Shown: positions 1 to 64,000 of the stretch, one piece after another
How the letters are laid out: every line of letters begins with the position of its first letter
How positions within the stretch are numbered: position 1 is the first letter of the stretch
Source of the DNA: an uncultured Gammaproteobacteria bacterium
Lineage (GTDB): Bacteria; Pseudomonadota; Gammaproteobacteria; JBBQDK01
Direction: 5' to 3'
Length of the DNA stretch: 64,000 bases
Assembly (NCBI GenBank): GCA_963778665.1
Contig: CAVZVG010000005.1
Location: 205,805-269,804, forward strand
Notes under the pieces: model-generated
What the model was told of the DNA's origin: nothing
Database searches by the model: none
Seen by the model: the letters and a program-made list of their open reading frames with translations, nothing else
Program-made: the position numbers and the translations under genes

Positions 1-702
1 ACGCTGAAGAAGATCATCGACGCGAATCCGGACCGCATTGCGGTGTACAACTACGCCCACCTGCCCACCCTGTTCAAGCCGCAGCGGCGCATCGACGAGG
101 CCGACCTGCCCAGCCCCGACACCAAGCTCGACATTCTCGGGCTGACCATCATGCGGCTCACCGATGCCGGCTATGTGTACATCGGCATGGATCACTTCGC
201 CAAGCCCGACGACGAGCTGGCCATAGCGCAGCGCCGCGGCCGCCTGCAGCGGAATTTCCAGGGCTATTCCACCCACGCCGATGCCGACCTGATCGCCATG
301 GGTGTCTCGGCCATCAGCAAGATCGGCCCCACCTACAGCCAGAATTACCGCGATCTCGACAATTACTACCAAAAGCTCGACACGGGTTCGCTGCCGATCA
401 TGCGCGGCCTCGAACTCACCCAGGACGATCTGCTGCGCCAATGCATCATCAATTCCCTGATGTGCCACTTCGAACTGTTCATGGAACCGGTCGAGATCGC
501 GTTTCTCATCAGCTTCGAAAACTACTTCGCGCCCGAACTGGAAGAACTCAAACAGCTGGAAGATGAAGGACTGCTGACGCTCGGTGACCGCTGGCTCAGC
601 GTGACACCGAAAGGCCGGCTGCTGATCCGCAACATCTGCATGGTATTCGACAAGTACCTGCGTGCCGACAGCAACAACAAGCGTTATTCACGGGTGATAT
701 GA
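1..702 (+). CDS. hemN: Oxygen-independent coproporphyrinogen III oxidase HemN, C-terminal part; the 5' end lies upstream of the window
   Basis: Frame-1 translation from nt 1 (..DRIAVYNYAHLPTLFKPQRRID..) matches the HemN C-terminal region. The ORF track shows 43..702 only because it begins at an internal GTG. Stop TGA at 700-702 overlaps the next gene's ATG. Confidence 0.85.
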   Translation, partial: TLKKIIDANPDRIAVYNYAHLPTLFKPQRRIDEADLPSPDTKLDILGLTIMRLTDAGYVYIGMDHFAKPDDELAIAQRRGRLQRNFQGYSTHADADLIAMGVSAISKIGPTYSQNYRDLDNYYQKLDTGSLPIMRGLELTQDDLLRQCIINSLMCHFELFMEPVEIAFLISFENYFAPELEELKQLEDEGLLTLGDRWLSVTPKGRLLIRNICMVFDKYLRADSNNKRYSRVI

Positions 703-1232
703 CCGCCCGACCGCTTCCGCCAGCGCTGCCCGAATGGCCGCTCACCGTGCTGTTGCGCACGCTGCCGGACAATGTGCATGTCGAGATCCTGGCCAGACTG
801 TTCAACCATCTGCTGCGCGGCCAGAGCATGGCCGAGCGCCTGCCGGAACTGAACGGCAAGCGCATCTGCCTGACATTCACCGACACCCGCAGCGTCCTGC
901 ACTTTCGTATCGAAGGAGGCGGTTTCCGGCGCCAACCCGCCGTTGCCCGCGACAACCGCGCCTGGGACGTGCGCATCAGCGGCACGTTGCATGATTTCCT
1001 GCTGCTGGCGACGCGCCGCGAAGACCCCGACACACTGTTCTTCAACAGACGCCTCGACATCGAAGGCGACACCGAGACAGGCCTGTACGTGAAGAACCTG
1101 CTCGATGCGCTGGACTACGATTTACAGGCTCACCTCGATGCCGTGCTGGGTGCGCGATTCGGCCGGTTGGCCGGCGACGCACTGCGACGCAGCGGTGCCG
1201 AACGCCTGCTGTCCGCGCTTCGGTTGGCGTGA
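699..1232 (+). CDS. ubiT: SCP2 sterol-carrier-domain protein, UbiT-like accessory factor for O2-independent ubiquinone biosynthesis
   Basis: 177-aa ORF with an SCP2-like fold signature. ATG overlaps the hemN stop (ATGA). Neighbours are ubiU/ubiV homologues, as at the E. coli yhbT-yhbUV locus. Confidence 0.65.
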   Translation: MTARPLPPALPEWPLTVLLRTLPDNVHVEILARLFNHLLRGQSMAERLPELNGKRICLTFTDTRSVLHFRIEGGGFRRQPAVARDNRAWDVRISGTLHDFLLLATRREDPDTLFFNRRLDIEGDTETGLYVKNLLDALDYDLQAHLDAVLGARFGRLAGDALRRSGAERLLSALRLA

Positions 1233-1314
1233 TCTCTCTTGGTTTGACCCGCGAAAAAGCAAAATTGGTGTAGCGGGAATGGCTCCGGACGTAGAACGTA
1301 AAACGTAGTAAAAC

Positions 1315-1449
1315 GTAGCCTGGGTTGAGCGACAGCGACAAAACCCGAGGGTTTGTGAAGTTCATAAATGAACTTCACCCGCGGGTGAAGCCATTCGGCT
1401 GTCCAAAATACCTCTGGTGATTTTGTCGCTGCGCTCAACCCAGGCTACA
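1315..1449. repeat. Composite REP/MITE-like palindromic element
   Basis: Outer arms are GTAGCCTGGGTTGAGCG...CGCTCAACCCAGGCTAC; an inner palindrome GTGAAGTTCAT-AAATGAACTTCAC sits between them. It lies in the ubiT/ubiV convergent intergenic space. The same outer arm recurs at ~10.35, 20.65, 20.78 and 63.0 kb, with a diverged arm at 30.95 kb. Confidence 0.7.
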
Positions 1450-1464
1450 TTGCTGAAAGCTGTC

Positions 1465-2361
1465 CTACCTTACCTCACCCTGCCACAGCATGCCGGGCTC
1501 GCCATACCAATAACCGTTGCAGACAGCCGCGTTGAGACAGGCGGCACTGCGCTGTTCCGCCTCGCGCGCCGTCATTGATCCGTCGACCGCGGCGCGGAAC
1601 AGCGCGACGATCTCCTGCATGCCCGACGCCTGCGGTGACAGGCGCAGCACATCGACATTCATTGCCTGCAGTTCGTCCACGGCACCCAGCAGGTTGCAGA
1701 TGCCGCCCGACTGGACCTGAATGCCGTTCAGTGTGAACAGATGCTCGCCCTCGCGGGTATCCATCACCATGCCATCGCTATAATCGGCGCAGCGCAATTG
1801 GCAATCGTCCTTGGGCAGATTGTGCGCGCGCGCCGTGAAACAGCGCGCCGAGAACGCCAGCGGCAACCGGCCGAAGGCGAAGACCTCCGTCTCCAGCCCC
1901 GCCGGTCGCGCCTGTTGCAGTTGCGCGAGTGTGTCGCGCGACAACTCCACCGGCGGCACCCAACGCCGCGCGCCGAGATCGGCAAGCAGTTCGAGCGTCG
2001 CCGCGTTGTAGCTGTTGATGTGCGGACCGGCCACGAACGGCACGCGACCGGCCAGCAGTTGCACGGCACCGATGTCATTGGCCTCGACCCAGAAGCGGCC
2101 GTTATCGACGATGCGCTGCAAGGTCAGCAGCTCGGACTCCGCCTCCAGCAAGGCCAGACTGCTCAATATCACCTGCTTGCCGGCCGCATTCAGTCGTTCG
2201 GCGATCTCCAGCCAATCGGTCAGACGCAGGGCACGGCGCTTGGCACAAACCGTCTCGCCGAGATAGACGCAATCGAGCGGCCAGTCTGTGACGGCCGAAT
2301 AGAAATCGAAGACCGTCTCGCGCGACCAGAAATACAGCAAAGGACCCAGCGAAAGTTTCAT
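1465..2361 (-). CDS. ubiV: U32-family peptidase-like protein UbiV (YhbV homologue)
   Basis: The translation from the ATG (MKLSLGPLLYFW..) aligns with E. coli UbiV (MKYSLGPVLYYW..). Its start overlaps the ubiU stop (ATGA). The ORF track starts 2 codons earlier at a GTG. Confidence 0.8.
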   Translation of the reverse strand: MKLSLGPLLYFWSRETVFDFYSAVTDWPLDCVYLGETVCAKRRALRLTDWLEIAERLNAAGKQVILSSLALLEAESELLTLQRIVDNGRFWVEANDIGAVQLLAGRVPFVAGPHINSYNAATLELLADLGARRWVPPVELSRDTLAQLQQARPAGLETEVFAFGRLPLAFSARCFTARAHNLPKDDCQLRCADYSDGMVMDTREGEHLFTLNGIQVQSGGICNLLGAVDELQAMNVDVLRLSPQASGMQEIVALFRAAVDGSMTAREAEQRSAACLNAAVCNGYWYGEPGMLWQGEVR

Positions 2362-3374
2362 TGCCACGGCCTGTGATACGCACCCAGGGTTGTGGTGCGT
2401 CCTTCAGCGACTTTGTCGAGTTGCATCTGCCAGTCGCGACGTACCGCGAAATGCGTTGGATCGGCCTGACAGGCATCGAGCGCTTCGCGCAGCACTCGCG
2501 TGACCTGTGCGATATACGCCGGACTGCGCTGCCGGCCTTCGACCTTGATCGCGGCGACACCGGCCCGATACAGCTCCGGCAGCATCTCCAGCACATTGAG
2601 ACTGGTGGGTTCTTCCAGCGCATAGAAGGTCTGGCCGCCGACAGCGAAGCGACCCTTGCACAAGGTCGGATAACCGGCGTTTTCATCGGCGGCGTACTGG
2701 TCGATGAGCACGCCGTTGAGACGCGCGCGCCGCCCGAAGCCACCCTCTTCCCAACGCACCGCCTTGGCCGGCGAACAGACGCCACAGGTATTGGGCGATT
2801 CGCCGGTGACGTAGGAAGACAAGGCACAGCGTCCTTCCACCATCACGCAGAGACTGCCGAAACCGAACACCTCCACTTCCGCCGAGGAATTTTCGATGAC
2901 ATGCCGGACCTGCGACAAGGACAGCACGCGCGGCAATACCACGCGCTGTACATTGAAGCGCTCACGGTAGAATGCGATGGCCGGATGATTGGTTGCCGAA
3001 GCCTGCACCGACAGATGCAGGCGCAACTGCGGATGGGTGCGCGCGGCATAGCGCAACAGACCGGGATCCGCCATGATTACAGCATCGATGCCCAGTTGCG
3101 CGGCGCTGTCGACCGCCTGCGTCCAGGTCGCCCAGCGCGCGGGTTGCGGATAGGTATTGATGGCCATGAAGACCTTGCGTCCGGCGGCATGCGCATAGTC
3201 CAGTCCGGCACGCGCCTCCTTGAGATCGAAATTCAGACCGGGAAAATTCCGCGCATTGGTGCCGTCGCGCAGACCGATGTAAACACAGTCCGCGCCATGA
3301 TCGACGGCGGCGCGCAAGGCCGGCAGACTCCCGGCCGGACAGACCAGTTCCATGCGCGCATTCATTGCAGACAT
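2358..3374 (-). CDS. ubiU: U32-family peptidase-like protein UbiU (YhbU homologue)
   Basis: About 338 aa from the internal Met (MNARMELVCPAGSLPAL..), with the conserved Cys pattern (CALSSY...CGVCSP). The ORF track extends to 3452, but that N-terminal extension has no homology. Confidence 0.8.
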   Translation of the reverse strand: MSAMNARMELVCPAGSLPALRAAVDHGADCVYIGLRDGTNARNFPGLNFDLKEARAGLDYAHAAGRKVFMAINTYPQPARWATWTQAVDSAAQLGIDAVIMADPGLLRYAARTHPQLRLHLSVQASATNHPAIAFYRERFNVQRVVLPRVLSLSQVRHVIENSSAEVEVFGFGSLCVMVEGRCALSSYVTGESPNTCGVCSPAKAVRWEEGGFGRRARLNGVLIDQYAADENAGYPTLCKGRFAVGGQTFYALEEPTSLNVLEMLPELYRAGVAAIKVEGRQRSPAYIAQVTRVLREALDACQADPTHFAVRRDWQMQLDKVAEGRTTTLGAYHRPWQ

Positions 3375-3452
3375 GTACAGTGGTCCTGCTGCGCACCCTG
3401 ATAAGTGCCGCGACGCCGCAGCTCCTGTTCGATCCCGTTCAACACACGCCAT

Positions 3453-4298
3453 TTATACCGACACCAGTCCGGTGCCAGCAGCAGCGCCGGCCGATGCGCT
3501 CCCGGTGAGGCGATGAAACACCACCACAGGCGGCGTCATCTCGATGAGATCGGCGGCAACCTGAATGTAGTCGTTGAAGCTCCAGGCGCGATACTCGTCG
3601 CGTCGCCATTCATTGGCGAGCTGCGTGCCCTTCACGACATGCAAGGGATGCAGCTTCAGACCCTCCACACCCAGATTCAGCAGGCGCGCCAGCGTGACGC
3701 GCGCATGCCAGGCCTGTTCGCCCGGCAGTCCGACGATCATGTGCGCGCACACCGGCAGGCCGCGCGCATGGGCGCGGCGCACCGCGTCCTCATACTCGGC
3801 AAAGCCATGACCTCGATTGATACGCGCCAAGGATCTGTCAAAGCTCGATTGCACACCCAGCTCCAGCCAGATCTCGTAACCTTGCGCCCGATACTCCGCC
3901 AGCAGATCCAACACCGCATCCGGGACGCAATCCGGACGCGTGCCGATCGCAAGACCGATCACACCGTCCTGCGCCAGCGCCTCGTCGTACAATTCCCGCA
4001 AGCGCATTGGACTGTCATAGGTGTTGGTATAGGCCTGGAAGTAAGCGAGGAACAATTTTGCCCGGGTACGCTTGGCAATGACGCGCCTGCCGGCGTCGAT
4101 CTGCCGTGCAAGCGGCACCGGTTGCCGGCCGTTGGGACTGAAGGAACTGTTATTGCAGTAGGTGCAACCGCCCCTGCCTTTGCTGCCATCGCGGTTCGGA
4201 CAGGTGAAGCCGACATCGAGCGCCAGCTTGTGTACACGCTCGCCGTAACGGCGCAGCAGATCCTGACCCAGAGTGTTTACCACGGCGGGGAGGTTCAT
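3453..4298 (-). CDS. yhcC: Radical SAM protein, YhcC / TIGR01212 family
   Basis: From MNLPAVVNTLGQDLLRRYGERVHKLALDVGFTCPNRDGSKGRGGCTYCN the protein is collinear with E. coli YhcC (..DLTRRYGQKVHKLTLHGGFSCPNRDGTIGRGGCTFCN..). It sits immediately upstream of ubiU on the same strand, 78 nt gap. Confidence 0.8.
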   Translation of the reverse strand: MNLPAVVNTLGQDLLRRYGERVHKLALDVGFTCPNRDGSKGRGGCTYCNNSSFSPNGRQPVPLARQIDAGRRVIAKRTRAKLFLAYFQAYTNTYDSPMRLRELYDEALAQDGVIGLAIGTRPDCVPDAVLDLLAEYRAQGYEIWLELGVQSSFDRSLARINRGHGFAEYEDAVRRAHARGLPVCAHMIVGLPGEQAWHARVTLARLLNLGVEGLKLHPLHVVKGTQLANEWRRDEYRAWSFNDYIQVAADLIEMTPPVVVFHRLTGSASAGAAAGTGLVSV

Positions 4299-4531
4299 CT
4301 TCGACGGAATCCGACTGTGCCGCGATGCATTACAGGCGTCCGCCAAAACACATCTTTTCCGTAGAAACGCCGAGGACGCGGAGAATATGAATGTTGCTTT
4401 TGATAGCTATGCGCCCTCTGCGGAAGATGCTCATAATCATAGGTGCATACTTGGCCCTGGATTGAGACAAATTCCAATATCAACGAACTCATGAGAAGAT
4501 GGATTTATGCCGTGTCCGTGCGCATGACACA

Positions 4532-4545
4532 TTGATGTGGATCAA
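4532..4545. promoter_or_regulatory. Perfect FNR-consensus box TTGATGTGGATCAA
   Basis: TTGAT-N4-ATCAA palindrome in the yhcC-ubiUV / NMO-family divergent intergenic region, about 70 nt upstream of the likely ATG at 4609. Confidence 0.5.
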
Positions 4546-4608
4546 TCCCATCACACACAGTTGCCGTATCATCTTTCGATTCCAAGAGTGCCCGAGATTC
4601 CGCCCGCA

Positions 4609-5778
4609 ATGATTCATACCTCCCTGCCGCCACTGCTGATCCGTGGACGACGTCTGTTGCCGATCATCCAGGGCGGCATGGGCGTGGGCATCTCCGCGCA
4701 TCAATTGGCAGGCGCCGTCGCCAGGGAAGGTGCCATCGGCACTATCGCCAGCGTCGACCTGCGCCGCCTGCATCCCGATCTGATGGCGCGCACGCGCAGG
4801 ACCTTCGACCACGATGCACTGGCACAGACAAATATAGAGGCATTGGATCGCGAGGTGCGCGCGGCGCGCGAGATCGCCGGCAAGGACGGCTTCCTCGCCG
4901 TGAACGTGATGCGCGCGGTCTCCAACTATGCCGAACTGATCGTGCAGGCCTGCAAGAGCGGCGCGAACGCCATCATCATGGGCGCCGGTCTGCCCATGGA
5001 CCTGCCGGAACTGACGGCCGACTACCCCGATGTCGCACTGATCCCTATTCTGTCCGAAGAGCGCGGCGTACGCGCCGTGTTGAAAAAGTGGTTGCGCAAG
5101 GGTCGCGCGCCGGACGCCATCGTCATCGAACACCCGCGTTACGCCGGCGGCCACCTGGGCGCGACGCGCATCGAGGAAGTCGACGATCCCAAGTTCGATT
5201 TCAAACGCGTGCTGGTGGAAATCCGCGCGGTCCTTGCACAACTCGGTGAGTCGATCGAGAAAATTCCGCTGCTGCCCGCCGGCGGCATCAATTCCTTCGG
5301 CAAGCTGCGCGAACTGTTCGATCTCGGCGCCAGCGGCGCACAGATCGGCACACCGTTCGCGGTCACGACAGAATGCGATGCCCACCCGAACTTCAAAAAG
5401 GTGCTGGCCGACGCCGGACCCGCCGACATCGTCACCTTCATGAGCGCCGCCGGCCTGCCGGCACGCGCCGTGCTGACACCCTGGTTGCAGCGTTACCTCG
5501 CCAAGGAAACGCGCCTGCGCGCCGCGGCCACACCGGGCTGCGGCAACTGCCCGAGCAAACTGGAATGCCTGACACACTGCGGCTTCAAGGACGGCAATCC
5601 CGCCGCCGGTCAATTCTGCATCGAGGCCCAGCTCGCCGCCGCGCAACGCGGCAACATCCACAGCGGCCTGTTCTTCCGCGGCTCCGAATCGCTGCCCTTC
5701 GGCACCGATATCCGCAGCGTGCGCGAACTGCTCGAATTCCTGTTGACCGGCATGAGGCCCGCATCAACCGCGGTCTAG
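4609..5778 (+). CDS. Nitronate monooxygenase / FabK-like NAD(P)H flavin oxidoreductase family protein with a C-terminal Cys cluster
   Basis: PIIQGGMGVGIS FMN-binding motif and a C-terminal CGNCPSKLECLTHCGF. The ORF track starts at 4537, but that would place the FNR box inside the gene, so the Met at 4609 is preferred. Confidence 0.65.
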   Translation: MIHTSLPPLLIRGRRLLPIIQGGMGVGISAHQLAGAVAREGAIGTIASVDLRRLHPDLMARTRRTFDHDALAQTNIEALDREVRAAREIAGKDGFLAVNVMRAVSNYAELIVQACKSGANAIIMGAGLPMDLPELTADYPDVALIPILSEERGVRAVLKKWLRKGRAPDAIVIEHPRYAGGHLGATRIEEVDDPKFDFKRVLVEIRAVLAQLGESIEKIPLLPAGGINSFGKLRELFDLGASGAQIGTPFAVTTECDAHPNFKKVLADAGPADIVTFMSAAGLPARAVLTPWLQRYLAKETRLRAAATPGCGNCPSKLECLTHCGFKDGNPAAGQFCIEAQLAAAQRGNIHSGLFFRGSESLPFGTDIRSVRELLEFLLTGMRPASTAV

Positions 5779-6409
5779 ACACCCTGTTCGGATGTACTGT
5801 TTGGTGGAATCAGAGTCACCGGATCCGATGGCGTATCCGATAGGAAATTGTAACTTCTCTCATTGCCAGACTCCGACCAGCCCGCGACATAAAGCAAGCT
5901 GATCGAGACCATGTGAACGGCAGCTTTTGACTGAAAAGCCGACGCATGGAACGATAGACTTTGACCCACTCCGGTCGTTCAGTCATTCCTTACAATCCCG
6001 GCTGCTAACAGACGTGAAACGGCCCAAATCGAGGCTTACACATTGTACTTCGTGAAATATTACGCGACGCGGATAAGTAAATTATCCAGCGGCGTGTCAG
6101 ATAACCCGACAACCAGGCAGCAACGGTGTTTCTGCAACATATACCCACGGTCCAGTCACTTTCCTGCCCTGCACGTATCCAGTGCTGTCAGTATATTTAA
6201 CATCATCACCACGCATCCATTCTGCTGAAAATTGCCGCGAATAATTCATCACCAAAAAAACAGTGCATTAGATGCCTGCGCCACCTGGCTGGAATGAATC
6301 TTGCCCGTAGTTATAAAAATAAGCGGTCCATGAATCGACGCAGACCGGCGGCCTCCTGAATAGAACTGGGATTGAGCCAACGACAAAGGTTTTTTACGGA
6401 GAACGTCAC

Positions 6410-7061
6410 ATGAAACGATTTCGGTTAACCAGTGCTGTCTGTGCCGCTGTTTTCGGTTTTATCACGTTGCCATCCCATGCCGCATTAGTAGCTCGGGACC
6501 TGGATGGTAACCTGACCACCGCCGAGGCCTATTACGATACTATCGCGGACCTGACTTGGCTGGCGGATGCCAATGCGGCGGGAACGACCATGAACTGGGC
6601 TGATGCCAACGCCTGGGCGGCCAGTCTCGACATCAATGGCGTCACCGGCTGGCGGCTACCCTCCTCGTTAAATTCTGATGGTTCCGGTCCCTGTGGCCCA
6701 TCCTTCTACTGCACCGACAGCGAGATGGGAAACCTGTTCCATAGCGTATTGGGTGGTACAGCGGGTTATTCGATCACCACAACCCATAACAGCAACTATG
6801 ACCTGTTTTCCAACGTCCAGTCCAGACTGGTATTGGTCTGCCATGGAGTACGCGCCCAATCCTCCTCGCGACGCGTGGGTCTTCAACTTCATTGGTGGCG
6901 GCATCCAGAGCGCTAGTATTAAGACCGCTAGCTACTATGCGTGGGCTATACAGTCAGGCGATGTCGGCGCGGCCGTTGTACCGGTACCCGCCGCGTTCTG
7001 GTTGTTCGGCAGTGGTTTGTTGGGGCTGATTGGAGCCTCCTCGCGAAAGCAAGCAGCCTGA
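6410..7061 (+). CDS. DUF1566 (Lcl-like) domain protein with a PEP-CTERM sorting signal, interrupted by an apparent +1 frameshift near 6820
   Basis: Signal peptide MKRFRLTSAVCAAVFGFITLPSHA, then ..GWRLPS.. (frame of 6410) continuing as DWYWSAMEY..AWAIQSGDV plus VPVPAAFWLFGSGLLGLIGASSRKQAA (frame of 6678). The shift falls in a GTCCAGTCCAG direct repeat. GC is lower than the flanks. Confidence 0.55.
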
Positions 7062-7619
7062 TCAAATTCATACATGAACGGCACTTCGGAGCCGTTCTCC
7101 TTTACGCGGGAATGTCGCATTCTGGCCGAACTGTGCCAGTCGTGTTTTTAGGCTGAACGGCCTATTTCGACCCAACCCCGCCGTTCAGGCTGGCGCAATA
7201 ACTCGCCGTCAATTTTCCCGACTCGGTCATTCGAGCTGGGACATGAAACCTCCATCAGGGGCCCTAAGGTTGTATTCTGGACGTGCTATCGAGAAGCTGG
7301 GCACGCAAGAACCGGTAGCTGGTGCCATGGAATGAAATAACAAGCCGATATTAATCCTCAAACAGTCATGCTTCATTTGGAAAATAATTTAGGCTTCGTA
7401 GTGGGAGTTCACGTTGTTGATTTGACTATCGGCAAAAGTGATAGGGAGCTCAATTGATCCGTTTGCAACGGAGCTTTTAAGCCCCCCATCAGTAGTTAGC
7501 TTATATAATTAAGTGTCTTCTAGAAATATGAACTTGACTATTGTGGGCAAGTTTCAGATTGGCCTCTTGTTTATTATGGTAGTGAGAGGGTAACTTTGAA
7601 AGCGATAAACACAATATGG

Positions 7620-8263
7620 ATTTCCACTGCGCCACGTACTGGTTCTATGTCGGCTTTTCAATGTGGCACGAGAAATTCTTCGGACCGTAGGACTTCAAGT
7701 TGAACCTGAGGTTACACTGCAAAGTGATGAGGATATGTTTCGGCAAGCTACTCAGTTTGCATCTGCCTCGCATGATCCAACCAAGGTATGGGTGCTGAAG
7801 GTTCATAAGATCCTTAGGCCGGATCTTCATCGATCGAAAGTGATTACCACGACCGGGATCCGCGCGATGTGCTAGTGTCTTCAAGGAATTTATGAAGACC
7901 AGTTTTGACGAGTCACTCGGTTGCGCCAGATCGGTAGTACACTATACCGAAACTTATAAGGACTATGACCCCAGTTACCTCATGCTAGTAGTTTACAATG
8001 ATATTGAGACGCGCCCGGTAGAATTAATACTGGAGATTGCGGAGTTTCTTGAGGTTCAGGTCAGTGAAATTAATGCCAGGAAAATAGCTCTGAAGTACTC
8101 ACGAGAAAAAGTCAAGAGCCTCATCGAAAAATCCAACAAGTCGCTGGCCAAGAAGCTTGCTAGAGAAAGAAACCAATCGACCACAGCGATATGGTTTACA
8201 TTTCCGATCCTAATTTCCGTGCTTTTGATCGCAAGCAGGCTTTCAAACCGGGAATGTCTATAA
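7620..8263 (+). pseudogene. Decayed sulfotransferase-family gene remnant with multiple frameshifts
   Basis: Motif fragments sit in three frames: KVWVLKVHKILRPDL, RDPRDVLVS at ~7858 (the classic sulfotransferase 3'-PB motif), and a C-terminal YDPSYLMLVVYNDIETRPVELILEIAEFLEV. The region is AT-rich. Confidence 0.5.
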
Positions 8264-8716
8264 ACGAAAAACCGGGGACTGGAAAACGTATTGTCCAAAA
8301 TTGAACAGCAACAATTGAATGATGAATTTGGCAATTGGTTGAAAATGTTTGGTTACCTGGAATAACGCAGCTTAGCAGTGCGTAGTGAGCAGGGGTTGAA
8401 TCGATTTGCAGCTGGACAGGCACTTTGCATTCTCCCCAAAAAAGGCGAATGCCATTTAAACTGTCAGTCGACAGCTCGAGAAGGGCGCATAGCAATCATT
8501 AAAAAAATAGCTCAAGCCGGCGCAAAAACACGCGCGGCTTAGCATTGCTTTACGAATTACCGATTATGGGGTCACGAATGTCAGATAATATCGGTTCACG
8601 ACTGGCAAGTTATGGCCGGATTCGGCCAATGAGAATCCCGATTTGCACAGAGAATCCATGTCCGATATTGAGTGGATTTAGCATAAAGTGACAACGGTCT
8701 CAGGATCTATCAAAGA

Positions 8717-9733
8717 TCAACAAATCCGCGGCAGCGGATCATCTTCCAGTTCTTCGAGGAGACGCTGGCCGCCGAGTTCTGTCTCCAACACCACGTGCGC
8801 GCGACCGGTCTGCAGCGTGCCGATGATGGCTGCCTCCGCGCATGGCGTCAGCGTTTGCAGCGCTGCCAGCGCGGCCGTCGCATGCGCGGCATCGACCACG
8901 GCCAGCACCCGGCCTTCGCAGGCGAGGTACAGCGGGTCGTAGCCGAGCATCTCGCAGACCGAGCGCACCGGATCGCGCACCGGAATCGCGGCGCCGTCGA
9001 GATGCACGCCGAGCTGGGTGGCGCGACAGATTTCATTGGCCACGGTGGCCAGACCGCCACGGGTCGGATCGCGCATGAAGCGCAGGCCAGGCACGGTCAG
9101 CAAGGCCTGCGCGATCGGCAGCACACTGGCGGCATCCGATTGCAGATCACCGCGCAAACCGAACTGCTCGCGCGCCAGCATCACCGCCGTGCCGTGATCG
9201 CCCACCGGTCCGCTGATCAGCAGCCGGTCGCCGGCCTGAATGGTGGACATGCCGAGCCGCACCGACGTGTTGCGTACACCGATGCCGGTGGTGGCGAAGT
9301 AAACACCGCCGCCCTCCCCGCGCCGCAGCACCTTGGTATCGCCCGCGACAATCTGCACTCCGGATTCGCGCGCGGCGCGCGCCATGCTGATCACGATGCG
9401 CTCCAGCAGCGCGACCTCCAGACCTTCCTCGATGAATGCGTTCAAGGTGAGATAGCGCGGGATCGCGCCGGAGACCGCCAGGTCATTCACCGTGCCGTGC
9501 ACCGCCAGACTGCCGATGTCGCCGCCGGGAAACTCCAGCGGCTGCACGGTGAAGCCATCGGTGGTCACGACCATTTCGCCGGCGTCCGCCCAGGGTACCG
9601 TGGCCGCGTCGACGTCGGTCGACAACAGGGGATTGGCCAGATGACGCGCGAACAACTCTTCGATCAGCTCGCGCATGAAGCGTCCGCCGTTGCCATGGGC
9701 CAGTGAGATATGGGTATCCTGCATGTTCGTCAT
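8717..9733 (-). CDS. hypE: [NiFe] hydrogenase maturation protein HypE (carbamoyl dehydratase)
   Basis: MTNMQDTHISLAHGNGG.. N-terminus and C-terminal ..PRIC are HypE hallmarks; about 338 aa. Confidence 0.85.
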   Translation of the reverse strand: MTNMQDTHISLAHGNGGRFMRELIEELFARHLANPLLSTDVDAATVPWADAGEMVVTTDGFTVQPLEFPGGDIGSLAVHGTVNDLAVSGAIPRYLTLNAFIEEGLEVALLERIVISMARAARESGVQIVAGDTKVLRRGEGGGVYFATTGIGVRNTSVRLGMSTIQAGDRLLISGPVGDHGTAVMLAREQFGLRGDLQSDAASVLPIAQALLTVPGLRFMRDPTRGGLATVANEICRATQLGVHLDGAAIPVRDPVRSVCEMLGYDPLYLACEGRVLAVVDAAHATAALAALQTLTPCAEAAIIGTLQTGRAHVVLETELGGQRLLEELEDDPLPRIC

Positions 9734-9925
9734 GAGTCGTCCTGAGTCGATGTCCTGTCGACAGTTTACACGGAATCGCCGCATTCACAGCCCGGTTCAT
9801 CGCTGGTCACGACGGAATTTCCTGATATGATGCGCGGGGCCGGAATTCATGCGGTCTTGCAATCACGGCAGCCGTTAACGGCACGACCGTTTCCGGATAA
9901 CGACGATAATATTTGGAGAATCGCC

Positions 9926-10303
9926 ATGGCGAAAAAGATGCTCATCATGATGACCAGCGGCCCCGATACGCCGACCCGCCTCGCCACACCCTTTCATCAG
10001 GCCATGACCGCCACCGCGCTGGATGCCGAAGAAGTGGTGGTGGTATTCACCATGGAAGGCACCCGGCTGCTGAAAAAAGGCGTGGCCGAGAATGTCTTCG
10101 CCAAGCAGGGTTCCGGTCACAGCGTGCTCGAAGCGATACAGACCTGCAAGGAGTGCGGCATCAAATTCTACGTCTGCCCGTCCTCGCTGGAAATGCACGA
10201 CCTGACGCTCGACGACTGCATTCCGGAACTGGATGGCGGCATGGGTGCCGCCGGCTATGCGGCGATGGGCATGCAGGATGATGTGGTGGTGTTCTGTTAT
10301 TGA
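9926..10303 (+). CDS. DsrE/DsrF-like sulfur-relay / peroxiredoxin-like family protein
   Basis: 125 aa from MAKKMLIMMTSGPDTPTRLATPFHQA..; conserved Cys in ..KECGIKFYVCPSS... RBS GGAGA 7 nt upstream. Divergent from hypE. Confidence 0.6.
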   Translation: MAKKMLIMMTSGPDTPTRLATPFHQAMTATALDAEEVVVVFTMEGTRLLKKGVAENVFAKQGSGHSVLEAIQTCKECGIKFYVCPSSLEMHDLTLDDCIPELDGGMGAAGYAAMGMQDDVVVFCY

Positions 10304-10320
10304 GCACCGAGATGTATAGC

Positions 10321-10404
10321 GCTTACTCAAGCCCTTACTCAAGAATGTAGCCTGGGTTGAGCGCAGTGAAACCCGGGTTTCGCTATCGCTCAACCCAGGC
10401 TACA
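10321..10404. repeat. REP/MITE-like element, family A, full copy
   Basis: CTCAAGCCCTTACTCAAGAATGTAGCCTGGGTTGAGCGCAGTGAAACCCGGGTTTCGCTATCGCTCAACCCAGGCTAC, about 95% identical to 20761-20836. It lies between the convergent dsrE-like and pseudouridine-synthase genes and overlaps the synthase's last codons. Confidence 0.7.
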
Positions 10405-11169
10405 TAGGCCCCGCACCTCATCTGCCGTCAGCTCGCGCGTCTGCCCCTTGGGCAATTCGCCCAGCAGCACCGGTCCGATGGCAACGCGCAGCAGCCGCAA
10501 CACCGGTCTGTCGACGCTCGCCAGCATGCGCCGGATCTGGCGGTTTCTGCCTTCCTCCAGCGTGATCTCCAACCAGCAGTTCTTCGTACCGTGACGCAGC
10601 ATGGTCACGCCGGCCTGGCGGGTGACCACGCCATCCTCCAGGCGCACACCGGCACGCAGTTGTTCGAGCAGAGTTTCATCGGCCTGTCCGCCGATCTGCA
10701 CGTGATAGACCTTGGCGACATGCGTATCGGGATCGAGAATACGCTGCGCCCAGCGCGTATCGTTGGTAAACAGCAGCAGGCCCTCACTGGCCTTGTCCAA
10801 ACGTCCGACCGGCGCGAGCCACTGATCCTGCACATCCGTCAGACACTCGTAGACGGTGCCGCGTCCCTGTTCATCGCGCGCGGTCGTCACCAGTCCGCGC
10901 GGTTTGTTGAGCACCAGATAGCGTTTCCGCACGGCAGCGACCGACTGGCCGTCGACAGCGATCTTATCGTTCGACATGTCGACACGCTGATCGGGATTGC
11001 GCACCGACACACCATTCACGGCAACCCGCCCCGCCACGATCCAGGTCGCGGCGACCGTACGCGAAGCCAGGCCCGTCTTGGAAAGCGCCCTGGCCAGACT
11101 CACGGCAGCCTCACGCCGCGGCGCGACCGCCTGCCTGTTACTGCGTTCCGATGTGATTTTGCGCGACAT
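10390..11169 (-). CDS. Pseudouridine synthase, RsuA/RluB/RluE family, with an N-terminal S4 domain
   Basis: 259 aa. S4 domain LASRTVAATWIVAGRVAVNG. Catalytic region ..YLVLNKPRGLVTT..GRLDKASEGLLLFTND.. with the Asp in RLD. Confidence 0.8.
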   Translation of the reverse strand: MSRKITSERSNRQAVAPRREAAVSLARALSKTGLASRTVAATWIVAGRVAVNGVSVRNPDQRVDMSNDKIAVDGQSVAAVRKRYLVLNKPRGLVTTARDEQGRGTVYECLTDVQDQWLAPVGRLDKASEGLLLFTNDTRWAQRILDPDTHVAKVYHVQIGGQADETLLEQLRAGVRLEDGVVTRQAGVTMLRHGTKNCWLEITLEEGRNRQIRRMLASVDRPVLRLLRVAIGPVLLGELPKGQTRELTADEVRGLCSLG

Positions 11170-11215
11170 GCGGCAACCCCGGGTAGACTCGGACAGCGGC
11201 GAAGACCGGCTTCAG

Positions 11216-11242
11216 AAAAAAAAGGCGCGCCGAAGCGCGCCT
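11216..11242 (-). terminator. Rho-independent terminator on the minus strand (AAGGCGCGC-TTCG-GCGCGCCTT then T8)
   Basis: GC hairpin followed by a U-run when read on the minus strand, downstream of the degraded gene at 11.3-13.6 kb. Confidence 0.5.
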
Positions 11243-11279
11243 TGGTGGAGCTATGTTAAAAATTACTGAATGACACCAT

Positions 11280-13563
11280 GGATGACCTTAGGTGCATCGG
11301 TGACAGTGGGTTGATGCCGAGGTAATCGACATCGGTAGAGTCGCTCGGGTCGTGCAGATCGGCAGCGGAAGGCAGCGTGAGCGTGTGATGGGTTGCGAAG
11401 GCTCGTCGTAGCGCGCATGCCACCTTGCCAAACGCAGTTCCTGATCAAGCGCCTTGACGATGAGCGGTGTGCTGGTGCCCGGCAAGCTCATGGTGGCGCC
11501 GTCGGGGATGGAGAACTCGGGCACATAGCGCGCACCGGGGATGCCGCAATCCGCTGGGACTGTTGTCTGTCGGATCCACGCAATAGCCCCCGGATGCCGT
11601 TCAGATTACCGAAGCCGTTGAACTGCAGCTGGATGGTCTTGCCCGCCCAGCTGCCGTAAGCCGCGCCCGCTGGGCACGGTGTAAGCAACGGTTCTCCGGC
11701 GGATCGAACTGCACCACGCTGCTGTCGCTGGTCTTGGTCAACCACAAGGACTGGTTCCACTGGTTGGGACCGGTTTGCCAGGTATAGTAGACAGTAGGAT
11801 TGCCGGGTTCACATACGGCTCCCGCCATTGGGGCAACCAGTGGTCGGAAGTGCCGTATCGAACAGTCTGCCGCTCATTGGATCACCATTCTGATACATGG
11901 CCGGTGAACAGTGCCGGTATCAGTGACATACCGCTAAGGCAGTACTGTTTTGCTTTAGACCACCGCTGTCGAAGCTGTATGTCACCGAAACGGTGCCTGA
12001 ATTCCACTGGGTCGCGGGGTCGCAGTGGTTATCGCTATTGATTACCGAATGGTGAGTTGCTGCCAGTGAAAGCCGTCAAGCGATGAAGCGGTGGGGCAAT
12101 TACTCAAGCAATACAGTGCCGTGGGAGCATTGGCATGTCCGGGAATAACGTCCGACTGAGTATAAGTAATTAGACAGCGTCAGTACCGGCATGCGCCGAT
12201 CCGGTGGGCGGAATATTGATGTTACCGCCAAAGGAATCGGACCAGCCGGAAATCGGCGAATAGTCGAATGCCACCGCTATTCACGGTCGCCACCGGGCTG
12301 ATCGACGTTCAGCACACAGACCATTGTTCCCGCAGGTTTGGGTGCCAATAACAACGAACTGGCTATGGCTGGTGGTTGTCCCATTGCATCTGCCAGTTAC
12401 CTGAAACCTGTCACGACGGAATCACTGGTCTTACCAGTGAGGTCACCCCAGAAGGAAAAGGGGATACCGTCCATTGCAGCAAGCGTCTGTTGAGTTCTGC
12501 GTCCACTTGGTCAGCTTGCCGCTGCTCTTAGAGAGGGTATAGGTGCTGGTATTACCGGGACGCTGATCGGTAATGGCCACGCCGGACAAGGGCCGTCGGC
12601 AAAGCTATTCAGATCCAGCCCCTGGAAATTGACGCCCCAATAACTGGCATAACCGCAATAGGTACTGCCGTTGTAGCTAGCCTGAACCGGAAAGCCGGGA
12701 TGGGCCTGATCCACGCGGGTGCCGTCGTTGGCATTGTAGATGCCGTAACGCCATACCGATTTCGAGGCAGCGGCCTTGGAGCGGTCGAAGCAGACATCGT
12801 TGGTGCCGTCGTTACGTCGAAACACACCGGCGGGGAAACTCGCCTCGCTGGAGTCATAGGCGAAGTTGAACGTCTGCGACCGGAGGTTCATGGTGTTTTG
12901 ATCCAGCGTATTCATGATCCCCGAAGCGGCGCTGGTGGAAGTCGCCGTCATGGCGAGCGAATTTTGGCTCGAATTAGCACCGGTCTCCAGATAGCTGACA
13001 TCCGCCCCGTTGGCGTCTATGAAGCCGTTGAACATGGTGGTCGGTGAACACCGGAGGATCTTGCCGATGTAGTCCAAACGAAACTGGCCGTAGGGAGGCG
13101 CATCGGTCGGCGACTGGATCGCGGTGGCATGAACATAGATATCGATTGGGTTGCCCCTCCTCCGTCATGGACATCCATATCTTGCCGATCATGGGATCGC
13201 TATTACTGGCGCGCGTCGACATCCACCACCGCGTTCATATAATCGGGAGCGGCGGTGGCGCCGGAGGAACCGCCGAGTGGAATTGCTGCGCACTCGATTG
13301 GCTCTTGCTGTCGCACTTGTTCTTGTCGACGAGGGCGATGTAGGCACCTTTGTTAACCATATCCGCCGGCTTCATGGCATCCATGATGCACAGCACCATA
13401 TTGAGGCTGGAAATGCCGTCCGACGTGGCGTCCTGCACATAAGAATTCTGGGGATCACGACATAAGGCGAATCGGAGGGCAATACCGCCCAAGTGGTGAG
13501 CGGCGTGGCACCGATCATCGCCAGAAAAAGTACCGACATGAGTTTCAGTGACTTTGAGTTCAT
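11280..13563 (-). pseudogene. Heavily degraded gene for a large secreted protein; ancestral function unknown
   Basis: A signal peptide MNSKSLKLMSVLFLAMIGATPLTTWA at ~13563 is followed by 2.3 kb with no frame open for more than 190 codons. Protein-like segments (..YNGSTYCGYASYWGVNFQGLDLNSF..) sit in at least four frames. GC is intermediate. Confidence 0.45.
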
Positions 13564-14080
13564 GGCTGAATCCTGATTAGTTAGCGGTGACACAGAAACC
13601 GAAGCCGTTGTAGACACTCGCGGCTATCTCGTCGCATTGCCACTCGAGCTGGGCACCGCCACCACCGCCACCACAGGCGGTGAGCGCAAGCAAGACAAGC
13701 AACAGACACTGTTACTTTCAGAAATTTCATGACTGACCTCCATATAGCCAGCGGAGAAAGCCCGGGGCGATTGAAGTCGAGTAAACGAATCTCGAGAGAG
13801 AGAGGGGCGGTCGTGACGTGTATGCGCGTTCGGACCAGATCCTGCTCGTCCCGCTGTTAGCGGCAAAACATTGTCCTCACTTTAGGACCGCGAAAGAGAG
13901 AGGCGCATCGGACCTGGCATATCTGTGATCAATTCCTCAGCAAAAGCCTGCAACTACAGACCAGAATCACTGCATCTCAACCGTCCAGACACAGCCGGTA
14001 ATGACCACAGAGGGTGTTATGGCCGAGACCAGATCTAAACAGAGGACGAGTACGAATGGCCGACAGTCAGGAGCCAGCAC

Positions 14081-14205
14081 ATGAGCGCCGCAATGCGCTA
14101 TTCCATGCAATTATCGCTGGGCGGCGAAGGCGCCTGGGTACGCGGCGAGGAAGCCATCATGGGCACACAGCATCTGGGTCGAGCTGTGGGCGGAGGATCT
14201 GCAGT
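14081..14205 (+). pseudogene. Duplicated 5' fragment of apbE (about 42 codons, 1-nt indel); gene remnant
   Basis: ATGAGCGCCGCAATGCGCTATTCCATGCAATTATCGCTGGGCGGCGAAGGCGCCTGGGTACGCGGCGAGGAAGCCATCATGGGCAC.. is about 85% identical to apbE nt 19655-19775. It has its own AGGAG RBS, and the similarity ends at ~14205. Confidence 0.6.
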
Positions 14206-14285
14206 GTGTGGCGGTTGACAGGAAACGGAATCAGCGACACGCCTGATGTTTATTCAGCGGGCGTGTGCGATACACGACAAATACA

Positions 14286-14756
14286 TCACTGAGCTGCATC
14301 ATGTTCAGGGCTATCACCCGACGGATGGCCCCTCTCATCTCCTTCTTTATCACCACCCTTATACCCAGGGTTGTCTTTTCCGGAATTGCCCCTGAACTGC
14401 GGCCTGTCTTTGCTGGAATCACCGCCCATGTGGTCGATATCGCTTCTCGACCCATGACCATACCCGGAGCCGAATACCGTGCTCTCGAGGGTTTTGCTGC
14501 CGCCGCCATACATTGACGGGCCTTGATGGCCTCGCTCGCTGATGATGTAGCTTTCGCTGCCCCGGTCATGCGCCCCTTTCCTGCCGTGCTCGCCTGCGCC
14601 ATGGCCGCCGCCAATCTCGTCACGACTGCCGTTCTCCGCGTACGCCGGCATGATCAGATTGAAACCGTCCGGGTGATTCGCTACAGCGGACTCCAGCAGG
14701 GCATAAATTCCGACAGCGAAGGGTGTAGTAATAAGTACTTTCAGATATCTCGACAT
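14286..14756 (-). CDS. Secreted His/Gly-rich low-complexity protein; possible periplasmic metal-binding protein
   Basis: 156 aa from MSRYLKVLITTPFAVGIYALLESAVA (signal peptide) with GGGAGA RBS. The mature part has GHG/HG/GYGHG motifs (..GGGHGAGEHGRKGAHDRGSE..GYGHGSRSDIDHMGGD..). Confidence 0.5.
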   Translation of the reverse strand: MSRYLKVLITTPFAVGIYALLESAVANHPDGFNLIMPAYAENGSRDEIGGGHGAGEHGRKGAHDRGSESYIISERGHQGPSMYGGGSKTLESTVFGSGYGHGSRSDIDHMGGDSSKDRPQFRGNSGKDNPGYKGGDKEGDERGHPSGDSPEHDAAQ

Positions 14757-15003
14757 GACATTTCTCCCTGTCCTATCAAGATAAAAATATAGACCATGGC
14801 ACCGTAAATTGTTGATGAACTGTACAGCCACTTTTTTCAACAGCTTGTCGAATGACACGCAAAGTAACGGTACAAGTATCTGAGGAAGCGCCAGATATGC
14901 CGGCCGGTCCCGCCCAACGAAGATACAGCAAAGCACCGATCGCGACCTGACTGGATTCCCGTTTTCGAGGGCACGACTCGTTCAGAGGATAGTTACCGCA
15001 ATA

Positions 15004-15036
15004 AAAAAGGGCGCGCTTGCTGCAAGCGCGCCCTTC
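15004..15036 (-). terminator. Rho-independent terminator on the minus strand (GGGCGCGCTTGCAGCAAGCGCGCCC then T6)
   Basis: Perfect GC stem followed by a U-run when read on the minus strand, 20 nt after the stop of the 15056-16186 gene. Confidence 0.55.
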
Positions 15037-15055
15037 CCGGCCCAACGATCAACGC

Positions 15056-16186
15056 TTAACGGACAGCGTTGTCGTGGACATACTCGATGACACGCAGGGC
15101 ATCATTGGCTGCCGCGGCGAAATCATCGGCACCGGCACTGGTTTGCACGGTTGGATCAACCCAGTCGGAACCGCTGAATACGGTGTCGTAAAGATTGACC
15201 GTTGCCTGATTGTAGGTAACACCGTCCGACTGCAATACCAGCACGGTGGCGGTAGCATCCTTGTAGGTGGCTTCGCGGTCATAATCGAAGGTGGCGAAGT
15301 CATAATATGACGTCGGCACTCCATTCGTGACCGTGTTCACTCCGATGAAGTTATTGAGATACACCACCGTGTCGACATTGATGGTGCTGGTCTTGTCGGC
15401 CGCCGCCGCCAGCAGGGATGCCGCCGACAGATTGGCCGGCAACAGCGCCTTGACGTCGGCCGGCAAGGTATCGGTCATGACCGCCTTGTACAGCGCCAGG
15501 TTTTCCAGCGGCGAGTCGATGGTAGAGCCGTCCACGACCACGCGTCCCGCCGCATCGAGCGTGATGGCGGCATCCGTGGTCTTGATCTTGGTGAGCGCCT
15601 CATCCAGCGAGTGCGTCAACACTTTCGACGGTGCCCGCGCGACGCTCAGACGACTGAAGGTCACTTCCTGTGTCAACGAGGCATCGATGGGCGCACCCTC
15701 CTCGTCCAAGGGAACAAGATTGCCCTCGGCATCGATCGGCTGCACATACTTTCCATCCTTGAGAATCGGCTCGCCATTGGCGTCACGCAGGATGACCCAC
15801 AGATCGCCGTACAGATCGCCTTTCGTGGTGCCGCTGCCTGCAGGCTGACCACCGCCGCCGGTCTTGCCACCTTTAACCCCCGCCCAGATGGGGCGGTCGG
15901 AATCGCTTTCATCACCCGGTCCGCCCTGACCCTTCATCATGACGTCCTTCTGTCCTTTGCCGCTGCCATGCGTGGTGCCATGGTCACCCGTGGTCCCTTT
16001 TTGCATATTGCCGGAGCCCTTGTTACCACTGCCGCCCGAACCGTCTTCGGCTGCCTGCGCCGAGGCGATCAGATCGAAACTGCCGGTCGAAAAATGCGCT
16101 GTAAACTCGGGCGCCACCAATGTCGCCACCGCTGCAAACCCACCCACCACGACGATACGTTTCAGATTGTATTTAACCTTGCTCAT
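15056..16186 (-). CDS. Secreted hypothetical protein with a Gly/Ser/Thr-rich linker
   Basis: ATG at 16186 (MSKVKYNLKRIVVVGGFAAVATLVAPEFTA) with GAGGTGA RBS 6 nt upstream. The ORF-track extension begins at a TTG. GC-rich codon usage and a terminator downstream. Confidence 0.6.
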   Translation of the reverse strand: MSKVKYNLKRIVVVGGFAAVATLVAPEFTAHFSTGSFDLIASAQAAEDGSGGSGNKGSGNMQKGTTGDHGTTHGSGKGQKDVMMKGQGGPGDESDSDRPIWAGVKGGKTGGGGQPAGSGTTKGDLYGDLWVILRDANGEPILKDGKYVQPIDAEGNLVPLDEEGAPIDASLTQEVTFSRLSVARAPSKVLTHSLDEALTKIKTTDAAITLDAAGRVVVDGSTIDSPLENLALYKAVMTDTLPADVKALLPANLSAASLLAAAADKTSTINVDTVVYLNNFIGVNTVTNGVPTSYYDFATFDYDREATYKDATATVLVLQSDGVTYNQATVNLYDTVFSGSDWVDPTVQTSAGADDFAAAANDALRVIEYVHDNAVR

Positions 16187-16358
16187 GACACTCACCTCAT
16201 TCTTCAATTACATGATTCTTGCGTTGCAAGAATAATATCTTTTTGTACTTGAACATTTGTTGACGAGCATCAAGCACAATGCCTTTTCACACTTGCAAGC
16301 AGGCAAATAAAGCACTCTCGTGTGGCGCGAGAGGACTGTTACCATCCATGATTCGAAA

Positions 16359-19032
16359 CTAGAAACGCATGCCCAATCCCAGGCTAAACAGGTTTTCCCT
16401 GTTCTTGAAGTTGGACGTATCGCTGTTGGCCTGCGTCGTGGTGAAGCCATACGCGTTGTAGTCGGTCACCGAGTAATCCAGACGAACGAACAGATTGCGA
16501 CTCAGCGGCACTTCCGCACCGAGCCCCACGCGCATTCCGTTGAGCGTGTCATCGCGATCCACCCAGGTGGCGCTATTGTTGCCCTTGTTGTAGATGGTAT
16601 TGAACCGGGTACGTACCGGCCCGCCGCGCACATAGAGCAGGGAGCCATTCTCCAATACATAGCCCAGACGCAAGCTGGCACCGTAACTGTTCTTCAGCTC
16701 GACGCTGAAAGTCCCGTCCACCTGAACCGCCGCCGGCGTCGCGATCATTGCTCCAATCCACACGCCCCGAACCGGCAGCCAATTCCAGACCCGCATAAAA
16801 GCGCTTGAAGGTCGTGCCGTAACCGGTAAAGAAGCCCCACACACTCCCCATCTTGCCGAAATCCCCGGTATAGGGACAGTTGCTGCAGCCTGAACCACCG
16901 CTATCGTTTTGGATGGCGTCAAGCCTGGTGGTGGCGGCAGCCTGGCCCACCTGCGCACCTGCATAGAAACCATCGACACTGGAGGCATCCACTTGCGGTG
17001 TGTTCACACCATGACCACCGAAGTGCCAGCCCAGCCCCAAGCTGAACATGCCTGCATTGCTGTCCAGCTGGTCGACCGTGGTGCCGGTGTCGCCCTGCGA
17101 TGGTGCGCTGAATTCACCGTAGTGGATGAAACTGTAATCCATGCGCACGAACAGATGGCTGCTGGCCGGAATGTCCACACCTACGCCAAAACGTCTGCCA
17201 GTCAGACTCTGATCCTGATCGAAGGCGCCGGTGGCGGCGAATTTATTTTCCGTGTCGTAGCTGTGGAAGTCGGTATGCGCCAGGCCATACTGTCCGAACA
17301 GCAAGCCGCCCGGCAACGCATAACCCAGGCGCAAGCTCAAACCGTAGCCGGCATTCTCTGCCAGCGACATGGTGCGGGCGTCGGCTTTGTCTTTCGTATG
17401 GAACCAGCCTGCCGCGCTGTTCTGCGATTCCAGTTCCAGACCGTAATACCAGCGGTTCCACATCCGTCCATAGCCGGCGAACAATCCATAGCTGTTGCCG
17501 CCTGCCTTGCCCATGTCCATTTCATCGGTGCCGCCGGAGGTTCGACTGCTGAACACTTCCGTCGTCAGAACCTCGACGCCGGTCCGGGCGCCGACATAGA
17601 AACCCGAGTAATCCGCCAGCGGCGCAGCAGTAAACTCATCGGAACCGGATCGAAAAATCGCGGGTAACACACGCCCGGGCCTGTAGCCCACACTGAACAG
17701 GATCTGGTTGTCGGCATAATCGAATCTGCTTTGGCTGCCATTGCCGTTGCTCAGCGCATCGGTGGCATTCGAATTGCGCATCGTGTGACGATAATCGGCC
17801 CCCAGAAATACATCCCTGCGTACGTAATAGCGTGCACCGAAGCCGGCATCGAGAAAATTCTCGGTGCGGTCGATGCCCTGGAATTGGCTGCGCGACAGTC
17901 CAAGACGGGCATTCAGGCTGAGATCCCGACTCAGGTCCTTGTCGACGCGCGCACCGACCGTGGTATCGAGATAGCTGGATGCACCACTGATGGTAGTTTC
18001 GTTCAAGGTCCGGTCGATGAAGGCCGTGACATAGGTGGTGGGCGCAATGGCGAATTTGGCATCCGCACCGAAATAGGGCTTGCTGACATCCCGCATGGCA
18101 ATGTCGGAATAATCCTGCAGGAGGTGACCGACATAGGCCTCGGCTTTGTTGCCGCCGCCGTAATCGGCGCTCACGCCTGTCGCAATTCGATAGCCATCGG
18201 AATTGCGGCCGCTCGTACCCAGGTCATATCGACGGGTATCGGTCGCCGCCTGCATAAACACATCGTACTTGGGTGCGACTTTGAAGCTGATGCGCCCGCC
18301 TGCCGAATAAAGCTTGCGGTCGCGGTCGTCCATCCTGATGACGCCGCCCCCGCTGGCCGGTACGTTATCGAAATTCAGATGTTCAAAGGTGGTGCCGACC
18401 CGCAAAGCCACTCTGTCAACCTGATGAAAAACGCCCAGGTGAGCCTTGGTCTCCCAGAACAAGGTCGGCTCCAAACCCACGCGCGCGGGATCTTCCAGAC
18501 TGGAACGATCCTCGTGGTTGCGGCTGATACCGGCCCCGGCATAGACATTGGTCCGTTGTGAAATATCGTAGCGTCCCTGGGACTCGAACCAGTAATCCGC
18601 CACATTTTCCGTGGTCCGGGATTGGTAGCGGTCGACATCGGCGCCGGTCCAGAAGTTCAGGCTGTGACGCGTCCAATCGGATTTGACGGCCAGTGTCGGG
18701 GACATGACGGTGACCCAATCCCTGACTTCATCGGTACGGGCGGCATAGATATTGTCGTCATACAGTTCCGACAGGGTGAATTCGGGAATGAACCGGAACG
18801 TGCCCACCGAATAACCCTCTTTACCGGGTTTCGCTTCAGGCCGGGGACTCGATTTCGCCGGGTCCACTGCAAGAGCGGGGAGCGGCGACGGGGCGGGATG
18901 CTGACTGCCGCGTGATGATTGCTCACCGTCTCCTTGCGTCTGCACCGGCGTGATAGCCGGCTGTTCCGCAAGTGTCCACAACGGGTAAATGATAGCCAGA
19001 CCAACAACAACTGCCAGGTACCGCTTAAACAC
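16359..19032 (-). CDS. Large outer-membrane protein (N-terminal ~480-aa domain plus two OmpA-like beta-barrel domains), interrupted by an apparent frameshift near 16730
   Basis: GTG start (MFKRYLAVVVGLAIIYPLWTLA) with AGGAGA RBS 6 nt upstream. Two OMP_b-brl-like repeats; the second continues in the frame of ORF 16359..16988 and ends ..NLFSLGLGMRF (OMP C-terminal Phe). The shift lies in a GCCGGCGGCGG run. Confidence 0.6.
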
Positions 19033-19654
19033 AACATCTCTCCTCACCTGAAACGCAGGCACAAAAAAGCCCGGACCGGGACGAATCCTGTGTCCGGGCG
19101 AATCTCACTTTGCTTTCACTAGCGTTTCAACTAGGAAAACGACTTATTATAACCAAACTTCACACAGCGAACGTGACCGCCCCCGCAGGTCGGACGTGAC
19201 CGACCACTCAACTCAAGAGATGCGTTTTGAACGTAAAAATGCACTTCGATGAATAATAAACATCATATCAATGTTCTATTGAACAATGAAGACCTGGACT
19301 AAAATCCTGAGTGACACTGACAAAAAAGTTCTGTCGATGATGATAAATGCCAGACTGCCAAAGTTGAATTTGACATCAGCTGCAACACACAAACATCTGA
19401 CCTCATCAGGCAATGCGAAGTGTTTTTTTCGCTGGCAAACCGGCCGGGGGCACACCGGACATGAACCATGAGTCGACTATACCCTGCAAATGCACTGTGA
19501 CCTGATTCGCAGTCCACTCGCGTATACCCGACTAGAATCATCCACAATAACCGAATCCGTCCGGCTGCCGTCGGGAATGCTGCGAGAGGCGCCATGAACG
19601 GGAATGGAGTTGCACAATGCAGTACCCATACAGCAAAAAACCGGGGGTCGCCTT

Positions 19655-20614
19655 ATGAGCGCCGCGATGCACTATTCCATGAAACTATCGCTGGGCAGCG
19701 AAGGCGCCTGGGTGCGCGGCGAGGAGGCCATCATGGGCACGCGGATCTGGGTCGAGCTGTGGGCGGATGACCGGCAGGACGGGGCCGCGGCCGTGTCCGC
19801 CGTGATGGACGAGATGCACCACATCAACCATTTGATGAGCCCGTTTCGACCCGACAGCGAGTTGTCGCGCATCAACACGCTGGCAGCGCAGGCGCCGGTG
19901 GCGGTCGGCGATGAATTGTTTCATGTCATCGAGCGCAGCCTGGAATTCTCGCGCCTGACGGACGGCGTCTTCGATGTCACCTTCTCCAGCGTCGGCAATC
20001 TGTACGACTACCGCAACGGCGTGCACCCGACCGAAAAACAGATCGAGGATGCATTACCGGGCGTGAATTACCGTCATGTCATTCTGAATCACGCGGCACA
20101 TACGGTGCGCTTCGAACGGCCCGGCATGCGCATCGATCTCGGCGGCATCGCCAAGGGCTATGCGGTCGAAAAGGCCGCCGCCATGCTGCACCGACGCGGC
20201 ATCCGCCACGCCCTGGTCACGGCGGGCGGCGACAGTCGGGTGCTCGGCGATCACCGCGGCCGCCCCTGGATGGTCGGTATCCGCGACCCGCGCAACAGCG
20301 AACGCGAAGTGGCGATGCTGCCGCTCAGCGATACCGCCATATCGACCTCCGGTGATTATGAACGCTTCTTCGAAGCGGACGGCGTACGCCATCACCACAT
20401 CCTCGATCCCAAGACCGGCAAATCCCCCGGCGAAATTCACAGCGTGACGATCATCGGACCGGACGGCATGACGACCGAAGGCATCTCGACCAGCGTCTTC
20501 ATTATGGGTGTGCGCCGCGGCATGGCACTGGTGAATTCATTGCCGGGCATCGCGGCAGTGATTGTCGACAAGGACGGCATGCTGCATTACAGCAAGGCCT
20601 TACAGCCTGCCTAG
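19655..20614 (+). CDS. apbE: FAD:protein FMN transferase ApbE; no signal peptide evident
   Basis: ..EEAIMGTRIWVELW..; DLGGIAKGYAVE; ISTSGDYERFFEADGVRHHHILDPKTG motifs. Start taken at MSAAM because the duplicated fragment begins at this ATG; the ORF track starts 17 codons earlier. Confidence 0.8.
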   Translation: MSAAMHYSMKLSLGSEGAWVRGEEAIMGTRIWVELWADDRQDGAAAVSAVMDEMHHINHLMSPFRPDSELSRINTLAAQAPVAVGDELFHVIERSLEFSRLTDGVFDVTFSSVGNLYDYRNGVHPTEKQIEDALPGVNYRHVILNHAAHTVRFERPGMRIDLGGIAKGYAVEKAAAMLHRRGIRHALVTAGGDSRVLGDHRGRPWMVGIRDPRNSEREVAMLPLSDTAISTSGDYERFFEADGVRHHHILDPKTGKSPGEIHSVTIIGPDGMTTEGISTSVFIMGVRRGMALVNSLPGIAAVIVDKDGMLHYSKALQPA

Positions 20615-20621
20615 AGACAAG

Positions 20622-20715
20622 CCTGGATTGATTGTCGGCCGCAGAGGCAGCAGTGAAACCCGGGTTTCGCTATCGCTCAACCCAGGCTACGTCCTGGATT
20701 GATTGTCGGCCGCAG
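20622..20715. repeat. Half-copy of REP family A (48 bp) flanked by a perfect 23-bp direct repeat CCTGGATTGATTGTCGGCCGCAG
   Basis: Direct repeat at 20622-20644 and 20693-20715 brackets CAGTGAAACCCGGGTTTCGCTATCGCTCAACCCAGGCTAC, 8 nt after the apbE stop. Confidence 0.6.
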
Positions 20716-20760
20716 GGTAAGTTCATTTTATCAATCGCACAAAATAGAATGGCACTGACT

Positions 20761-20836
20761 CAAGCCCTTACCCAAGAATGTAGCCTGGGTTGAACGCAGT
20801 GAAACCCGGGTTTCGCTATCGCTCAACCCAGGCTAC
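20761..20836. repeat. REP/MITE-like element, family A, full copy
   Basis: Near-identical to 10321-10404. Lies in the apbE / DUF3570 convergent intergenic region, 7 nt from the DUF3570 stop. Confidence 0.7.
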
Positions 20837-20842
20837 GTCATC

Positions 20843-21997
20843 CTAAAACCATATCGACAGATACACCTGCACGACATCGGCCGAGAATCCATACAGCGGT
20901 TCCTGACCCGGCGTGCCGCCTTGCGTGACATCGCGGAAATCCCGATAGGAAAACAGCATGTGGTTGTAGGCCATGTTCAAGGTGCTCTTGTTGATGGCCT
21001 TCCATCCAGGGCGCGTGAAGTCGTAACTCAAGCCCATGCCGAAACTCTGCGAACTGAAACTGCTGAGTTCCTTGTCGCGGGCCAGGTAGTTCTGCGCATC
21101 CAGGTACGGGAACAGATCGCTGTAGAAATCGGCCTTGCCCTGGGTGTAATACCGGTAACTGACATCGAGGATCCATTTGTCATGCAGCGGTTGTTTGTAG
21201 CCGATCTCCGCGGTGTGTGCCTTGACGCCCCAGGTGTCGGTATAGTAACGGTACTGTCCCTGCAGCCTGGCGCGATACGGCAGGTAATAGCGCGCGGTGA
21301 CAGCCAGGGCATTGCTGGTGTGGGTCTTGGGGTAGCGTTCCGGCTCGTAGCTGTAACCCTTGCCGCTGCTTGAATCGAGATAGCGCACCGATCGATACGG
21401 GTTATTGAGAAAGCCCTGATCGGTGACCAGTTCGTAACTCGTATCTATCAGCAGATCCTTGGTCAGCACCTGCGACAGTCCCAGCGTGTAGTTCTGGCGA
21501 TCGAGACTGGCGGAGAACGACGGCTGGCCGTTCTTGCCGACGGTGTCCCAACCCCGCGAGTAGCCCATCGATACCGTGGTCATATCGCCGAACAGGCTCT
21601 GGGTCAGGTCGAGGTTGGCGGTGTTGGCTTTGTAATCGCTTTCCGTACTGTTGGTGTAGCCCATGTTGAACGTGGTTTTGGCGTGCAGGTAGCCGAGACT
21701 GATATTTCCCTGGGTGCGCTGTTCGGAATAGGGGCTGGCGGTCGATACCACATCGATGGACGCACTGCTGACCGTGTCGACATAGTAGTTGCCGCTCACA
21801 TCGGCATTCTGCCCGATATGCTTCAGCACCAGCACCGATGGACCGCTGACGGTTACCCCGCCGCCGGAGTAGGAATGATACAAGGCATCGGCACGCTGAT
21901 CCGGCAGCACATCCGCGCCGGCCGGCAGGTGTTCGAGCAACAGACCGACGGCGATCAGCGGCCAGGTCGATTTAATTGCAGCCACAACCACCTCCAT
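20843..21997 (-). CDS. DUF3570-family outer-membrane beta-barrel protein
   Basis: C-terminal ..VQVYLSIWF (aromatic OMP terminus) and alternating beta-strand pattern. The Met at 21997 gives signal peptide MEVVVAAIKSTWPLIAVGLLLEHLPAGA; the ORF track allows an ATG at 22042. Partner of DUF4266, TlpA and ApbE. Confidence 0.6.
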   Translation of the reverse strand: MEVVVAAIKSTWPLIAVGLLLEHLPAGADVLPDQRADALYHSYSGGGVTVSGPSVLVLKHIGQNADVSGNYYVDTVSSASIDVVSTASPYSEQRTQGNISLGYLHAKTTFNMGYTNSTESDYKANTANLDLTQSLFGDMTTVSMGYSRGWDTVGKNGQPSFSASLDRQNYTLGLSQVLTKDLLIDTSYELVTDQGFLNNPYRSVRYLDSSSGKGYSYEPERYPKTHTSNALAVTARYYLPYRARLQGQYRYYTDTWGVKAHTAEIGYKQPLHDKWILDVSYRYYTQGKADFYSDLFPYLDAQNYLARDKELSSFSSQSFGMGLSYDFTRPGWKAINKSTLNMAYNHMLFSYRDFRDVTQGGTPGQEPLYGFSADVVQVYLSIWF

Positions 21998-22196
21998 GCC
22001 CGCCGTCGGCGCCGCGCGCGCCTTCACGCGCTTCGTGCACATGATTGAGATAAGCGGTCGACACCGGATTCGGGTCGGCGCTCATGATCGGGTCCGCCAG
22101 GTGGGCGCGCTCATATGGCTTGACCCACGGCTGGATATTGCCGCAGGCCGTGAGCATCAGGCCGAGCAATATCACCAAATGTGTTCGCAATGGCAT
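21972..22196 (-). CDS. DUF4266-family small lipoprotein
   Basis: MPLRTHLVILLGLMLTAC lipobox; ..PWVKPYERAHLADPIMS..; C-terminal GGGCGCN is typical of DUF4266. ATG sits 3 nt after the tlpA stop. Confidence 0.65.
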   Translation of the reverse strand: MPLRTHLVILLGLMLTACGNIQPWVKPYERAHLADPIMSADPNPVSTAYLNHVHEAREGARGADGGHGGGCGCN

Positions 22197-22198
22197 GA

Positions 22199-22705
22199 TC
22201 ACTCCCGCAACAGTTCGCTGACCTGCTGTTGATAGGTCTGCTCATAACCCGGCATATAACCCTGATGCAGATAGCGCACCTTGCCGTTGCGATCCACCAG
22301 CACGGTACTGGGCATGGCTTCGAGATTGTAGAGTTTGCTGACGACGCTCTGCGGATCGAACAGCACCGGAAAATGCACCGGATGCTCTTTCAGCAATGCC
22401 TGCGCCGCAGTCGTATCCTGCTCGACGTTGACACCGAGAATGGTGAAGCCGAGCTTCTGATAGCGCTGATAAAGCTCATCGAGCAACGGCATCTCCTGAC
22501 GACAAGGCCCGCACCAGGAGGCCCAGAAGTTGACCAGCACCACCTGACCGCGCAACTCGCTGAGCTTGAGATTCTCGCCACTCAGGCTCTTGAGTGTGAA
22601 ATCGGGTGCCGGTGGCGACGGCACAGAAGCCATCGCGCTGCTTACACACGCGGCCAGCAACACTGCACGCAAGGTGCGCGGAAGGAATCGAAAGCGTCTA
22701 TTCAT
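22199..22705 (-). CDS. TlpA-family periplasmic thiol:disulfide oxidoreductase
   Basis: WASWCGPC active site, signal peptide MNRRFRFLPRTLRAVLLAACVSSAMA, GGAG RBS. Confidence 0.8.
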   Translation of the reverse strand: MNRRFRFLPRTLRAVLLAACVSSAMASVPSPPAPDFTLKSLSGENLKLSELRGQVVLVNFWASWCGPCRQEMPLLDELYQRYQKLGFTILGVNVEQDTTAAQALLKEHPVHFPVLFDPQSVVSKLYNLEAMPSTVLVDRNGKVRYLHQGYMPGYEQTYQQQVSELLRE

Positions 22706-22754
22706 AATATTCTCCACATAGAGCACATGACAAAATGGATCTTGCGCTGCACTA

Positions 22755-22780
22755 TCACCCCCTCTCCCGGAGGGAGAGGG
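22755..22780. repeat. Family B GC-rich hairpin repeat (CCCTCTCCC-GGA-GGGAGAGGG)
   Basis: Same core as at 32635-32754 and 38570-38608. Lies in the tlpA / OMP-gene intergenic space. Confidence 0.55.
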
Positions 22781-22818
22781 AACTTACATTTTGAGCGACA
22801 TCCAAACGAGACCTACAC

Positions 22819-23478
22819 TCAGAAAAACACCGTCATGCCGCCGGTGAATTCCAGATTGTGCGTGGTCTTGCTGGTGCCGAGCAGATCGCTGCTGAAGACG
22901 TGATCGCGTACGTCCGCGTGCAAGGCCAGCCAGTCCGTGGCGAGCAGGCGGTAACCGGTGCCGAAGTTCACCGTGAAGCGGCTGTCGTTGGCGAATTTGG
23001 TGCTGCCGACACCGGCGATCACGTAGAGTGCCGAATTGAAGGCGTGCTTGCTGCCGATGAAGGCCTCGCCCGGCAGCAGGTTGTACCCCAGGGAGATGTT
23101 GTAATAGCTGTAGACACGTTCGGCATCGGTAAGCACACGGGCCGATCCGCTGAGCGTTTCGTAACTGGTCTTGCCGACGGTGCTGCGGCCGTAGGCGCCT
23201 TCGGCGAAGAAGTCCTCGGTGATGTGATAGGCACCGCGCAGGCCGTAGACCGGGTTCGAGCCGAAGTCTTCGACGCTGAGCACGCCGGCATAGGCACCCA
23301 GCTCGAAGTCGGCACTGTCGATATGCGGCGTCGTGATCGTACGCCGCGAAATACCGGGGTCGATGATCGGCTCATCCTGATCATCCGCGGCGAATGTCGC
23401 CGCGCTGCCGAGCGTCACGCAGGCCAGCAGCGCCGCGCCGAATCGCTTCAGAAAAATACCGTGCAGCCAATTTTCCAT
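22819..23478 (-). CDS. Outer-membrane beta-barrel protein (OmpA-like 8-strand barrel family)
   Basis: Signal peptide MENWLHGIFLKRFGAALLACVTLGSAATFA; C-terminal ..EFTGGMTVFF. Overlaps the upstream gene's stop by 31 nt. Confidence 0.6.
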   Translation of the reverse strand: MENWLHGIFLKRFGAALLACVTLGSAATFAADDQDEPIIDPGISRRTITTPHIDSADFELGAYAGVLSVEDFGSNPVYGLRGAYHITEDFFAEGAYGRSTVGKTSYETLSGSARVLTDAERVYSYYNISLGYNLLPGEAFIGSKHAFNSALYVIAGVGSTKFANDSRFTVNFGTGYRLLATDWLALHADVRDHVFSSDLLGTSKTTHNLEFTGGMTVFF

Positions 23479-24185
23479 TCGTTGATCCCCTGATTGCTGT
23501 CTCTGTTTTGATAGACGACATAATTGTTGTACTCGGCGCGCAGCAACAGGCGGCGCGCCAGATAGGTACGCACGCCGACACCGACGTGAGTGGTGCCGTC
23601 CGAGCGGTTCTGACTCTGTACCAGCGTGACCTGCGGGTCGGTTCGTATCACACCGCTGCCCAGCGCGAAGAACGGTGACACGCGCCATTCCGGGAACGGC
23701 TGCGCCACCAGGTTCACATTCAGCATCAGACTATCGGAATATGTCCCCAACACCTGCGACAGAGACAATTCCGTCGCCAGTGTCGGCGTGAAGGCATAAC
23801 CGCCGTAGGCAGTGATCACATGCGCGCCACCGAAACTGCCGCCCAGCACGCCCAGTTCCCAGCGCCGCCGGTTGTAGTCGTCACGGCTCGCATCCGCGAG
23901 GCGCAAGGGCTGACCGGCGGCAAGTTGCGTCTGCTCGATCTGCTTGCGTGTCACCCAACCCTGCTTGCCGCGTGCGGTGCGCACCTTGAACCAGTCGGTC
24001 TTGCGCAGCAGTATCTCTATCCATTCACCCCGCTCCGCCACATAGAAAATCGGATAGCCGCGTCCCGGTCCGGTATGCAGTTCGACATATGGTGCACGCA
24101 CCTCGACACGCAACGCTTCCTTGCCCTGCGCGAGCGGCACAACCAACCAGGCCAGCAACAGCCAGATGAGTACAGGCTTGCGCAC
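23448..24185 (-). CDS. SH3-domain plus outer-membrane beta-barrel fusion protein
   Basis: Bacterial SH3-like segment (ALRVEVRAPYVELHTGPGRGYPIFYVAERGEWIEILLRKTDWFKVRTARGKQGWV) then a barrel ending ..KIGCTVFF. A GTG start overlapping the upstream TAG (TAGTG) gives signal peptide MRKPVLIWLLLAWLVVPLAQG; the alternative ATG is at 24242. Confidence 0.6.
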   Translation of the reverse strand: MRKPVLIWLLLAWLVVPLAQGKEALRVEVRAPYVELHTGPGRGYPIFYVAERGEWIEILLRKTDWFKVRTARGKQGWVTRKQIEQTQLAAGQPLRLADASRDDYNRRRWELGVLGGSFGGAHVITAYGGYAFTPTLATELSLSQVLGTYSDSLMLNVNLVAQPFPEWRVSPFFALGSGVIRTDPQVTLVQSQNRSDGTTHVGVGVRTYLARRLLLRAEYNNYVVYQNRDSNQGINEWKIGCTVFF

Positions 24186-26818
24186 TAGTTGAGCGGCGCC
24201 GCAAACGGGTCGTTGTAATACTGCGCGCCGATGTCCAGCCATTCGGATATCAGGCGCAGTTCCGCCGGATTCAGCCAGCCCGCGTGCGTGCCGCCGCTGG
24301 CGAACTCGGCGAAGAAGCGACTCGAAGCGCGCGCCCCCGCCGTCGACATCGCAGGCGTCACCGGCACGGTGACCATGATCGGGATCGGCTGGTTGTTCAC
24401 ATCCAGCACCTGGTTGCCATTGGCATCGAGCAGGAACAGTGGATTGCCGTTGGCATCGGTGGCCTGGACCAGTTGATCCTGTAGCACGCCACCGACAAGT
24501 TCCTGCGCGTTGTCGGCGGCCAGCAACTCCTGGTAGGACTTCAGACGATCCGCCTGTTGGTCGGACTGACCGTCACTGAGATCAAGCTGCGCGGCGGGTA
24601 CCTGCGCCGCGCCGTTCAAATCCACATTGTTGTGACAATTGGTGCAGGTGTGATTGGCGATTTCCACCCCGTTGCCGTCCAGCACCGGACGAGGCGTACT
24701 CCAGAGCGGATGGATGTGCTGCGGATAATGTATGACGATGCGGCACAGGCTGTTCCACAGGATCTGGCAATTGGGCGTGGTCGGCGCGGGCGTGGTCAGG
24801 TCGCTATAGCGATAGCTGAAGTCGGCATCCTTGGCACGCAGCGCCGGATCGGTCCAGACATCGTCGAAGTTGATCTCGACGCTGGGCAGCAGTGCATTCG
24901 GTGTGAGGCGTGTGCGCGTCTCGGCCATGGTCTCGCCGTAATCGGCGAACATGGCAGGATCCGTGTCGGGGAAAGGCAGTCCGGTGGTGGGCGCGCCGGC
25001 ATTGATCGAGGTCGCGACGGCATCGGCCCGACCGTGCGCGGGCGGTGTCGCGGCACCGGTGTTGTGCTGATGGCAGCCGCTGCAGGTCTGCGTTTCGCCG
25101 GCACGCAGCTGCAGCCAGTTCGAGTGCCGCGCACCGATGCGCCGACCTTCGCTGTCGAGCACTTCGAGTTCGAAGGCGACATTGGCAGGCACTTCGATCT
25201 TCACCGAGCCGTCGGGTTCGATAGGCGCATAACCCAGTATCTCGCGCATCGACTGCTGACTGCTGGCGCCGAAGGCCGTGGCCTTGAAATCGCGCACCGT
25301 CTTATCCGGTATGCTGACGGCCTTCACCAGGCGCAGGAAACGCGCCGGACGCTGCGCCGCCGTGGTCTTGGCGGGATCGGCAAGATCGGCGAGTGATGTG
25401 ATGTTGGCGGCAGACGTGCAGTCACTGAGGAAGCAACCATTGAACGTGCCGGTGCCGAAATCGTAGACACTGCGGATATCCAGCACGCCGACGTTGTCCG
25501 CTATCAGACCCGCGTCGAGACCATTGCCGGCGATGCCGTCATACAACAGCGTCGGTCGCGGGCGCGGTTGCGCGACGATCACATCGGTATAGATCACGCC
25601 TTCCTGCGGCGCGACCACCGGCAGTTGCGTATCGCCGGCACGGTTATAAATGAAGATGCCATACAGTGGCGGCGCTTCCTGGACGTTTTGCGCGGCGAGA
25701 CCTTGCGCGGTGCAGGGCACGATATTGCCGTTTTCGATCAGACGACAGGCACTCCAGCTGACCAGCATGCGATCGGAGCCATCCCAGAGCGGATCGGCGG
25801 CACTGTATCGTCCGCCGGGCGAGGGACCGACGGCGGTCTGCACCGCATTGACTATCGCGCGGGTCTGCGCGGGCCCTGTCAGCACGTTCCGGCTCGTCCA
25901 GACCGGTCTATCGTTGTCGACATAGTCGGTCGTATCGATGAGCGTCAGATCGCCGCCCTGGTCGGTGCCGGTGAAGGGACGCGTGATCGTCAACAGGCGA
26001 CCGTCGGGATAAAGCCGCGGACGCAGGAACTGCACCGTATCGCCGGCACTGCCGGTGGCATGGCTGTGAGCGCCGTACAGCACCTGCATGTCCGTGCCAT
26101 CCGGGCGCACAGTATAGAGATTCATGGCATTGCTGGTGCCCATGTGATCCCAGCGGCTGAACAGCACCCGACCGTCACTGAGCAGCGTGGGATCGAGATC
26201 ATTGCTCTGGTTGAACGTGATCTGATGCATGTCGCTGCCGTCGCCGTTCATGACATGCAGTACCAGCGCCGCTTGCTGACGGTTTTCGTTCAGGGCGGCG
26301 AACTGCGGCTTGCCTTCATCGAGCAGTACGGCGCGTGACTGCCGTTGGCGCGTGGATGAAAAAACGATACGCCCATCGGCGAGGTAATGCGGCGCGACAT
26401 CATCGCCTTCTTTGGCGATGATGTCGGAGCTGATCAGACGGTGCAGTTGCCGGCTGACAGTATCGTACTCCCAGATATTCCATTTGGTCTGATCGGCGGG
26501 AGTCGCGCCGGTTATTTCCGGTTCGTGCAGCGCGAACAGCAGCGTCTTGCCGTCGTACGAGGCAGTGACATCCTTCACATCGCCAAGTCCTTGCGTCACG
26601 GTCGCGGTGACATTGCGCTCCGCCGCGCTGGGTGACGCGTAATCGCGATAATACAGATCGCCGCCGGGCGACATGGCCAGGGGATCGCGCGCATCTTCCT
26701 GTTGATCTGCTATCAAAGGACGCTTCACATAGGCAATGCCGACATCGGCGACGATCGGATCGGGCGCCTGACTGCCGCCACCGCAGCCGGTGAGATGCAA
26801 CAACAGACACGCCAACAT
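24185..26818 (-). CDS. Lipoprotein with a TolB/WD40-like beta-propeller region and two c-type haem-binding motifs
   Basis: Lipobox MLACLLLHLTGC. PD40-like repeats (..GRIVFSSTRQRQSRA.., ..GRVLFSRWDHMG..). CSGCHQHN and CTNCHNNV CxxCH motifs. 877 aa. Confidence 0.65.
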   Translation of the reverse strand: MLACLLLHLTGCGGGSQAPDPIVADVGIAYVKRPLIADQQEDARDPLAMSPGGDLYYRDYASPSAAERNVTATVTQGLGDVKDVTASYDGKTLLFALHEPEITGATPADQTKWNIWEYDTVSRQLHRLISSDIIAKEGDDVAPHYLADGRIVFSSTRQRQSRAVLLDEGKPQFAALNENRQQAALVLHVMNGDGSDMHQITFNQSNDLDPTLLSDGRVLFSRWDHMGTSNAMNLYTVRPDGTDMQVLYGAHSHATGSAGDTVQFLRPRLYPDGRLLTITRPFTGTDQGGDLTLIDTTDYVDNDRPVWTSRNVLTGPAQTRAIVNAVQTAVGPSPGGRYSAADPLWDGSDRMLVSWSACRLIENGNIVPCTAQGLAAQNVQEAPPLYGIFIYNRAGDTQLPVVAPQEGVIYTDVIVAQPRPRPTLLYDGIAGNGLDAGLIADNVGVLDIRSVYDFGTGTFNGCFLSDCTSAANITSLADLADPAKTTAAQRPARFLRLVKAVSIPDKTVRDFKATAFGASSQQSMREILGYAPIEPDGSVKIEVPANVAFELEVLDSEGRRIGARHSNWLQLRAGETQTCSGCHQHNTGAATPPAHGRADAVATSINAGAPTTGLPFPDTDPAMFADYGETMAETRTRLTPNALLPSVEINFDDVWTDPALRAKDADFSYRYSDLTTPAPTTPNCQILWNSLCRIVIHYPQHIHPLWSTPRPVLDGNGVEIANHTCTNCHNNVDLNGAAQVPAAQLDLSDGQSDQQADRLKSYQELLAADNAQELVGGVLQDQLVQATDANGNPLFLLDANGNQVLDVNNQPIPIMVTVPVTPAMSTAGARASSRFFAEFASGGTHAGWLNPAELRLISEWLDIGAQYYNDPFAAPLN

Positions 26819-27159
26819 GCCGCGCAGAACGTGGCAGGGCGTGGTCGATCCGTTGGCAGTGACATTCAGAATACGCACCTACACACATCCATCCATTGTC
26901 TGTCGCTGGGATTGCATTATCGTTTGACAGTGATTTCACGATCTGACGACGTGATCACAAAAATGTCAGGAAAAGTTTGCAGAATGGTCACCACAGAGTC
27001 GGGCAACATGCAGGGACGGAAAAGATGCCGGTTATCGGGGACAGCATTGATGATGACACACCGATCTGTGCAGGACGCGCAACAACACTCTATGCGATGT
27101 CCGGATCGACAGACCGCAACCGGCACTCAAACGACAGGCAACAGAAGGGGAAACAGCCA

Positions 27160-28377
27160 ATGACGGTCAGCGTGAAACATCGCGATTCAACGCGGTTGCG
27201 TCTGGTGATCCGGGCTTTGCTCGCAGGCTGCCTGCTTCTCGGCGTCACCGACGCGGCCATGGCCGGCGCCCGCGAACAGGCCAAGCGTCTGCATGACCGG
27301 CTCACCGGCGTACCGCCGAGCGCCACGGTATTGGATACGATGCAGGCGGACATCAGCGGTGGCGATCCATTATCGGCCGCCTATCTGGCCATGGACAACA
27401 GTGCCTTTTACAACGTGACGCTGAAGGACTTCGTCACGCCCTGGACCAATCGCGATCAGACCGTGTTCGCGCCGCTCAACGACTACACCGCCACCGTGAT
27501 CGGCATGGTGCGCGACGATGTGGACTTCAGGAAAGTGCTGTACGACGACATCCTCTATGTCGGCGCGGGCAACCTCGGCCTGCCGGCCTATGCCATGACC
27601 AACAACGATCTTTATGACGCCATGGAAACACAGGGCATCGATCTCAAAACCAATCTGGTCGCCACCACGCAATCGGCCAAGACCGATCTGCCGGCGGCTG
27701 CCACCGCCGGCATCATGACCACGCGCGCCGCCGCACAGGCCTTCTTCATTGCCGGCACCAACCGCGCCATGCTGCGCTTCACTTTCATCAATTACCTCTG
27801 CACCGATCTGGAACAGTTGAAGGACATAACCCGTTCGCCGGACCGCATCCGTCAGGATGTTTCGCGCAGTCCGGGCGGCGACAGCCGGATCTTTCTCAAC
27901 TCCTGCGTCGGTTGCCATGCCGGCATGGACCCGATGGCGCAGGCCTATGCCTATTACAACTACGACGCCCCCAGCGCACGACTGGTCTACAACGGCGTAT
28001 CGGCCATCGACCCCAGCACCGGCACGCGCGTGCAGGCCAAGTACCATATCAACTCGGATAATTTCAAATACGGCTACGTGACGCCCGACGATCGCTGGGA
28101 CAACTACTGGCGCAGCGGCCCCGACGCCCTGCTCGGCTGGGACAGCACGCTGCCCGGCGGCGGCAATGGCGCGAAATCCCTGGGGCAGGAATTGGCGAAC
28201 ACCGAGGCCTTCGCGCAATGCCAGGTCAAGAAGGTCTTCAAGACCGTCTGCCTGCGACCGCCGGGCAACGCGGCCGATCGCAATCAGATCGACACCATGG
28301 TCACCTCGTTCAAATCGAACGGCTATCACTTGAAACGCACGTTCGCCGAGGCGGCCGTGTATTGCATGGGTGATTGA
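27160..28377 (+). CDS. Secreted mono-haem cytochrome c-type protein of unknown family; possibly a planctomycete-type PSCyt-like domain
   Basis: Signal peptide MTVSVKHRDSTRLRLVIRALLAGCLLLGVTDAAMA; single CVGCH motif; 406 aa. RBS AAGGGG. Divergent from the beta-propeller gene. Confidence 0.6.
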   Translation: MTVSVKHRDSTRLRLVIRALLAGCLLLGVTDAAMAGAREQAKRLHDRLTGVPPSATVLDTMQADISGGDPLSAAYLAMDNSAFYNVTLKDFVTPWTNRDQTVFAPLNDYTATVIGMVRDDVDFRKVLYDDILYVGAGNLGLPAYAMTNNDLYDAMETQGIDLKTNLVATTQSAKTDLPAAATAGIMTTRAAAQAFFIAGTNRAMLRFTFINYLCTDLEQLKDITRSPDRIRQDVSRSPGGDSRIFLNSCVGCHAGMDPMAQAYAYYNYDAPSARLVYNGVSAIDPSTGTRVQAKYHINSDNFKYGYVTPDDRWDNYWRSGPDALLGWDSTLPGGGNGAKSLGQELANTEAFAQCQVKKVFKTVCLRPPGNAADRNQIDTMVTSFKSNGYHLKRTFAEAAVYCMGD

Positions 28378-28433
28378 GTGTCATTGCCAAGACATGGACA
28401 CACGGCGTCCGCTACAGACTGTGGAGAGGCATC

Positions 28434-30928
28434 ATGAACGACACGCGCAAGTCGGTTGTTGCTATGCATAACATGTCGCCTCATCGCGGTACGGCCTGGA
28501 CATACTTGCTGGCGGCACTTGTGCTGCTCGGCCTGTCGGGTTGCGGTGGCGGCAGCACCACGCAGAACCCCAACACCAGCGGCCCGCAGGCGCTGGACTA
28601 TACGGGGCCGGCGGCAAGCACGGCCGATGTGCAGGCCTTCAAACTCAATGTCTGGGACAATCTGCGCGCGACCAACCGCTGCGGCGCCTGTCACGGTGCC
28701 GGCGGCCAGGCACCCAACTTCGTGCGTCAGGACGATGTCAATCTGGCCTATGCCGCGGCGAACCCGCTGGTCGATCTGAGCTCGCCGGCCGATTCGCGCA
28801 TGGTGGTCAAGGTATCCGGCGGTCACAACTGCTGGCTGGCGAGTTCCGCGGCGTGCGGCGCGGTGCTCACCGCCTACATCAGCGCCTGGGCCGGTGGTTC
28901 GGTCGGCGGTCCTGCCCAGCAGATTCAACTGGTGGCGCCACCGATCAAGGATGCCGGCGCCAGCAAATCCTTCCCGGCCGATCCCAGCCTGTTCGCCAGC
29001 ACGGTGCATCCTCTGCTCATGGCACATTGCGCCGGCTGTCACACCGATACCTCGGCGACACCGCAGGCGCCGTTCTTCGCGGTCAGCGATGCCGCGAGCG
29101 CGTATGACGCCGTGACATCCAGTCACAAGATCGATCTGGACACACCGGCCAATTCACGGCTGGTCGTGCGTCTGCGCGACGAGTTTCACAACTGCTGGAG
29201 CGATTGCCAGAGCAATGCCGACGAGATGCTCGCCGCGATCACCAGCTTTGCCAACGGCGTACCGGTCACCGCGGTCGATCCGTCGCTGGTGATCAGCAAG
29301 GCCCTGAAGCTGACCGACGGCATCATCGCCAGCGGCGGCAGCCGCAACGTCGCCAATGTCATCGCGCTGTACGAATTCAAGACCGGCACGGGCAGCACCG
29401 CCTACGACACCAGCGGCGTGGAACCGGCACTGAATCTGACATTGTGCGGCGACGTCGGCTGGGTGAACGGCTGGGGCATCGATATCCGCAACGGCAAGGC
29501 ACAGGGCACGACCGCGGCGAGCAGCAAGCTCAGCAAACTGATCAAGGCCACCGGCGAATACACGATCGAAGCCTGGGTGGTGCCGGCCAATGTCACGCAG
29601 GAAGGACCGGCGCGCATCATCAGCTATTCGGGCGGCACCACGACGCGTAACTTCACGCTCGGACAGACGCTCTACAACTACGATTTTCTGCAACGCAGCA
29701 GCAACTCCGACGGCAACGGCGAACCGGCTTTGTCGACCGCCGATGCCGCGGAACGCCTGCAGGCCACGCAGCAGCATGTGGTCGTGACCTATACCCGACG
29801 CAAGGCCGGCGCATCTACGTCAATGGCGTGGATACCGGCGATCAGGATCCGCTGGCCGGCGGCAGCCTGGCGGACTGGGACGACAGTTTCGCCTTCGTGC
29901 TCGGCAACGAAGTCTCCGGCGACCGTCTCTGGCAAGGCAAGCTGCGCATGGTGGCGATTCACAACCGCGCCCTGACGCCGGAGCAGATCCTGCAGAATTA
30001 CAAGGCCGGCGTCGGCGAGAAATACTATCTGCTGTTCGATGTCAGCGCGCTGGTAAACCTGCCGCAGAGCTACATCATGTTCGAGGTCAGTCAATTCGAC
30101 AACTACAGCTATCTGTTCCTCAAGCCGACCTTCATCAGTCTCGATCCCAGCGTCACGCCCGGCAACATCCCGCTGCGCGGCCTGCGTATCGGCATCAACG
30201 GCAAACTGGCCAAGGTCGGCCAGAGCTACAGCGAGCTCGATACCGCAATCACCGCCGCACAATACAGCAGCAGCGGGCAGCTGTTGTCGGACCTCGGCGC
30301 GGTGATCGCCAGCGAGAAAGGCGCCGATGCGGACGAGTTCTTCCTGGACTTCGAGTCACTCAACGGTCACGACAACGTCATCACGGAACCCGCGCCGCTG
30401 CAACCGCCGCCGCCTGCCGACAGCGCGCCGGTCGCCGACATCGGTGTGCGCACCTTCGACGCGATCAACGCGACCATGGCGGCACTGACCGGCGTCAGCC
30501 CGAACGAAAGCAACGTGAAGACCACCTTCGACACCATCAAGCAGCAACTGCCCACAGTGACGAACATCGAAGGCTTCGTGTCCGCGCATCAGGTCGCGGT
30601 CGCCCAGCTGGCCATCGAGTATTGCAACGCGCTCGGCGATGACACCACGTTGCGCGCCGCTTACTTCCCGTCACTGGACTTCAGCGCGAGTGCCGCCAGC
30701 GCGTTTGCCGACAGCACCGGTCGCAACCTGCTCATCGATCCCCTGCTGAGCCGGATGCTGGGCAGCAACATCGCCACGCAACCCGACAGCACGGCGGTGC
30801 GTACCGAACTCGACAACCTGATCGTGAAACTCACGCCGTGCACCGGGTCGTGCGGTACTCGTACAGTCACGATCACCAAGGCGGCCTGCGCGGCGACCCT
30901 GGGCAGCGCCGCGATGCTGGTGCAATGA
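28434..30928 (+). CDS. Lipoprotein with two CxxCH motifs, a LamG (concanavalin-like) domain and a C-terminal domain; apparent frameshift near 29810
   Basis: Lipobox LLGLSGC. CGACHGAGG and CAGCHTDTS. The LamG domain (..EAWVVPANVTQEGPARIISYSGG..YTRRKAG) continues in the next frame as RIYVNGVDTGDQDP..WQGKLRMVAIHNRALTPEQI. The shift lies in a GGCCGGCGC run. Combined product is about 830 aa. Confidence 0.6.
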
Positions 30929-30946
30929 GCACTGTTATATCCAATG

Positions 30947-30980
30947 TAGGTTGGGCTGAGCGCAGCGAAGCCCAACAACC
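30947..30980. repeat. Diverged REP-like palindrome GTAGGTTGGGCTGAGCGCAGCGAAGCCCAACAACC
   Basis: Inverted repeat GTTGGGCT/AGCCCAAC, 19 nt after the stop of the LamG lipoprotein gene; variant of family A. Confidence 0.5.
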
Positions 30981-31001
30981 GTGGCACACGAGGAAATACT
31001 T

Positions 31002-32605
31002 ATGGTGAGCAAACGCAGACCCCTGTTGCCGGACGAGCCCTTGCTGCACGCGCATCACAAGCGCCCCGTCACGCGCCGCGATTTTCTGGCGCAGGGCTTG
31101 CGGGCTGGCATCGGCATGGCTACTCGCGCCATCGATCTTCGGCCTGTTCGCCGATCCGCGCGCCGCGCAGGCCGCGCTGTCATCGGACCTGCAGGCCTTG
31201 AAGACATCCTGCGGTATCGCCGTGGCGGGCGCCGGCAAGATTCCGTTCATCTGTTTCGATCTGGCCGGCGGCGGCAACATCTCCGGCTCCAATGTACTGG
31301 TCGGCAAGCAAGGCGGTCAGCTGGATTTTCTCAGCACGGCCGGCTACAGCAAGCTGGGCCTGCCCGGCGACATGGTGCCGTCCATCGTCAATCCACTCAC
31401 CGCCAGCAATGATTTCATCGACAGCAGTCTGGGGCTCGCGTTTCATTCCGACAGTGCCTTTGCGCGCGGCATACTGGAACGCGTCTCGCCGGGCACGGCC
31501 GCGAACATCAACGGCGCGGTGCTGCCGGCGCGCTCCGACAACGACACCAGCAACAATCCCCACAACCCCATGTACGGCATCAACAAGGCCGGCGCCGACG
31601 GTGAACTGCTGACATTGATCGGTTCGCAGAACTCCGATTCGGGCGGCAACTCGATGGCACCGGCCGACATGATCAATCCCAAGGTACGGCCCACCAAGAT
31701 CGACCGGCCCAGCGATGTCACCGGCCTGGTCGATACCGGCAAGCTGGTCGGCTTGTTGAGCCAGCAGGATGCCGTCGCGGTCATGGAATCCATCGAGCGC
31801 ATCAGCGCCATGAAACTCGGCAAGGTCGATACCAAGATCAGCGACCGATGCGGTGGTGAAGGATCTGGTGCAATGCGGTTACGTGAAGTCCGCCGATCTG
31901 GTGGACCGTTACGGCGATCCCGACGACACTCAATCCTTCCATCGATGCCCGCATCGTCGGCAGCAGTGGCATCTTCACGCAGGCCGAGTTCGACGGCGAC
32001 AGCCGAATTCCGCAAAACCGCCTCGATCATGAAACTGGTGACCAATGGCTTCGCCGGCGCCGGCACCGTCAGCATGGGCGGCTTCGACTATCACACCGGC
32101 GACCGCTCCACCGGCGAACTGCGCGATCTTGCGCGCCGGTCGCTGCATCGGCGCCTGCCTGGAATACGCGGCACGCGTCGGCGTACCGCTGATGGTCTAT
32201 GTGTTCAGCGACGGTTCACTGGCCAGCAACGGCATGGTCGATAACTCCGTCGATGGCCGCGGCAAGGGCGTGTGGACCGGCGACAACTCCGATACCGCCG
32301 CGTCGTTCTTTCTGGTGTACAACCCCACGGGCCGGCCGACATTGCTCGGCGGCACGTCGAGCGCCAGGCCATGCATCAGCAGATCGGCTGGTTCCGCAGC
32401 CGACGGTTCGGTGGAAACCGCCAGCAGCCCCGCGGCCAACAACGTCAACCTGCTCGCCGAAACCGTCGTACTGAATTACATGGCACTGCACGGCGAACAG
32501 GGCAACTTCGCCAGCCTGTTCCCCGGCAACGGTCTGGGCAGCCCTACTCTCCTGGACAGCCTTACCGCCTTTCAACCCATCGTCAACGGGACTATCGGAG
32601 CATGA
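31002..32605 (+). pseudogene. DUF1501-like (sulfatase-superfamily) Tat-secreted protein gene, broken by three or more frameshifts
   Basis: Twin-arginine signal MVSKRRPLLPDEPLLHAHHKRPVTRRDFLAQGLRAGIGMA with GAGGAAA RBS. DUF1501-like blocks (..IPFICFDLAGGGNISGSNVLVG.., ..MGGFDYHTGDRSTGEL..) are spread over three frames (ORFs 30981.., 31198.., 32045..). Confidence 0.5.
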
Positions 32606-32634
32606 GTATATTTTTAGGAATGGCACGACTGTTT

Positions 32635-32754
32635 TCTCCCTCTCCCTTGAGGGAGAGGGTTGGGGTGAGGGGGATAAATGGCGCCTGTATCGATTTTCGC
32701 GCCAGACTCCACACCCCCTCACCCTGGCCCTCTCCCCCGAAGGGGGCGAGGGGA
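32635..32754. repeat. Family B composite palindromic element (about 120 bp)
   Basis: CTCCCTCTCCC-TTGA-GGGAGAGGG, TTGGGGTGAGGGGG ... CCCCCTCACCC, CCCTCTCCCCC-GAAG-GGGGCGAGGG; nested inverted repeats. A spurious minus-strand ORF (32216..32722) runs through it. Confidence 0.55.
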
Positions 32755-32766
32755 TTTTCTTCTTTG

Positions 32767-33276
32767 ATGGCGTGGGCGATTGTCAGTCTGCTGCTTCTGT
32801 TACCCGTGTCCGTGTCTGCCGCCGACACACCCGCCGCCATCGACGAACAAGTGCAATCCCTGAAATCGGAAGTGCTGAACCTGAACCGCGATCTGTTCGT
32901 GCTGGAGGAGGAACTGCTGTATCCGTCCAGCACCCAGGTGGCGGTATTCCTGTCGCTGGATGTCGGCACCTTCTTCAAGTTCGATTCGGCGCAAGTCAAG
33001 ATCGACGACAAGATCGTCGCCAACTATCTGTACACCGCGCGTGAACTGGAGGCCTTGCGCCGTGGCGGCGTGCATCGCATCTACATGGGCAACCTGAGCA
33101 GCGGCAAACATGAGCTGGTGGCCTTGTTCACCGGTCAGGGGCCCAATCAGCGCGATTACCGGCGCGGCGCCACACTCAACTTCGACAAGAGCGTCGGTCC
33201 GAAATACATCGAACTGAAGATCGTCGACAAGGAAGGCAAGCAGCAGCCGGATTTCCAGATCAGGGAATGGGAATAG
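32767..33276 (+). CDS. Secreted coiled-coil hypothetical protein; possibly DUF3450-like TonB-system accessory
   Basis: Signal peptide MAWAIVSLLLLLPVSVSA; heptad-like IDEQVQSLKSEVLNLNRDLFVLEEELL. Its stop overlaps the next gene's ATG. Confidence 0.5.
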   Translation: MAWAIVSLLLLLPVSVSAADTPAAIDEQVQSLKSEVLNLNRDLFVLEEELLYPSSTQVAVFLSLDVGTFFKFDSAQVKIDDKIVANYLYTARELEALRRGGVHRIYMGNLSSGKHELVALFTGQGPNQRDYRRGATLNFDKSVGPKYIELKIVDKEGKQQPDFQIREWE

Positions 33277-35150
33277 TGCGGCGGAAATTTCGACTCCGCG
33301 CCGACTGTCTGCTGTACCTCGCACTGACGCTACTCGGCGGGACGGCTGCAGCAGCGGACCAGGCCCCGCCCCGTCAGGTCCTCGACCTGCACTACGGCGA
33401 GGTGCTGTTCTATTTCTATCAGGGCGATTATTTCGACGCGATCACCCGTGCCTTGAGCGCACAGCAACAACGGCAAGTCCCGCACCACCAGCAGGACACG
33501 GCCCTGCTGACCGGTGGCATGGAACTGTCTTACGGCATGGATCGCGCGGCACAAAAGGCATTCGACGACCTGCTCGATGCCAAGGTCGCCGAGCCGGTGC
33601 GCAACCGCGCCTGGTTCTATCTCGCCAAGCTGAGTTACCAGCGCGACAATCTTGCCCAGGCGCAGCAAGCCTTGGCACACATCGATGGCGCACTGCCCGA
33701 ATCGATTGCACCGCAACAATCCTTGCTGCGCGCCCAGGTACTGATGGCGCAGGGACACTATGATCAGGCCGCCGCCTTGCTGGATGGCTGGAAGGGGCCG
33801 ACCGACTGGCAGGCCTATGCACGCTTCAATCTCGGCGTGGCCCTGCTGCGCAGCGGCAAAGCCGCGCAGGGTGAGCGACAGCTCGATACAGTCGGTCAAC
33901 TGAGCAGCGACAGCGAAGAACTGCTGGCCTTGCGCGACAAGGCCAACCTGGCGCTGGGTTATACCTTGTTGCAACAAAAAGACGCCGCGCGCGCCCGGCA
34001 ATACCTGGAACGCGTGCGCTTGCAGGGCCCGTTTTCCAATCAGGCCCTGCTGGCCTTCGGCTGGGCGGCGTCCGCACAAGGCCAGCAGCAACAGGCGCTG
34101 GTGCCCTGGCAGGAATTGAGCGGGCGCACCGTCATCGACAGCGCGGTGCAGGAGGGACTGCTCGCGGTGCCCTATGCCTACGCGCAATTGCAGGCCTACC
34201 CTGCCGCGGCGCAGCACTATCAGCAGGCCATCAGTGCTTATGAAAACGAGATGCGCAATCTCGATGCCGCGATCGCCACGATCCGGCAGGGTAAACTGCT
34301 CGACACCATGCTCGGCACCGCACAGGACACTGCCGACATGGGTTGGTCATGGCGCGCCGCGCCGCCACCGCAGACGACGGAGACACAGTATCTCTGGCAA
34401 CTGCTGGCCGGTCATGAATTTCAGGCGGCCCTGAAAAACTACCGCGATCTGCGGTTTCTGCAACACAATCTGACGCACTGGTCGACCAGCATCGATGCCT
34501 ATCAGGATATGCTGAACGGCCGCGAAGCGCGCTATCGGCAACAACTGCCGCAGGTCCGCGCACGCATGCAGTCACTGGACCTGAATGCTCTGATCACGCA
34601 ACGCGACGCGCTGGCTGCACGCCTGGCAGACAGCGAACGCGACCGCAATACCCTGGCACTCGCAACCCGGCAGGAACTCGACTGGCAGGCGCGGATGACG
34701 CGCATCGCGCAACGCCTCGATCGCCTGGACAACACGCCGGAAACCGCCGCATTGCGCGAGCGTCTGCGGATCTTGCAAGGTGTGCGGATCTGGCGCCAGA
34801 ACGCCGATTACAGCGCACGTCTCTGGCAGGCGCGTCAATCACTGCGCAGTCTCGACGCCGCCATCGCCACATTGCGGCAACGCTGGGCCTCACTGCAAAC
34901 CGCGCAACAGCAGGCCCCGCACGGCTTCGAGGGGTACGCGCAACGCATCACCGCGCTGCGTGCGCGCATCGCCGCATTACAACCGCGCATCGCCGCCGCC
35001 AGCGCCGCGCAGTCCCGGCAATTGCAGACACTGGCAATAACGGCACTGGAAGGCCATAAGAAACATCTGGCGGAATATCGTGTGCAGGCCCAACTGGCAC
35101 TGGCACAGATCTATGATCGCGCCAGCAGCGCACCCGGAGCGACACCATGA
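33267..35150 (+). CDS. Secreted TPR-repeat protein
   Basis: 627 aa, signal peptide, multiple TPR-like Ala/Leu/Gln-rich helical repeats. Overlaps both neighbours, so translationally coupled. Confidence 0.6.
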   Translation: MGIVRRKFRLRADCLLYLALTLLGGTAAAADQAPPRQVLDLHYGEVLFYFYQGDYFDAITRALSAQQQRQVPHHQQDTALLTGGMELSYGMDRAAQKAFDDLLDAKVAEPVRNRAWFYLAKLSYQRDNLAQAQQALAHIDGALPESIAPQQSLLRAQVLMAQGHYDQAAALLDGWKGPTDWQAYARFNLGVALLRSGKAAQGERQLDTVGQLSSDSEELLALRDKANLALGYTLLQQKDAARARQYLERVRLQGPFSNQALLAFGWAASAQGQQQQALVPWQELSGRTVIDSAVQEGLLAVPYAYAQLQAYPAAAQHYQQAISAYENEMRNLDAAIATIRQGKLLDTMLGTAQDTADMGWSWRAAPPPQTTETQYLWQLLAGHEFQAALKNYRDLRFLQHNLTHWSTSIDAYQDMLNGREARYRQQLPQVRARMQSLDLNALITQRDALAARLADSERDRNTLALATRQELDWQARMTRIAQRLDRLDNTPETAALRERLRILQGVRIWRQNADYSARLWQARQSLRSLDAAIATLRQRWASLQTAQQQAPHGFEGYAQRITALRARIAALQPRIAAASAAQSRQLQTLAITALEGHKKHLAEYRVQAQLALAQIYDRASSAPGATP

Positions 35151-37943
35151 AGCACCATGCCGGCCTATGGGCCTGTCTGATGCTGCCCTTGGCGGCCTGC
35201 TCGGTGCTGGACAAACCCGATGCGCCGACGCTCAGGTCCCTGGAATCGCGTCACATCGATGTGACCCGTGACACCACACTGTCCGCGACACGCGGACAGG
35301 CTCAGCAGGCGTATCAGGCGTTCCTCAAGGCGGCGCCGGACAGCGCGCAGCGTGGTGAGGCCTTGCGGCGGCTGGCGGACATCACACTCGAAGACGGTAG
35401 CACCCCGGATGCACAACCGGCCGTGGCGAACGCCTCCGGCACAAGCGCGGATGCCGACCACGCCGTGACGGCGATTCATTTGTACGAACAGGTGCTGGCC
35501 GTCAAACCGGATGCCCCGGACAATGACCGTGTGCTGTATCAGCTGGCGCGCGCCTATGAACAGAGCGGTCGTCTGCCCGATACGCTGCGCACACTGGAGC
35601 GCCTGGTGGCGGACTACCCGGCTTCCTCCTATCGTGCCGAGGCGCAGTTCCGGCGCGGCGAGATTCTGTTCGTGCAGAAACAGTATGCGGCGGCGCAACA
35701 AGCCTATCAGGCCGTGCTCGATGCCGGCGCGGGGCCATTCTATTCCCGCGCACTGTACAAACGCGGCTGGGCCTGTTTCAAACTGTCCGACAATGACGGT
35801 GCGCTCGATTCCTTTCTGGCCTTTCTCGATCACACGCTGGGGAAAGGTCAGGCACCCGCCGCGCTGTCGCGCGGCGAACAGGAATTGCTGGAAGATACGC
35901 TGCGCGCGGTGAGCCTGACACTGTCTTACGAGGAACGTCCGCAGGCTATCGCCGAACTGTTCGCCCGCAAGGGCACGCGGCCTTATGAATACCTGGTATA
36001 CCAGCACCTCGGCGATCTCTATCTCGGCAAGGAGCGTTACACCGATGCGGCGTCGATCTATCACGACTATGCCATCGGCCACGACAGCGATGCGCGCGCG
36101 CCGCAGTTTCAGATCCAGGCCATCGACGCCTATCGCAAGGGCAAGCTGAATGCACTGGTACTGGCCGGCAAACAGGAATATGTGCAGCATTACGCGCTGG
36201 ACGGCGCCTGGTGGCGAACCCGCAAACCCGAATCACAACCGGCGGCGCTGAATTATCTGCAGGAGAGTCTGGTGGATCTCGCCGCGTATTATCATGCGCA
36301 GGCGCAGAGCAAACATGACAATGCCGATTATCAGCAGGCGGCGCAGTGGTACCGCCAGTTCCTGAATGAGCTTCCCCAAGGATGCACGCGCGCCGCATTT
36401 GAATTTCCTGCTCGCGGAGTTGCTCAACGAGACACATCAATATCCGCAGGCGGTGCAGGAATATCTGCATACCGCCTATGACTACGGTGATCATCCGCAG
36501 GCCGCCGAGGCGGGCTACGCGGCACTGCTCGCCGCGCGCCAGTATCGCACGCAGTTGAATGGCGCGGCGCGCGCGCAATGGGATCGGGACAGCATCGACA
36601 TGGCACTGCGCTTCGCCGACCATTTCCCCAAACACCCGCAGGCGGCCGCCGTGCAGAGCAAGGCCGCCGAAGAACTGTACGCGGCGCATGACCTGTCGCG
36701 CGCCGCGACCACGGCGCAGGCCGTGCTGGCACGCACGCCGGCGGCGGATGCCGCACTGCGCCGCACCGCCTCGATCGTGCTCGGCCACGTGCAGTTCGAG
36801 CATGGCGCGTTCGCCGAGGCCGAGAGTGCCTATCGGAATGCCCTGGCATTGACGGCAGCGAGCGATCCGGAACGCGCCACCCTCACGGCACGACTCGCCG
36901 CCACGCTCTACAAGCAAGGCGCTCAACTGCGCAGCAGCGGCAAACCGGTCGAGGCGGCAGCCAAACTGCTGACCGTCGCGCAGATAGCACCCGGCAGCGC
37001 AACGGCTGCCAGCGCCGATTACGATGCCGCGGCCGCGCTGCTGGAAGCACACGACTGGAACGGTGCGGCACGGGTATTGGAACATTTCCGCAAAACCTAT
37101 CCGAAGCATCCCTTGCAAGGCGAAGTCACGCGCAAACTGGCGGCGGCATACAGCGCGTCCGGGCAAGCGGGGCGCGCGGCGATCGAACTGGAAACGGTGA
37201 GTCGCACCGCGCCGGATGCGCAATTGCAGCAACAGGCCCTCTGGGAGGCAGCACAGATGTACGAAAAGGCGCAACAACCCGAGCAGGCGGCCAGCGCTTA
37301 CCGCCAATACCTGCAACGCTTCCCGAAACCGCTGACCCAGCGGCTGGAAGCACACCGCTGGCTGGCGCAGCGCGCCGCGAAATCAGGCGATACGGTACAG
37401 CAACGGCATTGGCTGCAGGCATTGATCGATGCCGAGCGTGCCGGTGGCACGGAGCGCAGCGACACCACCGCACGCTACGCCGCCCTCGCCGCCCTGACCC
37501 TGGCACAGCCGGCGCAGGCCGAATACACGCATATCGCCCTGAAGGCGCCGCTGAGCAGGAACCTGAAACGCAAGAAGGACGCGATGCAGACGGCACTGAA
37601 GGCCTATGAAACCGCCGCGCAATACGGTGTCGCGGAAGTGACGACACAGGCGACCTATGCCATCGCCGAGCTGTATCGCGATTTCGGCCGCGCGCTCATG
37701 GAATCCGAGCGTCCCGCCAATCTGTCGGCGCTGGAGCGTGCGCAATACGACGCGCTGGTGGAAGAACAGGCCTTCCCGTTCGAGGAGAAGTCCATCGCCA
37801 TTCACGAAACCAATGTTAAACGTACGACCGAAGGTGTCTATGATCAATGGGTACAAAAGAGCTTCACACGGCTGGCCGAACTGGTACCGGCAAAATATGG
37901 CAGGCAGGAACACGGTGCGGAGGCGGTCGATGCATTACCGTAA
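35147..37943 (+). CDS. TPR-repeat lipoprotein (about 930 aa), interrupted by an apparent frameshift near 36375 in a CCCC run
   Basis: Lipobox MLPLAACS. The frame of 35147 ends in garbage after ..WYRQFLNEL; protein-like sequence resumes in the frame of 36366 (..KDARAPHLNFLLAELLNETHQYPQAVQEY..). Confidence 0.6.
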
Positions 37944-38523
37944 TCTGATCGGCGCGATGATCGCCGCGCTCTGGCTGGCCGGCTGCGCGACAACACCGGC
38001 GCCTCGACAGACGCCAAATACCGGTATGGCGCGTCCCGCCGACCCGCAATTCGATCAGGCGTTGGGACTGATGCACACCCGGCATTATTCCCAAGCCATC
38101 CCGCTGCTGGAAGCCGTATCAAGATCGCAGCCGGACCTGCAGCTGGTCGAATTGAACCTGGCCATCGCGCAGGCCCGCAGCGGTCACGACGCGCAGGCCG
38201 AACCCTTGTTGCGGCAGGTGCTGGCGCAGAATCCCGCCAATGCCGTGGCCTGGAATGAACTGGGCATGTTGCAACGACGCGCGGGACATTTCGATAAGGC
38301 ACGCCTGGCCTATGAGCAGGCGCTCTCCACGAACGCTTCCTATGCCGACGCGGAACTCAATCTGGCGATTCTCTATGACCTGTACCTGCAACAACCGGCA
38401 CAGGCCATACCGCACTACCGGCGCTATCAGTCGCTGGCCGCGACGCCCGACAAGCGCGTCACTTTGTGGATCGCGGAGCTGAGCAAGACGATGCCGGTGG
38501 CGAAGGGAGATAAGCAACCATGA
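37930..38523 (+). CDS. Small TPR-repeat lipoprotein
   Basis: MHYRNLIGAMIAALWLAGC lipobox; TPR-like repeats (..AVAWNELGMLQRRAGHFDKARLAYEQAL..). The ATG is embedded in the upstream gene's 3' end. Confidence 0.6.
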   Translation: MHYRNLIGAMIAALWLAGCATTPAPRQTPNTGMARPADPQFDQALGLMHTRHYSQAIPLLEAVSRSQPDLQLVELNLAIAQARSGHDAQAEPLLRQVLAQNPANAVAWNELGMLQRRAGHFDKARLAYEQALSTNASYADAELNLAILYDLYLQQPAQAIPHYRRYQSLAATPDKRVTLWIAELSKTMPVAKGDKQP

Positions 38524-38569
38524 ACAGAGCGATTCTCGGAGCAACCAACCTGAATCTTGCAAACCACTG

Positions 38570-38608
38570 TCACTCCCTCTCCCTCCGGGAGAGGGTTGGG
38601 GAGAGGGG
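38570..38608. repeat. Family B hairpin repeat (CCCTCTCCC-TCC-GGGAGAGGG plus TTGGGGAGAGGGG)
   Basis: Same core as 22755 and 32635. Lies between the TPR lipoprotein and the small secreted-protein gene. Confidence 0.5.
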
Positions 38609-38630
38609 ACTCTTTCTGTTAGGTGCTCTT

Positions 38631-38891
38631 GTGCGTTGTCTGTCGGTCGGTCTGTTGCTGTGCGGAAGTTCCGTGCATGCCGAACAGAATCTCGATCTGC
38701 AAGGCGCGACCATCACCGGCAATCGCGAATTGCCCAAGGTGTTGTACATCGTGCCGTGGAAGCAACCCGATCCGGCCGATCTCGGTGCCGGTGCCGGTCC
38801 GAACATGATGGATGAAGTGCTGGCGCCGGTGGATCGCGATGTGTTCAAGCGCCAACTGCAATATTACGACGCACTTCACAGTCGGCGGTAA
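38631..38891 (+). CDS. Small secreted hypothetical protein (about 86 aa)
   Basis: GTG start giving MRCLSVGLLLCGSSVHA signal peptide. The ORF-track extension to 38520 would read through repeat B. Precedes exbB. Confidence 0.4.
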   Translation: MRCLSVGLLLCGSSVHAEQNLDLQGATITGNRELPKVLYIVPWKQPDPADLGAGAGPNMMDEVLAPVDRDVFKRQLQYYDALHSRR

Positions 38892-38930
38892 TTCCCGCTG
38901 CTACTGTCTGCCTGACTACAAGGGGGGCTT

Positions 38931-39581
38931 ATGGAAACTTTCAATGTGATCGTGCGGTTCTTTCAGGCCGGCGGCGTGTTCATGTATCCGATCGTGGCCG
39001 TCATGACGCTGGGGGTGGCCATCACCATCGAACGCTTCATCTGCCTGGGCCGGGTGCGCAGCGCCAACCGCAAGGCCTGGAAAGACCTGCAGCCGGTCCT
39101 GGCGCGCGGCGATTACCGGCAGGCCACGGCGATGACCGCCGAGTCGGATGCCGTCATCAGCAAGGTGCTGAACTACGGACTCAGCCGCATCGGCAGCACC
39201 AACCGTCGCGACGATATCGAGATGGCGATGGAGGAAGGTCTCCTGGAAGTGGTGCCGACACTGGAGAAGCGCACGCACTATCTGGCGACCTTCGCCAATG
39301 TCGCCACACTGATGGGACTGCTGGGCACGATCGCGGGATTGATTCAGGCGTTCACGTCGGTGGCGAACGCCAGTGCGGCGGAGAAGGCCGACGCACTGTC
39401 GGCGGCGATCTCGGTGGCCATGAACTGCACCGCCTTCGGCTTGCTGGTGGCCATTCCGCTGGTGCTGATCTATTCCGTGTTGCAGAGCAAGACCACGGAA
39501 CTGGTCGACGGCCTGGAGATGGCCGTCGTCAAATCCGTGAACTCGCTCATGCAGCGTGACCCTGTCGAGACCGCCGCGTAA
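38931..39581 (+). CDS. exbB: MotA/TolQ/ExbB proton-channel protein
   Basis: 216 aa, three TM segments, ..TFANVATLMGLLGTIAGLIQAF.. family signature. Confidence 0.85.
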   Translation: METFNVIVRFFQAGGVFMYPIVAVMTLGVAITIERFICLGRVRSANRKAWKDLQPVLARGDYRQATAMTAESDAVISKVLNYGLSRIGSTNRRDDIEMAMEEGLLEVVPTLEKRTHYLATFANVATLMGLLGTIAGLIQAFTSVANASAAEKADALSAAISVAMNCTAFGLLVAIPLVLIYSVLQSKTTELVDGLEMAVVKSVNSLMQRDPVETAA

Positions 39582-40111
39582 TGGCCCGACACATGCTACG
39601 CCATCATAAACGGGCGCGGCACGAGACCGAACTGAACCTGGTGCCGTTGATCGATATCTTCACGGTGCTGGTGTTCTTCCTGCTGGTCACCGCGGTGTTC
39701 TCCCGCACCACGGTCCTGGGCCTGCATCTGCCGGAACGATCCAGTGCCGCGGCGCCGCCCGATCATCAGCCGCATATCGAAGTGGTGGTGCGGCGCGGCG
39801 GCCTCGAGGCGGGCGACCGTGGCAACGAATCGATGCAGACCCTCGCGAACCGCGATTCAGGTTACGACCTGCAGGGCTTGTCGGCATTGCTGCAACAGCT
39901 CAAGGCGCGCTACCCGCAGAACCGGGCGGTGACGGTCCTGGTCGAACCGGATATTTCCTACGATCAGTTGGTGCAGGTCATGGATGCGGTGCGGACGAGC
40001 CGCGCAGCGGCGACCGCCGACACGGCGGCGACAAGCATCGAGTTGTTTCCCGACATCTCGATAGGCGATGCACCGGTGATACCGGTGGTGGCGCTCGGGC
40101 AAGGGAGCTGA
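39581..40111 (+). CDS. exbD: ExbD/TolR biopolymer transport protein
   Basis: ..ELNLVPLIDIFTVLVFFLL.. N-terminal TM signature; 176 aa. Confidence 0.8.
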   Translation: MARHMLRHHKRARHETELNLVPLIDIFTVLVFFLLVTAVFSRTTVLGLHLPERSSAAAPPDHQPHIEVVVRRGGLEAGDRGNESMQTLANRDSGYDLQGLSALLQQLKARYPQNRAVTVLVEPDISYDQLVQVMDAVRTSRAAATADTAATSIELFPDISIGDAPVIPVVALGQGS

Positions 40112-40114
40112 GGC

Positions 40115-40603
40115 ATGAAGATCTCACGTCGCGCGCTGCGCATGCAGCGCCATCATCAACGCAACAAGCGCCGGGTCGATCTCAATCTCATTCCGCTGAT
40201 CGACGTGTTCACGGTGCTGGTATTTTTCCTGCTGGTCCACCCCAACGATGGCGCGATGCTGCCCACCGCGCAGAGATTGCATCTCCCGGAGTCGGTGGCC
40301 GAAGCCAACCCGCACCGCACCCTGGTGATCACCGTGACGGATCATGACATCCTGCTGCAAGGGAAAACCGTCGCACCGGTCGCCGGCGTGTTGAGCGATG
40401 CGGCGGAAAATATCTCGGCACTGCAGACAGCGCTTGAGAGCAGCGCCGAACCGCAGGCCGACGAGCCTGCCCCTGCCGCAACGGAAATCACCATCATGGC
40501 CGACCGGGCCATCCCGTACCGACTGCTGAAGAAGGTGATGCTGAGCTGCTCACAGGCGCATTTCCGGCAGATCTCCCTGGCGGTTACGCAGAAGGTCATC
40601 TAG
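40115..40603 (+). CDS. exbD: ExbD/TolR biopolymer transport protein, second paralogue
   Basis: ..VDLNLIPLIDVFTVLVFFLL..; 162 aa. Confidence 0.8.
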   Translation: MKISRRALRMQRHHQRNKRRVDLNLIPLIDVFTVLVFFLLVHPNDGAMLPTAQRLHLPESVAEANPHRTLVITVTDHDILLQGKTVAPVAGVLSDAAENISALQTALESSAEPQADEPAPAATEITIMADRAIPYRLLKKVMLSCSQAHFRQISLAVTQKVI

Positions 40604-40604
40604 C

Positions 40605-41579
40605 GTGAGCGCGGCTCTGATCGACAGTTCGGGTTTGTTGTGGGCGGATGCGGAAGAAGACGAACGCCGCTTCCGTCGCATCCTGTTCAAGGTTGCCGCG
40701 ATCTTCACGGTATTGTCGGTCGTGATGCCCTGGTTGCCGGTACCGGATCTGCTCGAGCAGCATTTGCCGCCGCTGCCACCACCGCAGGTCCGCCTGATAC
40801 TGCCGCCGCAACCGCCCGCACCGGCGCCGCATCCGGTACCGGCGCGGATCACGCCGGCACCGCAGATCGCCAAGCCCAGGCCGCAACCGGTCGTCAAGCC
40901 CGCACCGGCGAAGCGGGTCAAGACCGTCGTGGCGGCGGCGCCGCGTCCGGTCGAGGATGCACGTGCCGCACGCGCCAAGGCACAGCGATCCGGCGTGCTC
41001 GCCTTCTCGAATGCCCTGGCGGATCTGCGCGACCAGTCGGTCGATTCGAGCGTCCGCACCCGCACACGCCACAGCGGTGCAGGCAGTGCGGCCGCAGCGG
41101 TGGAACGCTCGCTGATCACGTCGGACCTCAGCCGCGGCAGTGGCGGCATCAACACGGCGTCATTGAGCCGCGACACCGGCGGCGGCAGACTGGCGGGACA
41201 CACGACAACGCGGGTGCGAAGCACGCTGGGTTCCAGTGGCGGCGTAGCGGCGGCAGACACCGAGAGCACTACCGGCGGCAGTCGCAATGCCGGCCGCAGC
41301 GTCGAAGAAATCCAGACCATATTCGATCGCAACAAAGGCGCCATCTACGCCATCTACAATCGCGCCCTGCGCAGCGATCCGACCTTGCAGGGCAAGGTGG
41401 TCCTGAAGCTGACCATCATGCCGTCGGGTCGGGTCAGCGCCTGCCGGGTGGTGTCGAGCGATCTGCATGCCGCCGATCTGGAGAGCAAACTCACCGGACG
41501 GATACTGCTGTTCGATTTCGGCGCCAAGGACGTCGGCGAATTGACGATCACCTACCCGCTGGATTTTCTGCCGGCTTGA
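40605..41579 (+). CDS. tonB: TonB-family energy transducer
   Basis: N-terminal TM, Pro-rich spacer (PPLPPPQVRLILPPQPPAPAPHPVPA..), C-terminal TonB domain (..YAIYNRALRSDPTLQGKVVLKLTIMPSGRV..). GTG start. Confidence 0.7.
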   Translation: MSAALIDSSGLLWADAEEDERRFRRILFKVAAIFTVLSVVMPWLPVPDLLEQHLPPLPPPQVRLILPPQPPAPAPHPVPARITPAPQIAKPRPQPVVKPAPAKRVKTVVAAAPRPVEDARAARAKAQRSGVLAFSNALADLRDQSVDSSVRTRTRHSGAGSAAAAVERSLITSDLSRGSGGINTASLSRDTGGGRLAGHTTTRVRSTLGSSGGVAAADTESTTGGSRNAGRSVEEIQTIFDRNKGAIYAIYNRALRSDPTLQGKVVLKLTIMPSGRVSACRVVSSDLHAADLESKLTGRILLFDFGAKDVGELTITYPLDFLPA

Positions 41580-41868
41580 TAGGGTATCTGCTGCGGGATT
41601 TGCCGGACTCACGCGCCCGGCCTGTCTAGTGATACTCAAGTCGTGGTCTGATTAATATTGTACGTCTTGAATCAGCTCAATACCGGTCGTAGATTCTGTG
41701 CTCGAGCCGCGAATCCAACCGTCAACTCCCGGCCAAAACTTACGGTCGCAGACCGCTAAAATATGCCATTCGCTACATCAACAACGGACATTCGCCGGGT
41801 AGGGCAAAGAGCGGCCCGGTGCCGACGAACGTTCCATGGACTTCACTATAAATGGCGTTTAACCTTCT

Positions 41869-42619
41869 TTACTTAGGCAGTTCTTTCTCTTTCCTGCGAC
41901 TTGCCACGAAACCCAGCAGTCCAAGACCTGAAATCAGCATCGCGTAGGATCCGGGTACTGGGACAGTATCTGTGAAATTCGCCACGAAAGTCATATCTCT
42001 TCCTCCCTGGGACGGATCTCCGGCTACTACATTTGCTATATACCAGTCAGTCGAGAGTGACAGCGGATCGCTGAACGAAGGATCGTTAAGAAAAACCATC
42101 GTTCCGCCAGCATAGGGATCAATACCTCCGGCATTGTAGCCAGCGCCATATGGCTCGAGGAAGTACGCTGGGTCCGTGACTCCCCCGCCCACAGTCATAT
42201 AAGCGACATATTCATTCCCTGCCGCCAGGCTAAGGTTGATGTCAGAGGCGGTGTAGGCTGAGGCGCTCAAGGGAGAGCCGGCTAAAACTCCGCTGGCGAT
42301 GTTCACCAAAGTGGAATAAAGCGCTGGCCCCAACGGCCTTAGTCCCGTCCCAGGATGCAACCACAAACTCGACATTGCCACCAACGGGCCCCCCGGGACA
42401 TAAAACGTCCAATCGGTGCAGTGTTGCCGCCCGGTGCTACGAACGTTTGCCCCATAGTTGCCACACCAATTGCCGTACCAAAGAAGGTGAAAGTCTGATT
42501 TTCAATAGGGTTTTGAATGGTGCTCGCACCAGCAGGAACGGCCGTCACCAGTCCCCAAAGCATCGCTGCCCCCAGTGCTGCCGGAGCGAATAACCTAACG
42601 ATACATTGTCTTCATAGTT
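41869..42619 (-). pseudogene. PEP-CTERM sorting-domain protein gene with two or more apparent frameshifts
   Basis: C-terminal ..VPVPGSYAMLISGLGLLGFVASRRKEK is a PEP-CTERM motif. The N-terminal segment lies in another frame (ORF 42339..42563). A further upstream frame gives MKTMYR followed by a stop one base out of frame from LFAPAALGAAMLWGLVTAVPAGA, a typical signal peptide. Confidence 0.5.
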
Positions 42620-43317
42620 ACCCCCCCTCGTGTCAGTAACGTATCGTTCCCATCGAATCCATATATTTTGTCAGCTGATGTTGTGCCAATGAGCGCGTCA
42701 TCACCGATAGTTCCATTGATTGCGGCAGCAGTTGTCGTAGTACTCATGAGAATGACGTGAAACATTCATGGCACAGATCCTCCGTAAAAAAACCGTTATT
42801 GTCGGTTCGATCCCGAGAACACCGCTCTGCGTCGGCTCTGCCCTCTTCGCTACGCACAGCAATATTCATTCCGGACCGAGTAAGCAGGTTCCTAAGGTAT
42901 TGTAGGTATTGTTTTTTGAAATGGCAGATTTCTGGCAGTTTTCAACAGACGGGCTGCAGCAATGAGGGTGTTAACTATGCTGACAGCACCGGATTTGTGC
43001 AGGACCGAAAAGTGACTGAACCGTGGGAATAAACAACGAAATTTCCGTGGCCGATCTGTTGTCGAGATATTTGACGCGAGAACCGTGAAATTTACATTTA
43101 GAGTTTTCAGCATTACTCAGCAAAGCGTAAAGAGGAATGTCGTAGTTGGGTCGGACTAAGCCGGATGAAAACTGCCGCGTCATCCGTCGACTTTACAGCC
43201 AAAAGCTGCCATTCGCATATCCTTGATCAGGTTGACTTAAGGCCACCAGGGAAATTACGACTCCGTTACCATCAACAACGGAGAACCGTGGTTTGTCGCC
43301 ATTCTCCGCGCATGAAA

Positions 43318-46300
43318 TCACGGCTGCGGCGCTTTCGATACATTTCCTGCCGCATTGCCCACCACGGCCGCACCGCCCTGCTCTTCCGCAAACAGCGGCT
43401 GCAGAGTCGGCGCCAGCACCTTCAGCACCTGCACCGGCAAGGCACTCGTGAATTTGTAGTCCGCGGCGGCATCGCCTTTGACGAAAGCGGTGACGGTGCC
43501 GAAGAACCGGGAACCGATCATGAACACGAACGTGGCCGTGCGGCTGACGACTTTGTCATCGATCAGATGCCCGCCCGGACCGAATATTTCGCGGCGATTG
43601 TCGCCGGTGCCGGTCTTGCCGCCGACGGCGATGATCTGGCCGTCTTTGCCGACGAAGGGATGGCCGAGGCGGCGCGCGGTGCCCTGCTCCACCACGCCGA
43701 TGATGGCACGGCGCGCGACGGCTGCGACTTGCGGATCGAGAACCTGTTCACCCTCGCTGTCAGGGCGCGCCAGATCCGCTTCATACGGTGTGCCCGTCGC
43801 GAAGTGATAATCGGTGAAACGCACCGTCGGCAGACGACGGCCGTTGTTGACCAGGATCCCCATCAGTTCGGCCAGCGCCGCCGGGCGGTCCGCGGAACTG
43901 CCGATCGCCGTGGCATACGAAGGCACCAGTGAGTCGAAGGGATAGCCGAGTCGTTTCCAGGCCTGATGTATCTCGGCGAAGGCCTCGATTTCCAGCAGGG
44001 TACGGATGCGGATGTCCTGTTTGTTTTTCCGGCGCGTCTTGAACAGCCAGCTGTACACGGCCTGACGCTGCGCGGCGCTCGCCTCGATGACTTCGGAGAT
44101 GCCGGCGCCAGGATGCTGATGCAGATAGCCGATCAACCATAATTCCAGAGGATGCACTCGGGCGATGTAGCCGCGATCCTGCAGGTCGAATTTGTCCGGT
44201 GAATATTTGCGGTACAGGGCATCGATCTCGGCCTGGTCCAGCGACTGCGTATCGATATGGCTGTAGACGAACCGCGCGACCTCTTCGCTATCGGCCTGCG
44301 GCAGCACCGAACGGTAAATCGTCACCAACCGGACCGGTGTGACGTGCAGATCCTGCAGCAACAGGTCCAGGGACTGCTGCACATCCTTGCCCTGATACCT
44401 GGCGTAGAAGCGTCGCAGGAATACTTTGCCTTCTCGGTCGGCGAAGCGCTGCAGATAGACCTGACGGAGCGGATCGTCGGGATTTTCCAGCTCCCGCGCC
44501 ACCCCTCCGGGCTTGTAGATGTAATGGTAGACGATATCGCGCATCAGACGGATGAAGACCAGATTCACCGAGTCATGCAGCGCATCCTCGACCGACAATA
44601 CCTTGTTGTTGTCCTCGGCCTTGAAGTTGACGAAGTTGTGCGCGCCGCCGCCGGTGAAAAAGGTTTCCGCGGGCGAGGCGGAATAACGTCGTTCCATGGC
44701 CGCATCGAGTGCCGTCGTCAGTGTATGGTCGGTCGTCGTCCGCAGATAACCGATCATCCAGCGTGTGATGTTGTCACGTGGATCGGGCTGCTGGTCGCGC
44801 AATTCCTGCTGTGACATCGGCGCGTATTGCCTGTAAAGATCGGAAACTATCTCCAGGTAATGCACCAGCGTGCGCAGCTTGGCGGTGGAACCCAGATCCA
44901 GCTTGACGCCCTCGTTGATGTCGAGCGGCTGGTCGTAATTGTCGGTCTGAACGCGCAGCAGATTGCCTTCCGCGCCGCGTTCATACAGCGTGAAGCTGTA
45001 GATCACCCGGCTCAGGTCGTCACCCGGACCGAACAGACGCATGCCGGTCAGACCGGCGCTGTCGATGAACGCGGGCTCACGCAAACGGCGCAGCAGATCG
45101 GTGACCTTATGCTGCAGGCCGACGTTCAGCGTGCTCTGCACGGTGAGGTCGAGCCGGTCGAGATCGTACAGGCTGTTGATGCCGAGATCCTGACTCAACC
45201 GGGTGCGCAGCGTGGTGGCGCTCTTGCGCATGGCGAAGGGTTGATCGTCGACCGGCGGCGAACGCCGCAGCTCGATGTGCGCCGCCAGCGCCGCATCGCG
45301 CAACGCCGGTGTGATGACCTTGGCGCCGGCCAGCAGCCGCAGGTAGCTGTCGGTCAGTGATTGCAGTGACGCATAACCTTTCGACAGATAATAGGAGGGC
45401 CGGCGATGCGCGATCAGCAGACTGAGCGCTTCGCGATAGGCGCGCCCCGCCGCAGCGGAGACCGCGCCACCGCGCTGTATCGCGCCGGCACGCAGCAGCC
45501 TGTTGAAGGTCTCGAAGTCGGTACCGAACCAGGCCTCCACGCCGTCGCCGTAACCGTTGATCTCGCCATAACCGCGCGCCGCGGCCAGCGGCACGGTGTT
45601 GAGATAATCGCGCACGATGTTCTTGCGCACCGGCAAGGTATCAGGCCCATGCCGATAGGCACGCAGCGAGGCACTCACCATCTGGCGGAGCTTTTCCGTG
45701 GCATTGCCGGTGATGCCGTCCGGCGAATGCCGGAACTTTTCCAATTGTGTCGCCAGCGTGCTGCCGCCCGCGGCATTGCGGTCGGGATCGATGAACTGCA
45801 TGGCCTTGTCGTAGACCGCCTTGCCGATCCGTTCCCATTCCAGAGCCGGATTCTGCTGCGGATCGTCGGCGTCCAGCAGCGTGCGGTTTTCGATGAACAA
45901 CAGGGTATCGACGATGACCGGCGGGATGTCTTCGAAGCGTGCATAGATCTTGCGCGGGAACAGTCTTGTGACCAGATTTTGTTCCCGGCTGCCGAGCACG
46001 CGCAGTCCGGCCTGATCCTTCTCATCGTAGGTGGCGAACAGGCCGAGCCCCATGAGATCGAGGAGTGCCGGCGACATGCGCGCCTGTTCGGTCACCCGGT
46101 AACCGGCGCCGCGCAGGCGCGCGATGAGCTGCGGCAGCCTTACATAACCGAAACGCCGGTCGTACGGTCCGGTGACCGGATAACGGACCTGCGATGTAGG
46201 TCCCGCGCCCAACTTGAAGCTGAGCTGCGCGGCATACTGCGGCAGATACTCGGCCTGCAGACGCGCGTTCTGCATTTCGTCATAGGCCAATCCCGCCAGT

Positions 46301-46380
46301 GCAAGAGCGATGATCAGCAACGGCCCGTAGATAAGCAGACGTTCTACCGTGCGCAGCAGATACCATGCGGGCGACCTCAC
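43318..46380 (-). CDS. Large (1020 aa) PBP1-like protein with a GT51 transglycosylase domain and a C-terminal KTG-containing transpeptidase-like domain
   Basis: N-terminal TM; ..DTLLFIENRTLL.. and ..AAGGSTLATQLEKF.. glycosyltransferase-51 motifs; ..GGKTGTGDN.. near the C-terminus. Confidence 0.7.
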   Translation of the reverse strand: MRSPAWYLLRTVERLLIYGPLLIIALALAGLAYDEMQNARLQAEYLPQYAAQLSFKLGAGPTSQVRYPVTGPYDRRFGYVRLPQLIARLRGAGYRVTEQARMSPALLDLMGLGLFATYDEKDQAGLRVLGSREQNLVTRLFPRKIYARFEDIPPVIVDTLLFIENRTLLDADDPQQNPALEWERIGKAVYDKAMQFIDPDRNAAGGSTLATQLEKFRHSPDGITGNATEKLRQMVSASLRAYRHGPDTLPVRKNIVRDYLNTVPLAAARGYGEINGYGDGVEAWFGTDFETFNRLLRAGAIQRGGAVSAAAGRAYREALSLLIAHRRPSYYLSKGYASLQSLTDSYLRLLAGAKVITPALRDAALAAHIELRRSPPVDDQPFAMRKSATTLRTRLSQDLGINSLYDLDRLDLTVQSTLNVGLQHKVTDLLRRLREPAFIDSAGLTGMRLFGPGDDLSRVIYSFTLYERGAEGNLLRVQTDNYDQPLDINEGVKLDLGSTAKLRTLVHYLEIVSDLYRQYAPMSQQELRDQQPDPRDNITRWMIGYLRTTTDHTLTTALDAAMERRYSASPAETFFTGGGAHNFVNFKAEDNNKVLSVEDALHDSVNLVFIRLMRDIVYHYIYKPGGVARELENPDDPLRQVYLQRFADREGKVFLRRFYARYQGKDVQQSLDLLLQDLHVTPVRLVTIYRSVLPQADSEEVARFVYSHIDTQSLDQAEIDALYRKYSPDKFDLQDRGYIARVHPLELWLIGYLHQHPGAGISEVIEASAAQRQAVYSWLFKTRRKNKQDIRIRTLLEIEAFAEIHQAWKRLGYPFDSLVPSYATAIGSSADRPAALAELMGILVNNGRRLPTVRFTDYHFATGTPYEADLARPDSEGEQVLDPQVAAVARRAIIGVVEQGTARRLGHPFVGKDGQIIAVGGKTGTGDNRREIFGPGGHLIDDKVVSRTATFVFMIGSRFFGTVTAFVKGDAAADYKFTSALPVQVLKVLAPTLQPLFAEEQGGAAVVGNAAGNVSKAPQP

Positions 46381-46476
46381 TGTCCCACTATCCTTTTACA
46401 CGGCATACTTGTCAGGATGGCACATTGTTCGCGATCGATGATGACCTCGCATGAGAGTAGCACAACCCCGCCGACG

Positions 46477-47424
46477 TCATTCGGCTTGCACGAGTGACGC
46501 TGCGGTAACAGCCCGTCCTTCCTGATTATCGGCCGTGACGAGAGGGGCACGCCGCCGCTCCAGCAAGCGGCCACCCCATTGGTGCGCGACCAGACCGGCG
46601 AGAATCAGCGCCGTACCGAGCCAGATTCGCGGGGCGATGTGTTCACCGTTCAGGGTCTGACCCAGCCCCAAGGCAATCACCGGTGTGACCAGCGTGATCA
46701 AGACCGCGCGACTGGCTGCCACCTGCTTCAATAAATAATAGAACAACACGAAGCCGACCACCGAACCCATCAGGCTCAGATAAAGAATGGAGAAGCCGGC
46801 GCGCGCCGTCAGATGACCGGGCGCATGACCGTCCAGTACCAGCCAGACCAGCAGGTACAAGGGCGCCGCGACCAGCAGGCCGCCGCCGGTCACCGCCAAC
46901 GCCGGCACACCGGCACCGATGCGCTTCACCCAGACAGTGCTGATCGAGTGCAGCAGTACCGACAGCAGCACGCCAAGCATACCCGATACCGCCACGTGTT
47001 TATCCACCAGCCCCTGGCCGAAAATCAGCAGCAGTCCGCCGAAGCCCAGCAGCATGCCGACGCTGCGGGCCGGCGAGAAGGCGCGCTCCTGCAGCCAGAG
47101 CGCGGCCAGCAGTCCGGTCACCATGGGCGTCAGTCCGTACAACACCGAGATCAGGCCCGAGGGAATGAACTGTGCACTCCAATAGACGCAGGACATGGCG
47201 CCGAAGATGCCGAGCCCCGCGGCGAGATAGGTATGCAGTGCCGCGCGATCGCGCCGCAGCGGCACACTGAACAGACCCATGAAGGCCAGGCAGAACAGCG
47301 CGCCCAGCCACATGCGCGCGGCGACGCCGAACAGGAAGCCGCCACCTTCACTGCTCCACTGAATCGCGAGCGGCGTCGTCGACCAGATCAGGATCACGCC
47401 CAGAAACGCTGCCGGCACTGACAT
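46477..47424 (-). CDS. DMT-superfamily (EamA-like) transporter
   Basis: Ten predicted TM helices with duplicated EamA halves. GAGGAG RBS 6 nt upstream of ATG (MSVPAAFLGVILIW..). Confidence 0.75.
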   Translation of the reverse strand: MSVPAAFLGVILIWSTTPLAIQWSSEGGGFLFGVAARMWLGALFCLAFMGLFSVPLRRDRAALHTYLAAGLGIFGAMSCVYWSAQFIPSGLISVLYGLTPMVTGLLAALWLQERAFSPARSVGMLLGFGGLLLIFGQGLVDKHVAVSGMLGVLLSVLLHSISTVWVKRIGAGVPALAVTGGGLLVAAPLYLLVWLVLDGHAPGHLTARAGFSILYLSLMGSVVGFVLFYYLLKQVAASRAVLITLVTPVIALGLGQTLNGEHIAPRIWLGTALILAGLVAHQWGGRLLERRRAPLVTADNQEGRAVTAASLVQAE

Positions 47425-47862
47425 CACTGTCTCCTCAATCGCAAGGCTAAAAACTAAAAAGGCCACAGATCTTGCGAATCTGTGGCCTGGGAAATCCGGA
47501 ATGTGCGGTGCTTAGCTAAGCAGTCAACTCGTCTCCCCCAGGCGCGTTATCGCGCGACGCAGCCATACGGCGCGTGCGACGCGAATAATGCATTTGGAGG
47601 CGTGATGCGAAGACATGATCGTAGTCTCTCCCGGATGCGCCGCCGCTGTCAAGACAGATGGCACAAGTCGGAGTTTCGGTCTTCGTCGTGGGACAGTTCG
47701 TCGATATGAGCGAGCGGTTAGAGACCGCATCGACATCCCGCGCCGCTTTCTGCGCAAAATCCCAACCCGGGACTCAACTTTCCCCGCAGACTGCCGATAG
47801 GCTGGCCAAGCCTTCCCGAAAGGTATTGTTCACTCCCTCTCCGATTTGCCCAGGACGATCCG

Positions 47863-48060
47863 ATGGACATATCCAGTGCCAGCACCACAAACGGCCTTGT
47901 CGCCGGAACCACAACCGACAACCCTGTCAGCGTCGTCATGCTGAAAAAGGCGATGCAGATCGAACAGCAGACCGCAAAGGCGCTCATCGACAGCCTGCCG
48001 CAACCCCCAGCGATCGATCCGAATTCCTCGCTGGGTCGCAATATCGATGTGAAGGCTTGA
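47863..48060 (+). CDS. yjfB: YjfB-family putative motility protein
   Basis: MDISSASTTNGLVAGTTTDNPVSVVMLKKAMQIEQQTAKALIDSLPQ..LGRNIDVKA is collinear with E. coli YjfB (MDISSVASS..VALLKKAQDL..LGQNVDIRV). Confidence 0.55.
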   Translation: MDISSASTTNGLVAGTTTDNPVSVVMLKKAMQIEQQTAKALIDSLPQPPAIDPNSSLGRNIDVKA

Positions 48061-48342
48061 ACCTAACCTGCATTGTTGCGGTCCATCCCTTGTCGGGAAT
48101 CCAATAGCGACCGCACTTCCTAGTAAAAAGTGTTACCGCCGTCCCAGCAACGAACCTGGGCTTGTGGGACTCTGTGTTGATTCCCAAACACAATCGACCC
48201 ACTTATCATCTACCGGACTCTTTAGATATCCGCAAGGTTTTCAGCACGCGAGGAGCCACCTGGATGCGGCCTTGTTCATCAATCCTCGATTGGTACAATT
48301 TCGTCATCCTGCGCAAACTGAAGACCGGGAGAAACCCCAACG

Positions 48343-48615
48343 ATGTTTACACTGCCATCCATGTGGAATCTGATCATCTCCACCATCGTCTTCTTCATCG
48401 CTGTTCGCTATATCCGCCGTTATCTGGATGACAATGGACTCCCCAAAGGAGTGACCCGCGGCTTGCTGGTGTTTGTCGTCGCTACGTTGGTGTCATGCGG
48501 CGCGGGAGATGTTGTGGACTGGACACAGCACAAAATCGAAGGGACACCGCCACCGGCACAAACCTCGGATGATTTGACGCAACTGCTGAAGGAGCTTGGC
48601 AAGGCGCAACCCTGA
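48343..48615 (+). CDS. Small two-TM membrane protein, hypothetical
   Basis: 90-aa ORF with two hydrophobic helices (IISTIVFFIAV, LLVFVVATLVS) in otherwise gene-free space. Weak support. Confidence 0.35.
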   Translation: MFTLPSMWNLIISTIVFFIAVRYIRRYLDDNGLPKGVTRGLLVFVVATLVSCGAGDVVDWTQHKIEGTPPPAQTSDDLTQLLKELGKAQP

Positions 48616-48771
48616 CAATGCTTTCTCCGCCATATCACTCTCAGTGACCATACCAAACCACCGCGCGTTGACCCTGTCAGGATGCGCGCCTAAGATGTAC
48701 GCGGCATTACTGATACGCCACTCGGCGACAGTTCGTAATCACAACCACTTAACAATGCCAAGGAGCCCAAC

Positions 48772-49377
48772 ATGAATATATTCAGCCGTCTGTCACTCGC
48801 CGTGCTGCTGTGCGGCACATCGCTGGCCATGGCCGATGAACTCACCATCACTATGCACGCGGTCGACGCCAAGGGTATCGGCGCATCCATCGGCACGATC
48901 CTCGCCGCCGACAGTAAAAACGGTCTGGTCCTCACGCCGCAATTGACCGGTCTCACTCCCGGCTTGCACGGCTTTCATGTCCACCAGAATCCGGATTGCG
49001 CGCCCGGCATGAAGGACGGCCAGATGGTTGCGGCATTTTCCGCCGGCGGGCATTTCGATCCTGCCAAGACCGGCAAGCATGAAGGCCCGATGGGGAACGG
49101 ACACCTCGGCGATCTGCCCGCGCTGAATGTCGGCGCCGATGGCAAGGCGACGCAGCCCGTCACCGCCCCGCGCCTGAAGGTCGCCGACCTGCACGGCCGT
49201 TCCTTGATGATTCATGCCGGTGCCGATAATTATTCCGATAAACCCAAACCACTCGGCGGCGGCGGAGCGCGCGTCGCCTGCGGAGTGGTGGACGGCAAGA
49301 TGAACATCGGATTCGGCCCGACTTGGAGCGCATCATCGCCATGGACCGTGTTCCAGGAACACGGTCCTGAAGGATGA
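48772..49377 (+). CDS. sodC: Periplasmic Cu/Zn superoxide dismutase
   Basis: Signal peptide; GFHVHQNPDC, GGHFDP, GNGHLGDLP, GGGGARVACGV motifs. It has about 25 extra C-terminal residues beyond the usual ACGVI terminus. Confidence 0.85.
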   Translation: MNIFSRLSLAVLLCGTSLAMADELTITMHAVDAKGIGASIGTILAADSKNGLVLTPQLTGLTPGLHGFHVHQNPDCAPGMKDGQMVAAFSAGGHFDPAKTGKHEGPMGNGHLGDLPALNVGADGKATQPVTAPRLKVADLHGRSLMIHAGADNYSDKPKPLGGGGARVACGVVDGKMNIGFGPTWSASSPWTVFQEHGPEG

Positions 49378-49498
49378 ACCGGGGAAGCGACTGCAGATGG
49401 ATATGTACGCGGGGACATCACGCCGGAGAACTGCACCTGCCTTGCCCGTTCACGACCGGCGAAAAACGCACAGGAAATACCTTGATGTTCCCTGACTG

Positions 49499-50602
49499 AT
49501 GCCAAGGCTGACCGACACAGTGATCATCGGTGGTGGTCTGAGCGGGACTTATCTCGCGCACCGATTGTCGCGGATGAATCATGATTTCCTGCTGATCGAG
49601 GCGCGGGATCGTCTGGGTGGGCGTATATTGTCGCAAGCGCCCGAACATCGATCCTCAAATGACGCCTCTGCGCGCTTCGATCTGGGACCGGCGTGGGTCT
49701 GGCCACCATTTCAGCCGTTGATAAGTCGCTTGATCGATGAACTGGCCATCCCTCTCTTTCCGCAATACACCGAGGGCGCGCTGCTCTATGAAGCCGCCGA
49801 CGGCTCGGGACCGCAGCGCTACAGTAGCCCATCGGCACACGCGCAATCCTATCGTGTAACGGGTGGCGCGATGACCATTATCGAAGGACTCGCTGCATCC
49901 ATTGCCCCGGATTCCCTGTCGCTGGGCACAAACGCCCTCCGTGTCAGCCGGCATGCCGCGGGCGTCACCGTGGACACGATCGATGCGCAAGGAAAGCCGC
50001 AATCGATACGCGCGCAACACGTGGTGTTGGCCATGCCGCCGCGGTTGATGGAACGCATGGCATTCGTTCCCGCCCTGCCTGACACGGTACGCCATCATTG
50101 GCTCGCCACACCCACCTGGATGGCGGGCCACGCGAAAGTCATCGCGCTCTATGCAACGCCCTTCTGGCGCGAACAGGGTCTGTCAGGCGAGGCATTCAGT
50201 CAGCGCGGCCCCTTGGCGGAGATTCATGATGCGTCACCTGTGTCCGGCGGTCCGTATGCCTTGTTTGGATTTGCGGGGATCAATGCTGCCATGCGCCGGG
50301 AGCTTGGCATACAGGAGCTTTCCCGACGGATCCTGGAGCAACTTCAGCGCCTATTCGGGGAGCAGGCATCTCAGCCTGTGGAGTTGTTGATCAAAGACTG
50401 GAGTGATGACGAGTTGACTGCAACCGAATCAGACCGGGCGCCTCTGATGCATCATCCCGAGTATGGATTTACACAATCGGAACGCACCCTCTGGGAGGGG
50501 AGCATGCTGCTTGCCGGCTCGGAGTCCGCGGTATTGAGCGGCGGCTATCTGGAAGGCGCCCTCGAGGCATCAGATGAGGTGTTGAACCGCCTTTCGGTAT
50601 GA
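49499..50602 (+). CDS. FAD-dependent amine-oxidase-like oxidoreductase
   Basis: N-terminal dinucleotide-binding motif VIIGGGLSGTYLA..LLIEARDRLGGR; 367 aa. Confidence 0.7.
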   Translation: MPRLTDTVIIGGGLSGTYLAHRLSRMNHDFLLIEARDRLGGRILSQAPEHRSSNDASARFDLGPAWVWPPFQPLISRLIDELAIPLFPQYTEGALLYEAADGSGPQRYSSPSAHAQSYRVTGGAMTIIEGLAASIAPDSLSLGTNALRVSRHAAGVTVDTIDAQGKPQSIRAQHVVLAMPPRLMERMAFVPALPDTVRHHWLATPTWMAGHAKVIALYATPFWREQGLSGEAFSQRGPLAEIHDASPVSGGPYALFGFAGINAAMRRELGIQELSRRILEQLQRLFGEQASQPVELLIKDWSDDELTATESDRAPLMHHPEYGFTQSERTLWEGSMLLAGSESAVLSGGYLEGALEASDEVLNRLSV

Positions 50603-50676
50603 GAAGACCGAAGGACTGATACCAAGGAACTACCAAGGAACCTCTTGACAGGATTCCGCGCCCCGACTTTCCCATA

Positions 50677-51060
50677 TCAGGCCGACCGCCACACAGCGAT
50701 TGCCAACAGTAACCACGCCGCAAGAAAGGCCAGTCCGCCGATCGGCGTGATCGCACCCAGCCAGCGCACACCGCTGATCGCCAGCACATAAAGGCTGCCC
50801 GAGAACAGTACGATACCCGCCAGCATCAACCAACCGGAACTGCGTAGCAACACCGAATCAGGCAACTGCGCGGCGATGACCCCCACCAGCATCAAGCCCA
50901 GTGCGTGATAAAAGTGATACTGGTTGCCGGTGTGATACACCGACATCATATCGGCGGCGAGACGCGTTTTTAGCGCATGCGCGCCGAATGCACCCAGCAG
51001 TACGGCAAGAAATGCGTTGAGTGCACCCAGAATGAGAAATATTCTTGCGCCGTGCGACAT
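50677..51060 (-). CDS. DUF423 (YgdD/TMEM256-like) membrane protein
   Basis: 127 aa from MSHGARIFLILGALNAFLAVLLGAFGAH..; four TM helices. Confidence 0.6.
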   Translation of the reverse strand: MSHGARIFLILGALNAFLAVLLGAFGAHALKTRLAADMMSVYHTGNQYHFYHALGLMLVGVIAAQLPDSVLLRSSGWLMLAGIVLFSGSLYVLAISGVRWLGAITPIGGLAFLAAWLLLAIAVWRSA

Positions 51061-51248
51061 GCATCGTACCCCTGCAGTATGTATTTCGGTGCCGCACATC
51101 GGCCCCGCGTGCAGAGGAACATTAACAGTTTCGGAAGCCAGGTTCCATGGCAGGCGTGTGTCTGCGTGATGCAATCGCGACACCGGGTCGGGTACCTGTC
51201 GCACTCATCAGGCATGGTAATGATGCGATAATCGTTCGGCGGTTCCGC

Positions 51249-53579
51249 CTATGGAATTCCAGACGTATGCGCCTCATCCCTGTTCATCACTTCGATGACC
51301 TGACCGAAACTGATACCGGCATCGTTGCACGGCAGCGCTGCAGGGAGATGCACCTCGAAACCGTTCGCCTGCAGCAGCGTAATGGCAAGCTCGGTGAGCA
51401 CACGATTCTGAAACACGCCGCCGGCCAAACCGACGGCGAATAGGCCGTGCAATTCGCGCACAGCCAGGGCCTGATCGAGCAGCGCCTGTGCCAGACTGGC
51501 ATGGAAGCCCGCGGCACGCTCGCCGACAGTGCGCCGTTCATCCGACAAATAAGGCAACAGCGGCGCCCAGTCGCTACACAACACACCGTCGGCATCCGGT
51601 GTCTGCGGTAGCGACACCGGCGCGGCGCCAGGTTCAGAGTGCGCTGCGGCAATCGCCTCCAGCAGCATCGGCCCCTGTCCTTCGTAACTGGCCGATTCGA
51701 TCAGGCCCAACAGCGCACTCGCGGCATCGAACAGACGACCGACCGCGCTGGTCGCGGGTGCATTGATGCGCTTGATCCAGGCCTGCCGCACCAACTCGAT
51801 GTCGGCAATGGTGCCTTGCCAGCTTGATTCACTTTCCCAGCACAAGGCTGCCGCGGAACGCCAGGGTTCACGACCCGCGCGTTCACCACCCGGCAGATGA
51901 AACGGCCGGAAGCTTGCCACACGCCGCCAATGTCCGGGGGCGCCGAGCAAGGCCTCACCACCCCACAGACTGCCGTCGGCGCCGTAACCCACGCCATCCC
52001 AGGTGAATATCAGCCAGTCCGGCACCTCGGGAAATTCGCCTGCCAATGCACTGGCATGCGCGTGATGATGCAGAACTGTCTGCACGGGCAGCGCGCCGCG
52101 CTTCGCCCAACGTGTGCTGGCATAGCCCGGATGCGCATCGCAGACAATGCGCATTGCGCTGATCTGATACAGATCCTGCAGATCACGGATCACCTGCTCG
52201 AACACTGCCAGACTGCGCGGCGCATCGAGATCGCCGATGTGCGGCGAAATCACGACCCGGTTCTCCCAGGCCAGCGCGATGGTGTTTTTCATGTGCCCGC
52301 CGACAGCCAACAGTGGCTGCACAAGCGTGTGCGGCAGCGTCAACTCAAGCGGCGCGCTGCCACGACCGAGCCGCAATGGCCGCGCCTGACCGGCAATGAT
52401 GCGATACACCGGATCATCCGCCGGACGCGCGATCGTGCGGTTGTGATGCAGGAAGGACTCGGCGACGTGCGGCAGGCGCGCCTCCACCTCGGCATTGTCG
52501 GTCAGCACCGGTTCGCCGCTGATGTTGGCCGAGGTCGCGACCAATGGTGCACCGAAGTCTTCCAGCAACAGATGATGCAGCGGACTGTACGGCAGAAACG
52601 CGCCGACCTCGTTGAGACCCGGGGCGATGGCAGGCGCCAAGACCGATAGGGAGCGGCGTTGTACGAGTACGATGGGGCGCATCGGATCGCAGAGCAGTTG
52701 CGCCTGCAGGGCATCGGGCCGCAGAGACTCCCGCACCGCATCGAGACCGTCGACACCACGCCAGGGAAACATGACGGCCAGCGGTTTGTGCGGACGCGGC
52801 TTGCGGGCGCGCAAACGCAGCACGGCCGTTTCGTTACTTGCATCGCACATCAGATGATAGCCACCGATGCCTTTCACAGCGACGATGCAGCCGCTGCGCA
52901 AGGCCGCGACCGCGGCGGCCAGTGCGTCCGTCGTTTCCACGATCAACGCCCCATCCGCCGTCCGATATTGCAGGGATGGGCCGCAACGCGGACAGGCCAC
53001 CGGTTCGGCATGGAAACGCCGGTCGAGCGGGTTTTCATACTCCGCGCGGCACGCCGCGCAGAGCGTGAAACCGGCCAGTGTGGTATTGGGCCTGTCGTAG
53101 GGCAGTCGCGTGATCAGCGTATAACGCGGACCGCACTGCGTGCAGTTGATGAATGGATAACGATAGCGGCGATCGCGCGGATCGCGCAGTTCACGCAGGC
53201 AATCGTCGCAGGCGAAATAATCGGGTGGAACGTGAATGCGGGCCGGCAGATCACCGCGGCTGGCCTCGATGTTGAATGCCGCGAAGCCCTGTTTCGACAC
53301 GACTGTACTGGACAGGATGCGCGGTCGCGCCAGAGGCGGAGCCTCCTGCAACAGCGCGGCCTCGAATGCCTCCAGCGCCGGCGCCGCACCCTCGACGTGA
53401 ATCTCGACCTGGCCCGCAAGGTTCTGCACCCGGCCTTTCAGGCCATGCCATTGTGCCAACCGGTAGACGAACGGACGGAAGCCCACGCCCTGTACGCGGC
53501 CGTCGAGCAGCAAGCAGCGCGCGCCGACAGCGGAATCGACCACCGCCTCATCAGGCATTGCCGGCGGACGTTCATCCAT
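51249..53579 (-). CDS. hypF: Carbamoyltransferase HypF
   Basis: Acylphosphatase domain (RVQGVGFRPFVYRLA), two Zn-finger CxxC pairs, YrdC-like and Kae1-like domains; 776 aa. Confidence 0.9.
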   Translation of the reverse strand: MDERPPAMPDEAVVDSAVGARCLLLDGRVQGVGFRPFVYRLAQWHGLKGRVQNLAGQVEIHVEGAAPALEAFEAALLQEAPPLARPRILSSTVVSKQGFAAFNIEASRGDLPARIHVPPDYFACDDCLRELRDPRDRRYRYPFINCTQCGPRYTLITRLPYDRPNTTLAGFTLCAACRAEYENPLDRRFHAEPVACPRCGPSLQYRTADGALIVETTDALAAAVAALRSGCIVAVKGIGGYHLMCDASNETAVLRLRARKPRPHKPLAVMFPWRGVDGLDAVRESLRPDALQAQLLCDPMRPIVLVQRRSLSVLAPAIAPGLNEVGAFLPYSPLHHLLLEDFGAPLVATSANISGEPVLTDNAEVEARLPHVAESFLHHNRTIARPADDPVYRIIAGQARPLRLGRGSAPLELTLPHTLVQPLLAVGGHMKNTIALAWENRVVISPHIGDLDAPRSLAVFEQVIRDLQDLYQISAMRIVCDAHPGYASTRWAKRGALPVQTVLHHHAHASALAGEFPEVPDWLIFTWDGVGYGADGSLWGGEALLGAPGHWRRVASFRPFHLPGGERAGREPWRSAAALCWESESSWQGTIADIELVRQAWIKRINAPATSAVGRLFDAASALLGLIESASYEGQGPMLLEAIAAAHSEPGAAPVSLPQTPDADGVLCSDWAPLLPYLSDERRTVGERAAGFHASLAQALLDQALAVRELHGLFAVGLAGGVFQNRVLTELAITLLQANGFEVHLPAALPCNDAGISFGQVIEVMNRDEAHTSGIP

Positions 53580-53592
53580 GGGAAATGCGCTC

Positions 53593-53614
53593 TTGTTTCA
53601 TAGTGTGGAAACAA
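53593..53614. promoter_or_regulatory. Palindrome TTGTTTC-N8-GAAACAA immediately upstream of hypF; candidate regulator site
   Basis: 22-bp perfect inverted repeat in the 268-nt hypD/hypF gap, about 15 nt from the hypF start codon. Confidence 0.3.
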
Positions 53615-53847
53615 CCATGAAAAACTCCGCTCATGTGTTACTGCACCGATCAGAGTCATTACATGGAACAGCCTTCCTCACGCGCCGTCCTGCACAGGAC
53701 TCAAGTGACGAGATTGTTTTGAGCGGGTACTCAAGCCGCACGGAGGACAGCGGAGCCTGGGTGAAATACTGTCTGCATGACTTATCCCGGCTCCCGAATG
53801 CGGCATCAACGCACTGGCAGAACGCGGCAACGGCGCGTGTCCGATCG

Positions 53848-54963
53848 TCACTCGACCGGGGCCGTGTCCGGCCGCGCCTCGCGTACGCCGCTGGCCCACC
53901 AGATACGGCAGGCCCCCTCATCGGATACCATGCACGGACCGATCGGATGACGCGGGTGACAGGCGCGACCGAACAGACGGCATTGGTCGGGATAAATCTT
54001 ACCCAGCACGACCTTGGCGCAATCGCAGCCCGGCGGCATCTCGCCGATACGTTTGCGTGTCGGATCGTCATGCGCGGGCAACTGCAGCCGGGCATCGTGC
54101 TGCGCGAACGCCGGCTTGAGCGCGAATCCCGAGGCGGGAATCATGCCTACGCCACGCCAGTTGGCGGCGACGACATCCAAGGCCGAATCGAGACACTCCC
54201 TTGCTTTGACATTGCCGCCGGGCCGCACCACTTCGGGGTAGCAGTTGTCGAGAAAGCGCTCGCCTTCGATGAGTTGGCGCAAGGTGGAGTACATGGCCGC
54301 GAGCAGTGTTTCGGGCGCGAAACCGGCGATGGCGGATGGAATGCGATGTTTCTCGACCACGAACCGCCATTCTTCCGGGCCCATGATCGTGGCGACATGA
54401 CCCGGCGCGACCAGGGCGTCGAAACCCGGCGTGTCGGAATCGAGCAGCATGGCCACCGCCGGCCAGGTGAGGCGGCCGGAGAGCAGCACCAGCAGATTGT
54501 CCGGTATGCCTTCCATCAGCATGCCGGCGACCGGTGCGGTGGTGGTTTCGAAGCCGGCGGCGAAGAACACCACCGTGCGTGACGGTTCCGCCCGCGCGAT
54601 GCGCACCGCCTCGCTTGGCGAGGCGATCGGCCGCACATCCGCACCCGCCGCCTTGGCCTCTTCCAGCGAACGGATATCACCTTTCGGCACATTGACCGGC
54701 ACGCGCAGCATGTCGCCGAACGCCACCAGGATCAGGTCTTCCTTGAGCGCCAGCTGGATGGCTTCGTAGACATCCTCTTCAGGACAGACGCACACCGGAC
54801 AACCCGGACCGGGTATGAGCTCGATATTCTTGGGCAAGGCACCGCGCAAGCCGGCCATGGAAATGGCGCGCTCATGACCGCCGCACACGTTCATGATTCG
54901 CACCTTGTCCGGCAAGGGCAGTTGGCGGATCTTTTTCAGCCAGTCCTGGGCACTCAGCTGCAT
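53848..54963 (-). CDS. hypD: Hydrogenase maturation factor HypD
   Basis: CGGHE, GPGCPVC, CPVC.., ..FETT.. motifs; 371 aa. Confidence 0.9.
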   Translation of the reverse strand: MQLSAQDWLKKIRQLPLPDKVRIMNVCGGHERAISMAGLRGALPKNIELIPGPGCPVCVCPEEDVYEAIQLALKEDLILVAFGDMLRVPVNVPKGDIRSLEEAKAAGADVRPIASPSEAVRIARAEPSRTVVFFAAGFETTTAPVAGMLMEGIPDNLLVLLSGRLTWPAVAMLLDSDTPGFDALVAPGHVATIMGPEEWRFVVEKHRIPSAIAGFAPETLLAAMYSTLRQLIEGERFLDNCYPEVVRPGGNVKARECLDSALDVVAANWRGVGMIPASGFALKPAFAQHDARLQLPAHDDPTRKRIGEMPPGCDCAKVVLGKIYPDQCRLFGRACHPRHPIGPCMVSDEGACRIWWASGVREARPDTAPVE

Positions 54964-55097
54964 TGGATTTCTCCCGCCTTCAGCGAAGCAAAAGATCAGT
55001 GACGATCAAGCGCGGCAAAACGCATTGTGAAAATGCATAAAGTGCCGGACTTTGCGCGTTGCCGCGCCTTGTGTTGTGGCCATGCCGCAGTGCGCAT

Positions 55098-55883
55098 TCA
55101 CAATATCTGGGAATCGCGCCGCTTGTGCACATGCCCGGCGACACCCTCACCCGCGTGCCGCAGTTCATCGCCGGCGCGCAAGGCAGCGACATGCTTGCGC
55201 AGCCAATTGGTCCAACCGTCCATGTCCAGACTCTTCTTTGCGGACAAGGCGATGACCGGCGCATCGCTGGCCAGGTTGCGCATATGTGCTTTGACCCGAT
55301 CGATGGAGAAGTCATCCATGTACGGCATGAGGTCGGTCTTGGTCACCAGCACGGCATCCGCGGCACGGAACATGACCGGATACTTGACCGGCTTGTCGTC
55401 GCCTTCCGTGACTGACAGCAGGATGACGTTCAGGTGCTGACCGAGATCGAAGCTGGCCGGACAGACCAGGTTGCCGACATTCTCGATAAAAAGGATATCC
55501 GCATTGTCGAGTGTCATGTGGTGGAGTGCATCGTGCACCATATGCGCATCGAGATGGCAGGCCGTGCCCGTGCTGATCTGATGGGCGGGCACGCCCTTGG
55601 CACGAATGCGCTCGGCATCGTTTTCGGTTTCCAGATCGCCTTCGATGACGGCGATGCTGAATTCATCTTTCAGGGCATCGATGCTCGCTTCGAGCAAGGC
55701 GGTCTTGCCGGCGCCGGGCGAGGACATGAGATTGATGACCAGCAGGTCGTGCTCATTGAAGTGCGCACGGTTGTGCGCGGCCTGATGGTTGTTCTCGGAC
55801 AGCAGCCCCTCCAGCACTTCGACGCTATGCGGATTTTCGGTCTTGTGCTGCTCGGTAACGTTGCAACCGCAGGTATCGCACAT
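55098..55883 (-). CDS. hypB: Hydrogenase nickel incorporation GTPase HypB
   Basis: N-terminal MCDTCGC metal site; P-loop SSPGAGKT; 261 aa. Confidence 0.85.
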   Translation of the reverse strand: MCDTCGCNVTEQHKTENPHSVEVLEGLLSENNHQAAHNRAHFNEHDLLVINLMSSPGAGKTALLEASIDALKDEFSIAVIEGDLETENDAERIRAKGVPAHQISTGTACHLDAHMVHDALHHMTLDNADILFIENVGNLVCPASFDLGQHLNVILLSVTEGDDKPVKYPVMFRAADAVLVTKTDLMPYMDDFSIDRVKAHMRNLASDAPVIALSAKKSLDMDGWTNWLRKHVAALRAGDELRHAGEGVAGHVHKRRDSQIL

Positions 55884-55906
55884 GTTCACATCCTCTCGCA
55901 GTCACT

Positions 55907-56251
55907 TCAGATCAGTAATTCGACACTTGCCAACAACAACTCGTCGCCGCTGACGAGTCGCGTATGCCAGTCGCCGCAGGCACCGCACAACAACCTGTTC
56001 GGCGCGGCCTCCGTCTCTTCGCCGCATTGGTCACAGCTTACCCGAACCGGCAGACACTCGACGATCAGCTTCGCCTCGGCGGCTACCGTGCCGGCGCGCG
56101 CCACCGGGAAGGCATGTTGCAACAGTTCCGGTTCCACACCGGACAACGGTCCGATACGAATCGTGATACTCGTTACGCCATGCGCCTGACGCTGCGCCGC
56201 GATCGCCTCGACCTGCTGCAGCATGCCCTGACAGACCGACAACTCATGCAC
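55907..56251 (-). CDS. hypA: Hydrogenase nickel insertion protein HypA
   Basis: MHELSVCQGML N-terminus; CDQCG...CGACG zinc motif; 114 aa. Confidence 0.85.
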   Translation of the reverse strand: MHELSVCQGMLQQVEAIAAQRQAHGVTSITIRIGPLSGVEPELLQHAFPVARAGTVAAEAKLIVECLPVRVSCDQCGEETEAAPNRLLCGACGDWHTRLVSGDELLLASVELLI

Positions 56252-56486
56252 CGTTGACGGCCGCCTCCGCTGCCAGCATCTCGTCGTACACCTCCCAGGC
56301 CGAGCGCGCTTCCTGCTCGGTCATCTTCTGGATTGCGTAGCCGACATGCACCATGACGAAATCGCCCGGCGCGATGGCTTCACCCTGCATAAGGAACAGA
56401 TTGACATCGCGCTCCACGCCCTTGGCGTTGCAACGCGCCAGAAAACCATCGATGGCGGAAATCTGCATGGGTATGCCGAGACACAT
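56244..56486 (-). CDS. hypC: Hydrogenase assembly chaperone HypC/HupF
   Basis: MCLGIPMQI N-terminus (essential Cys2); 80 aa; overlaps the hypA start by 8 nt. Confidence 0.85.
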   Translation of the reverse strand: MCLGIPMQISAIDGFLARCNAKGVERDVNLFLMQGEAIAPGDFVMVHVGYAIQKMTEQEARSAWEVYDEMLAAEAAVNGA

Positions 56487-56654
56487 GTCGGAATGCTCCT
56501 GTTCGTTGTTGGCGCGGCGCCTGCGGTCGTCTGGTCTACACTTAATGGGGCTGGAACCCGAGCCGGTGAATCACTCGCCCTCAGTATAGGTCCGGAATTC
56601 GACTAAAGCATATCGGTGTCGGCTGAAATAAGGATATAAAAGATTGCACTCGCT

Positions 56655-56668
56655 TGACTTATGTCAAA
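56655..56668. promoter_or_regulatory. FNR/FixK-type box TTGACTTATGTCAA in the hyp / hyn divergent promoter region
   Basis: TTGAC-N4-GTCAA perfect palindrome, about 170 nt from hypC and about 100 nt from the protease gene start. Confidence 0.45.
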
Positions 56669-56766
56669 AATGTCATCTGCAATCATTTTACGATGCACGT
56701 AGGCAGATTCAAATCCACGCCACCCGCAAGCAAGGACTTCTCAATAGTCACAATCTTGGCAAGGTA

Positions 56767-57252
56767 ATGGACTTCATAAAAATGACCAACAAAACCCTGA
56801 TACTCGGCCTGGGCAACACCCTTCTCGCTGACGAGGGCATCGGAATACACGCACTGAATGCCTTGCGATTGCAACCATCCGATTTTACCGACATCGAATA
56901 TCTGGATGGCGGCACACTCAGCTTCACCCTGGCCGGCCCCATCGAAGACGCCGACCAATTGATTGTCATCGACGCCGCCCAACTGCATGCGACACCGGGC
57001 ACGGTACAGGTCTTCGTCGGCGAAGACATGGACAGCTATCTTGGCAGCAACAACAAGCGCAGCGTTCATGAAGTCGGCCTGATCGATCTGATGGTCATCG
57101 CCCATCTCACCGACCGCTTGCCGAAACGCCGCGCGCTGATCGGCATACAACCCGAAATTGTCGACTGGGGCGACAGCCCGACCGCACCGGTGGCGGCAGC
57201 CATTCCCAAAGTCTGCGATCTGGCGCGCGACCTTATCAGGAGCTGGCAATGA
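56767..57252 (+). CDS. hupD: [NiFe] hydrogenase maturation endopeptidase (HupD/HyaD/HoxM family)
   Basis: ..TLILGLGNTLLADEGIGIHAL.. and ..HEVGL..; start at the Met of MDFIKMTNK (alternative 56782). Confidence 0.8.
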   Translation: MDFIKMTNKTLILGLGNTLLADEGIGIHALNALRLQPSDFTDIEYLDGGTLSFTLAGPIEDADQLIVIDAAQLHATPGTVQVFVGEDMDSYLGSNNKRSVHEVGLIDLMVIAHLTDRLPKRRALIGIQPEIVDWGDSPTAPVAAAIPKVCDLARDLIRSWQ

Positions 57253-57689
57253 CACGTCTGCAAGACATCGGCATCGAAGTCCGCAACGAACCGACTGAAG
57301 GCCTCGGCGCCGGCGTCAACGCCATACTCTATGAACTGACCGGCATGCTGGAAACCCTGCTCGAGGAAGGTCGCGGCAATGCCATCGACCTGCGCGGCCT
57401 GCCGCTGGCGCCCGGCGAATATGAACAACTGCGCGCCACGCTCGGCGAGGGTGAAGTCAGCGCCGAGGTCGACGCGCTGGGGCCGACCAGAATCCGCGAG
57501 ACCGCGATCCACGGCGTGTGGTGGGTCACGCATTACAACGCACAGGACCAGGTGCTGGCCGAGTTCCTGGAAGTGACCGACGTGCCGCAACTGCTCAAGA
57601 CCGAGCGGGATGACATCCGCGAGGGACTGGATCTGCTGAATGAACGCCTGGCATCTCTCGATGCGACAGGCGCGGATGAAGATTGTTGA
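57249..57689 (+). CDS. Short HupH/HyaF-family hydrogenase accessory protein (single HupH_C-like domain)
   Basis: ..IDLRGLPLAPGEYEQLRATLGEGEVSAEV..IRETAIHGVWWV.. resembles the HupH C-terminal domain. 146 aa versus about 280 aa for canonical HupH. Start overlaps the protease stop. Confidence 0.55.
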   Translation: MTRLQDIGIEVRNEPTEGLGAGVNAILYELTGMLETLLEEGRGNAIDLRGLPLAPGEYEQLRATLGEGEVSAEVDALGPTRIRETAIHGVWWVTHYNAQDQVLAEFLEVTDVPQLLKTERDDIREGLDLLNERLASLDATGADEDC

Positions 57690-57716
57690 ATCGCTGCTGA
57701 CAACAGGAGACCTTCG

Positions 57717-58802
57717 ATGTCTACCGATATGAGTCTGCTTGAAACACTGCGTCGCCAGGGCGTGTCGCGGCGTTCCTTTCTGAAGTTCTGCGCGGCTACC
57801 GCTTCCCTGATGGCATTGCCGCCGACCATGGTCAGCGCGGTCGCCGAAGCGCTCGCCAAGGCCAAGCGGCCGTCGGTGATCTGGCTGTCGTTCCAGGAAT
57901 GCACCGGCTGCACGGAATCGCTGACGCGCTCGCACACACCGACGGTGGAAAACCTGATCTTCAACGCGATCTCACTCGATTACCATCACACCCTGATGGC
58001 CGCCTCCGGCACGGCTGCCGAAGCGGCGCGCGAATCCGCGATGAAGGAGTTCTACGGCAAGTACCTGTTGATCGTCGACGGCTCCATTCCGCTCAAGGAC
58101 GACGGCGTCTATTCAACCATCGCCGGTCGCACCAACCTCGACTTGCTGCACGAAGTCGCCAAAGGCGCTGCGGCGATCGTGTCGGTGGGTACCTGCGCCG
58201 CCTTCGGCGGGATTCCGCACGCCAACCCGAATCCGACCGGCGCGGTGGCCGTGTCCGACATCATCAAGGACAAGCCCATCATCAACGTGCCGGGCTGCCC
58301 GCCGATTCCGGTGGTCATCACCGGCGTGCTGGTGCACTACCTGACCTTCGGCACGATTCCCGACCTGGATGACAAGGGCCGCCCCTTATCGTTCTTCGGC
58401 GATTCCATTCACGATCGCTGCTACCGCCGGCCGTTCTACGACCAGGGCAAGTTCGCGAAAAGCTTCGACGACGAAGGCGCGCGCAACGGCTGGTGCCTGT
58501 ACGAACTCGGCTGCAAGGGTCCGACCACGCACAATGCCTGCGCCACGGTGAAATGGAATGGTGGCGTCAGCTTCCCGATCGAGTCCGGTCACGGCTGCCT
58601 GGGCTGTTCGGAACCGGATTTCTGGGACGCCGGCAGTTTCTACACGGCCCTGTCCATGTCTGCGGAACCCACCAAGGTCGTTGCCGCCGCGGCGGGCATC
58701 GGCGCGGTCGCCGGTGTCGCGGTCGCCGTCGCCAACCGGTTCAAGAAGGGGGGCGCGAAGTCGGCACATAAAACCACCACTCTGGACGATCTGGAGAAAT
58801 GA
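57717..58802 (+). CDS. hynS: [NiFe] hydrogenase small subunit, Tat-dependent, with C-terminal membrane anchor
   Basis: RRSFLKFCAATASLMALP Tat signal; FeS-cluster Cys ligands (..ECTGCTES.., ..GTCA..GCPP.., ..CLYELGCKGP.., ..GCLGC..); hydrophobic C-tail. Confidence 0.9.
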   Translation: MSTDMSLLETLRRQGVSRRSFLKFCAATASLMALPPTMVSAVAEALAKAKRPSVIWLSFQECTGCTESLTRSHTPTVENLIFNAISLDYHHTLMAASGTAAEAARESAMKEFYGKYLLIVDGSIPLKDDGVYSTIAGRTNLDLLHEVAKGAAAIVSVGTCAAFGGIPHANPNPTGAVAVSDIIKDKPIINVPGCPPIPVVITGVLVHYLTFGTIPDLDDKGRPLSFFGDSIHDRCYRRPFYDQGKFAKSFDDEGARNGWCLYELGCKGPTTHNACATVKWNGGVSFPIESGHGCLGCSEPDFWDAGSFYTALSMSAEPTKVVAAAAGIGAVAGVAVAVANRFKKGGAKSAHKTTTLDDLEK

Positions 58803-58803
58803 C

Positions 58804-59463
58804 ATGAACGACATTCAATTCCTGACCTGGGTACGCGGTCCCGGTCTGAACATCGCCATCGCCATTTTTCTGGTCGGCGTGGTCTGGCGTCTGGTGGAAA
58901 TCTACAGTCTGGGTCGGAAAAAAGATCTGTCCGCGCCGCGGCATGCAGCGGGCGCTTCCGGTTTGCATACGGTATTCCGCCGTTCGCTGCCACCGCCGGG
59001 CATGCTGAAACGCTCACCCGTCAGCTACGTCGGCGGCTATATCTTCCATATCGGCCTGGCCATCATCGTGTTCCTGTTCGCACCGCACATCAAACTGATC
59101 CAGAGCCTGATCGGTATTTCCTGGCCGGCGCTGCCGTCCCAGTTGGTGGACATGACGGCCGTCGTGACCCTGGCGACCATGGTGATCGTGCTGGCGGACC
59201 GCATCAGCAAACCCGTCAAGCGCTACCTGTCCACTTTCGAAGATTACTTTACCTGGACGATGACATTCCTGCCGGTGTTGACCGGCTATATGGCGGTAAA
59301 ACACATACTGGTGCCCTACACCACCATGCTGGCACTGCATATCCTCAGCGTGGAAATCCTGCTGGTGATCCTGCCCTTCACTAAATTGTTCCATGCCTTC
59401 ACGCTGTTTGGCTCGCGCTGGTACAACGGCCACGCCAACGCGCACAAAGGAGTCTCGGTATGA
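58804..59463 (+). CDS. isp1: Isp1: NarI/DsrM/HdrE-like b-type cytochrome membrane subunit of an Isp-type hydrogenase
   Basis: 219 aa from MNDIQFLTWV..; five TM helices with conserved His (..HIGLAII.., ..HILSVEIL.., ..FHAFTLF..). Confidence 0.75.
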   Translation: MNDIQFLTWVRGPGLNIAIAIFLVGVVWRLVEIYSLGRKKDLSAPRHAAGASGLHTVFRRSLPPPGMLKRSPVSYVGGYIFHIGLAIIVFLFAPHIKLIQSLIGISWPALPSQLVDMTAVVTLATMVIVLADRISKPVKRYLSTFEDYFTWTMTFLPVLTGYMAVKHILVPYTTMLALHILSVEILLVILPFTKLFHAFTLFGSRWYNGHANAHKGVSV

Positions 59464-60722
59464 GCGCATCATTGGAAAAAGGCGTCCAGGTCCTGAAAGA
59501 GATGATCGACGCACCTATCGCCAGCTATTTCAGCAGTTGCGTGCATTGCGGCCTGTGTGCCGAGGCCTGCCTGTTCTATACGGAAACCGGCGACCCCAAG
59601 TACACGCCCATCCACAAGCTGGAGCCCATGCGCCGCATCTACAAACAGGAATACACCCTGCTCGGCCGGCTCGGCAAAATGCTCGGCCTTTCCAAACCCG
59701 TGACCGACGCCGAACTGGAAGAGTGGAAGGAGCTGGTCTACAACAGTTGCACCTTGTGCGCCCGCTGCTCGCTGGTCTGCCCGGTGGGCAACGACATCGT
59801 CTACATGGTGCGCAAATTCCGCGAAGGTATGGCCGTCTCCGGTCATGCGCCGGAGGGTCTGATCGGCGCGGTGACACGTACGGTCGAGATCGGCAGCCCG
59901 ATGGGCGTGAAGCTGCCCGCCGTGCAAGCCCAGATGAAACATCTGAAGGAAGATGAAGGTCTGGAAGCCCCCATGGACGTACAGGGTGCCGAATACATGG
60001 TGCTGCTGTCCTCCATGGAGGTCATCAATTTTCCGGAATACCTGGGCGCCATCGCCAAGATCATGAAACAGGCCGGCAAGACCTGGACACTCTGTTCCAC
60101 CGCCTTCGAGGCCACCAACGCAGGCATTCAGATCGGCAACGCCGATCTGGCCAAGCTGATCGTTTCACGCATCGTGGACGGTGCCGAACGCCTCAAGGTC
60201 AAGACGGTCATCAGTCCCGAGTGCGGTCACGCCTACACGGCCTTGCGTTGGGACGGTGCCAATCTCATCGGCCGGCCCTTTACCTTCAAAGTGCTACACA
60301 TCCTCGAAGTCCTGGAGGAATTCCGCATCCAGGGTCTGCTCAAGACCGAAGGCTTCGAAACCTCGAGAGTCACCTTCCACGATCCCTGCCAATTGGTTCG
60401 TCGCGGCGGCGTTATCGAGCCCCAGCGCAATCTGCTGAACATGGTCGCCAAGGACTTCGTGGAGATGGATGACCCGGGCAAGTACAACTGGTGTTGCGGT
60501 GGTGGTGGCGGTGCCAGCGCCATCGAAGAAGGCGAGGAACTGCGCCTGCAAGTCTTCACACGCAAGAAAGCCCAGTTGGATAAGACCGGCGCCAAGACTC
60601 TGGTCACCGCCTGCGCCAACTGCCGCATCGTTCTGGAAGAGGGTCTGGAGCATTACAAAATGGATATCCCGGTGGTCGGCCTGACGGAAACGATTGCCGC
60701 ACATCTGGTCCAGGACAAATAG
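59460..60722 (+). CDS. isp2: Isp2: HdrD/DsrK-like Fe-S protein with CCG domains
   Basis: CVHCGLCAEAC and CTLCARCSLVCP ferredoxin motifs; two CCG-like Cys-rich domains (..DPCQ.., ..NWCCGGGGG.., ..ACANC..). Confidence 0.8.
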   Translation: MSASLEKGVQVLKEMIDAPIASYFSSCVHCGLCAEACLFYTETGDPKYTPIHKLEPMRRIYKQEYTLLGRLGKMLGLSKPVTDAELEEWKELVYNSCTLCARCSLVCPVGNDIVYMVRKFREGMAVSGHAPEGLIGAVTRTVEIGSPMGVKLPAVQAQMKHLKEDEGLEAPMDVQGAEYMVLLSSMEVINFPEYLGAIAKIMKQAGKTWTLCSTAFEATNAGIQIGNADLAKLIVSRIVDGAERLKVKTVISPECGHAYTALRWDGANLIGRPFTFKVLHILEVLEEFRIQGLLKTEGFETSRVTFHDPCQLVRRGGVIEPQRNLLNMVAKDFVEMDDPGKYNWCCGGGGGASAIEEGEELRLQVFTRKKAQLDKTGAKTLVTACANCRIVLEEGLEHYKMDIPVVGLTETIAAHLVQDK

Positions 60723-60745
60723 CGAACTAGAGGAGCACACAGGAC

Positions 60746-61192
60746 ATGGCTATCAGTAACGACAGTGAATTCAAGACCGCATTGGATACTCTTTCGGCCG
60801 CCAGACAGCGCCTGTTGGCCGCCCTGTTCACCGAACGTGTTTTGTATCTGTGCAACGACGTTCGGGTGGCCGGCGCGATCAGTGCGGCAAAACGGCCGGA
60901 CATCACCGATGTGGAACTGTCCGCCCTGCATCAGGCCGTCAAGACCGTCAGCATCGAAAGTTATACCCAGTGCGGCCACGAGACGGACTGGATGGCGCAG
61001 GCCGGGCACTTTGTCGCCAAGGCCGCCATGGCCTGCATGCAGCCCGCCGGGCCCGGCACCAATCTGGCCTGGGACGCGGCGATGGCCAGCCGCGTGGCGC
61101 GCACTTGCGAAGCCATCACTTCTGGCCAGGGTACAGCGAACAGCGAAGCCGAAACCCAGTACCGTCTATCGGAAGAGTATTTGAAACAATAG
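60746..61192 (+). CDS. Hypothetical 148-aa cytoplasmic protein with 4 Cys, inserted between isp2 and hynL
   Basis: Good RBS (AGAGGAG), ATG start, host-like codon usage, tight spacing to isp2 (24 nt) and hynL (38 nt). No recognisable family. Confidence 0.55.
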   Translation: MAISNDSEFKTALDTLSAARQRLLAALFTERVLYLCNDVRVAGAISAAKRPDITDVELSALHQAVKTVSIESYTQCGHETDWMAQAGHFVAKAAMACMQPAGPGTNLAWDAAMASRVARTCEAITSGQGTANSEAETQYRLSEEYLKQ

Positions 61193-61229
61193 CACCTTCT
61201 GCCCAAGACCCCCATAAAGGAAGCCGAAC

Positions 61230-62990
61230 ATGAGCGCACAAACCGTCGTCGTCGATCCCATCACCCGCATCGAGGGCCATCTGCGCATCGAGGCCGAAAC
61301 CGATGACAGTGGCACCATCACCCACGCCTCCAGCGCCGGCACCATGGTGCGCGGCATCGAATTGATCCTGCGCGGCCGCGACCCGCGCGATGCCTGGGCA
61401 TTCGCGCAGCGTATCTGCGGCGTCTGCACGCTGGTGCACGGTCTCGCCTCGGTGCGTTCCGTCGAGGACGCGTTGAAATACGAGATCCCGCCCAACGCGC
61501 AGCTGATCCGCAATCTCATGATCGGCGCGCAATACATCCACGACCATGTGATGCATTTCTATCACCTGCATGCGCTGGATTGGGTGGACGTGGTCTCGGC
61601 GCTGAAGGCCGATCCCAAGGCGACCTCGGACCTCGCGCAATCGATCAGCAATTACCCGAAGTCCTCGCCCGGCTATTTCGCCGACATGCGCAAGAAGCTC
61701 CAGAACTTCGTCGAGGCCGGCCAGCTCGGTATTTTCGCCAACGGCTACTGGGGTCATCCCGCCTACAAGCTGCCGCCGGAAGCGAATCTGATGGCGGTCG
61801 CGCATTACCTCGAGGCACTGGCCTGGCAGCGTGATGTCGCGCAGTTGCACACCATCTTCGGCGGCAAGAACCCGCATCCGAATTTCCTGGTCGGCGGTTC
61901 ACCGGCCGCGATCAGCGTTCATCCCGGTAACGTGGGCCAGAACAATGGCGGTGGCGCGGGCGCCACCGCGGTCAACATGGTCGGCCTGCAGAGAGTCAAG
62001 GAGATCATCGGGCAGATGAGTGATTTCGTCGATCAGGTGTATGTACCGGATACGCTCGCCATCGCCGGCTTCTACAAAGACTGGGCCACGCAGGGCGAAG
62101 GCATCGGCAACTTCATGACCTACGGCGATCTGCCGTCGAAAAGCATGGCCGATCCGTCCAGTTTCCTGATCCCGCGCGGTGTGATTCTCGATCGCGATCT
62201 GTCCACCATCCATCCGATCGATCTCAACGCCGACGACGAAATCCAGGAATATGTCGCGCACTCCTGGTACGACTACAGCGTCGGCAAGGACAAAGGCCTG
62301 CACCCCTACAAGGGCGAAACCAACCTGAACTACACCGGTCCGAAGCCGCCGTACGAGCATCTGGAAACCGACAAGAGCTACTCGTGGCTGAAATCGCCAC
62401 GCTGGAAAGGCAAGGCCGTCGAAGTCGGACCGCTGGCGCGCGTGCTGATGCTGTACGCCACAGGCCATGAACAGACCAAGGAACTGGTGAACATGACACT
62501 CAGCAAACTCGACGTGCCTGTGCAGGCGTTGTACTCCACGCTCGGCCGTACCGCCGCGCGCACGCTCGAAACCAAGATCATGGCCGATGCCATGATGGGC
62601 TGGTACACCGATCTCATGACCAACATCAAGGCCGGCGATCTCAAGACCCACAACGAGAAACTCTGGGATCCGTCCACCTGGCCCAAGACCGCCAAGGGCG
62701 TCGGCTACATGGAAGCCCCGCGTGGCGCGCTGGCGCACTGGATCGTCATCAAGGATGCAAAGATCGACAACTACCAGGCTGTCGTGCCCAGCACCTGGAA
62801 CGCCGGCCCGCGCGACCCCATGGGGCAGGACGGACCCTACGAAGCCGCGTTGAAGGGCACCAAACTGTATGACGCCAAACAACCTATCGAGATCCTGCGC
62901 ACCATCCACAGCTTCGATCCCTGCATCGCCTGCGCGGTGCACGTGACCGACCCGGAGGGCGAGGAACTGGTCAAGGTGAAGGTCAGATAA
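61230..62990 (+). CDS. hynL: [NiFe] hydrogenase large subunit
   Basis: N-terminal RICGVCTLVH and C-terminal DPCIACAVH Ni-Fe ligand motifs; 586 aa. Confidence 0.9.
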   Translation: MSAQTVVVDPITRIEGHLRIEAETDDSGTITHASSAGTMVRGIELILRGRDPRDAWAFAQRICGVCTLVHGLASVRSVEDALKYEIPPNAQLIRNLMIGAQYIHDHVMHFYHLHALDWVDVVSALKADPKATSDLAQSISNYPKSSPGYFADMRKKLQNFVEAGQLGIFANGYWGHPAYKLPPEANLMAVAHYLEALAWQRDVAQLHTIFGGKNPHPNFLVGGSPAAISVHPGNVGQNNGGGAGATAVNMVGLQRVKEIIGQMSDFVDQVYVPDTLAIAGFYKDWATQGEGIGNFMTYGDLPSKSMADPSSFLIPRGVILDRDLSTIHPIDLNADDEIQEYVAHSWYDYSVGKDKGLHPYKGETNLNYTGPKPPYEHLETDKSYSWLKSPRWKGKAVEVGPLARVLMLYATGHEQTKELVNMTLSKLDVPVQALYSTLGRTAARTLETKIMADAMMGWYTDLMTNIKAGDLKTHNEKLWDPSTWPKTAKGVGYMEAPRGALAHWIVIKDAKIDNYQAVVPSTWNAGPRDPMGQDGPYEAALKGTKLYDAKQPIEILRTIHSFDPCIACAVHVTDPEGEELVKVKVR

Positions 62991-62995
62991 TCAAT

Positions 62996-63035
62996 GTAGC
63001 CTGGGTTGAGCGATAGCGAAACCCGGGTATTGCTG
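62996..63035. repeat. Partial REP family A copy (GTAGCCTGGGTTGAGCGATAGCGAAACCCGGGT..)
   Basis: Lies 6 nt after the hynL stop. The left arm plus loop are conserved; the right arm is diverged. Confidence 0.55.
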
Positions 63036-63062
63036 CACGACATCACTTAGCGAGGAGACGAC

Positions 63063-63653
63063 ATGAGCACGCGAGCAAGACAACAATTGATCATCGCCCT
63101 TTGCGCACTGGCCCTGCCACTCACCGCATCGGCACATATTCTCGGCATGCATGGCGCCGGCTTCATGCAAGGCCTGTTGCATCCACTCTCGGGACTCGAT
63201 CATCTGCTGGCCATGTTCGCGGTGGGACTCTGGGCCTCGCAACTCGGCGGTCGGGCGTTGTGGGCCGTTCCCCTGGCTTTTGTCGGCACCATGGTGCTGG
63301 GCGCCGTCCTCGGCATGACAGGTTATGCGCTGCCCTTTACCGAGACCGTCATCGTACTGTCGGTGCTGACGCTGGGCCTGATGATCAGCTTCGCGGTACG
63401 CCTGCCGACCGCTGTCGGCATGTTGCTGGTCGGCGTGTTCGCCCTGTTCCATGGCCATGCACACGGCACCGAACTGCTGCAGGCCTCGTCCGCGTCGGCT
63501 TATGCACTCGGCTTTGTCATCACGACCGCGGCTCTGCACGGTGTCGGCATTTTCGCCGGGCTCGGCCTGTCACGGATCGAGTCGCGGCAATTGGTACGCG
63601 CCGGCGGTGTCGCCATCGCGATGACAGGACTGGCACTGTTGCTGAACATCTAG
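63063..63653 (+). CDS. hupE: HupE/UreJ-family nickel/cobalt transporter
   Basis: Signal peptide; conserved HILGMHGAG and ..FHGHAHG.. His-rich motifs; six TM helices. Confidence 0.8.
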   Translation: MSTRARQQLIIALCALALPLTASAHILGMHGAGFMQGLLHPLSGLDHLLAMFAVGLWASQLGGRALWAVPLAFVGTMVLGAVLGMTGYALPFTETVIVLSVLTLGLMISFAVRLPTAVGMLLVGVFALFHGHAHGTELLQASSASAYALGFVITTAALHGVGIFAGLGLSRIESRQLVRAGGVAIAMTGLALLLNI

Positions 63654-63683
63654 AAACACACCCCTATCCTCCGCTGTCTTTCA

Positions 63684-63708
63684 CGCCCCGCTCTGCGGGG
63701 CGTTTTTT
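63684..63708 (+). terminator. Rho-independent terminator (CGCCCCG-CTCTG-CGGGGCG then T6)
   Basis: Perfect 7-bp GC stem followed by TTTTTT, 30 nt after the hupE stop. Confidence 0.7.
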
Positions 63709-63927
63709 ATCGCCGCCTCTGTTTTTCACGGGCATGACGACATTGGCTTTCCCCGATAACAGCATGGTGATTCGGGCAATGCGCCACGCAGCAGACCGGC
63801 CTGATACGTCGGTAAACTCCCTCATCGATGCATACCTGCACTGACATCGACACACTGACTACAGTACTATGTGCGCGCATCACCGATTCGCGTCCATTTT
63901 CCCAACGATCGATAAAAGGCAGCTCTC

Positions 63928-64000
63928 ATGTCGGATAACGCACAGGTCTTCAGTTCCACGGGGCTCGGCGCGCAGGCCAATAATCGACCGAGCGAGCCCT
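63928..64000 (+). CDS. 5' end of an unidentified gene (MSDNAQVFSSTGLGAQANNRPSEP..), truncated by the window edge
   Basis: ATG preceded by AAAAGGCAG; only 24 codons visible. Confidence 0.25.
   Translation, partial: MSDNAQVFSSTGLGAQANNRPSEP

Follow-up and report, generated by a model that had tools for sequence, protein, structure and literature searches.

A conserved envelope block of Gammaproteobacteria that joins a flavinylation module, a hydrazine-synthase-alpha-like cytochrome and a haem/LamG/Tat triad

The window analysed here is a 64,000-nucleotide stretch of contig CAVZVG010000005.1 (GCA_963778665.1) from an uncultured Gammaproteobacteria bacterium. The original prediction counted about twelve genes between 20843 and 32605. 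All the genes it described were found where it had placed them, but this interval holds nine, all coding for exported proteins, and apbE lies outside it, converging on the DUF3570 gene. The features of the locus are the following:

19655..20614, plus strand: apbE, FAD:protein FMN transferase (PF02424, 281 bits)
20843..21997, minus strand: DUF3570 protein, predicted outer-membrane beta-barrel (PF12094, 147.6 bits)
21972..22196, minus strand: DUF4266 protein, small lipoprotein with lipobox LTAC and C-terminus GGGCGCN (PF14086, 77.6 bits)
22199..22705, minus strand: TlpA/ResA-type periplasmic thiol:disulfide oxidoreductase with WCGPC (Redoxin, 113 bits; ResA subfamily, 124.9 bits)
22819..23478, minus strand: OMP_myx_plus small outer-membrane beta-barrel (TIGR04565, 174 bits against a cut-off of 60; OMP_b-brl)
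23448..24185, minus strand: fusion of SH3 domain and outer-membrane beta-barrel (SH3_3, SH3_4 and OMP_b-brl matches)
24185..26878, minus strand: hydrazine-synthase-alpha-like lipoprotein of 897 aa (PF18582, HZS_alpha, 59.4 bits; PD40)
26879..27159, no strand: divergent intergenic region between the two arms (no regulatory or Rfam match)
27160..28377, plus strand: monohaem protein (CVGCHAGMDP) with a PSD2/DUF1585-like C-terminal domain (weak PSD2 match)
28434..30928, plus strand: di-haem LamG lipoprotein (two CxxCH...HNCW units, Laminin_G_3, conserved C-terminal helical domain)
31002..32605, plus strand: Tat-exported (TRRDFL) alkaline-phosphatase-superfamily protein (fold/superfamily-level match; seven frameshifts)
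32767..33279, plus strand: conserved secreted protein of 170 aa, first gene of an Agl/Glt-like core cluster (relatives at the same position)
33267..38523, plus strand: three TPR proteins of 627 aa, about 930 aa and 197 aa, the last a lipoprotein at 37930-38523 (TPR families)
38931..41579, plus strand: ExbB/TolQ-like, two ExbD/TolR-like and a proline-rich TonB-like protein (MotA_ExbB, ExbD and NF033768 matches)

Every product of the block carries a Sec, lipoprotein or Tat signal, as expected for the envelope-only unit proposed originally, and profile searches recovered the domains that had been noted (ApbE, DUF3570, DUF4266, TlpA, OMP barrels, LamG and c-type haem motifs). Gene content, export signals and cofactor motifs, like the folds and the conservation described below, are direct observations. 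The block contains five CxxCH, two tandem flavinylation-type motifs, one WCGPC and one C-terminal CGC, which are kept across 50-70 orthologues (1, 2 and 2 CxxCH per haem protein), and the last residue is F or Y in all three barrels. Relatives at 84-92% identity back the gene models of the window. The tight packing of the minus-strand genes was also located: the GTG start of the SH3-barrel gene overlaps the TAG stop of the upstream propeller gene by one base at 24185, the OMP_myx_plus barrel overlaps its upstream gene by 31 nt (23448-23478; also in L081, L082, L088 and L090), and a 113-nt gap lies 5' of TlpA, whose ATG is at 22705. In the intergenic region between the arms, no Fur, FNR, Zur, NsrR, PhoB or sigma-54 box was found above background, nor any Rfam match.

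The conservation of the neighborhood, proposed originally as a check, was analyzed in 80 species-level genomes with enough flank, giving 58-62 assessable loci per core gene, and the result was strongly positive. Each core gene is found in order in 57-62 of the 58-62 loci, all from different species, and since it recurs gene for gene in this way the arrangement is far beyond chance. The block is nearly unchanged in dozens of marine gammaproteobacterial species, and its carriers, which belong to many families, include Woeseiaceae, Steroidobacteraceae, Thiodiazotropha, Sedimenticola, Thiogranum, Microbulbifer, Aliiglaciecola and Marinobacter. The stop/start overlaps are kept across genera. Apart from TPR and ApbE, no flanking family is common to more than 15 of 83 loci, the other neighbors being variable. 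On the other hand, in other phyla the three modules are found apart from one another, and the triad of monohaem, LamG and Tat proteins occurs without the rest of the block in L083, L085 and L086. It could be that three or four independent envelope modules became adjacent by inheritance or by a selfish-operon-style co-transfer, with no common function. The solitary triads of distant lineages, the DUF3570 modules described without these partners, e.g. in Chlorobium (PMC8238504), and the variable presence of TlpA, ApbE and the Glt-type core would fit this explanation. We consider it improbable, given the same order and orientation in about 60 species of several orders while the surroundings differ, the single divergent control region common to both arms, and the overlapping genes within each arm.

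The original prediction saw no recognisable characterised counterpart for these genes, which does not hold. TlpA, DUF4266 and DUF3570 are the published ApbE flavinylation module: clusters of ApbE, DUF3570, DUF4266 and thioredoxin-like proteins were named 'DsbD systems' by Meheust et al. (2021, eLife; PMC8238504), with experimental evidence that a DUF3570 protein is flavinylated by its cognate ApbE, and the same four families are adjacent here. The DUF3570 protein of the window has two tandem ApbE-type flavinylation motifs (DTVSSASIDVVSTAS) and ends in ...SIWF. At least 51 of 63 orthologues have the tandem motif DxxSSASIDVxTTAS, and 54 of 56 end in F or Y. All DUF4266 orthologues (68 from 68) keep the C-terminal CxC, while the CxxC of TlpA is kept in 50 from 51. 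The TlpA gene itself is present in 44 from 62 loci and missing from 18. Differently from the 'DsbD systems', there is no DsbD near the block, the reductase is of Redoxin/TlpA type and not PF13899, Ser or Thr mostly replaces the central Gly in the flavinylation motif, and an HzsA-like cytochrome, two small barrels and a haem/alkaline-phosphatase triad are joined to the module. In the text of PMC8238504 and the parts of its supplement that were searched, these additional components are absent. ApbE in this lineage also differs in having no signal peptide, so that it looks cytoplasmic, as anticipated. Its start at 19655 agrees with that of relatives P0392-P0395, which likewise lack the signal, and the agreement of four 85-92% identical proteins from other assemblies indicates a real lineage trait. 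Orthologues at about 60% identity have SPI signal peptides. ApbE is found at most 10 kb from the block in only 16 of 41 loci.

In the middle of the minus-strand arm, the SH3-barrel gene is present in all 62 loci, its model being confirmed by relatives, and the OMP_myx_plus barrel has a terminal F in 67 from 69 orthologues. The propeller cytochrome, from a family of more than 4000 members, consists of a beta-propeller of PD40/Tricorn_N type, an HZS_alpha middle domain with CxxCH at its end and a further CxxCH domain at the C-terminus. Its haem sites C599/C602/H603 and C745/C748/H749 are invariant. When its family profile was compared with the PDB, the sole match was chain A of 5C2V, hydrazine synthase alpha (HzsA), in three colinear segments (E = 8e-13). 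This homology was missed in the original prediction, and it gives the block another counterpart. Both proteins share the propeller, the middle domain ending in W..RP....CxxCH and a C-terminal haem domain with the motif ...H....L...E..LI.EW.D.GAQ. However, the sequence similarity is very low (NCBIfam hydrazine_alpha, 48.9 bits against an equivalog cut-off of 800), and the block protein is a lipoprotein without HzsB/HzsC partners in a non-anammox gammaproteobacterial host.

The cytochrome could be the periplasmic catalytic center that transforms a small nitrogen compound, with chemistry of the NO, hydroxylamine or hydrazine type, while the remaining redox proteins supply or drain electrons. Hydrazine synthase alpha, colinear with it in the propeller and both haem domains, is the only relative with a solved structure, a preprint already names similar proteins novel HzsA, and we take many carriers to be denitrifiers or organisms of oxic-anoxic interfaces. 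We nevertheless regard such a role as quite unlikely: besides the score, no hzsB, hzsC or hydrazine dehydrogenase gene was seen in any locus examined, and strictly aerobic heterotrophs such as Microbulbifer are among the carriers. Moreover, position His+4 is presumably Thr or Ser here, against the haem alpha-I-ligating Tyr in HZS.

In the plus-strand arm, the monohaem protein is found in 58 from 58 loci, with a single CxxCH in 65 from 66 orthologues. It matches PSD2 weakly in the window (20.6-20.9 bits depending on the ORF start), whereas 21 from 31 orthologues match it, with a best E of 1e-6. The LamG lipoprotein is one gene split by one frameshift near 29795, the two halves matching Laminin_G_3 positions 12-90 and 90-150, and it is intact in L090 (832 aa). 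In distant loci, its C-terminal domain has a homologue that is a lipoprotein of its own, with 232 aa (hhalign probability 97%). The Tat protein, after correction of its frameshifts, is 78% identical end to end with intact homologues, and both this set of seven frameshifts and that of the LamG gene are very probably assembly errors. The Tat signal was present as predicted, but the description of this protein as DUF1501-like stands only at the level of fold and superfamily, with no Pfam or NCBIfam HMM support; among the Pfam models, neither DUF1501 nor DUF1552 nor any other matched. We take DUF1501 to share the alkaline-phosphatase-superfamily fold (Pfam clan CL0088). The alkaline-phosphatase fold together with the invariant D179, D359, H361, D404 and D428 suggests a putative metal site. 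This triad mirrors the PVC (Planctomycetes-Verrucomicrobia-Chlamydiae) 'DUF1501 + PSCyt/PSD (+ Laminin_G_3)' modules of Kamneva et al. (2012; PMC3542564), a further counterpart. As in these modules, and in pairs of DUF1585/DUF1588-family and DUF1552 proteins, a Tat-exported protein lies beside CxxCH-motif proteins, one partner having Laminin_G_3 and one a PSD2-like domain. In contrast with the PVC modules, the partner here is divided between two proteins, one monohaem and the other di-haem with LamG, each genome has one copy instead of dozens, and the triad is embedded in a larger redox block.

Immediately downstream lies an Agl/Glt-type core, known from Gammaproteobacteria such as Marinobacter and called a complex of unknown function in 2011 (PMC3169522), so these genes too have a counterpart. 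Both sets contain TPR proteins, a TPR lipoprotein, one ExbB/TolQ-like, two ExbD/TolR-like and an AgmX/PglI TonB-like protein, and the window has an extra small gene. The secreted 170-aa protein has no family match in profile searches but is 59-68% identical to the products, of 171 and 182 aa, of the genes that occupy this place in L081 and L082. The TPR gene of about 930 aa has one frameshift near 36372, and its L081 orthologue matches YbgF and BamD-like repeats. Only the GltG-type (AgmX/PglI) C-terminal domain of the TonB-like protein passes a curated cut-off (NF033768, 69 bits against 40). The equivalog scores are far below theirs, with 38 bits to GltE for the 197-aa lipoprotein and 43.8 (GltG) and 33.3 (GltJ) for the TonB-like protein. 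Linkage of the core to a redox block is not described in PMC3169522.

The core adjoins the block co-directionally in 24 of 41 loci. It can be on either side (23 loci on one, 8 on the other), always co-directional with the neighboring arm, which argues that the linkage was retained despite rearrangement. Most TlpA-containing versions of the block adjoin it, and the block is often beside the ancestral core of a gliding-motility machine. By analogy with the Glt/Nfs systems, the locus could encode a machine for an envelope or surface polymer or glycolipid, in which the Agl/Glt-type motor would drive the movement or assembly of a platform in the outer membrane, LamG would bind glycan, the alkaline-phosphatase-like enzyme would act as phospho-/sulfo-transferase or esterase on the polymer, and only auxiliary tasks (maturation, protection or sensing) would fall to the haem, flavin and thiol proteins. 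We judge this unlikely, while ranking it first among the alternatives, since an auxiliary role would hardly call for five conserved haem sites, two flavin sites and two thiol proteins, genes for glycosyltransferases, polysaccharide export or LPS are not among the conserved neighbors of the block, and the core is not near the TlpA-less block type.

A system for reductive acquisition or handling of Fe or Cu at the outer membrane would have the flavinylated barrel and the haems reduce the metal, the CGC lipoprotein carry it and the TonB-like system energise the process. TlpA-type reductases serve copper-site assembly, and a TonB-like system does adjoin the block. Iron transporters often co-localise with flavinylation clusters, VIT1 being found in 25 DUF3570 clusters (PMC8238504). 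A metal system is the least probable of the explanations considered, because the block and its surroundings gave no gene for a metal transporter, a TonB-dependent receptor or siderophores and no Fur/Zur box, and the adjacent TonB-like protein is of the GltG/AgmX type rather than the nutrient-uptake type.

We suggest instead, with a probability of about 0.4, that the block proteins form one redox machine of putative function at the inner face of the outer membrane. Its first module would be a thiol-to-flavin relay from the TlpA-type reductase through the C-terminal Cys-Gly-Cys of DUF4266 to the DUF3570 barrel, whose two sites may be loaded with covalent FMN by ApbE. The second would be the outer-membrane-anchored di-haem (c-type) beta-propeller protein, which copies the whole architecture of hydrazine synthase alpha, its gene being in tight, overlapping register with those of two putative small outer-membrane barrels. 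In the third, the triad, the monohaem PSD2-like protein and the LamG lectin-domain lipoprotein with two predicted bis-His-type haems would accompany the Tat enzyme, a very highly conserved candidate metalloenzyme of the alkaline-phosphatase superfamily. Reducing equivalents could enter from thiols (DsbD/CcdA to TlpA to DUF4266) and/or soluble cytochromes, and electrons would pass along two flavins and five haems and be spent on a ligand that the LamG and propeller domains would hold and the alkaline-phosphatase-like enzyme may process. The Agl/Glt-type core, with its ExbB/ExbD motor, GltG-like TonB and TPR scaffolds, probably energises or positions the outer-membrane part. Here we infer the order and direction of electron flow, the physical association of the proteins, the substrate and the coupling to the core. 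Neither the block nor the rest of the window has a gene for an inner-membrane electron input (DsbD, CcdA or quinol dehydrogenase).

Against a single machine stand the missing electron input, the signal-less ApbE and its scarcity near the block, the loci without TlpA, the separate modules of other phyla, and an intergenic region in which the search gave no regulatory box or riboswitch pointing to a substrate. In addition, the alkaline-phosphatase-superfamily enzymes known to us are hydrolases, transferases or mutases, none of them redox. A functional analogy is given by the MtrCAB porin-cytochrome conduits and the fused cytochrome-porin Cyc2, in which an outer-membrane beta-barrel carries a redox cofactor, attached or inserted, and, as in the block, periplasmic and lipoprotein cytochromes lie alongside the barrel. 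We know of no sequence relationship between them, and we take the barrel cofactor here to be covalent flavin and not haem, with one or two haems per cytochrome and not ten.

The original interpretation is thus supported in part, as a conserved exported redox unit and not as one lacking counterparts. Three older modules, each known separately, are joined in a union that appears to be undescribed in the literature searched. As an envelope system, the block is real and strongly conserved in Gammaproteobacteria, and because it is a conserved, exported and cofactor-rich unit with a strongly positive comparative test, a periplasm-to-outer-membrane role in redox or substrate handling is the most reasonable reading.

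The genes were modelled by GC3-guided ORF calling and translation, followed by Pfam and NCBIfam scans. All the genes listed in the original prediction were recovered, and the block between 20843 and 32605 counts nine of them instead of "about twelve". Relatives of its hydrazine-synthase-alpha-like (HzsA-like) protein number over 4000 in the database, nearly all unnamed, and occur in at least 580 genomes when one genome per GTDB species is scanned. The best 80 loci from these genomes were compared by tblastn with the window proteins, and only loci with enough flank were counted. The predicted adjacency held, since the block order is kept in nearly all assessable loci among these 80.

Features of the block and its flanks (window positions), with the related loci keeping each gene in order and orientation
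19655-20614, apbE, outside the block and converging on its minus-strand arm; ApbE within 10 kb in 16/41 loci
20843-21997, minus, DUF3570 (PF12094, 147.6 bits, cut-off 25); 61/62 loci
21972-22196, minus, DUF4266 (PF14086, 77.6 bits), lipobox LTAC, C-terminus GGGCGCN; 61/62 loci
22199-22705, minus, TlpA/ResA-type redoxin with WCGPC; 44/62 loci (absent from 18/62)
22819-23478, minus, small outer-membrane barrel (TIGR04565 OMP_myx_plus, 174 bits); 61/62 loci
23448-24185, minus, SH3-plus-barrel protein; 62/62 loci
24185-26878, minus, HzsA-like lipoprotein of 897 aa with PD40 repeats and two CxxCH
27160-28377, plus, monohaem protein; 58/58 loci
28434-30928, plus, di-haem Laminin_G_3 (LamG) lipoprotein, split by one frameshift; 58/58 loci
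31002-32605, plus, Tat-signal, alkaline-phosphatase-like protein, seven frameshifts; 57/58 loci
32767-41579, Agl/Glt-like cluster immediately downstream of the block

The carriers include Woeseiaceae, Steroidobacteraceae, Chromatiales, Thiodiazotropha, Sedimenticola, Thiogranum, Microbulbifer, Aliiglaciecola, Marinobacter and Alcanivoracaceae. De novo ORF clustering found no other flanking family in more than 15/83 loci except TPR genes (36) and ApbE (22), so the conservation of the block is not general synteny. The whole block is exported, with signals on all its proteins. Three of these are lipoproteins, none with Asp at position +2, and three are barrels, all ending in F or Y, while the conserved cofactor motifs correspond to five haems, two flavins and two redox-active Cys pairs. 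Gene models of 84-92 % identical relatives bear out three fine details noted earlier, namely the one-base TAG/GTG overlap, the overlap of 31 nt and the gap of 113 nt that precedes TlpA. The SH3-barrel gene and the barrel gene that follows it share their 31 nt (23448-23478) across genera, in the window as well as in four loci from other genomes (L081, L082, L088 and L090). One frame of this DNA encodes the C-terminal beta-signal (...FFF) and another the signal peptide of the following barrel, which suggests that the two barrel genes are translationally coupled.

The LamG gene has a single frameshift, near 29795, and is intact in a close relative, and frameshift-aware alignment located seven in the Tat gene. 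The corrected Tat product has no stop codon, keeps every family-invariant residue and is 78 % identical to intact homologues from end to end. A true pseudogenization of this gene was therefore rejected, seven frameshifts being accompanied by zero in-frame stops, and the frameshifts are very probably assembly or polishing errors rather than gene decay. Others were found in a radical-SAM gene (about 3505) and in a TPR gene encoding about 930 aa (about 36372). They are strongly clustered, seven in one 1.6-kb gene versus about one each in three others across 64 kb, and the most affected gene (Tat, 31002-32605) is the most conserved of the block. The sites are not at long homopolymers, and several are near CGAC, CGAT or GATC contexts. 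Such clustering probably arose as an artefact of long-read consensus building or polishing, perhaps through cross-mapped reads of related populations.

The original prediction saw no characterised counterpart for this set of genes. A published or solved counterpart does exist for each of its three modules, and a physiological role is known for none of them. For the TlpA/DUF4266/DUF3570 module, the counterpart is a type of cluster in which ApbE and DUF3570 occur with a thioredoxin-like protein and a DUF4266 bearing CxC, in some cases also with DsbD; its function was left unknown (Meheust et al. 2021, PMC8238504). The same work showed that the cognate ApbE flavinylates two [S/T]GA[S/T] sites of a Chlorobium DUF3570 protein, and a DsbD-family donor is present in 227/543 of the published clusters. 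Like these clusters, the block contains DUF3570 with an adjacent DUF4266, whose C-terminal GGGCGCN (68/68 orthologues) holds the same CxC, and an adjacent thioredoxin-like (Redoxin/TlpA) protein, with WCGPC in 50/51 orthologues. Its flavinylation-type motifs are in tandem (DTVSSASIDVVSTAS in the window, conserved in at least 51/63 orthologues with the pattern DxxSSASIDVxTTAS) and the central Gly is mostly replaced by Ser or Thr, some orthologues having SGAS or TGAS at either predicted site. ApbE differs from that of the published clusters, being adjacent but not extracytosolic by signal peptide or lipobox. Its cytoplasmic appearance, already noted, is genuine: no signal peptide was found in any frame of the window gene, and the N-terminus MSAAMHYSMKLSLG..GAW, without a hydrophobic core, is common to four 85-92 % identical proteins from independent assemblies. 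Cluster-linked orthologues that share about 60 % identity do carry a classical signal peptide. No DsbD-family membrane electron donor was found in the block or among the scanned window ORFs, and the DUF3570 family profile retrieved nothing useful from the PDB.

A second copy of the apbE 5' end forms a direct repeat of 125 nt with it (92 % identity; 14081-14204 and 19655-19777), and the two copies enclose a 5.57-kb segment of lower GC. This segment contains an ORF of 383 aa with no family match (15056-16207) and an 829-aa barrel (16573-19062; BBP2_2/EpsL-like plus OMP_b-brl). It looks like an insertion or rearrangement, since in the 92 % identical relative L088 a pseudouridine synthase gene directly adjoins apbE.

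The second module comprises the propeller cytochrome and two barrels. The sole PDB match of the propeller-cytochrome family profile is hydrazine synthase alpha (5c2v_A, E = 8e-13), aligned over three colinear segments, one for the propeller, one for the middle domain as far as CxxCH and one for the C-terminal helix that follows the second haem. The window protein scores above the cut-off of PF18582 (59.4 bits) and both CxxCH motifs are invariant in its family. Like HzsA, it has a propeller, a middle domain with a haem site and a C-terminal haem domain. Unlike HzsA, it reaches only 48.9 bits with the NCBIfam equivalog NF052339, against a cut-off of 800, and judged by its sequence it is not an HzsA equivalog. 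Neighbouring hzsB or hzsC genes are absent from the window and from all of about 80 loci. Nitrogen chemistry of the hydrazine synthase type, which the shared architecture would bring to mind and which these last two results speak against, is for us a very improbable role of the block. We take the Tyr ligand of haem alpha-I in HzsA to be at His+4; the window residue there is Thr607, which is a lead only. A 931-aa Tricorn_N protein of the distant locus L086 was considered as HzsA-like and rejected, having no CxxCH and no tblastn match. In the literature searched, the HZS_alpha middle domain outside anammox appears only in a preprint (bioRxiv 10.1101/2024.06.05.597523), where such proteins are treated as novel HzsA. 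This metagenomic survey counts HzsA-architecture proteins from ten phyla as anammox hzsA. Since the same architecture is found here in a wholly different gene context, HzsA architecture alone is an unsafe marker, and metagenomic surveys should not take HzsA-like genes with neighbours of this kind as evidence of anammox.

The third module is a triad of the monohaem, LamG and Tat proteins. Neither Pfam nor NCBIfam matched the Tat protein, whether scanned as window pieces, as three intact orthologues or as 65 diverse representatives, and the DUF1501 HMM (PF07394) gave no hit at E <= 0.1 for the three orthologues and none at E <= 0.01 for the 65 representatives. Its description as "DUF1501-like" stands for the twin-arginine signal and the predicted alkaline-phosphatase-superfamily fold and fails for the HMM match; the DUF1501 assignment was dropped after these nulls in favour of an unmodelled family of the alkaline-phosphatase superfamily. 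This family has 1500 representative clusters at 50 % identity (profile search), and the AlphaFold2 pLDDT was 52.6 on a shallow alignment and 88 on a diverse one. The invariant residues are the twin arginines, G89, G90, D179, D359, H361, D404, G405 and D428, the Asp/His set being metal-site-like in the alkaline-phosphatase fold. Four family members (P0121, P0203, P0213 and P0240) are labelled "general secretion pathway protein GspF" in NCBI MAG records, which looks like a propagated mis-annotation because of the fold and the Tat signal.

The window monohaem protein scores 20.6-20.9 bits with PSD2/DUF1585 (PF07624), whose gathering score is 25.8, and the C-terminus is PSD2-like in 21/31 orthologues (E <= 0.01; best 1.1e-6). 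Against the PDB, the monohaem and LamG profiles found nothing useful beyond LamG/CBM40-like sialidase domains. The CxxCH counts of the monohaem, HzsA-like and LamG orthologues are conserved (1, 2 and 2). As an alternative reading of the block, an envelope-polymer-handling machine with auxiliary redox parts seems unlikely to us.

A three-gene unit occurs in L083, L085 and L086, loci whose Tat proteins are distant relatives (31-39 % identity). The order is monohaem protein, a protein of about 232-252 aa (a lipoprotein in L083) and Tat enzyme. By hhalign, the monohaem proteins are homologous (probability 100 %) and the small L083 lipoprotein corresponds to the C-terminal domain of the LamG protein (97 %). 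A di-haem plus beta-sandwich protein is encoded by a separate adjacent gene in L086. On these profile matches, the triad is an old unit onto which the di-haem-LamG part was fused in Gammaproteobacteria. It parallels modules of PVC bacteria that combine DUF1501 with PSCyt/PSD, with or without Laminin_G_3, and whose function is unknown (PMC3542564; PMC5615132). The modules are separable in other phyla, and the block could be a mosaic of independent modules; with its order kept in nearly all assessable loci, this seems quite unlikely to us. As the counterparts of the modules were published or solved separately and no paper linking them was found in the literature searched, where DUF3570 and DUF4266 themselves are rarely covered, the block belongs among the flavinylation-associated extracytosolic redox clusters as an apparently undescribed variant.

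The downstream cluster encodes a conserved 170-aa secreted protein, three TPR proteins, a secreted protein of about 93 aa, ExbB, two ExbD and a TonB-like protein. The proline-rich TonB-like C-terminus matches the AgmX/PglI model NF033768 (69 bits, cut-off 40) and, weakly, GltG and GltJ, and the TPR lipoprotein weakly matches GltE (38 bits versus 225). No GltD or GltC matches were found in the cluster. Its composition and order fit an AglRQS-type motor (one ExbB/TolQ-like and two ExbD/TolR-like) plus TPR proteins, a core whose linkage in Gammaproteobacteria was found by Luciano et al. (2011, PMC3169522), who termed it a complex of unknown function. Of the 41 loci with full flanks, 24 have this core directly beside the redox block. 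The triad side carries it in 23 loci and the DUF3570 side in 8, and in every case it is transcribed in the same direction as the arm next to it. TlpA-containing blocks (30/41) have it adjacent in 23 cases, and TlpA-less, Woeseiaceae-like blocks (11/41) in one. Long REP-like inverted repeats are intergenic at 32640-32747, between the Tat gene and the cluster, and at about 38530-38620, giving ...LRERVGVRG... and ...GEGWGEG... in translation; in Rfam, the first matches only miRNA-precursor models, far below threshold.

Consensus scans of 63 divergent intergenic regions for Fur, FNR, Zur, NsrR, ArcA, CRP, PhoB, sigma-54 and sigma-E boxes did not rise above background. Rfam gave no riboswitch or RNA family, and the promoter/terminator scan yielded counts at the level of shuffled sequence. 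Reductive metal handling, to be weighed between the predicted haems and flavins and the background level of Fur and Zur boxes, is a highly improbable role. The motif TGTGATCGCGTTAACGGTA, followed about 17 nt later by CGTCCA, lies 70-240 nt upstream of the HzsA-like gene in eight loci (L042, L048, L055, L057, L059, L070, L071 and L078), and the intergenic region 26879-27159 of the window holds a degenerate copy, some 80 nt before the start of the HzsA-like gene (26878). Among full-flank loci it is confined to TlpA-less (Woeseiaceae-like) ones, where it is frequent. It resembles an ECF-sigma promoter, and no ECF sigma gene was seen near these loci. Between 48739 and 63653, the window encodes a periplasmic Cu/Zn superoxide dismutase, hypF/D/B/A, an Isp-type [NiFe] hydrogenase (small subunit, HdrD-like CCG/Fer4 protein, large subunit) and HupE. 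With a DsrE gene at about 9746-10303 added to this set, the host resembles a gammaproteobacterium that oxidises sulfur and hydrogen.

The observation behind the original prediction is confirmed with the corrections described, and its redox or substrate-handling interpretation is partly supported. We give a probability of roughly 0.4 to the general reading that the block proteins form one redox machine close to the outer membrane, a thiol/flavin/haem relay energised by the Glt-type core. Thiols (TlpA to DUF4266) and/or soluble cytochromes would supply the reducing equivalents, and electrons would pass onward over FMN and haems. The target may be a ligand captured by the LamG or propeller domains, on which the alkaline-phosphatase-like enzyme would act, while the Glt-type motor would energise or position the outer-membrane part. 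Against one machine stand the lack of a membrane electron-input gene in the window (ORF scans), the ApbE without signal peptide, the variable presence of TlpA and ApbE, the separability of the modules and the absence of any regulatory or riboswitch clue in the box and Rfam scans.

A more specific proposal, which we hold to be doubtful, is that, in non-gliding Gammaproteobacteria, the ancestral Agl/Glt core finds its missing outer-membrane "output" module in the redox block. The result would be an envelope-spanning machine driven by proton-motive force. Its outer-membrane end would consist of a flavinylated beta-barrel, the flavin counterpart of the cytochrome-porin Cyc2, of haem lipoproteins including the hydrazine-synthase-alpha-like propeller, and of a new alkaline-phosphatase-superfamily enzyme. 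If true, hundreds of species from marine sediments and symbioses would possess an energised trans-envelope redox system of a kind not recognised before.

Woeseiaceae are among the most abundant marine-sediment bacteria, and the Thiodiazotropha carriers are chemosynthetic symbionts. The block supplies genomic context and testable partners for four orphan families or systems, namely DUF3570 flavoproteins, non-anammox hydrazine-synthase-alpha-like proteins, the Planctomycetes modules of Tat alkaline-phosphatase-like proteins and PSD cytochromes, and the Agl/Glt core. Genetics is feasible in cultured carriers such as Microbulbifer epialgicus DSM 18651, Aliiglaciecola sp., Lentisalinibacter sediminis and Thiogranum longum. 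As a single-copy, highly conserved system with five haems and two flavins predicted, it is likely to be of physiological importance in its carriers.

Follow-up and report, generated by a model that had tools for sequence, protein, structure and literature searches.

A gene on the minus strand of the 64-kb window, as the whole stretch of DNA analysed is called here, encodes a lipoprotein that unites a propeller with two CxxCH haem sites, and the question that this locus raises is what such a protein does in the cell envelope. The answer that we consider probable is that this Sec-exported, lipid-anchored two-haem c-type cytochrome sits, most likely, at the outer membrane and serves as the redox-active lipoprotein in an envelope system conserved among Gammaproteobacteria.

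The gene and its domain plan

The features of the gene are the following:

24185..26878, minus strand: dihaem lipoprotein gene resembling the alpha subunit of hydrazine synthase (HZS-alpha), intact in one frame, stop TAG at 24187-24185
26783..26794, minus strand: lipobox LTGC (aa 9-12), with Cys12 as the putative lipidated first mature residue
25469..26740, minus strand: predicted six-bladed TolB/PD40-like beta-propeller (aa ~27-450)
25067..25336, minus strand: HZS_alpha middle domain (aa 495-584, Pfam PF18582), aligned to 5c2v_A
25070..25084, minus strand: haem I motif CSGCH (aa 579-583), aligned with the haem alpha-I motif of HZS-alpha
24188..24781, minus strand: C-terminal cytochrome-c-like domain (aa ~680-877) with a beta-hairpin-rich insert
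24632..24646, minus strand: haem II motif CTNCH (aa 725-729), invariant in 27/27 relatives
24284..24286, minus strand: His845, aligned with alpha-His772, the distal ligand of the bis-His haem alpha-II

Translation may begin either at GTG 26878 (897 aa) or at the internal ATG 26818 (877 aa). From the ATG, 11 residues without a charged n-region precede the lipobox Cys, while the GTG adds an n-region with an Arg; the starts of close homologues lie 8-10 residues upstream of the ATG. Residue numbers are counted here from ATG 26818. The strings quoted in the first-pass annotation, DGRIVFSSTRQRQSRA (aa 148-163), DGSDMHQITF (aa 193-202) and DGRVLFSRWDHMGT (aa 215-228), are all found in the translation of this frame. 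An identical protein is already recorded (P0001), and homologues form 4,641 clusters at 90% identity, from at least 589 species or species-level representatives, which makes this a large, unnamed family in Gammaproteobacteria. Taken together with the invariant CxxCH motifs and the kept lipobox Cys, these records imply more than a chance reading frame: the gene is real, and its product is a membrane-anchored protein uniting a six-bladed propeller and two haem sites.

Conservation was evaluated in 27 diverse relatives (38-60% identity). Of these, 25 retain the lipobox Cys, and since residue +2 is Gly and the Asp inner-membrane retention signal is absent, the E. coli rule would send the lipoprotein to the outer membrane. 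Both CxxCH motifs, H188 in the propeller, H565, R710 and W860 are invariant. The conserved pairs Cys358/Cys369 (propeller) and Cys684/Cys692 (C-terminal domain) would fit an oxidising compartment. His845 is aligned in 24/27 relatives, and in the other three an unaligned motif search places a His within the same C-terminal motif. The middle domain terminates in the first haem motif, around which three residues are candidate sixth ligands or pocket residues: H565, H595 (25/27) and M631, the Met of an 'ETMA' motif that lies 30-55 residues past the first CxxCH in 26/27 relatives and is replaced by Leu in one family member. The AlphaFold2 model has pLDDT below 50 for aa 583-650, around haem I, so the ligation and openness of this haem cannot be read from it.

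Relationship to hydrazine synthase alpha

A profile of 35 family members, compared with the whole PDB, has a sole match: 5c2v_A, the HZS-alpha of Kuenenia stuttgartiensis (E=1.6e-13), in four collinear pieces across the propeller, middle and C-terminal domains. The single lipoprotein sequence reaches the same chain at E=1e-7, and it is also the top Foldseek match (E=4e-22, 668 columns), with TolB behind at 1e-10. The Pfam HZS_alpha domain passes its cut-off (59.4 bits vs 26.6). The earlier description, in which a TolB-like propeller and two haem-c motifs are combined in a lipoprotein, is thus upheld by the lipobox, by structure prediction, by the domain search and by the context of both CxxCH motifs, which lie in regions homologous to haems alpha-I and alpha-II with the distal His of haem II kept. 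What did not hold is the notion that the architecture is unusual, as the same three domains in the same order are known from HZS-alpha (PF18582, PDB 5C2V) and recur in thousands of database proteins.

The likeness comprises the collinear order of propeller, CxxCH-bearing middle domain and class-I-like cytochrome c domain, an identical CSGCH at haem alpha-I, and the CxxCH of haem alpha-II with its distal His (alpha-His772, numbered as position 745 of the 5c2v chain plus 27, corresponding to His845). The differences are considerable: identity is only ~17% in the Foldseek structural alignment, the protein described here carries a lipid anchor, the equivalent of alpha-Tyr591 is a gap in the alignment to 5c2v_A, the Cys303/Zn site is missing (the alpha-Cys303 position is His or variable in the family), and the hosts are Gammaproteobacteria with another gene context, in which no beta or gamma partner genes were found. 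In HZS-alpha a Tyr stands in place of the His; without that Tyr, haem I would be expected here to be His-ligated in the ordinary way.

The shared plan and Pfam domain, together with the kept haem alpha-I CxxCH and bis-His haem alpha-II ligands, could be read as a genuine hydrazine synthase alpha and hence as cryptic anammox-type nitrogen chemistry in a gammaproteobacterium; some metagenomic surveys indeed count any such protein as HzsA (PMC11828985). This can be almost dismissed. The NCBIfam equivalog hydrazine_alpha requires 800 bits and the lipoprotein scores 49, it has no counterpart of Tyr591 or Cys303, and family hosts include aerobic heterotrophs and sulfur oxidisers. The only CxxCH frames across the 64-kb window are the lipoprotein gene and two divergent neighbours, the window has no CCP/MauG-like gene or beta-propeller partner, and the conserved neighbours examined across 44 related loci yielded no beta/gamma-type partner. 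Other distant homologues have likewise been judged negative (PMC12758564). With the two residues missing and no beta/gamma partner found in the window or those loci, the lipoprotein belongs to the hydrazine-synthase-alpha superfamily and is not a hydrazine synthase.

The conserved neighbourhood and the proposed role of the haems

Synteny was evaluated in a sample of 44 species, each with a locus with full 10-kb flanks. The neighbouring genes and their occurrence in this sample are listed below:

23448..24185, minus strand: protein with SH3b and a small outer-membrane beta-barrel (Pfam OMP_b-brl), ending ...TVFF; 44/44 loci
22819..23478, minus strand: second small outer-membrane beta-barrel (OMP_b-brl and OMP_myx_plus), ending ...TVFF; 43/44 loci
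22199..22726, minus strand: periplasmic TlpA/ResA-type thioredoxin-fold protein; 34/44 loci
21972..22202, minus strand: DUF4266 small lipoprotein, ending GGGCGCN (CXC motif); 43/44 loci
20843..22042, minus strand: DUF3570 protein (Pfam 147.6 bits); 43/44 loci
19604..20614, plus strand: ApbE FAD:protein FMN transferase (Pfam E=1e-83), convergent with DUF3570
27160..28377, plus strand: divergent secreted protein of ~405 aa with one CxxCH and weak PSD2/PSCyt3 similarity; 44/44 loci
28464..30928, plus strand: lipoprotein with two CxxCH and Laminin_G_3, ~853 aa in orthologues; 44/44 loci
31002..32581, plus strand: Tat-signal protein (TRRDFL), ~534 aa in orthologues; 43/44 loci
32755..41579, plus strand: Agl-Glt 'core complex'-type block, as follows
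First in the block, plus strand: X2, ~171 aa
33267-35150, plus strand: GltC-like TPR protein
35147-37943, plus strand: GltD-like TPR protein, frameshifted
37930-38523, plus strand: GltE-like TPR lipoprotein
38520-38891, plus strand: extra gene of 123 aa
38931-39581, plus strand: ExbB/TolQ-like protein
39581-40111 and 40115-40603, plus strand: two ExbD/TolR-like proteins
40605-41579, plus strand: GltG-type TonB-like protein

The lipoprotein gene had been proposed to be the first of an operon with two OMP barrels, and the Pfam match of both barrels to OMP_b-brl agrees with this. The probable start codon of the first barrel, a GTG, shares one base with the lipoprotein stop (taGTG at 24185), as is typical of translationally coupled genes, and the probable start of the second is MENWLHG.... 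The second barrel scores 173 bits with NCBIfam OMP_myx_plus, and a BLASTP comparison of the two barrels gave no significant similarity. DUF3570 is predicted to be an outer-membrane beta-barrel of ~16 strands (AlphaFold2, with Foldseek matches to outer-membrane barrels) and has two tandem flavinylation-type motifs, DxVSSAS and DVVSTAS, at aa ~89-103, in a loop that, judged from the strand order of the model, would lie on the long-loop (outer) side. Experiments have established DUF3570 as a substrate of ApbE (PMC8238504).

On the divergent side, the Laminin_G_3 lipoprotein gene is split by a frameshift near 29793 and the Tat-signal gene, whose product has no family match, by two. Counting the GltD-like gene, three partner genes in the window are frameshifted, which may reflect partial decay of the system at this locus or an error-prone assembly. 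The order and sizes of the core-complex block agree with Table S3 of PMC3169522, and the TonB-like protein scores 69 bits against the GltG/GltJ C-terminal domain model (cut-off 40). In a distant three-haem relative (L083), an HZS-alpha-like gene, two barrels, X2, three TPR genes, a small gene, ExbB and two ExbD form one operon, in which a 297-aa gene takes the GltG position, placed there by position only. Linkage within 10 kb is incomplete: X2 and the GltC-like gene are found in 28/44 loci and ApbE in 17/44, an observation that counts against the explanation favoured here.

These neighbours suggest how the system would work. The lipoprotein would be co-translated with the two small outer-membrane barrels, and its propeller would serve either to dock it onto the barrels and the TPR scaffold or to lead a small substrate to haem I. 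In HZS-alpha, haem II is surface-exposed. Here it could exchange electrons with neighbouring carriers, the candidates being the partner CxxCH proteins and the module of thioredoxin, DUF4266 and flavinylated DUF3570 barrel; there may be no internal relay that passes them on to haem I. The adjacent TolQRA-like Agl-Glt core complex would probably energise or organise the outer-membrane module. The earlier suggestion that the lipoprotein might dock a partner and pass electrons remains plausible; it did not take in the wider setting of flavinylation module, partner cytochromes and Agl-Glt core complex.

One alternative is that it does nothing but pass electrons. If the near-invariant 'ETMA' Met, H565 or H595 closed haem I, both haems would be six-coordinate (I as His/Met or His/His, II as His/His), the propeller would be a docking platform only, and the lipoprotein would be a periplasmic or surface wire, MtrC-like, joining the partner cytochromes and the flavinylated DUF3570 barrel to an external acceptor or donor. 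The lipid anchor, the adjoining barrel genes, the DUF3570 barrel model with its judged-outer motifs and the two co-conserved CxxCH proteins speak for this possibility, which we nevertheless hold to be unlikely: a long-range wire would be expected to carry more than two haems, the adjoining barrels (~220-245 aa) are too small to sheath a cytochrome, the Met is a Leu in one family member, and the window showed no genes known from metal respiration.

One bis-His haem together with one possibly open haem is an arrangement that resembles bacterial cytochrome c peroxidases (CCPs). The lipoprotein could then be an envelope peroxidase or oxidative-stress enzyme, with haem I peroxidatic and haem II the point of electron entry, as in the dihaem enzymes, re-reduced through the thioredoxin/DUF4266/flavoprotein module. 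A neighbour with a Redoxin/AhpC-TSA fold would suit such a role, as would the CXC lipoprotein and the flavoprotein as thiol and flavin redox carriers (PMC8238504). This proposal is nonetheless highly improbable, given that the lipoprotein resembles CCP/MauG in neither sequence nor fold, that the CCP-like subunit of hydrazine synthase is gamma and not alpha (PMC12607021), and that the thioredoxin, missing in 10/44 loci, has its best curated matches in ResA/TlpA and may just serve cytochrome c maturation.

A mechanical role has also been considered, in which the lipoprotein acts chiefly as a TolB-like structural adaptor within a trans-envelope machine of the Tol-Pal/Glt type: its propeller would bind both barrels and the GltG-type TonB-like protein, and its haems would be sensory or structural instead of catalytic. 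The neighbours do parallel Tol-Pal and Agl-Glt (one TolQ-like protein, two TolR-like proteins, a TonB/TolA-like protein whose C-terminal domain is of GltG/GltJ type, TPR repeats like those of YbgF/CpoB, and a barrel with SH3b), the succession of lipoprotein, barrel, barrel and GltC-like mirrors gltK-gltB-gltA-gltC, and in Myxococcus the outer-membrane lipoprotein CglB, which has a propeller domain, is held by GltAB (PMC4488436, PMC11761067). Such an adaptor seems improbable, however, because the absolute conservation of the two haem sites and the axial His argues that redox chemistry is central, and because the co-conserved thioredoxin, DUF4266, DUF3570, ApbE and two CxxCH proteins are hard to explain mechanically. 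The N-terminal domain of TolB is also absent (NCBIfam TolB, 22 bits vs a cut-off of 343); and the lipoprotein differs from TolB in its lipid anchor, its two haem domains and its location outside any tol-pal operon.

Comparison with known systems

Distant HZS-alpha homologues outside anammox bacteria have already been discussed in print (PMC12758564, PMC11828985). For clades I-IV, from Planctomycetota and Desulfobacterota, hydrazine formation was likewise judged not to occur (Hagglund et al., 2025, PMC12758564); they too are HZS_alpha-domain dihaem proteins with signal peptides that lack Tyr591 (a two-residue gap) and Cys303. The gammaproteobacterial family is set apart from them by their published description: the clade members adjoin fused beta-gamma homologues, which this family does not, even clade I lacks the alpha-His772 that is conserved here, and those homologues are few, occur in anaerobes and come with no mention of Gammaproteobacteria.

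Propellers at an active site are joined to a c-type cytochrome domain in NirS (cytochrome cd1 nitrite reductase) and in quinohaemoprotein alcohol dehydrogenases. The design logic of a propeller fused to an electron-exchange cytochrome c is the same, but those propellers are eight-bladed and bind haem d1 or PQQ, while the catalytic candidate here is a c-type haem in a separate middle domain; the lipoprotein matches none of these families in Pfam or NCBIfam.

The four components of the ApbE-DUF3570-thioredoxin-DUF4266 clusters (Meheust et al., 2021, PMC8238504) are present and syntenic here, with the same CXC end in DUF4266 and tandem flavinylation-type motifs in DUF3570. The published motif is [S/T]GA[S/T], whereas DUF3570 in the window has SSAS and STAS and most orthologues have TTAS. 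No DsbD was found among the window genes scanned. In the available text and supplements of that study, neither HZS_alpha proteins nor OMP pairs nor Glt-type genes are described as associated with these clusters.

A close parallel in gene order is offered by gltK/cglC-gltB-gltA-gltC of the Myxococcus xanthus Agl-Glt outer-membrane module and by the gammaproteobacterial core complex (Luciano et al., 2011): lipoprotein, two small OmpA-like barrels, GltC-like TPR, GltD-like, GltE-like, an extra gene, TolQ-like, two TolR-like and a GltG-type TonB-like protein. The sizes in the block agree with published gammaproteobacterial core complexes, and the adhesin CglB is also an outer-membrane lipoprotein with a propeller domain (PMC11761067). 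The barrels parallel GltA/GltB in gene order; gltA/B/K have been reported as restricted to Myxococcales and Bdellovibrionales, and the lipoprotein is a dihaem cytochrome without a VWA domain, not GltK or CglB; gliding is not expected in the hosts of this family. What is new is the gene context, in which an HZS-alpha-like gene stands together with the barrels and, usually, also with a flavinylation module, the three divergent secreted proteins and an Agl-Glt core complex.

The gene, its lipid anchor and its domain plan

The open reading frame of the HZS-alpha-like protein (HZS-alpha being the alpha subunit of hydrazine synthase) occupies 24185..26878 of the minus strand, begins with GTG and encodes 897 amino acids. 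A gene is indeed present where the first-pass annotation had placed one (24185-26818), and position 26818 corresponds to an internal ATG that would give 877 residues; residue numbers below count from this ATG. Which of the two codons is used is uncertain. With the ATG start the signal peptide is 11 residues long and has no charged n-region, which the GTG start provides, and the N-termini of close homologues start 8-10 residues upstream of the ATG position, with a hydrophobic stretch before the [GA]C. The same annotation had called the product a lipoprotein, and the lipobox LTGC at residues 9-12 does match L-x-[GA]-C, its cysteine being kept in 25 of 27 relatives. Glycine instead of aspartate at position +2 suggests Lol export under the E. 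coli rule. All the strings that had been quoted from the sequence were recovered, those of the propeller at residues 148-163 (DGRIVFSSTRQRQSRA), 193-202 (DGSDMHQITF) and 215-228 (DGRVLFSRWDHMGT), and the haem motifs at residues 579-583 (CSGCH, nt 25070-25084) and 725-729 (CTNCH, nt 24632-24646).

A chance reading frame can be rejected, given that an identical protein is on record and that 4,641 homologous clusters were scored. The closest relative, a protein of a Gammaproteobacteria metagenome-assembled genome, has 87% amino acid identity. An exhaustive search of 50%-identity representatives gave 571 of them at E<=1e-30, and relatives are encoded in at least 589 species-level genomes. Among the matches listed, the hosts are Gammaproteobacteria in nearly all cases (for example Thiogranum, Ca. 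Thiodiazotropha, Sedimenticola, Woeseiaceae, Steroidobacteraceae, Kangiellaceae, Aliiglaciecola and Lentisalinibacter), and Thiogranum longum and Lentisalinibacter sediminis are examples of cultured organisms that have the locus.

The Pfam model of the hydrazine synthase alpha middle domain (HZS_alpha, PF18582) matches the protein with 59.4 bits against a cut-off of 26.6 (E=5e-16). PD40 is matched as well, and Cytochrom_C and Cytochrome_CBB3 fall exactly on the two CxxCH motifs, both below their cut-offs. Among all PDB sequences the only significant match is the hydrazine synthase alpha subunit, 5c2v_A (E=1e-7 with the single sequence, E=1.6e-13 with a 35-member family profile), in collinear pieces across the propeller, middle and C-terminal domains. 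The AlphaFold2 model has a mean pLDDT of 72; the propeller (residues ~27-450), whose onset lies ~15 residues past the lipidated cysteine, is confident and the first haem site is poor. Foldseek ranks 5c2v_A first with this model (E=4e-22, 668 aligned columns) and TolB next (~1e-10, propeller only). The three-domain architecture of HZS-alpha, a six-bladed propeller followed by a haem middle domain and a cytochrome c domain, is present.

The first-pass annotation had proposed structure prediction and a search of domain databases as checks. The former bears out the TolB-like propeller, while the latter, together with the PDB and Foldseek results, leaves the claim of an unusual architecture unsupported, given that the whole protein follows the already known HZS-alpha plan. 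The propeller is thus read as TolB-like in shape and the protein as a whole as built on the HZS-alpha plan. TolB shares the six-bladed PD40 propeller, but its N-terminal domain is missing here and the TolB family model TIGR02800 scores 22 bits against a cut-off of 343, and on these two counts a TolB orthologue is rejected. It has also been considered that the protein might be a peroxidase-type enzyme of the envelope, a reading that finds no support in the fold and is held to be very improbable. The protein is, in short, a conserved, exported and lipobox-bearing member of an uncharacterised and very large gammaproteobacterial branch of the HZS-alpha superfamily.

Haem sites and the question of hydrazine synthase

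For the comparison of residues, published HZS-alpha numbers are obtained by adding 27 to the PDB chain index (His560 of the CSGCH motif is His587), and conservation was scored over 27 diverse relatives of 38-60% identity. Invariant among them are H188, H565, C579/C582/H583, R710, C725/C728/H729, E853, W860 and D862; H595 is found in 25 and Met631 of an 'ETMA' motif in 26, and the cysteine pairs 358/369 and 684/692 are nearly invariant. Some distant members carry a third CxxCH in an additional C-terminal extension, namely P0258 and P0265, the HZS-alpha-like proteins of the related loci L083 (1068-3938) and L082 (26-2974), and these three-CxxCH proteins do not have the conserved H595 or the Cys684/Cys692 pair.

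With two invariant CxxCH motifs and a conserved axial ligand for the second haem, the sequence describes a putative c-type cytochrome. At haem II, the CTNCH site, His845 aligns with alpha-His772 (chain position 745), the distal ligand of the bis-His haem alpha-II; histidine is aligned at this position in 24 of the 27 relatives, and an unaligned search finds it within the same C-terminal motif in the remaining three. Because CTNCH is invariant and His845 conserved, haem II is very probably bis-His, as in HZS-alpha. Haem I, the CSGCH site, is probably ligated by histidine on its proximal side, and H565, H595 and M631 are candidates for its axial ligands. These conserved Met and His candidates would also suit a pure electron carrier or wire in which both haems are six-coordinate, an alternative that is judged unlikely. 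A redox-active part for the dihaem protein in an envelope system is the reading that is preferred here.

At haem I the protein carries the very motif, CSGCH, that HZS-alpha has at haem alpha-I. In HZS-alpha, Tyr591 takes over from histidine as the iron ligand of haem alpha-I (PMC12607021). At this position the present protein has a gap (CSGCHQHN-TG aligned with CSGCHYGSYRG), and the family consensus shows no tyrosine at +4. Cys303 of HZS-alpha, a zinc ligand in a site formed with His587, aligns with His251 of a GAHSH loop, and across the family its column holds H, N, D, K or A, never cysteine.

The possibility that the protein is a true hydrazine synthase, considered in view of its domain plan, fares no better on the remaining evidence. 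The NCBIfam equivalog scores 49.1 bits against a cut-off of 800. Genes for the partner subunits, the beta propeller and the CCP/MauG-like dihaem gamma, do not occur in the 64-kb window, where the only other CxxCH reading frames are two unrelated divergent neighbours, and in 44 related loci the conserved neighbours that were tested include no beta- or gamma-type partner. Four defining features have failed, among them the Tyr591 and Cys303 features. With catalytic residues, partner subunits and equivalog score all failing, a true hydrazine synthase is rejected as having almost no probability.

The conserved locus

Gene neighbourhoods were compared by searching (tblastn) the window proteins against 80 related species-level loci, and counts refer to the 44 loci with full 10-kb flanks; as these loci are the 80 closest, the figures describe the core of the family.

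Genes of the locus in the window, with the number of counted loci in which a neighbour occurs
24185-26878, minus: HZS-alpha-like dihaem lipoprotein
next gene downstream, minus: SH3b and outer-membrane (OM) barrel protein (first barrel), 44/44
after the SH3b barrel, minus: second OM barrel, OMP_myx_plus 173 bits, 43/44
after the second barrel, minus: TlpA/ResA-type thioredoxin, 34/44
after the thioredoxin, minus: DUF4266, 76 aa, C-terminal GGGCGCN (CXC), 43/44
20843-22042, minus: DUF3570, last of the run, 43/44
19604-20614, plus: ApbE, convergent with DUF3570, 17/44
divergent, upstream, plus: one-CxxCH protein, weak PSD2/PSCyt3 similarity, 44/44
28464-30928, divergent, plus: two-CxxCH lipoprotein with Laminin_G_3, 44/44; frameshift at ~29793
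divergent, upstream, plus: Tat-signal protein with no family match, 43/44; frameshifts at ~31100 and 32130
beyond the Tat protein, plus: X2, ~171 aa
plus: TPR/coiled-coil protein, 627 aa (GltC-like)
plus: TPR protein, ~927 aa, rich in YbgF/CpoB-like repeats (GltD-like); frameshift at ~36373
plus: TPR lipoprotein, ~197 aa (GltE-like)
plus: extra gene, 123 aa
plus: ExbB/TolQ-like protein, 216 aa
plus: two ExbD/TolR-like proteins, 176 and 162 aa
plus: TonB-like protein, 324 aa; C-terminal GltG/GltJ (AgmX/PglI) model NF033768, 69 bits against a cut-off of 40

The linkage to the two OM barrels is tight and very widely conserved: the TAG stop codon of the HZS-alpha-like gene and the GTG with which the following gene probably begins have one base in common (taGTG at 24185), and the operon opens in the same way in three members that are more remote in sequence (38-41% identity). 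Paralogy of the barrels in the style of GltA/GltB is not supported by BLASTP, which showed no significant similarity between the first and the second. Linkage to the flavinylation module, the two CxxCH proteins, the Tat protein and the Agl-Glt core complex (a TolQRA-like motor with TPR proteins) is frequent.

The set of thioredoxin, DUF4266, DUF3570 and ApbE is that of the flavinylation cluster described by Meheust et al. (2021; PMC8238504), and it is clustered here too. Flavinylation of DUF3570 by ApbE was demonstrated experimentally in that study, which left the function of DUF3570 open (PMC8238504). In the model (pLDDT 79), DUF3570 is a barrel of ~16 strands with structural matches to outer-membrane barrels only. 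It carries two conserved motifs in tandem, D-x-V-S-S-A-S and D-V-V-T-T-A-S (residues ~89-103), the second of which ends in TTAS in most orthologues and in STAS (DVVSTAS) in the window; where the published [S/T]GA[S/T] logo has glycine (Meheust et al., 2021), the motifs seen here have serine or threonine. In the model they span the last part of strand 3 and the loop after it; judged by strand order, this loop is on the long-loop side of the barrel, which would correspond to the outer side or the lumen. Such a location is odd for a substrate of periplasmic ApbE. The position of ApbE itself is fluid. In Thiogranum longum, as in several further loci, it is encoded after DUF3570 and in the same direction, and many loci have it on the far side, close to the core complex, or at a distance of more than 10 kb.

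The three divergent neighbours found no match in PDB sequence searches, and what Pfam and NCBIfam provide is limited to weak similarities to PSD2/PSCyt3 and to cytochromes. Together the three are reminiscent of the cytochrome-like/Tat-enzyme gene pairs of Planctomycetes. A DUF1501/DUF1552-like enzyme, considered for the Tat protein from its Tat signal and a GGYDYHTGD motif, is supported by no model. The Laminin_G lipoprotein contains, twice, a repeated unit CxxCH ... SRLVxK/R ... HNCW (window 28464-30928; 5743-8304 of the related locus L001). Relative to intact orthologues, four frameshifts interrupt three of the neighbour genes, none at a long homopolymer, and these could represent assembly error or decay of partner genes; the operon on the minus strand of the window is intact, as is the HZS-alpha-like gene.

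Gene order and sizes beyond the Tat protein match the gammaproteobacterial core complex. The order established by Luciano et al. (2011) is gltC, gltD, gltE, one extra gene, aglR, aglQ, aglS and gltG, with example sizes in their Table S3 of 550-692/933-1016/162-263/gap/205-272/169-188/162-185/321-334 amino acids and, for Marinobacter Maqu_1595-1602, of 321/162/176/221/gap/162/939/550 (PMC3169522); the window has 627/~927/~197/123/216/176/162/324. The TonB-like protein shows in addition a partial gliding_GltG match, and there is a weak GltE match of 38 bits, where the cut-off is 225. In 28 of the 44 loci, X2 and the GltC-like gene are no more than 10 kb from the HZS-alpha-like gene, after DUF3570/ApbE or beyond the Tat protein. 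In L083, the locus of the three-haem protein P0258 (41% identity), the DUF3570 module is missing and genes of core-complex type share a single operon with the HZS-alpha-like gene, in the order YfaZ, HZS-alpha-like, SH3-barrel, barrel, X2, three TPR genes, a 118-aa gene, ExbB, two ExbD and a 297-aa gene in the GltG position. No published link between the core complex and cytochromes was found in the literature.

Several other features of the window deserve mention. An 829-aa reading frame (16573-19062, minus) fuses a BBP2_2 putative porin to an OMP_b-brl domain and has weak NCBIfam matches to PEP-CTERM-system-associated outer-membrane proteins (TIGR03016, EpsL). A small secreted protein at 6410-7061 (plus), apparently divided between two overlapping frames, has a tail, VPVPAAFWLFGSGLLGLIGASSRKQAA, that resembles a PEP-CTERM sorting signal; the stretch 6000-9000 is low in GC (47-53% vs ~60%), with few long reading frames and several A/T runs. 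Just past the locus (43318-46380, minus), a 1,020-aa penicillin-binding-protein-like reading frame has a transglycosylase match and a weak transpeptidase match. Neither tRNA nor Rfam matches occur in the window.

Proposed role and comparison with known systems

The general proposal, which is put forward with somewhat better than even confidence, is that the HZS-alpha-like protein is anchored by its lipid to the outer membrane and acts there as a dihaem cytochrome, the redox-active part of an envelope system; much less confidence attaches to any specific substrate. Electron exchange with carriers nearby would fall to haem II. Haem I, located where the propeller meets the middle domain, could bind a small substrate or serve as a second relay centre, and the propeller might act in docking or as a channel. 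The TolQRA-like core complex may energise or organise this outer-membrane module. No role has been assigned to haem alpha-II of HZS-alpha, which lies too far from the other haems for efficient transfer (PMC12607021). The parallels with the Tol and Glt systems could suggest a TolB-like mechanical adaptor in which the haems are secondary, but haem sites that are absolutely conserved and neighbours of redox character speak against this, and such an adaptor is regarded as distinctly unlikely.

A wider reading can be offered tentatively, as one that is possible and on balance doubtful. The core complex, a conserved gammaproteobacterial TolQRA-like motor with a TPR scaffold and the source of the myxobacterial gliding and spore-coat machines, would ancestrally have been an envelope machine driven by the proton-motive force; its outer-membrane end would be the HZS-alpha-like dihaem lipoprotein held by a GltB/GltA-like pair of barrels, together with a flavin-bearing DUF3570 barrel, and the family would in addition represent a large reservoir, in aerobic lineages, of the plan recruited for the HZS-alpha of anammox. 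If true, this would mean that a Tol/Ton-type motor is linked to redox chemistry outside the cytoplasm, at the outer membrane or across it.

The architecture being already known, the undescribed part is the super-locus, which ties three orphan sets (HZS-alpha-like cytochromes, the ApbE/DUF3570 module and the Agl-Glt core complex) into one conserved locus. The core complex, to which no function has been assigned since 2011, thereby gains a candidate output protein that can be followed by spectroscopy.

Among known systems, the likeness to the Glt module of Myxococcus lies in position, size and type of domain: a lipoprotein, two barrels and a GltC-like protein succeed one another as gltK(cglC)-gltB-gltA-gltC do in M. 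xanthus. GltB and GltA of M. xanthus are OmpA-like barrels of 275 and 256 aa (PMC4488436), and in current models GltAB hold the outer-membrane lipoprotein CglB, which has a propeller domain, at the surface (PMC11761067).

With regard to hydrazine synthase, Hagglund et al. (2025) reached the same negative verdict on distant homologues in Planctomycetota and Desulfobacterota, which adjoin beta-gamma homologues and reportedly do not have His772; Gammaproteobacteria are not mentioned in that study (PMC12758564). One study takes HZS_alpha-like proteins of many phyla as HzsA (PMC11828985), a count that is unsafe because the gammaproteobacterial family fails the catalytic and partner-subunit tests. 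Proteins with the HZS_alpha domain are now used as anammox markers in metagenomes, and this family, far larger than the few anaerobe homologues described to date, should not be counted among them. From the type HZS-alpha the gammaproteobacterial protein differs in its lipid anchor, its haem-I ligation, its gene context and the absence of partner subunits; in contrast to the homologues of Hagglund et al. (PMC12758564), the family is without beta-gamma neighbours and keeps the equivalent of His772. In keeping both the three-domain plan and the bis-His ligand of haem II, it bears on the origin of hydrazine synthase.

Follow-up and report, generated by a model that had tools for sequence, protein, structure and literature searches.

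A haem-protein and Tat-protein cluster widespread in Gammaproteobacteria: a probable distant analogue of planctomycete PSCyt/PSD pairs, with frameshifts most likely arising in assembly

PSCyt genes occur in pairs of two types. In the available part of the published description, DUF1552 is the partner of PSCyt3-type genes and DUF1501 that of PSCyt2-type genes (He et al. 2017, bioRxiv 10.1101/150078, Fig. S7). The first type, PSCyt3/PSD (DUF1585/1587/1588/1592/1595) with DUF1552, belongs to Planctomycetes and Verrucomicrobia. In the second, PSCyt2/DUF1549-DUF1553 with DUF1501, the haem proteins, in some cases with a carbohydrate-binding or LamG-type domain, have as their neighbour a Tat-exported member of the alkaline-phosphatase/sulfatase superfamily. 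A further system is formed by ApbE, DUF3570, thioredoxin and DUF4266, described as an extracytosolic electron-transfer module; DUF3570 serves elsewhere as an ApbE flavinylation substrate, and the accessible sections of the paper describe the CXC tail of DUF4266 and leave the function of the module open (Meheust et al. 2021, eLife, PMC8238504). Those sections describe no association of the module with HZS-alpha-like, LamG-haem or Tat AP-fold proteins. Finally, a 2025 survey lists no experimentally characterised non-anammox homologue of HZS-alpha (PMC12758564).

The window, the whole stretch of DNA analysed here, comprises 64,000 nucleotides from an uncultured Gammaproteobacteria bacterium. A preliminary description placed a mono-haem protein (gene A), a di-haem LamG lipoprotein (gene B) and a Tat protein (gene C) in this window, and all three are found (Table 1). 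It read them as a planctomycete-style haem protein paired with a DUF1501-like protein, possibly decaying. We favour, with moderate confidence, a reading in which A, B and C are part of a widespread gammaproteobacterial envelope cluster that is a distant PSCyt/PSD analogue and whose frameshifts are most likely assembly errors.

Table 1. Features of the cluster and its surroundings in the window
Feature	Coordinates	Strand	Length	Evidence
ApbE (FAD:protein FMN transferase)	19604-20614	+		Pfam ApbE 281 bits
DUF3570 protein, C-terminus ...SIWF as typical of outer-membrane barrels	20843-22042	-		Pfam 147.6 bits
DUF4266 small lipoprotein, C-terminal CGC (CXC), tail ...GGGCGCN	21972-22202	-		Pfam 77.6 bits
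TlpA-like periplasmic thioredoxin, CGPC motif	22199-22726	-		Pfam Redoxin / AhpC-TSA / Thioredoxin_8, 113 bits
Outer-membrane beta-barrel protein	22822-23490	-		Pfam OMP_b-brl; in 68 related loci
SH3 and outer-membrane beta-barrel protein	23448-24242	-		Pfam SH3_3, SH3_4, OMP_b-brl; in 68 related loci
HZS-alpha-like di-haem lipoprotein, beta-propeller region, divergent from gene A	24185-26878	-		Pfam HZS_alpha 59.4 bits, PD40
Gene A, secreted mono-haem protein, probable distant DUF1585/PSD2 (and PSCyt3) relative, uninterrupted	27160-28377	+	405 aa	
Gene B, di-haem LamG lipoprotein: two CxxCH...HNCW modules, LamG, C-terminal domain; one frameshift	28434-30928	+		
Gene C, Tat-exported protein, predicted alkaline-phosphatase-superfamily fold, family without a Pfam model, seven single-base indels	31002-32605	+	~532 aa	
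Indel cluster within gene C	31125-32398	+		DNA alignment to intact genes of L084 and L085
Gene D, small secreted protein	32767-33276	+		No Pfam match; homologues in 32 loci
Genes E, F and G: TPR and coiled-coil proteins	E 33267-35150, F 35174-37943, G 37954-38523	+		Pfam TPR
ExbB, ExbD, ExbD, TonB-like protein	38931-41579	+		Pfam MotA_ExbB, ExbD twice; synteny

Gene A encodes a protein with a signal peptide and a single CxxCH motif, CVGCH at residue 249; a 100%-identical protein, P0271, is encoded on an NCBI/ENA contig of 665,525 bp. The window protein matches PSD2 (PF07624) at 20.9 bits (E 2.9e-4; cut-off 25.8), and its orthologues give weak matches to PSD2 in 27 of 30 cases (best 7e-6) and to PSCyt3 (PF07627) in 12 of 30 (best 0.013). 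Many relatives carry a precomputed PF07624 assignment, and some source records are titled 'DUF1585 domain-containing protein'. No further PSCyt or PSD support came from scanning the remote A-like and B-like proteins with Pfam.

Gene B has the lipobox LLGLSGC and two CxxCH motifs, CGACH at 83 and CAGCH at 199. A match to Laminin_G_3 (PF13385), proposed as a check on this gene, is present and spread over two frames, with 29.6 bits in the ORF at 28374-29975 and 26.9 bits in that at 29828-30928 (gathering cut-off 27.6 bits); the domain is matched in all 30 intact orthologues of 812-848 aa, with a best E of 2e-24. The idea of a planctomycete-style haem partner may hold in part for A, through its weak PSD2 and PSCyt3 matches, and falls for B. 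Window fragments of B lack PF07583, PF07587 and PF07635 and show, beyond Laminin_G_3, just weak generic cytochrome matches, while the 30 intact orthologues have no PSCyt2/DUF1549 and no PSD1/DUF1553, and PSCyt1 appears in one of them at E 0.058. The CxxCH motifs of A, B and the HZS-alpha-like protein are invariant across orthologues. Together with the signal or lipoprotein leaders, the one motif of A and the two each of B and the HZS-alpha-like protein fit c-type cytochromes, with haem attachment predicted from these motifs.

Gene C has the N-terminus MVSKRR...TRRDFLAQG, a twin-arginine motif that the window reads as TRRDFLAQGLRAGIG, and the twin arginines R25 and R26 are invariant among 58 family members. 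These 58 diverse members, 30-57% identical, are also the basis of an AlphaFold model, according to which gene C has an alkaline-phosphatase/sulfatase superfamily fold and is close to no characterised phosphatase or sulfatase family. The placement of C as a sulfatase-superfamily-type Tat protein in the preliminary description thus holds for the export signal and the fold, and extends to no characterised family. The nearest folds to the model are hydrolases (S1 sulfatases, NPP, PhoK, PafA and EptC) at 5-14% identity; more than half of the 532 residues lie outside the core shared with the alkaline-phosphatase superfamily, and the sulfatase CxPxR motif is absent from C. The invariant residues of the family include D181, D361-Y-H363, D402 and D426; T182 and D/E86 are conserved as well. 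The DUF1501-like assignment is not borne out: PF07394 (DUF1501), PF07586 (DUF1552) and other alkaline-phosphatase-clan models are unmatched by the three C fragments, by corrected C (534 aa, E<=10) and by the 58 family members (E<=0.1), an outcome that the preliminary description had named as refuting its reading. A sequence search of PDB chains with C gave no match even at E 10, family profiles of A, B and C against PDB sequences returned nothing useful, with no solved or characterised relative of any of the three, and NCBIfam yielded no meaningful match to A, B or C. The name 'GspF' on some C-family records is a misannotation. Frame-corrected C is identical at 491 of 532 residues (92%) to an intact 532-aa metagenomic protein over its full length, so the features of A, B and C are not a product of chance.

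The C family comprises more than 8000 clusters at 90% identity. The gene cluster itself is found in at least 585 gammaproteobacterial species (confirmed C loci in GTDB species genomes), the named ones all gammaproteobacterial, with 70-79% identity between families; its proteobacterial context, presented earlier as unusual, is thus not unusual. Among 81 related loci, A is present in 71, B in 75-81, the HZS-alpha-like protein and the thioredoxin in 69 each, DUF4266 and both outer-membrane proteins in 68 each, DUF3570 in 61 and ApbE in 25 (within 10 kb of C), and nearly all absences are incomplete loci. The linkage of A, B and C is invariant across about 70 loci. Among remote C relatives, the order is an A-like gene, a gene for a ~215-aa protein resembling the C-terminal domain of B, a C-like gene, and a haem protein gene resembling the N-terminus of B. 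Because these distant lineages carry the domains of B as separate genes flanking C, the three genes act as a single co-inherited unit. Remote lineages also keep A, B and C without DUF3570 or HZS-alpha genes nearby, and the tie to the DUF3570/HZS-alpha module may therefore be lineage-specific.

The cluster is probably a distant analogue, in Proteobacteria, of the planctomycete PSCyt/PSD plus DUF1552/DUF1501 pairs and, by its Pfam matches, not one of them. As in PSCyt3/PSD with DUF1552, as far as the available part of the description of such pairs goes, a predicted haem c protein with a probable PSD2 signature (and weakly a PSCyt3 one) adjoins a Tat-signal protein. Since A and its orthologues weakly match PSD2 and PSCyt3, and that part of the source pairs PSCyt3 with DUF1552, the analogy with this pair type runs via A and not B. 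Unlike the PSCyt3/PSD proteins, A is short and consists of the C-terminal PSCyt3/PSD2-like part only; C lacks PF07586, the locus has in addition a di-haem LamG lipoprotein and a redox cluster of nine to ten genes, and the host belongs to the Gammaproteobacteria. The likeness to PSCyt2 with DUF1501 consists of the fold class of a Tat-exported protein beside haem proteins and of a D-x-H motif of the kind seen in DUF1501, whereas PF07394, PF07583 and PF07587 are unmatched in the window and among relatives. No DUF1501 sequences occur in 1.6 Mb of fetched loci.

Two further parts of the cluster have described counterparts. All four components of the flavinylation module lie together in the window (span 19604-22726), and DUF4266 has the CXC tail given in the accessible sections of PMC8238504. 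Unlike the module as presented there, the window DUF3570 has conserved SSAS and STAS (SSAS...(S/T)xAS among orthologues) in place of the two flavinylation motifs [ST]GA[ST], of which no exact copy is present in the window protein or in 19 of 22 orthologues. No [ST]GA[ST] motif is conserved in any cluster protein, and the TGAT of the window HZS-alpha-like protein is not found in its orthologues. This last protein, with a likely start at Met ~26818 and the lipobox LTGC, resembles anammox HZS-alpha in its HZS_alpha middle domain, in having beta-propeller repeats and in its two CxxCH motifs (CSGCH at 599 and CTNCH at 745). It differs in that only the middle domain passes Pfam and the match to the NCBIfam model hydrazine_alpha (NF052339) is partial, at 48.9 bits against an equivalog cut-off of 800; in addition, the cluster has no beta-gamma partner, and its hosts do not belong to the anammox bacteria.

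The reading of the locus depends in part on its frameshifts. Gene B carries the one that had been noted, a 1-nt deletion near 29791 in a frameshift-aware alignment. In gene C, where three or more had been reported, comparison with intact relatives gives seven: six single-base insertions, at ~31125, 31843, 31923, 32003, 32129 and 32398, and one single-base deletion at ~32364, called by protein-to-DNA alignment and by DNA alignment to two independent contigs (L084 and L085). Most probably all eight shifts, in B and C together, are indel errors that a long-read assembly introduced locally; the organism's own copies are therefore probably intact. The density of seven indels per 1.3 kb in C, compared with about one per 15 kb elsewhere in the window, is far enough above background that a local cause is needed, low coverage and a methylation motif being candidates; the C indels lie a median of 9 nt from the closest GATC, where random positions lie 49 nt away. 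The source contig, at 665 kb, also counts in favour of an assembly artefact, as do the further frameshifted genes in other parts of the window. In the search for an independent copy from the same species, exact look-ups with window A and thioredoxin and with P0271 gave no record, and a metagenome scan with a pattern across an indel returned L084 only.

Gene C, and perhaps B and F, could instead be genuine pseudogenes in a host that is losing the cluster, in line with the decaying pair first suggested, and we regard this as distinctly unlikely. Seven frameshifts in one gene and one each in two neighbours (in F a +1 shift at ~36365, where loci L002-L004 have one 933-945-aa ORF) would agree with decay, as would two disrupted genes in a low-GC patch at 6410-7061 and 7663-8263, which could mean a pseudogene-accumulating genome; corrected C, however, has zero stop codons and mismatches none of 172 near-invariant columns (family mean 0.53), and its dN/dS of 0.138 is equal to or below that of intact neighbours (0.125-0.19). 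Its substitutions at the three codon positions number 42, 15 and 97. Base substitutions are several-fold commoner than indels in bacterial mutation spectra, so seven neutral indels should bring tens of unconstrained substitutions. The 6:1 excess of insertions over deletions runs opposite to the deletional bias that bacterial pseudogenes reportedly show, just two of the seven C indels lie in homopolymers, and the genes for the HZS-alpha-like protein, A, D, E, DUF3570, the thioredoxin and the outer-membrane proteins are all uninterrupted. A codon-usage Viterbi scan found many frame switches, most of which are ordinary gene boundaries by Pfam or synteny check. An error-prone assembly, which the preliminary description had offered as its alternative, is the better fit to the indel pattern and to the constraint on corrected C.

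Given intact genes, a mechanism can be proposed. C would be the catalytic subunit and depend on a metal that it acquires, along with its fold, in the cytoplasm, which would account for its export by Tat. It may act on an anionic ester or oxyanion through a candidate Thr/Asp/His site composed of D86, D181-T182, D361-x-H363 and D402. B would be the membrane anchor of the unit, with its LamG domain presenting the substrate. To judge from their co-occurrence, the haems of A, B and the HZS-alpha-like protein could connect the chemistry of C to an envelope electron-transfer chain, which would run from the thioredoxin to DUF4266 (via its CXC) and on to DUF3570, by analogy a candidate for flavinylation. 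A bolder version, which we consider unlikely, is that A-B-C, the HZS-alpha-like protein and thioredoxin/DUF4266/DUF3570-FMN form a new outer-envelope redox enzyme in which C, instead of acting as a simple hydrolase, is a catalytic subunit coupled to redox chemistry. As an example, a phosphorus, sulfur or other oxyanion ester might be oxidised or reduced, with electrons passing via the c-haems. If this were true, the cluster would be a genetically tractable proteobacterial counterpart of the planctomycete PSCyt plus DUF1501/DUF1552 pairs, and work in Alteromonas, Microbulbifer or Pseudoalteromonas would show what those very large families do.

The constant linkage of A, B and C bears on a simpler function, in which C works by itself as an ordinary phosphatase, phosphodiesterase or sulfatase for nutrient scavenging and its haem neighbours have an unrelated job. 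That distant lineages keep the genes linked even where these have been split or rearranged speaks for a physical or functional unit, and a stand-alone hydrolase is very unlikely on these grounds. The nearest folds (sulfatases, PhoK, NPP and PafA) do point towards a hydrolase, and the genes directly downstream in Alteromonas sp. M12 encode PhoR and PhoB, a PstS-like binding protein and a TonB-dependent receptor; however, the identity of C to any characterised family is low, as given above, and Pho boxes show no enrichment in the promoter region, where the best match has on average 6.09 mismatches, compared with 6.39 for shuffled sequence.

A PSCyt(DUF1549/DUF1553) and DUF1501 pair of planctomycete type, horizontally acquired by a proteobacterium, is extremely unlikely, for although C combines a Tat signal and a predicted AP-superfamily fold with haem proteins directly upstream, and contains a GGFDYH motif resembling the GGWDxH of DUF1501, the three Pfam models of such a pair (PF07394, PF07583 and PF07587) are unmatched by window proteins and by 58 C and 30 B relatives, the GC content (62-64% as measured, not the 65% first given) is the same as that of the flanks, and the cluster is vertically widespread in Gammaproteobacteria at an identity between families that indicates no recent import.

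The favoured reading, a widespread envelope cluster with assembly indels, corrects the annotation of this locus. The pair is almost certainly not a planctomycete import and probably not decaying, and B, C and F should be annotated as intact genes broken by assembly indels. The nine-to-ten-gene cluster is delimited in hundreds of marine and sediment Gammaproteobacteria, culturable genera included, and unites a pair of PSD/PSCyt-like haem and Tat AP-fold proteins, non-anammox HZS-alpha-like cytochromes and the DUF3570 module, which were previously discussed separately. If the components cooperate, these bacteria would provide tractable hosts for a question that dates back to the first planctomycete genome.

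Rfam and tRNA scans of the window gave no matches, and no DsbD is present among the window ORFs scanned with Pfam. In the divergent promoter, Fur, PhoB, FNR, NsrR and OxyR-like patterns are not enriched over shuffles; the one pattern enriched over shuffles is a CRP-like palindrome, which is absent from the window. Gene D heads a module found alongside the cluster at about one third of loci.

Gene models taken from the ORF listing and three-frame translation place A, B and C co-directionally on one strand, in a segment whose GC content (62-64%) equals that of its flanks. As the preliminary description had it, ORFs and motifs reveal a mono-haem protein (gene A) and a di-haem LamG lipoprotein (gene B) upstream of a gene with a Tat signal (gene C). 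That description called C a DUF1501-like Tat protein; the signal and the fold class stand, and the family does not. A search of 1.84 billion representatives found 1505 family clusters, from which 58 diverse relatives (30-57% identical) were drawn. These relatives, the C fragments and C with its frameshifts mended (corrected C, E<=10) all fail to match PF07394, PF07586 or any alkaline-phosphatase-clan model, so by HMM C is not a DUF1501 protein. A PDB sequence-profile search with the family was also empty, and no characterised family of phosphatases or sulfatases therefore fits C better. The C family is a separate, Pfam-less, Tat-exported family with a predicted alkaline-phosphatase (AP) fold, and its invariant residues are an RR pair, G89-G90, D181, D361-Y-H363, D402-G403, D426, Q459 and N490. 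Several NCBI and UniRef records (P0009, P0020, P0022, P0088 and others) call these proteins 'general secretion pathway protein GspF', a name that looks like a propagated misannotation.

Coordinates of features in the window and of the remote loci
Feature	Position	Strand	Remarks
Gene A	27160-28377	+	405 aa, signal peptide, one CxxCH (CVGCH, residue 249)
Gene B	28434-30928	+	Lipobox LLGLSGC, two CxxCH, Laminin_G_3 domain divided over two reading frames
Gene C	31002-32605	+	N-terminus MVSKRR...TRRDFLAQG, a twin-arginine signal; reading passes through all three frames
C, six single-base insertions	~31125, 31843, 31923, 32003, 32129, 32398	+	DNA alignment to L084/L085
C, one single-base deletion	~32364	+	DNA alignment to L084/L085
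B, 1-nt deletion	near 29791	+	Frameshift
F (TPR gene, 35174-37943), 1-nt insertion	~36365	+	Second half opens with ATG immediately after TGA; in relatives a single 933-945-aa ORF
Lcl_C/DUF1566 protein with PEP-CTERM tail, frame-split	6410-7061	+	Profile positions 4-49 in ORF 6410-6916; 66-116 and PEP-CTERM in ORF 6678-7061
Sulfotransferase fragment	7663-8263	+	Sulfotransfer_1 positions 133-214 only, in ORF 7892-8263; N-terminal part probably in another frame, ORF 7663-7875
ApbE	19604-20614
DUF3570	20843-22042	-
HZS-alpha-like/A divergent region	26813-27255
HynS-Isp1-Isp2-HynL type [NiFe] hydrogenase operon with HypF, HypD, HypB, HypA, HypC, HupH, maturation protease	57717-62990 (+), 51249-56570 (-)		All appear intact
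HemN C-terminus, SCP2 protein (UbiT-like), two U32 peptidases (UbiU/UbiV-like), radical-SAM protein, nitronate monooxygenase, DsrE-like protein	1-5778, 9827-10303
Remote loci	L082 5901-13730; L086 2-3794; L087 2-3463; contig of P0224		C homologue with flanking A/B-like genes

The likeness of A-B-C to planctomycete pairs is one of analogy and distant homology, not membership. He et al. 2017 (bioRxiv 10.1101/150078) report clustering of PSCyt2 genes with DUF1501 and of PSCyt3 genes with DUF1552, in pairs of unassigned function. Unlike PSCyt2/DUF1501 pairs, the trio shows no match to PSCyt2 or PSD1 in B, or to PF07394 in C. All 30 intact B orthologues match Laminin_G_3, none matches PSCyt2 or PSD1, and one matches PSCyt1 (E 0.058), so B is rejected as a planctomycete-style cytochrome. 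Its layout consists of two tandem CxxCH...HNCW modules, the LamG domain and a conserved C-terminal domain. Window A scores 20.9 bits against PSD2/DUF1585, below the cut-off, while 27 of 30 A orthologues match PSD2 (best 7e-6) and 12 match PSCyt3; precomputed PF07624 annotations exist for many A relatives, and the name 'DUF1585 domain-containing protein' is given to some. Given the PSCyt3-DUF1552 pairing, this signal makes the resemblance one to the PSCyt3/DUF1552 pair type, through A, although C has no PF07586 match. The planctomycete-style reading thus keeps its fold class and, in A, its flavour, and loses both its family and its partner B.

As a copy of a widespread, functionally uncharacterised cluster, the one in the window is unexceptional. 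At least 585 loci occur in GTDB species genomes, and all named ones among the matches listed are Gammaproteobacteria (Sedimenticola, the closest at 79%, Chromatiaceae, Thiodiazotropha, Alteromonas, Paraglaciecola, Microbulbifer, Colwellia, Pseudoalteromonas, Steroidobacteraceae, Kangiellaceae and Woeseiaceae); the proteobacterial context, which had seemed notable, is not unusual. Wherever enough flank is present, the 81 loci examined repeat one set of nine genes, with DUF3570, DUF4266, a TlpA-like thioredoxin, an OMP barrel, an SH3-OMP and the HZS-alpha-like di-haem lipoprotein on one strand and A, B and C on the opposite one. ApbE adjoins the cluster in 25 of the 81 and in the window, and about one third of loci, the window included, continue with D (a small secreted protein), three TPR proteins and ExbB-ExbD-ExbD-TonB. 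The available sections of Meheust et al. 2021 (PMC8238504) show DUF3570 to be flavinylated by ApbE, treat ApbE, DUF3570, the thioredoxin-like protein and DUF4266 as an extracytosolic electron-transfer module whose function is left open, and describe no link of this module to A-B-C or the HZS-alpha-like protein. A 2025 survey of HZS homologues (PMC12758564) gives no characterised relative outside anammox. The published [S/T]GA[S/T] flavinylation motifs are missing from the window DUF3570 and from 19 of 22 orthologues; this subfamily has a conserved SSAS..DV..(S/T)xASPY in their place (SSAS/STAS in the window), a variant site if ApbE modifies it. A CRP-like palindrome (TGTGA-N6-TCACA, <=1 mismatch) occurs in the HZS-alpha-like/A divergent region of 15 of 70 loci (L002-L081; 200 shuffles, expected 1.0, maximum 4) and is absent from that of the window, where the best match has 3 mismatches.

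Remote C relatives lie on a 34%-GC contig, two other contigs and a fourth with gene calls only. Their gene order is an A-like mono-haem protein, a ~215-aa protein like the B C-terminal domain, a C-like protein and a haem protein like the B N-terminus. Because the parts of B are separate genes flanking C there, gammaproteobacterial B is a fusion of two proteins, with the LamG domain inserted between them, and such a fusion is classical evidence for functional linkage of A, B and C. DUF3570 and HZS-alpha genes are absent near these remote loci, which makes A/B/C the core; the redox module may have been added in particular lineages.

A tentative mechanism can be drawn from these associations. C would be the catalytic subunit, metal-loaded before Tat export, with a putative AP-type Asp/His metal site and T182 as probable nucleophile. 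B would serve as a lipid-anchored, LamG-bearing substrate-binding and haem subunit, with A and the HZS-alpha-like protein as further haem carriers. At the outer membrane, electrons might then be exchanged with a chain running from thioredoxin through DUF4266 (CXC) to DUF3570-FMN. SSAS/STAS in place of [S/T]GA[S/T] counsels against overconfidence in this scheme. The cluster offers a tractable way into unsolved PSCyt/DUF1501-type systems and DUF3570 module function.

A search with corrected C retrieves intact relatives of 525-538 aa that cover 100% of it. Against the best, P0001, a frameshift-aware protein-to-DNA alignment gave 491/532 identical residues (92%) and seven frame changes, where three or more had been reported; the single frameshift in B is as described. 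The indels, those in C placed by aligning the DNA with intact copies of the gene from two independent metagenomic contigs (L084, JGI; L085, Logan), are very probably local assembly errors. Genuine, very recent inactivation of C is improbable: corrected C has no in-frame stops, agrees with the family at all 172 near-invariant columns (mismatches per member average 0.53, maximum 4) and has a dN/dS of 0.138 against L084 (substitutions by codon position 42/15/97), beside values for intact neighbours of 0.125 (the B C-terminus), 0.17 (D) and 0.19 (E, a TPR/coiled-coil gene). Several measures give no sign of relaxed selection, so the suggested decay of the pair is unlikely, and seven neutral indels would need an indel rate approaching that of substitution. 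Bacterial pseudogenes have a deletional bias, to which the 6:1 excess of insertions runs contrary; only two of the seven extend a homopolymer. An independent same-species sequence of the locus was looked for and not found.

Error-prone assembly, also raised in the preliminary description, is favoured over decay by the lack of relaxed selection, by the excess of insertions, by the further frame-split genes at 6-8.7 kb, by the source contig and, weakly, by GATC proximity. The sulfotransferase gene is disrupted or truncated, and the frame-split Lcl_C/PEP-CTERM gene sits inside this low-GC patch (~49-50%); about 20 other window genes checked are intact. Seven indels inside C, within 1.3 kb, would need a local cause. 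Their median distance to the nearest GATC is 9 nt, versus 49 nt for random positions (P ~0.02; all seven <=22 nt), which hints weakly at base-calling errors linked to methylation; GATC occurs in the window at 7.1 per kb, twice the base-composition expectation. P0271, encoded on a 665,525-bp NCBI/ENA contig whose size suggests long-read assembly, matches window protein A at 100% identity.

The presence of A-B-C is unsurprising for this particular genome. The window also carries a [NiFe] hydrogenase operon with its maturation genes, and the set of HemN, UbiT-UbiU-UbiV-like, radical-SAM, nitronate monooxygenase and DsrE-like genes suggests a facultatively anaerobic sulfur-oxidising gammaproteobacterium.
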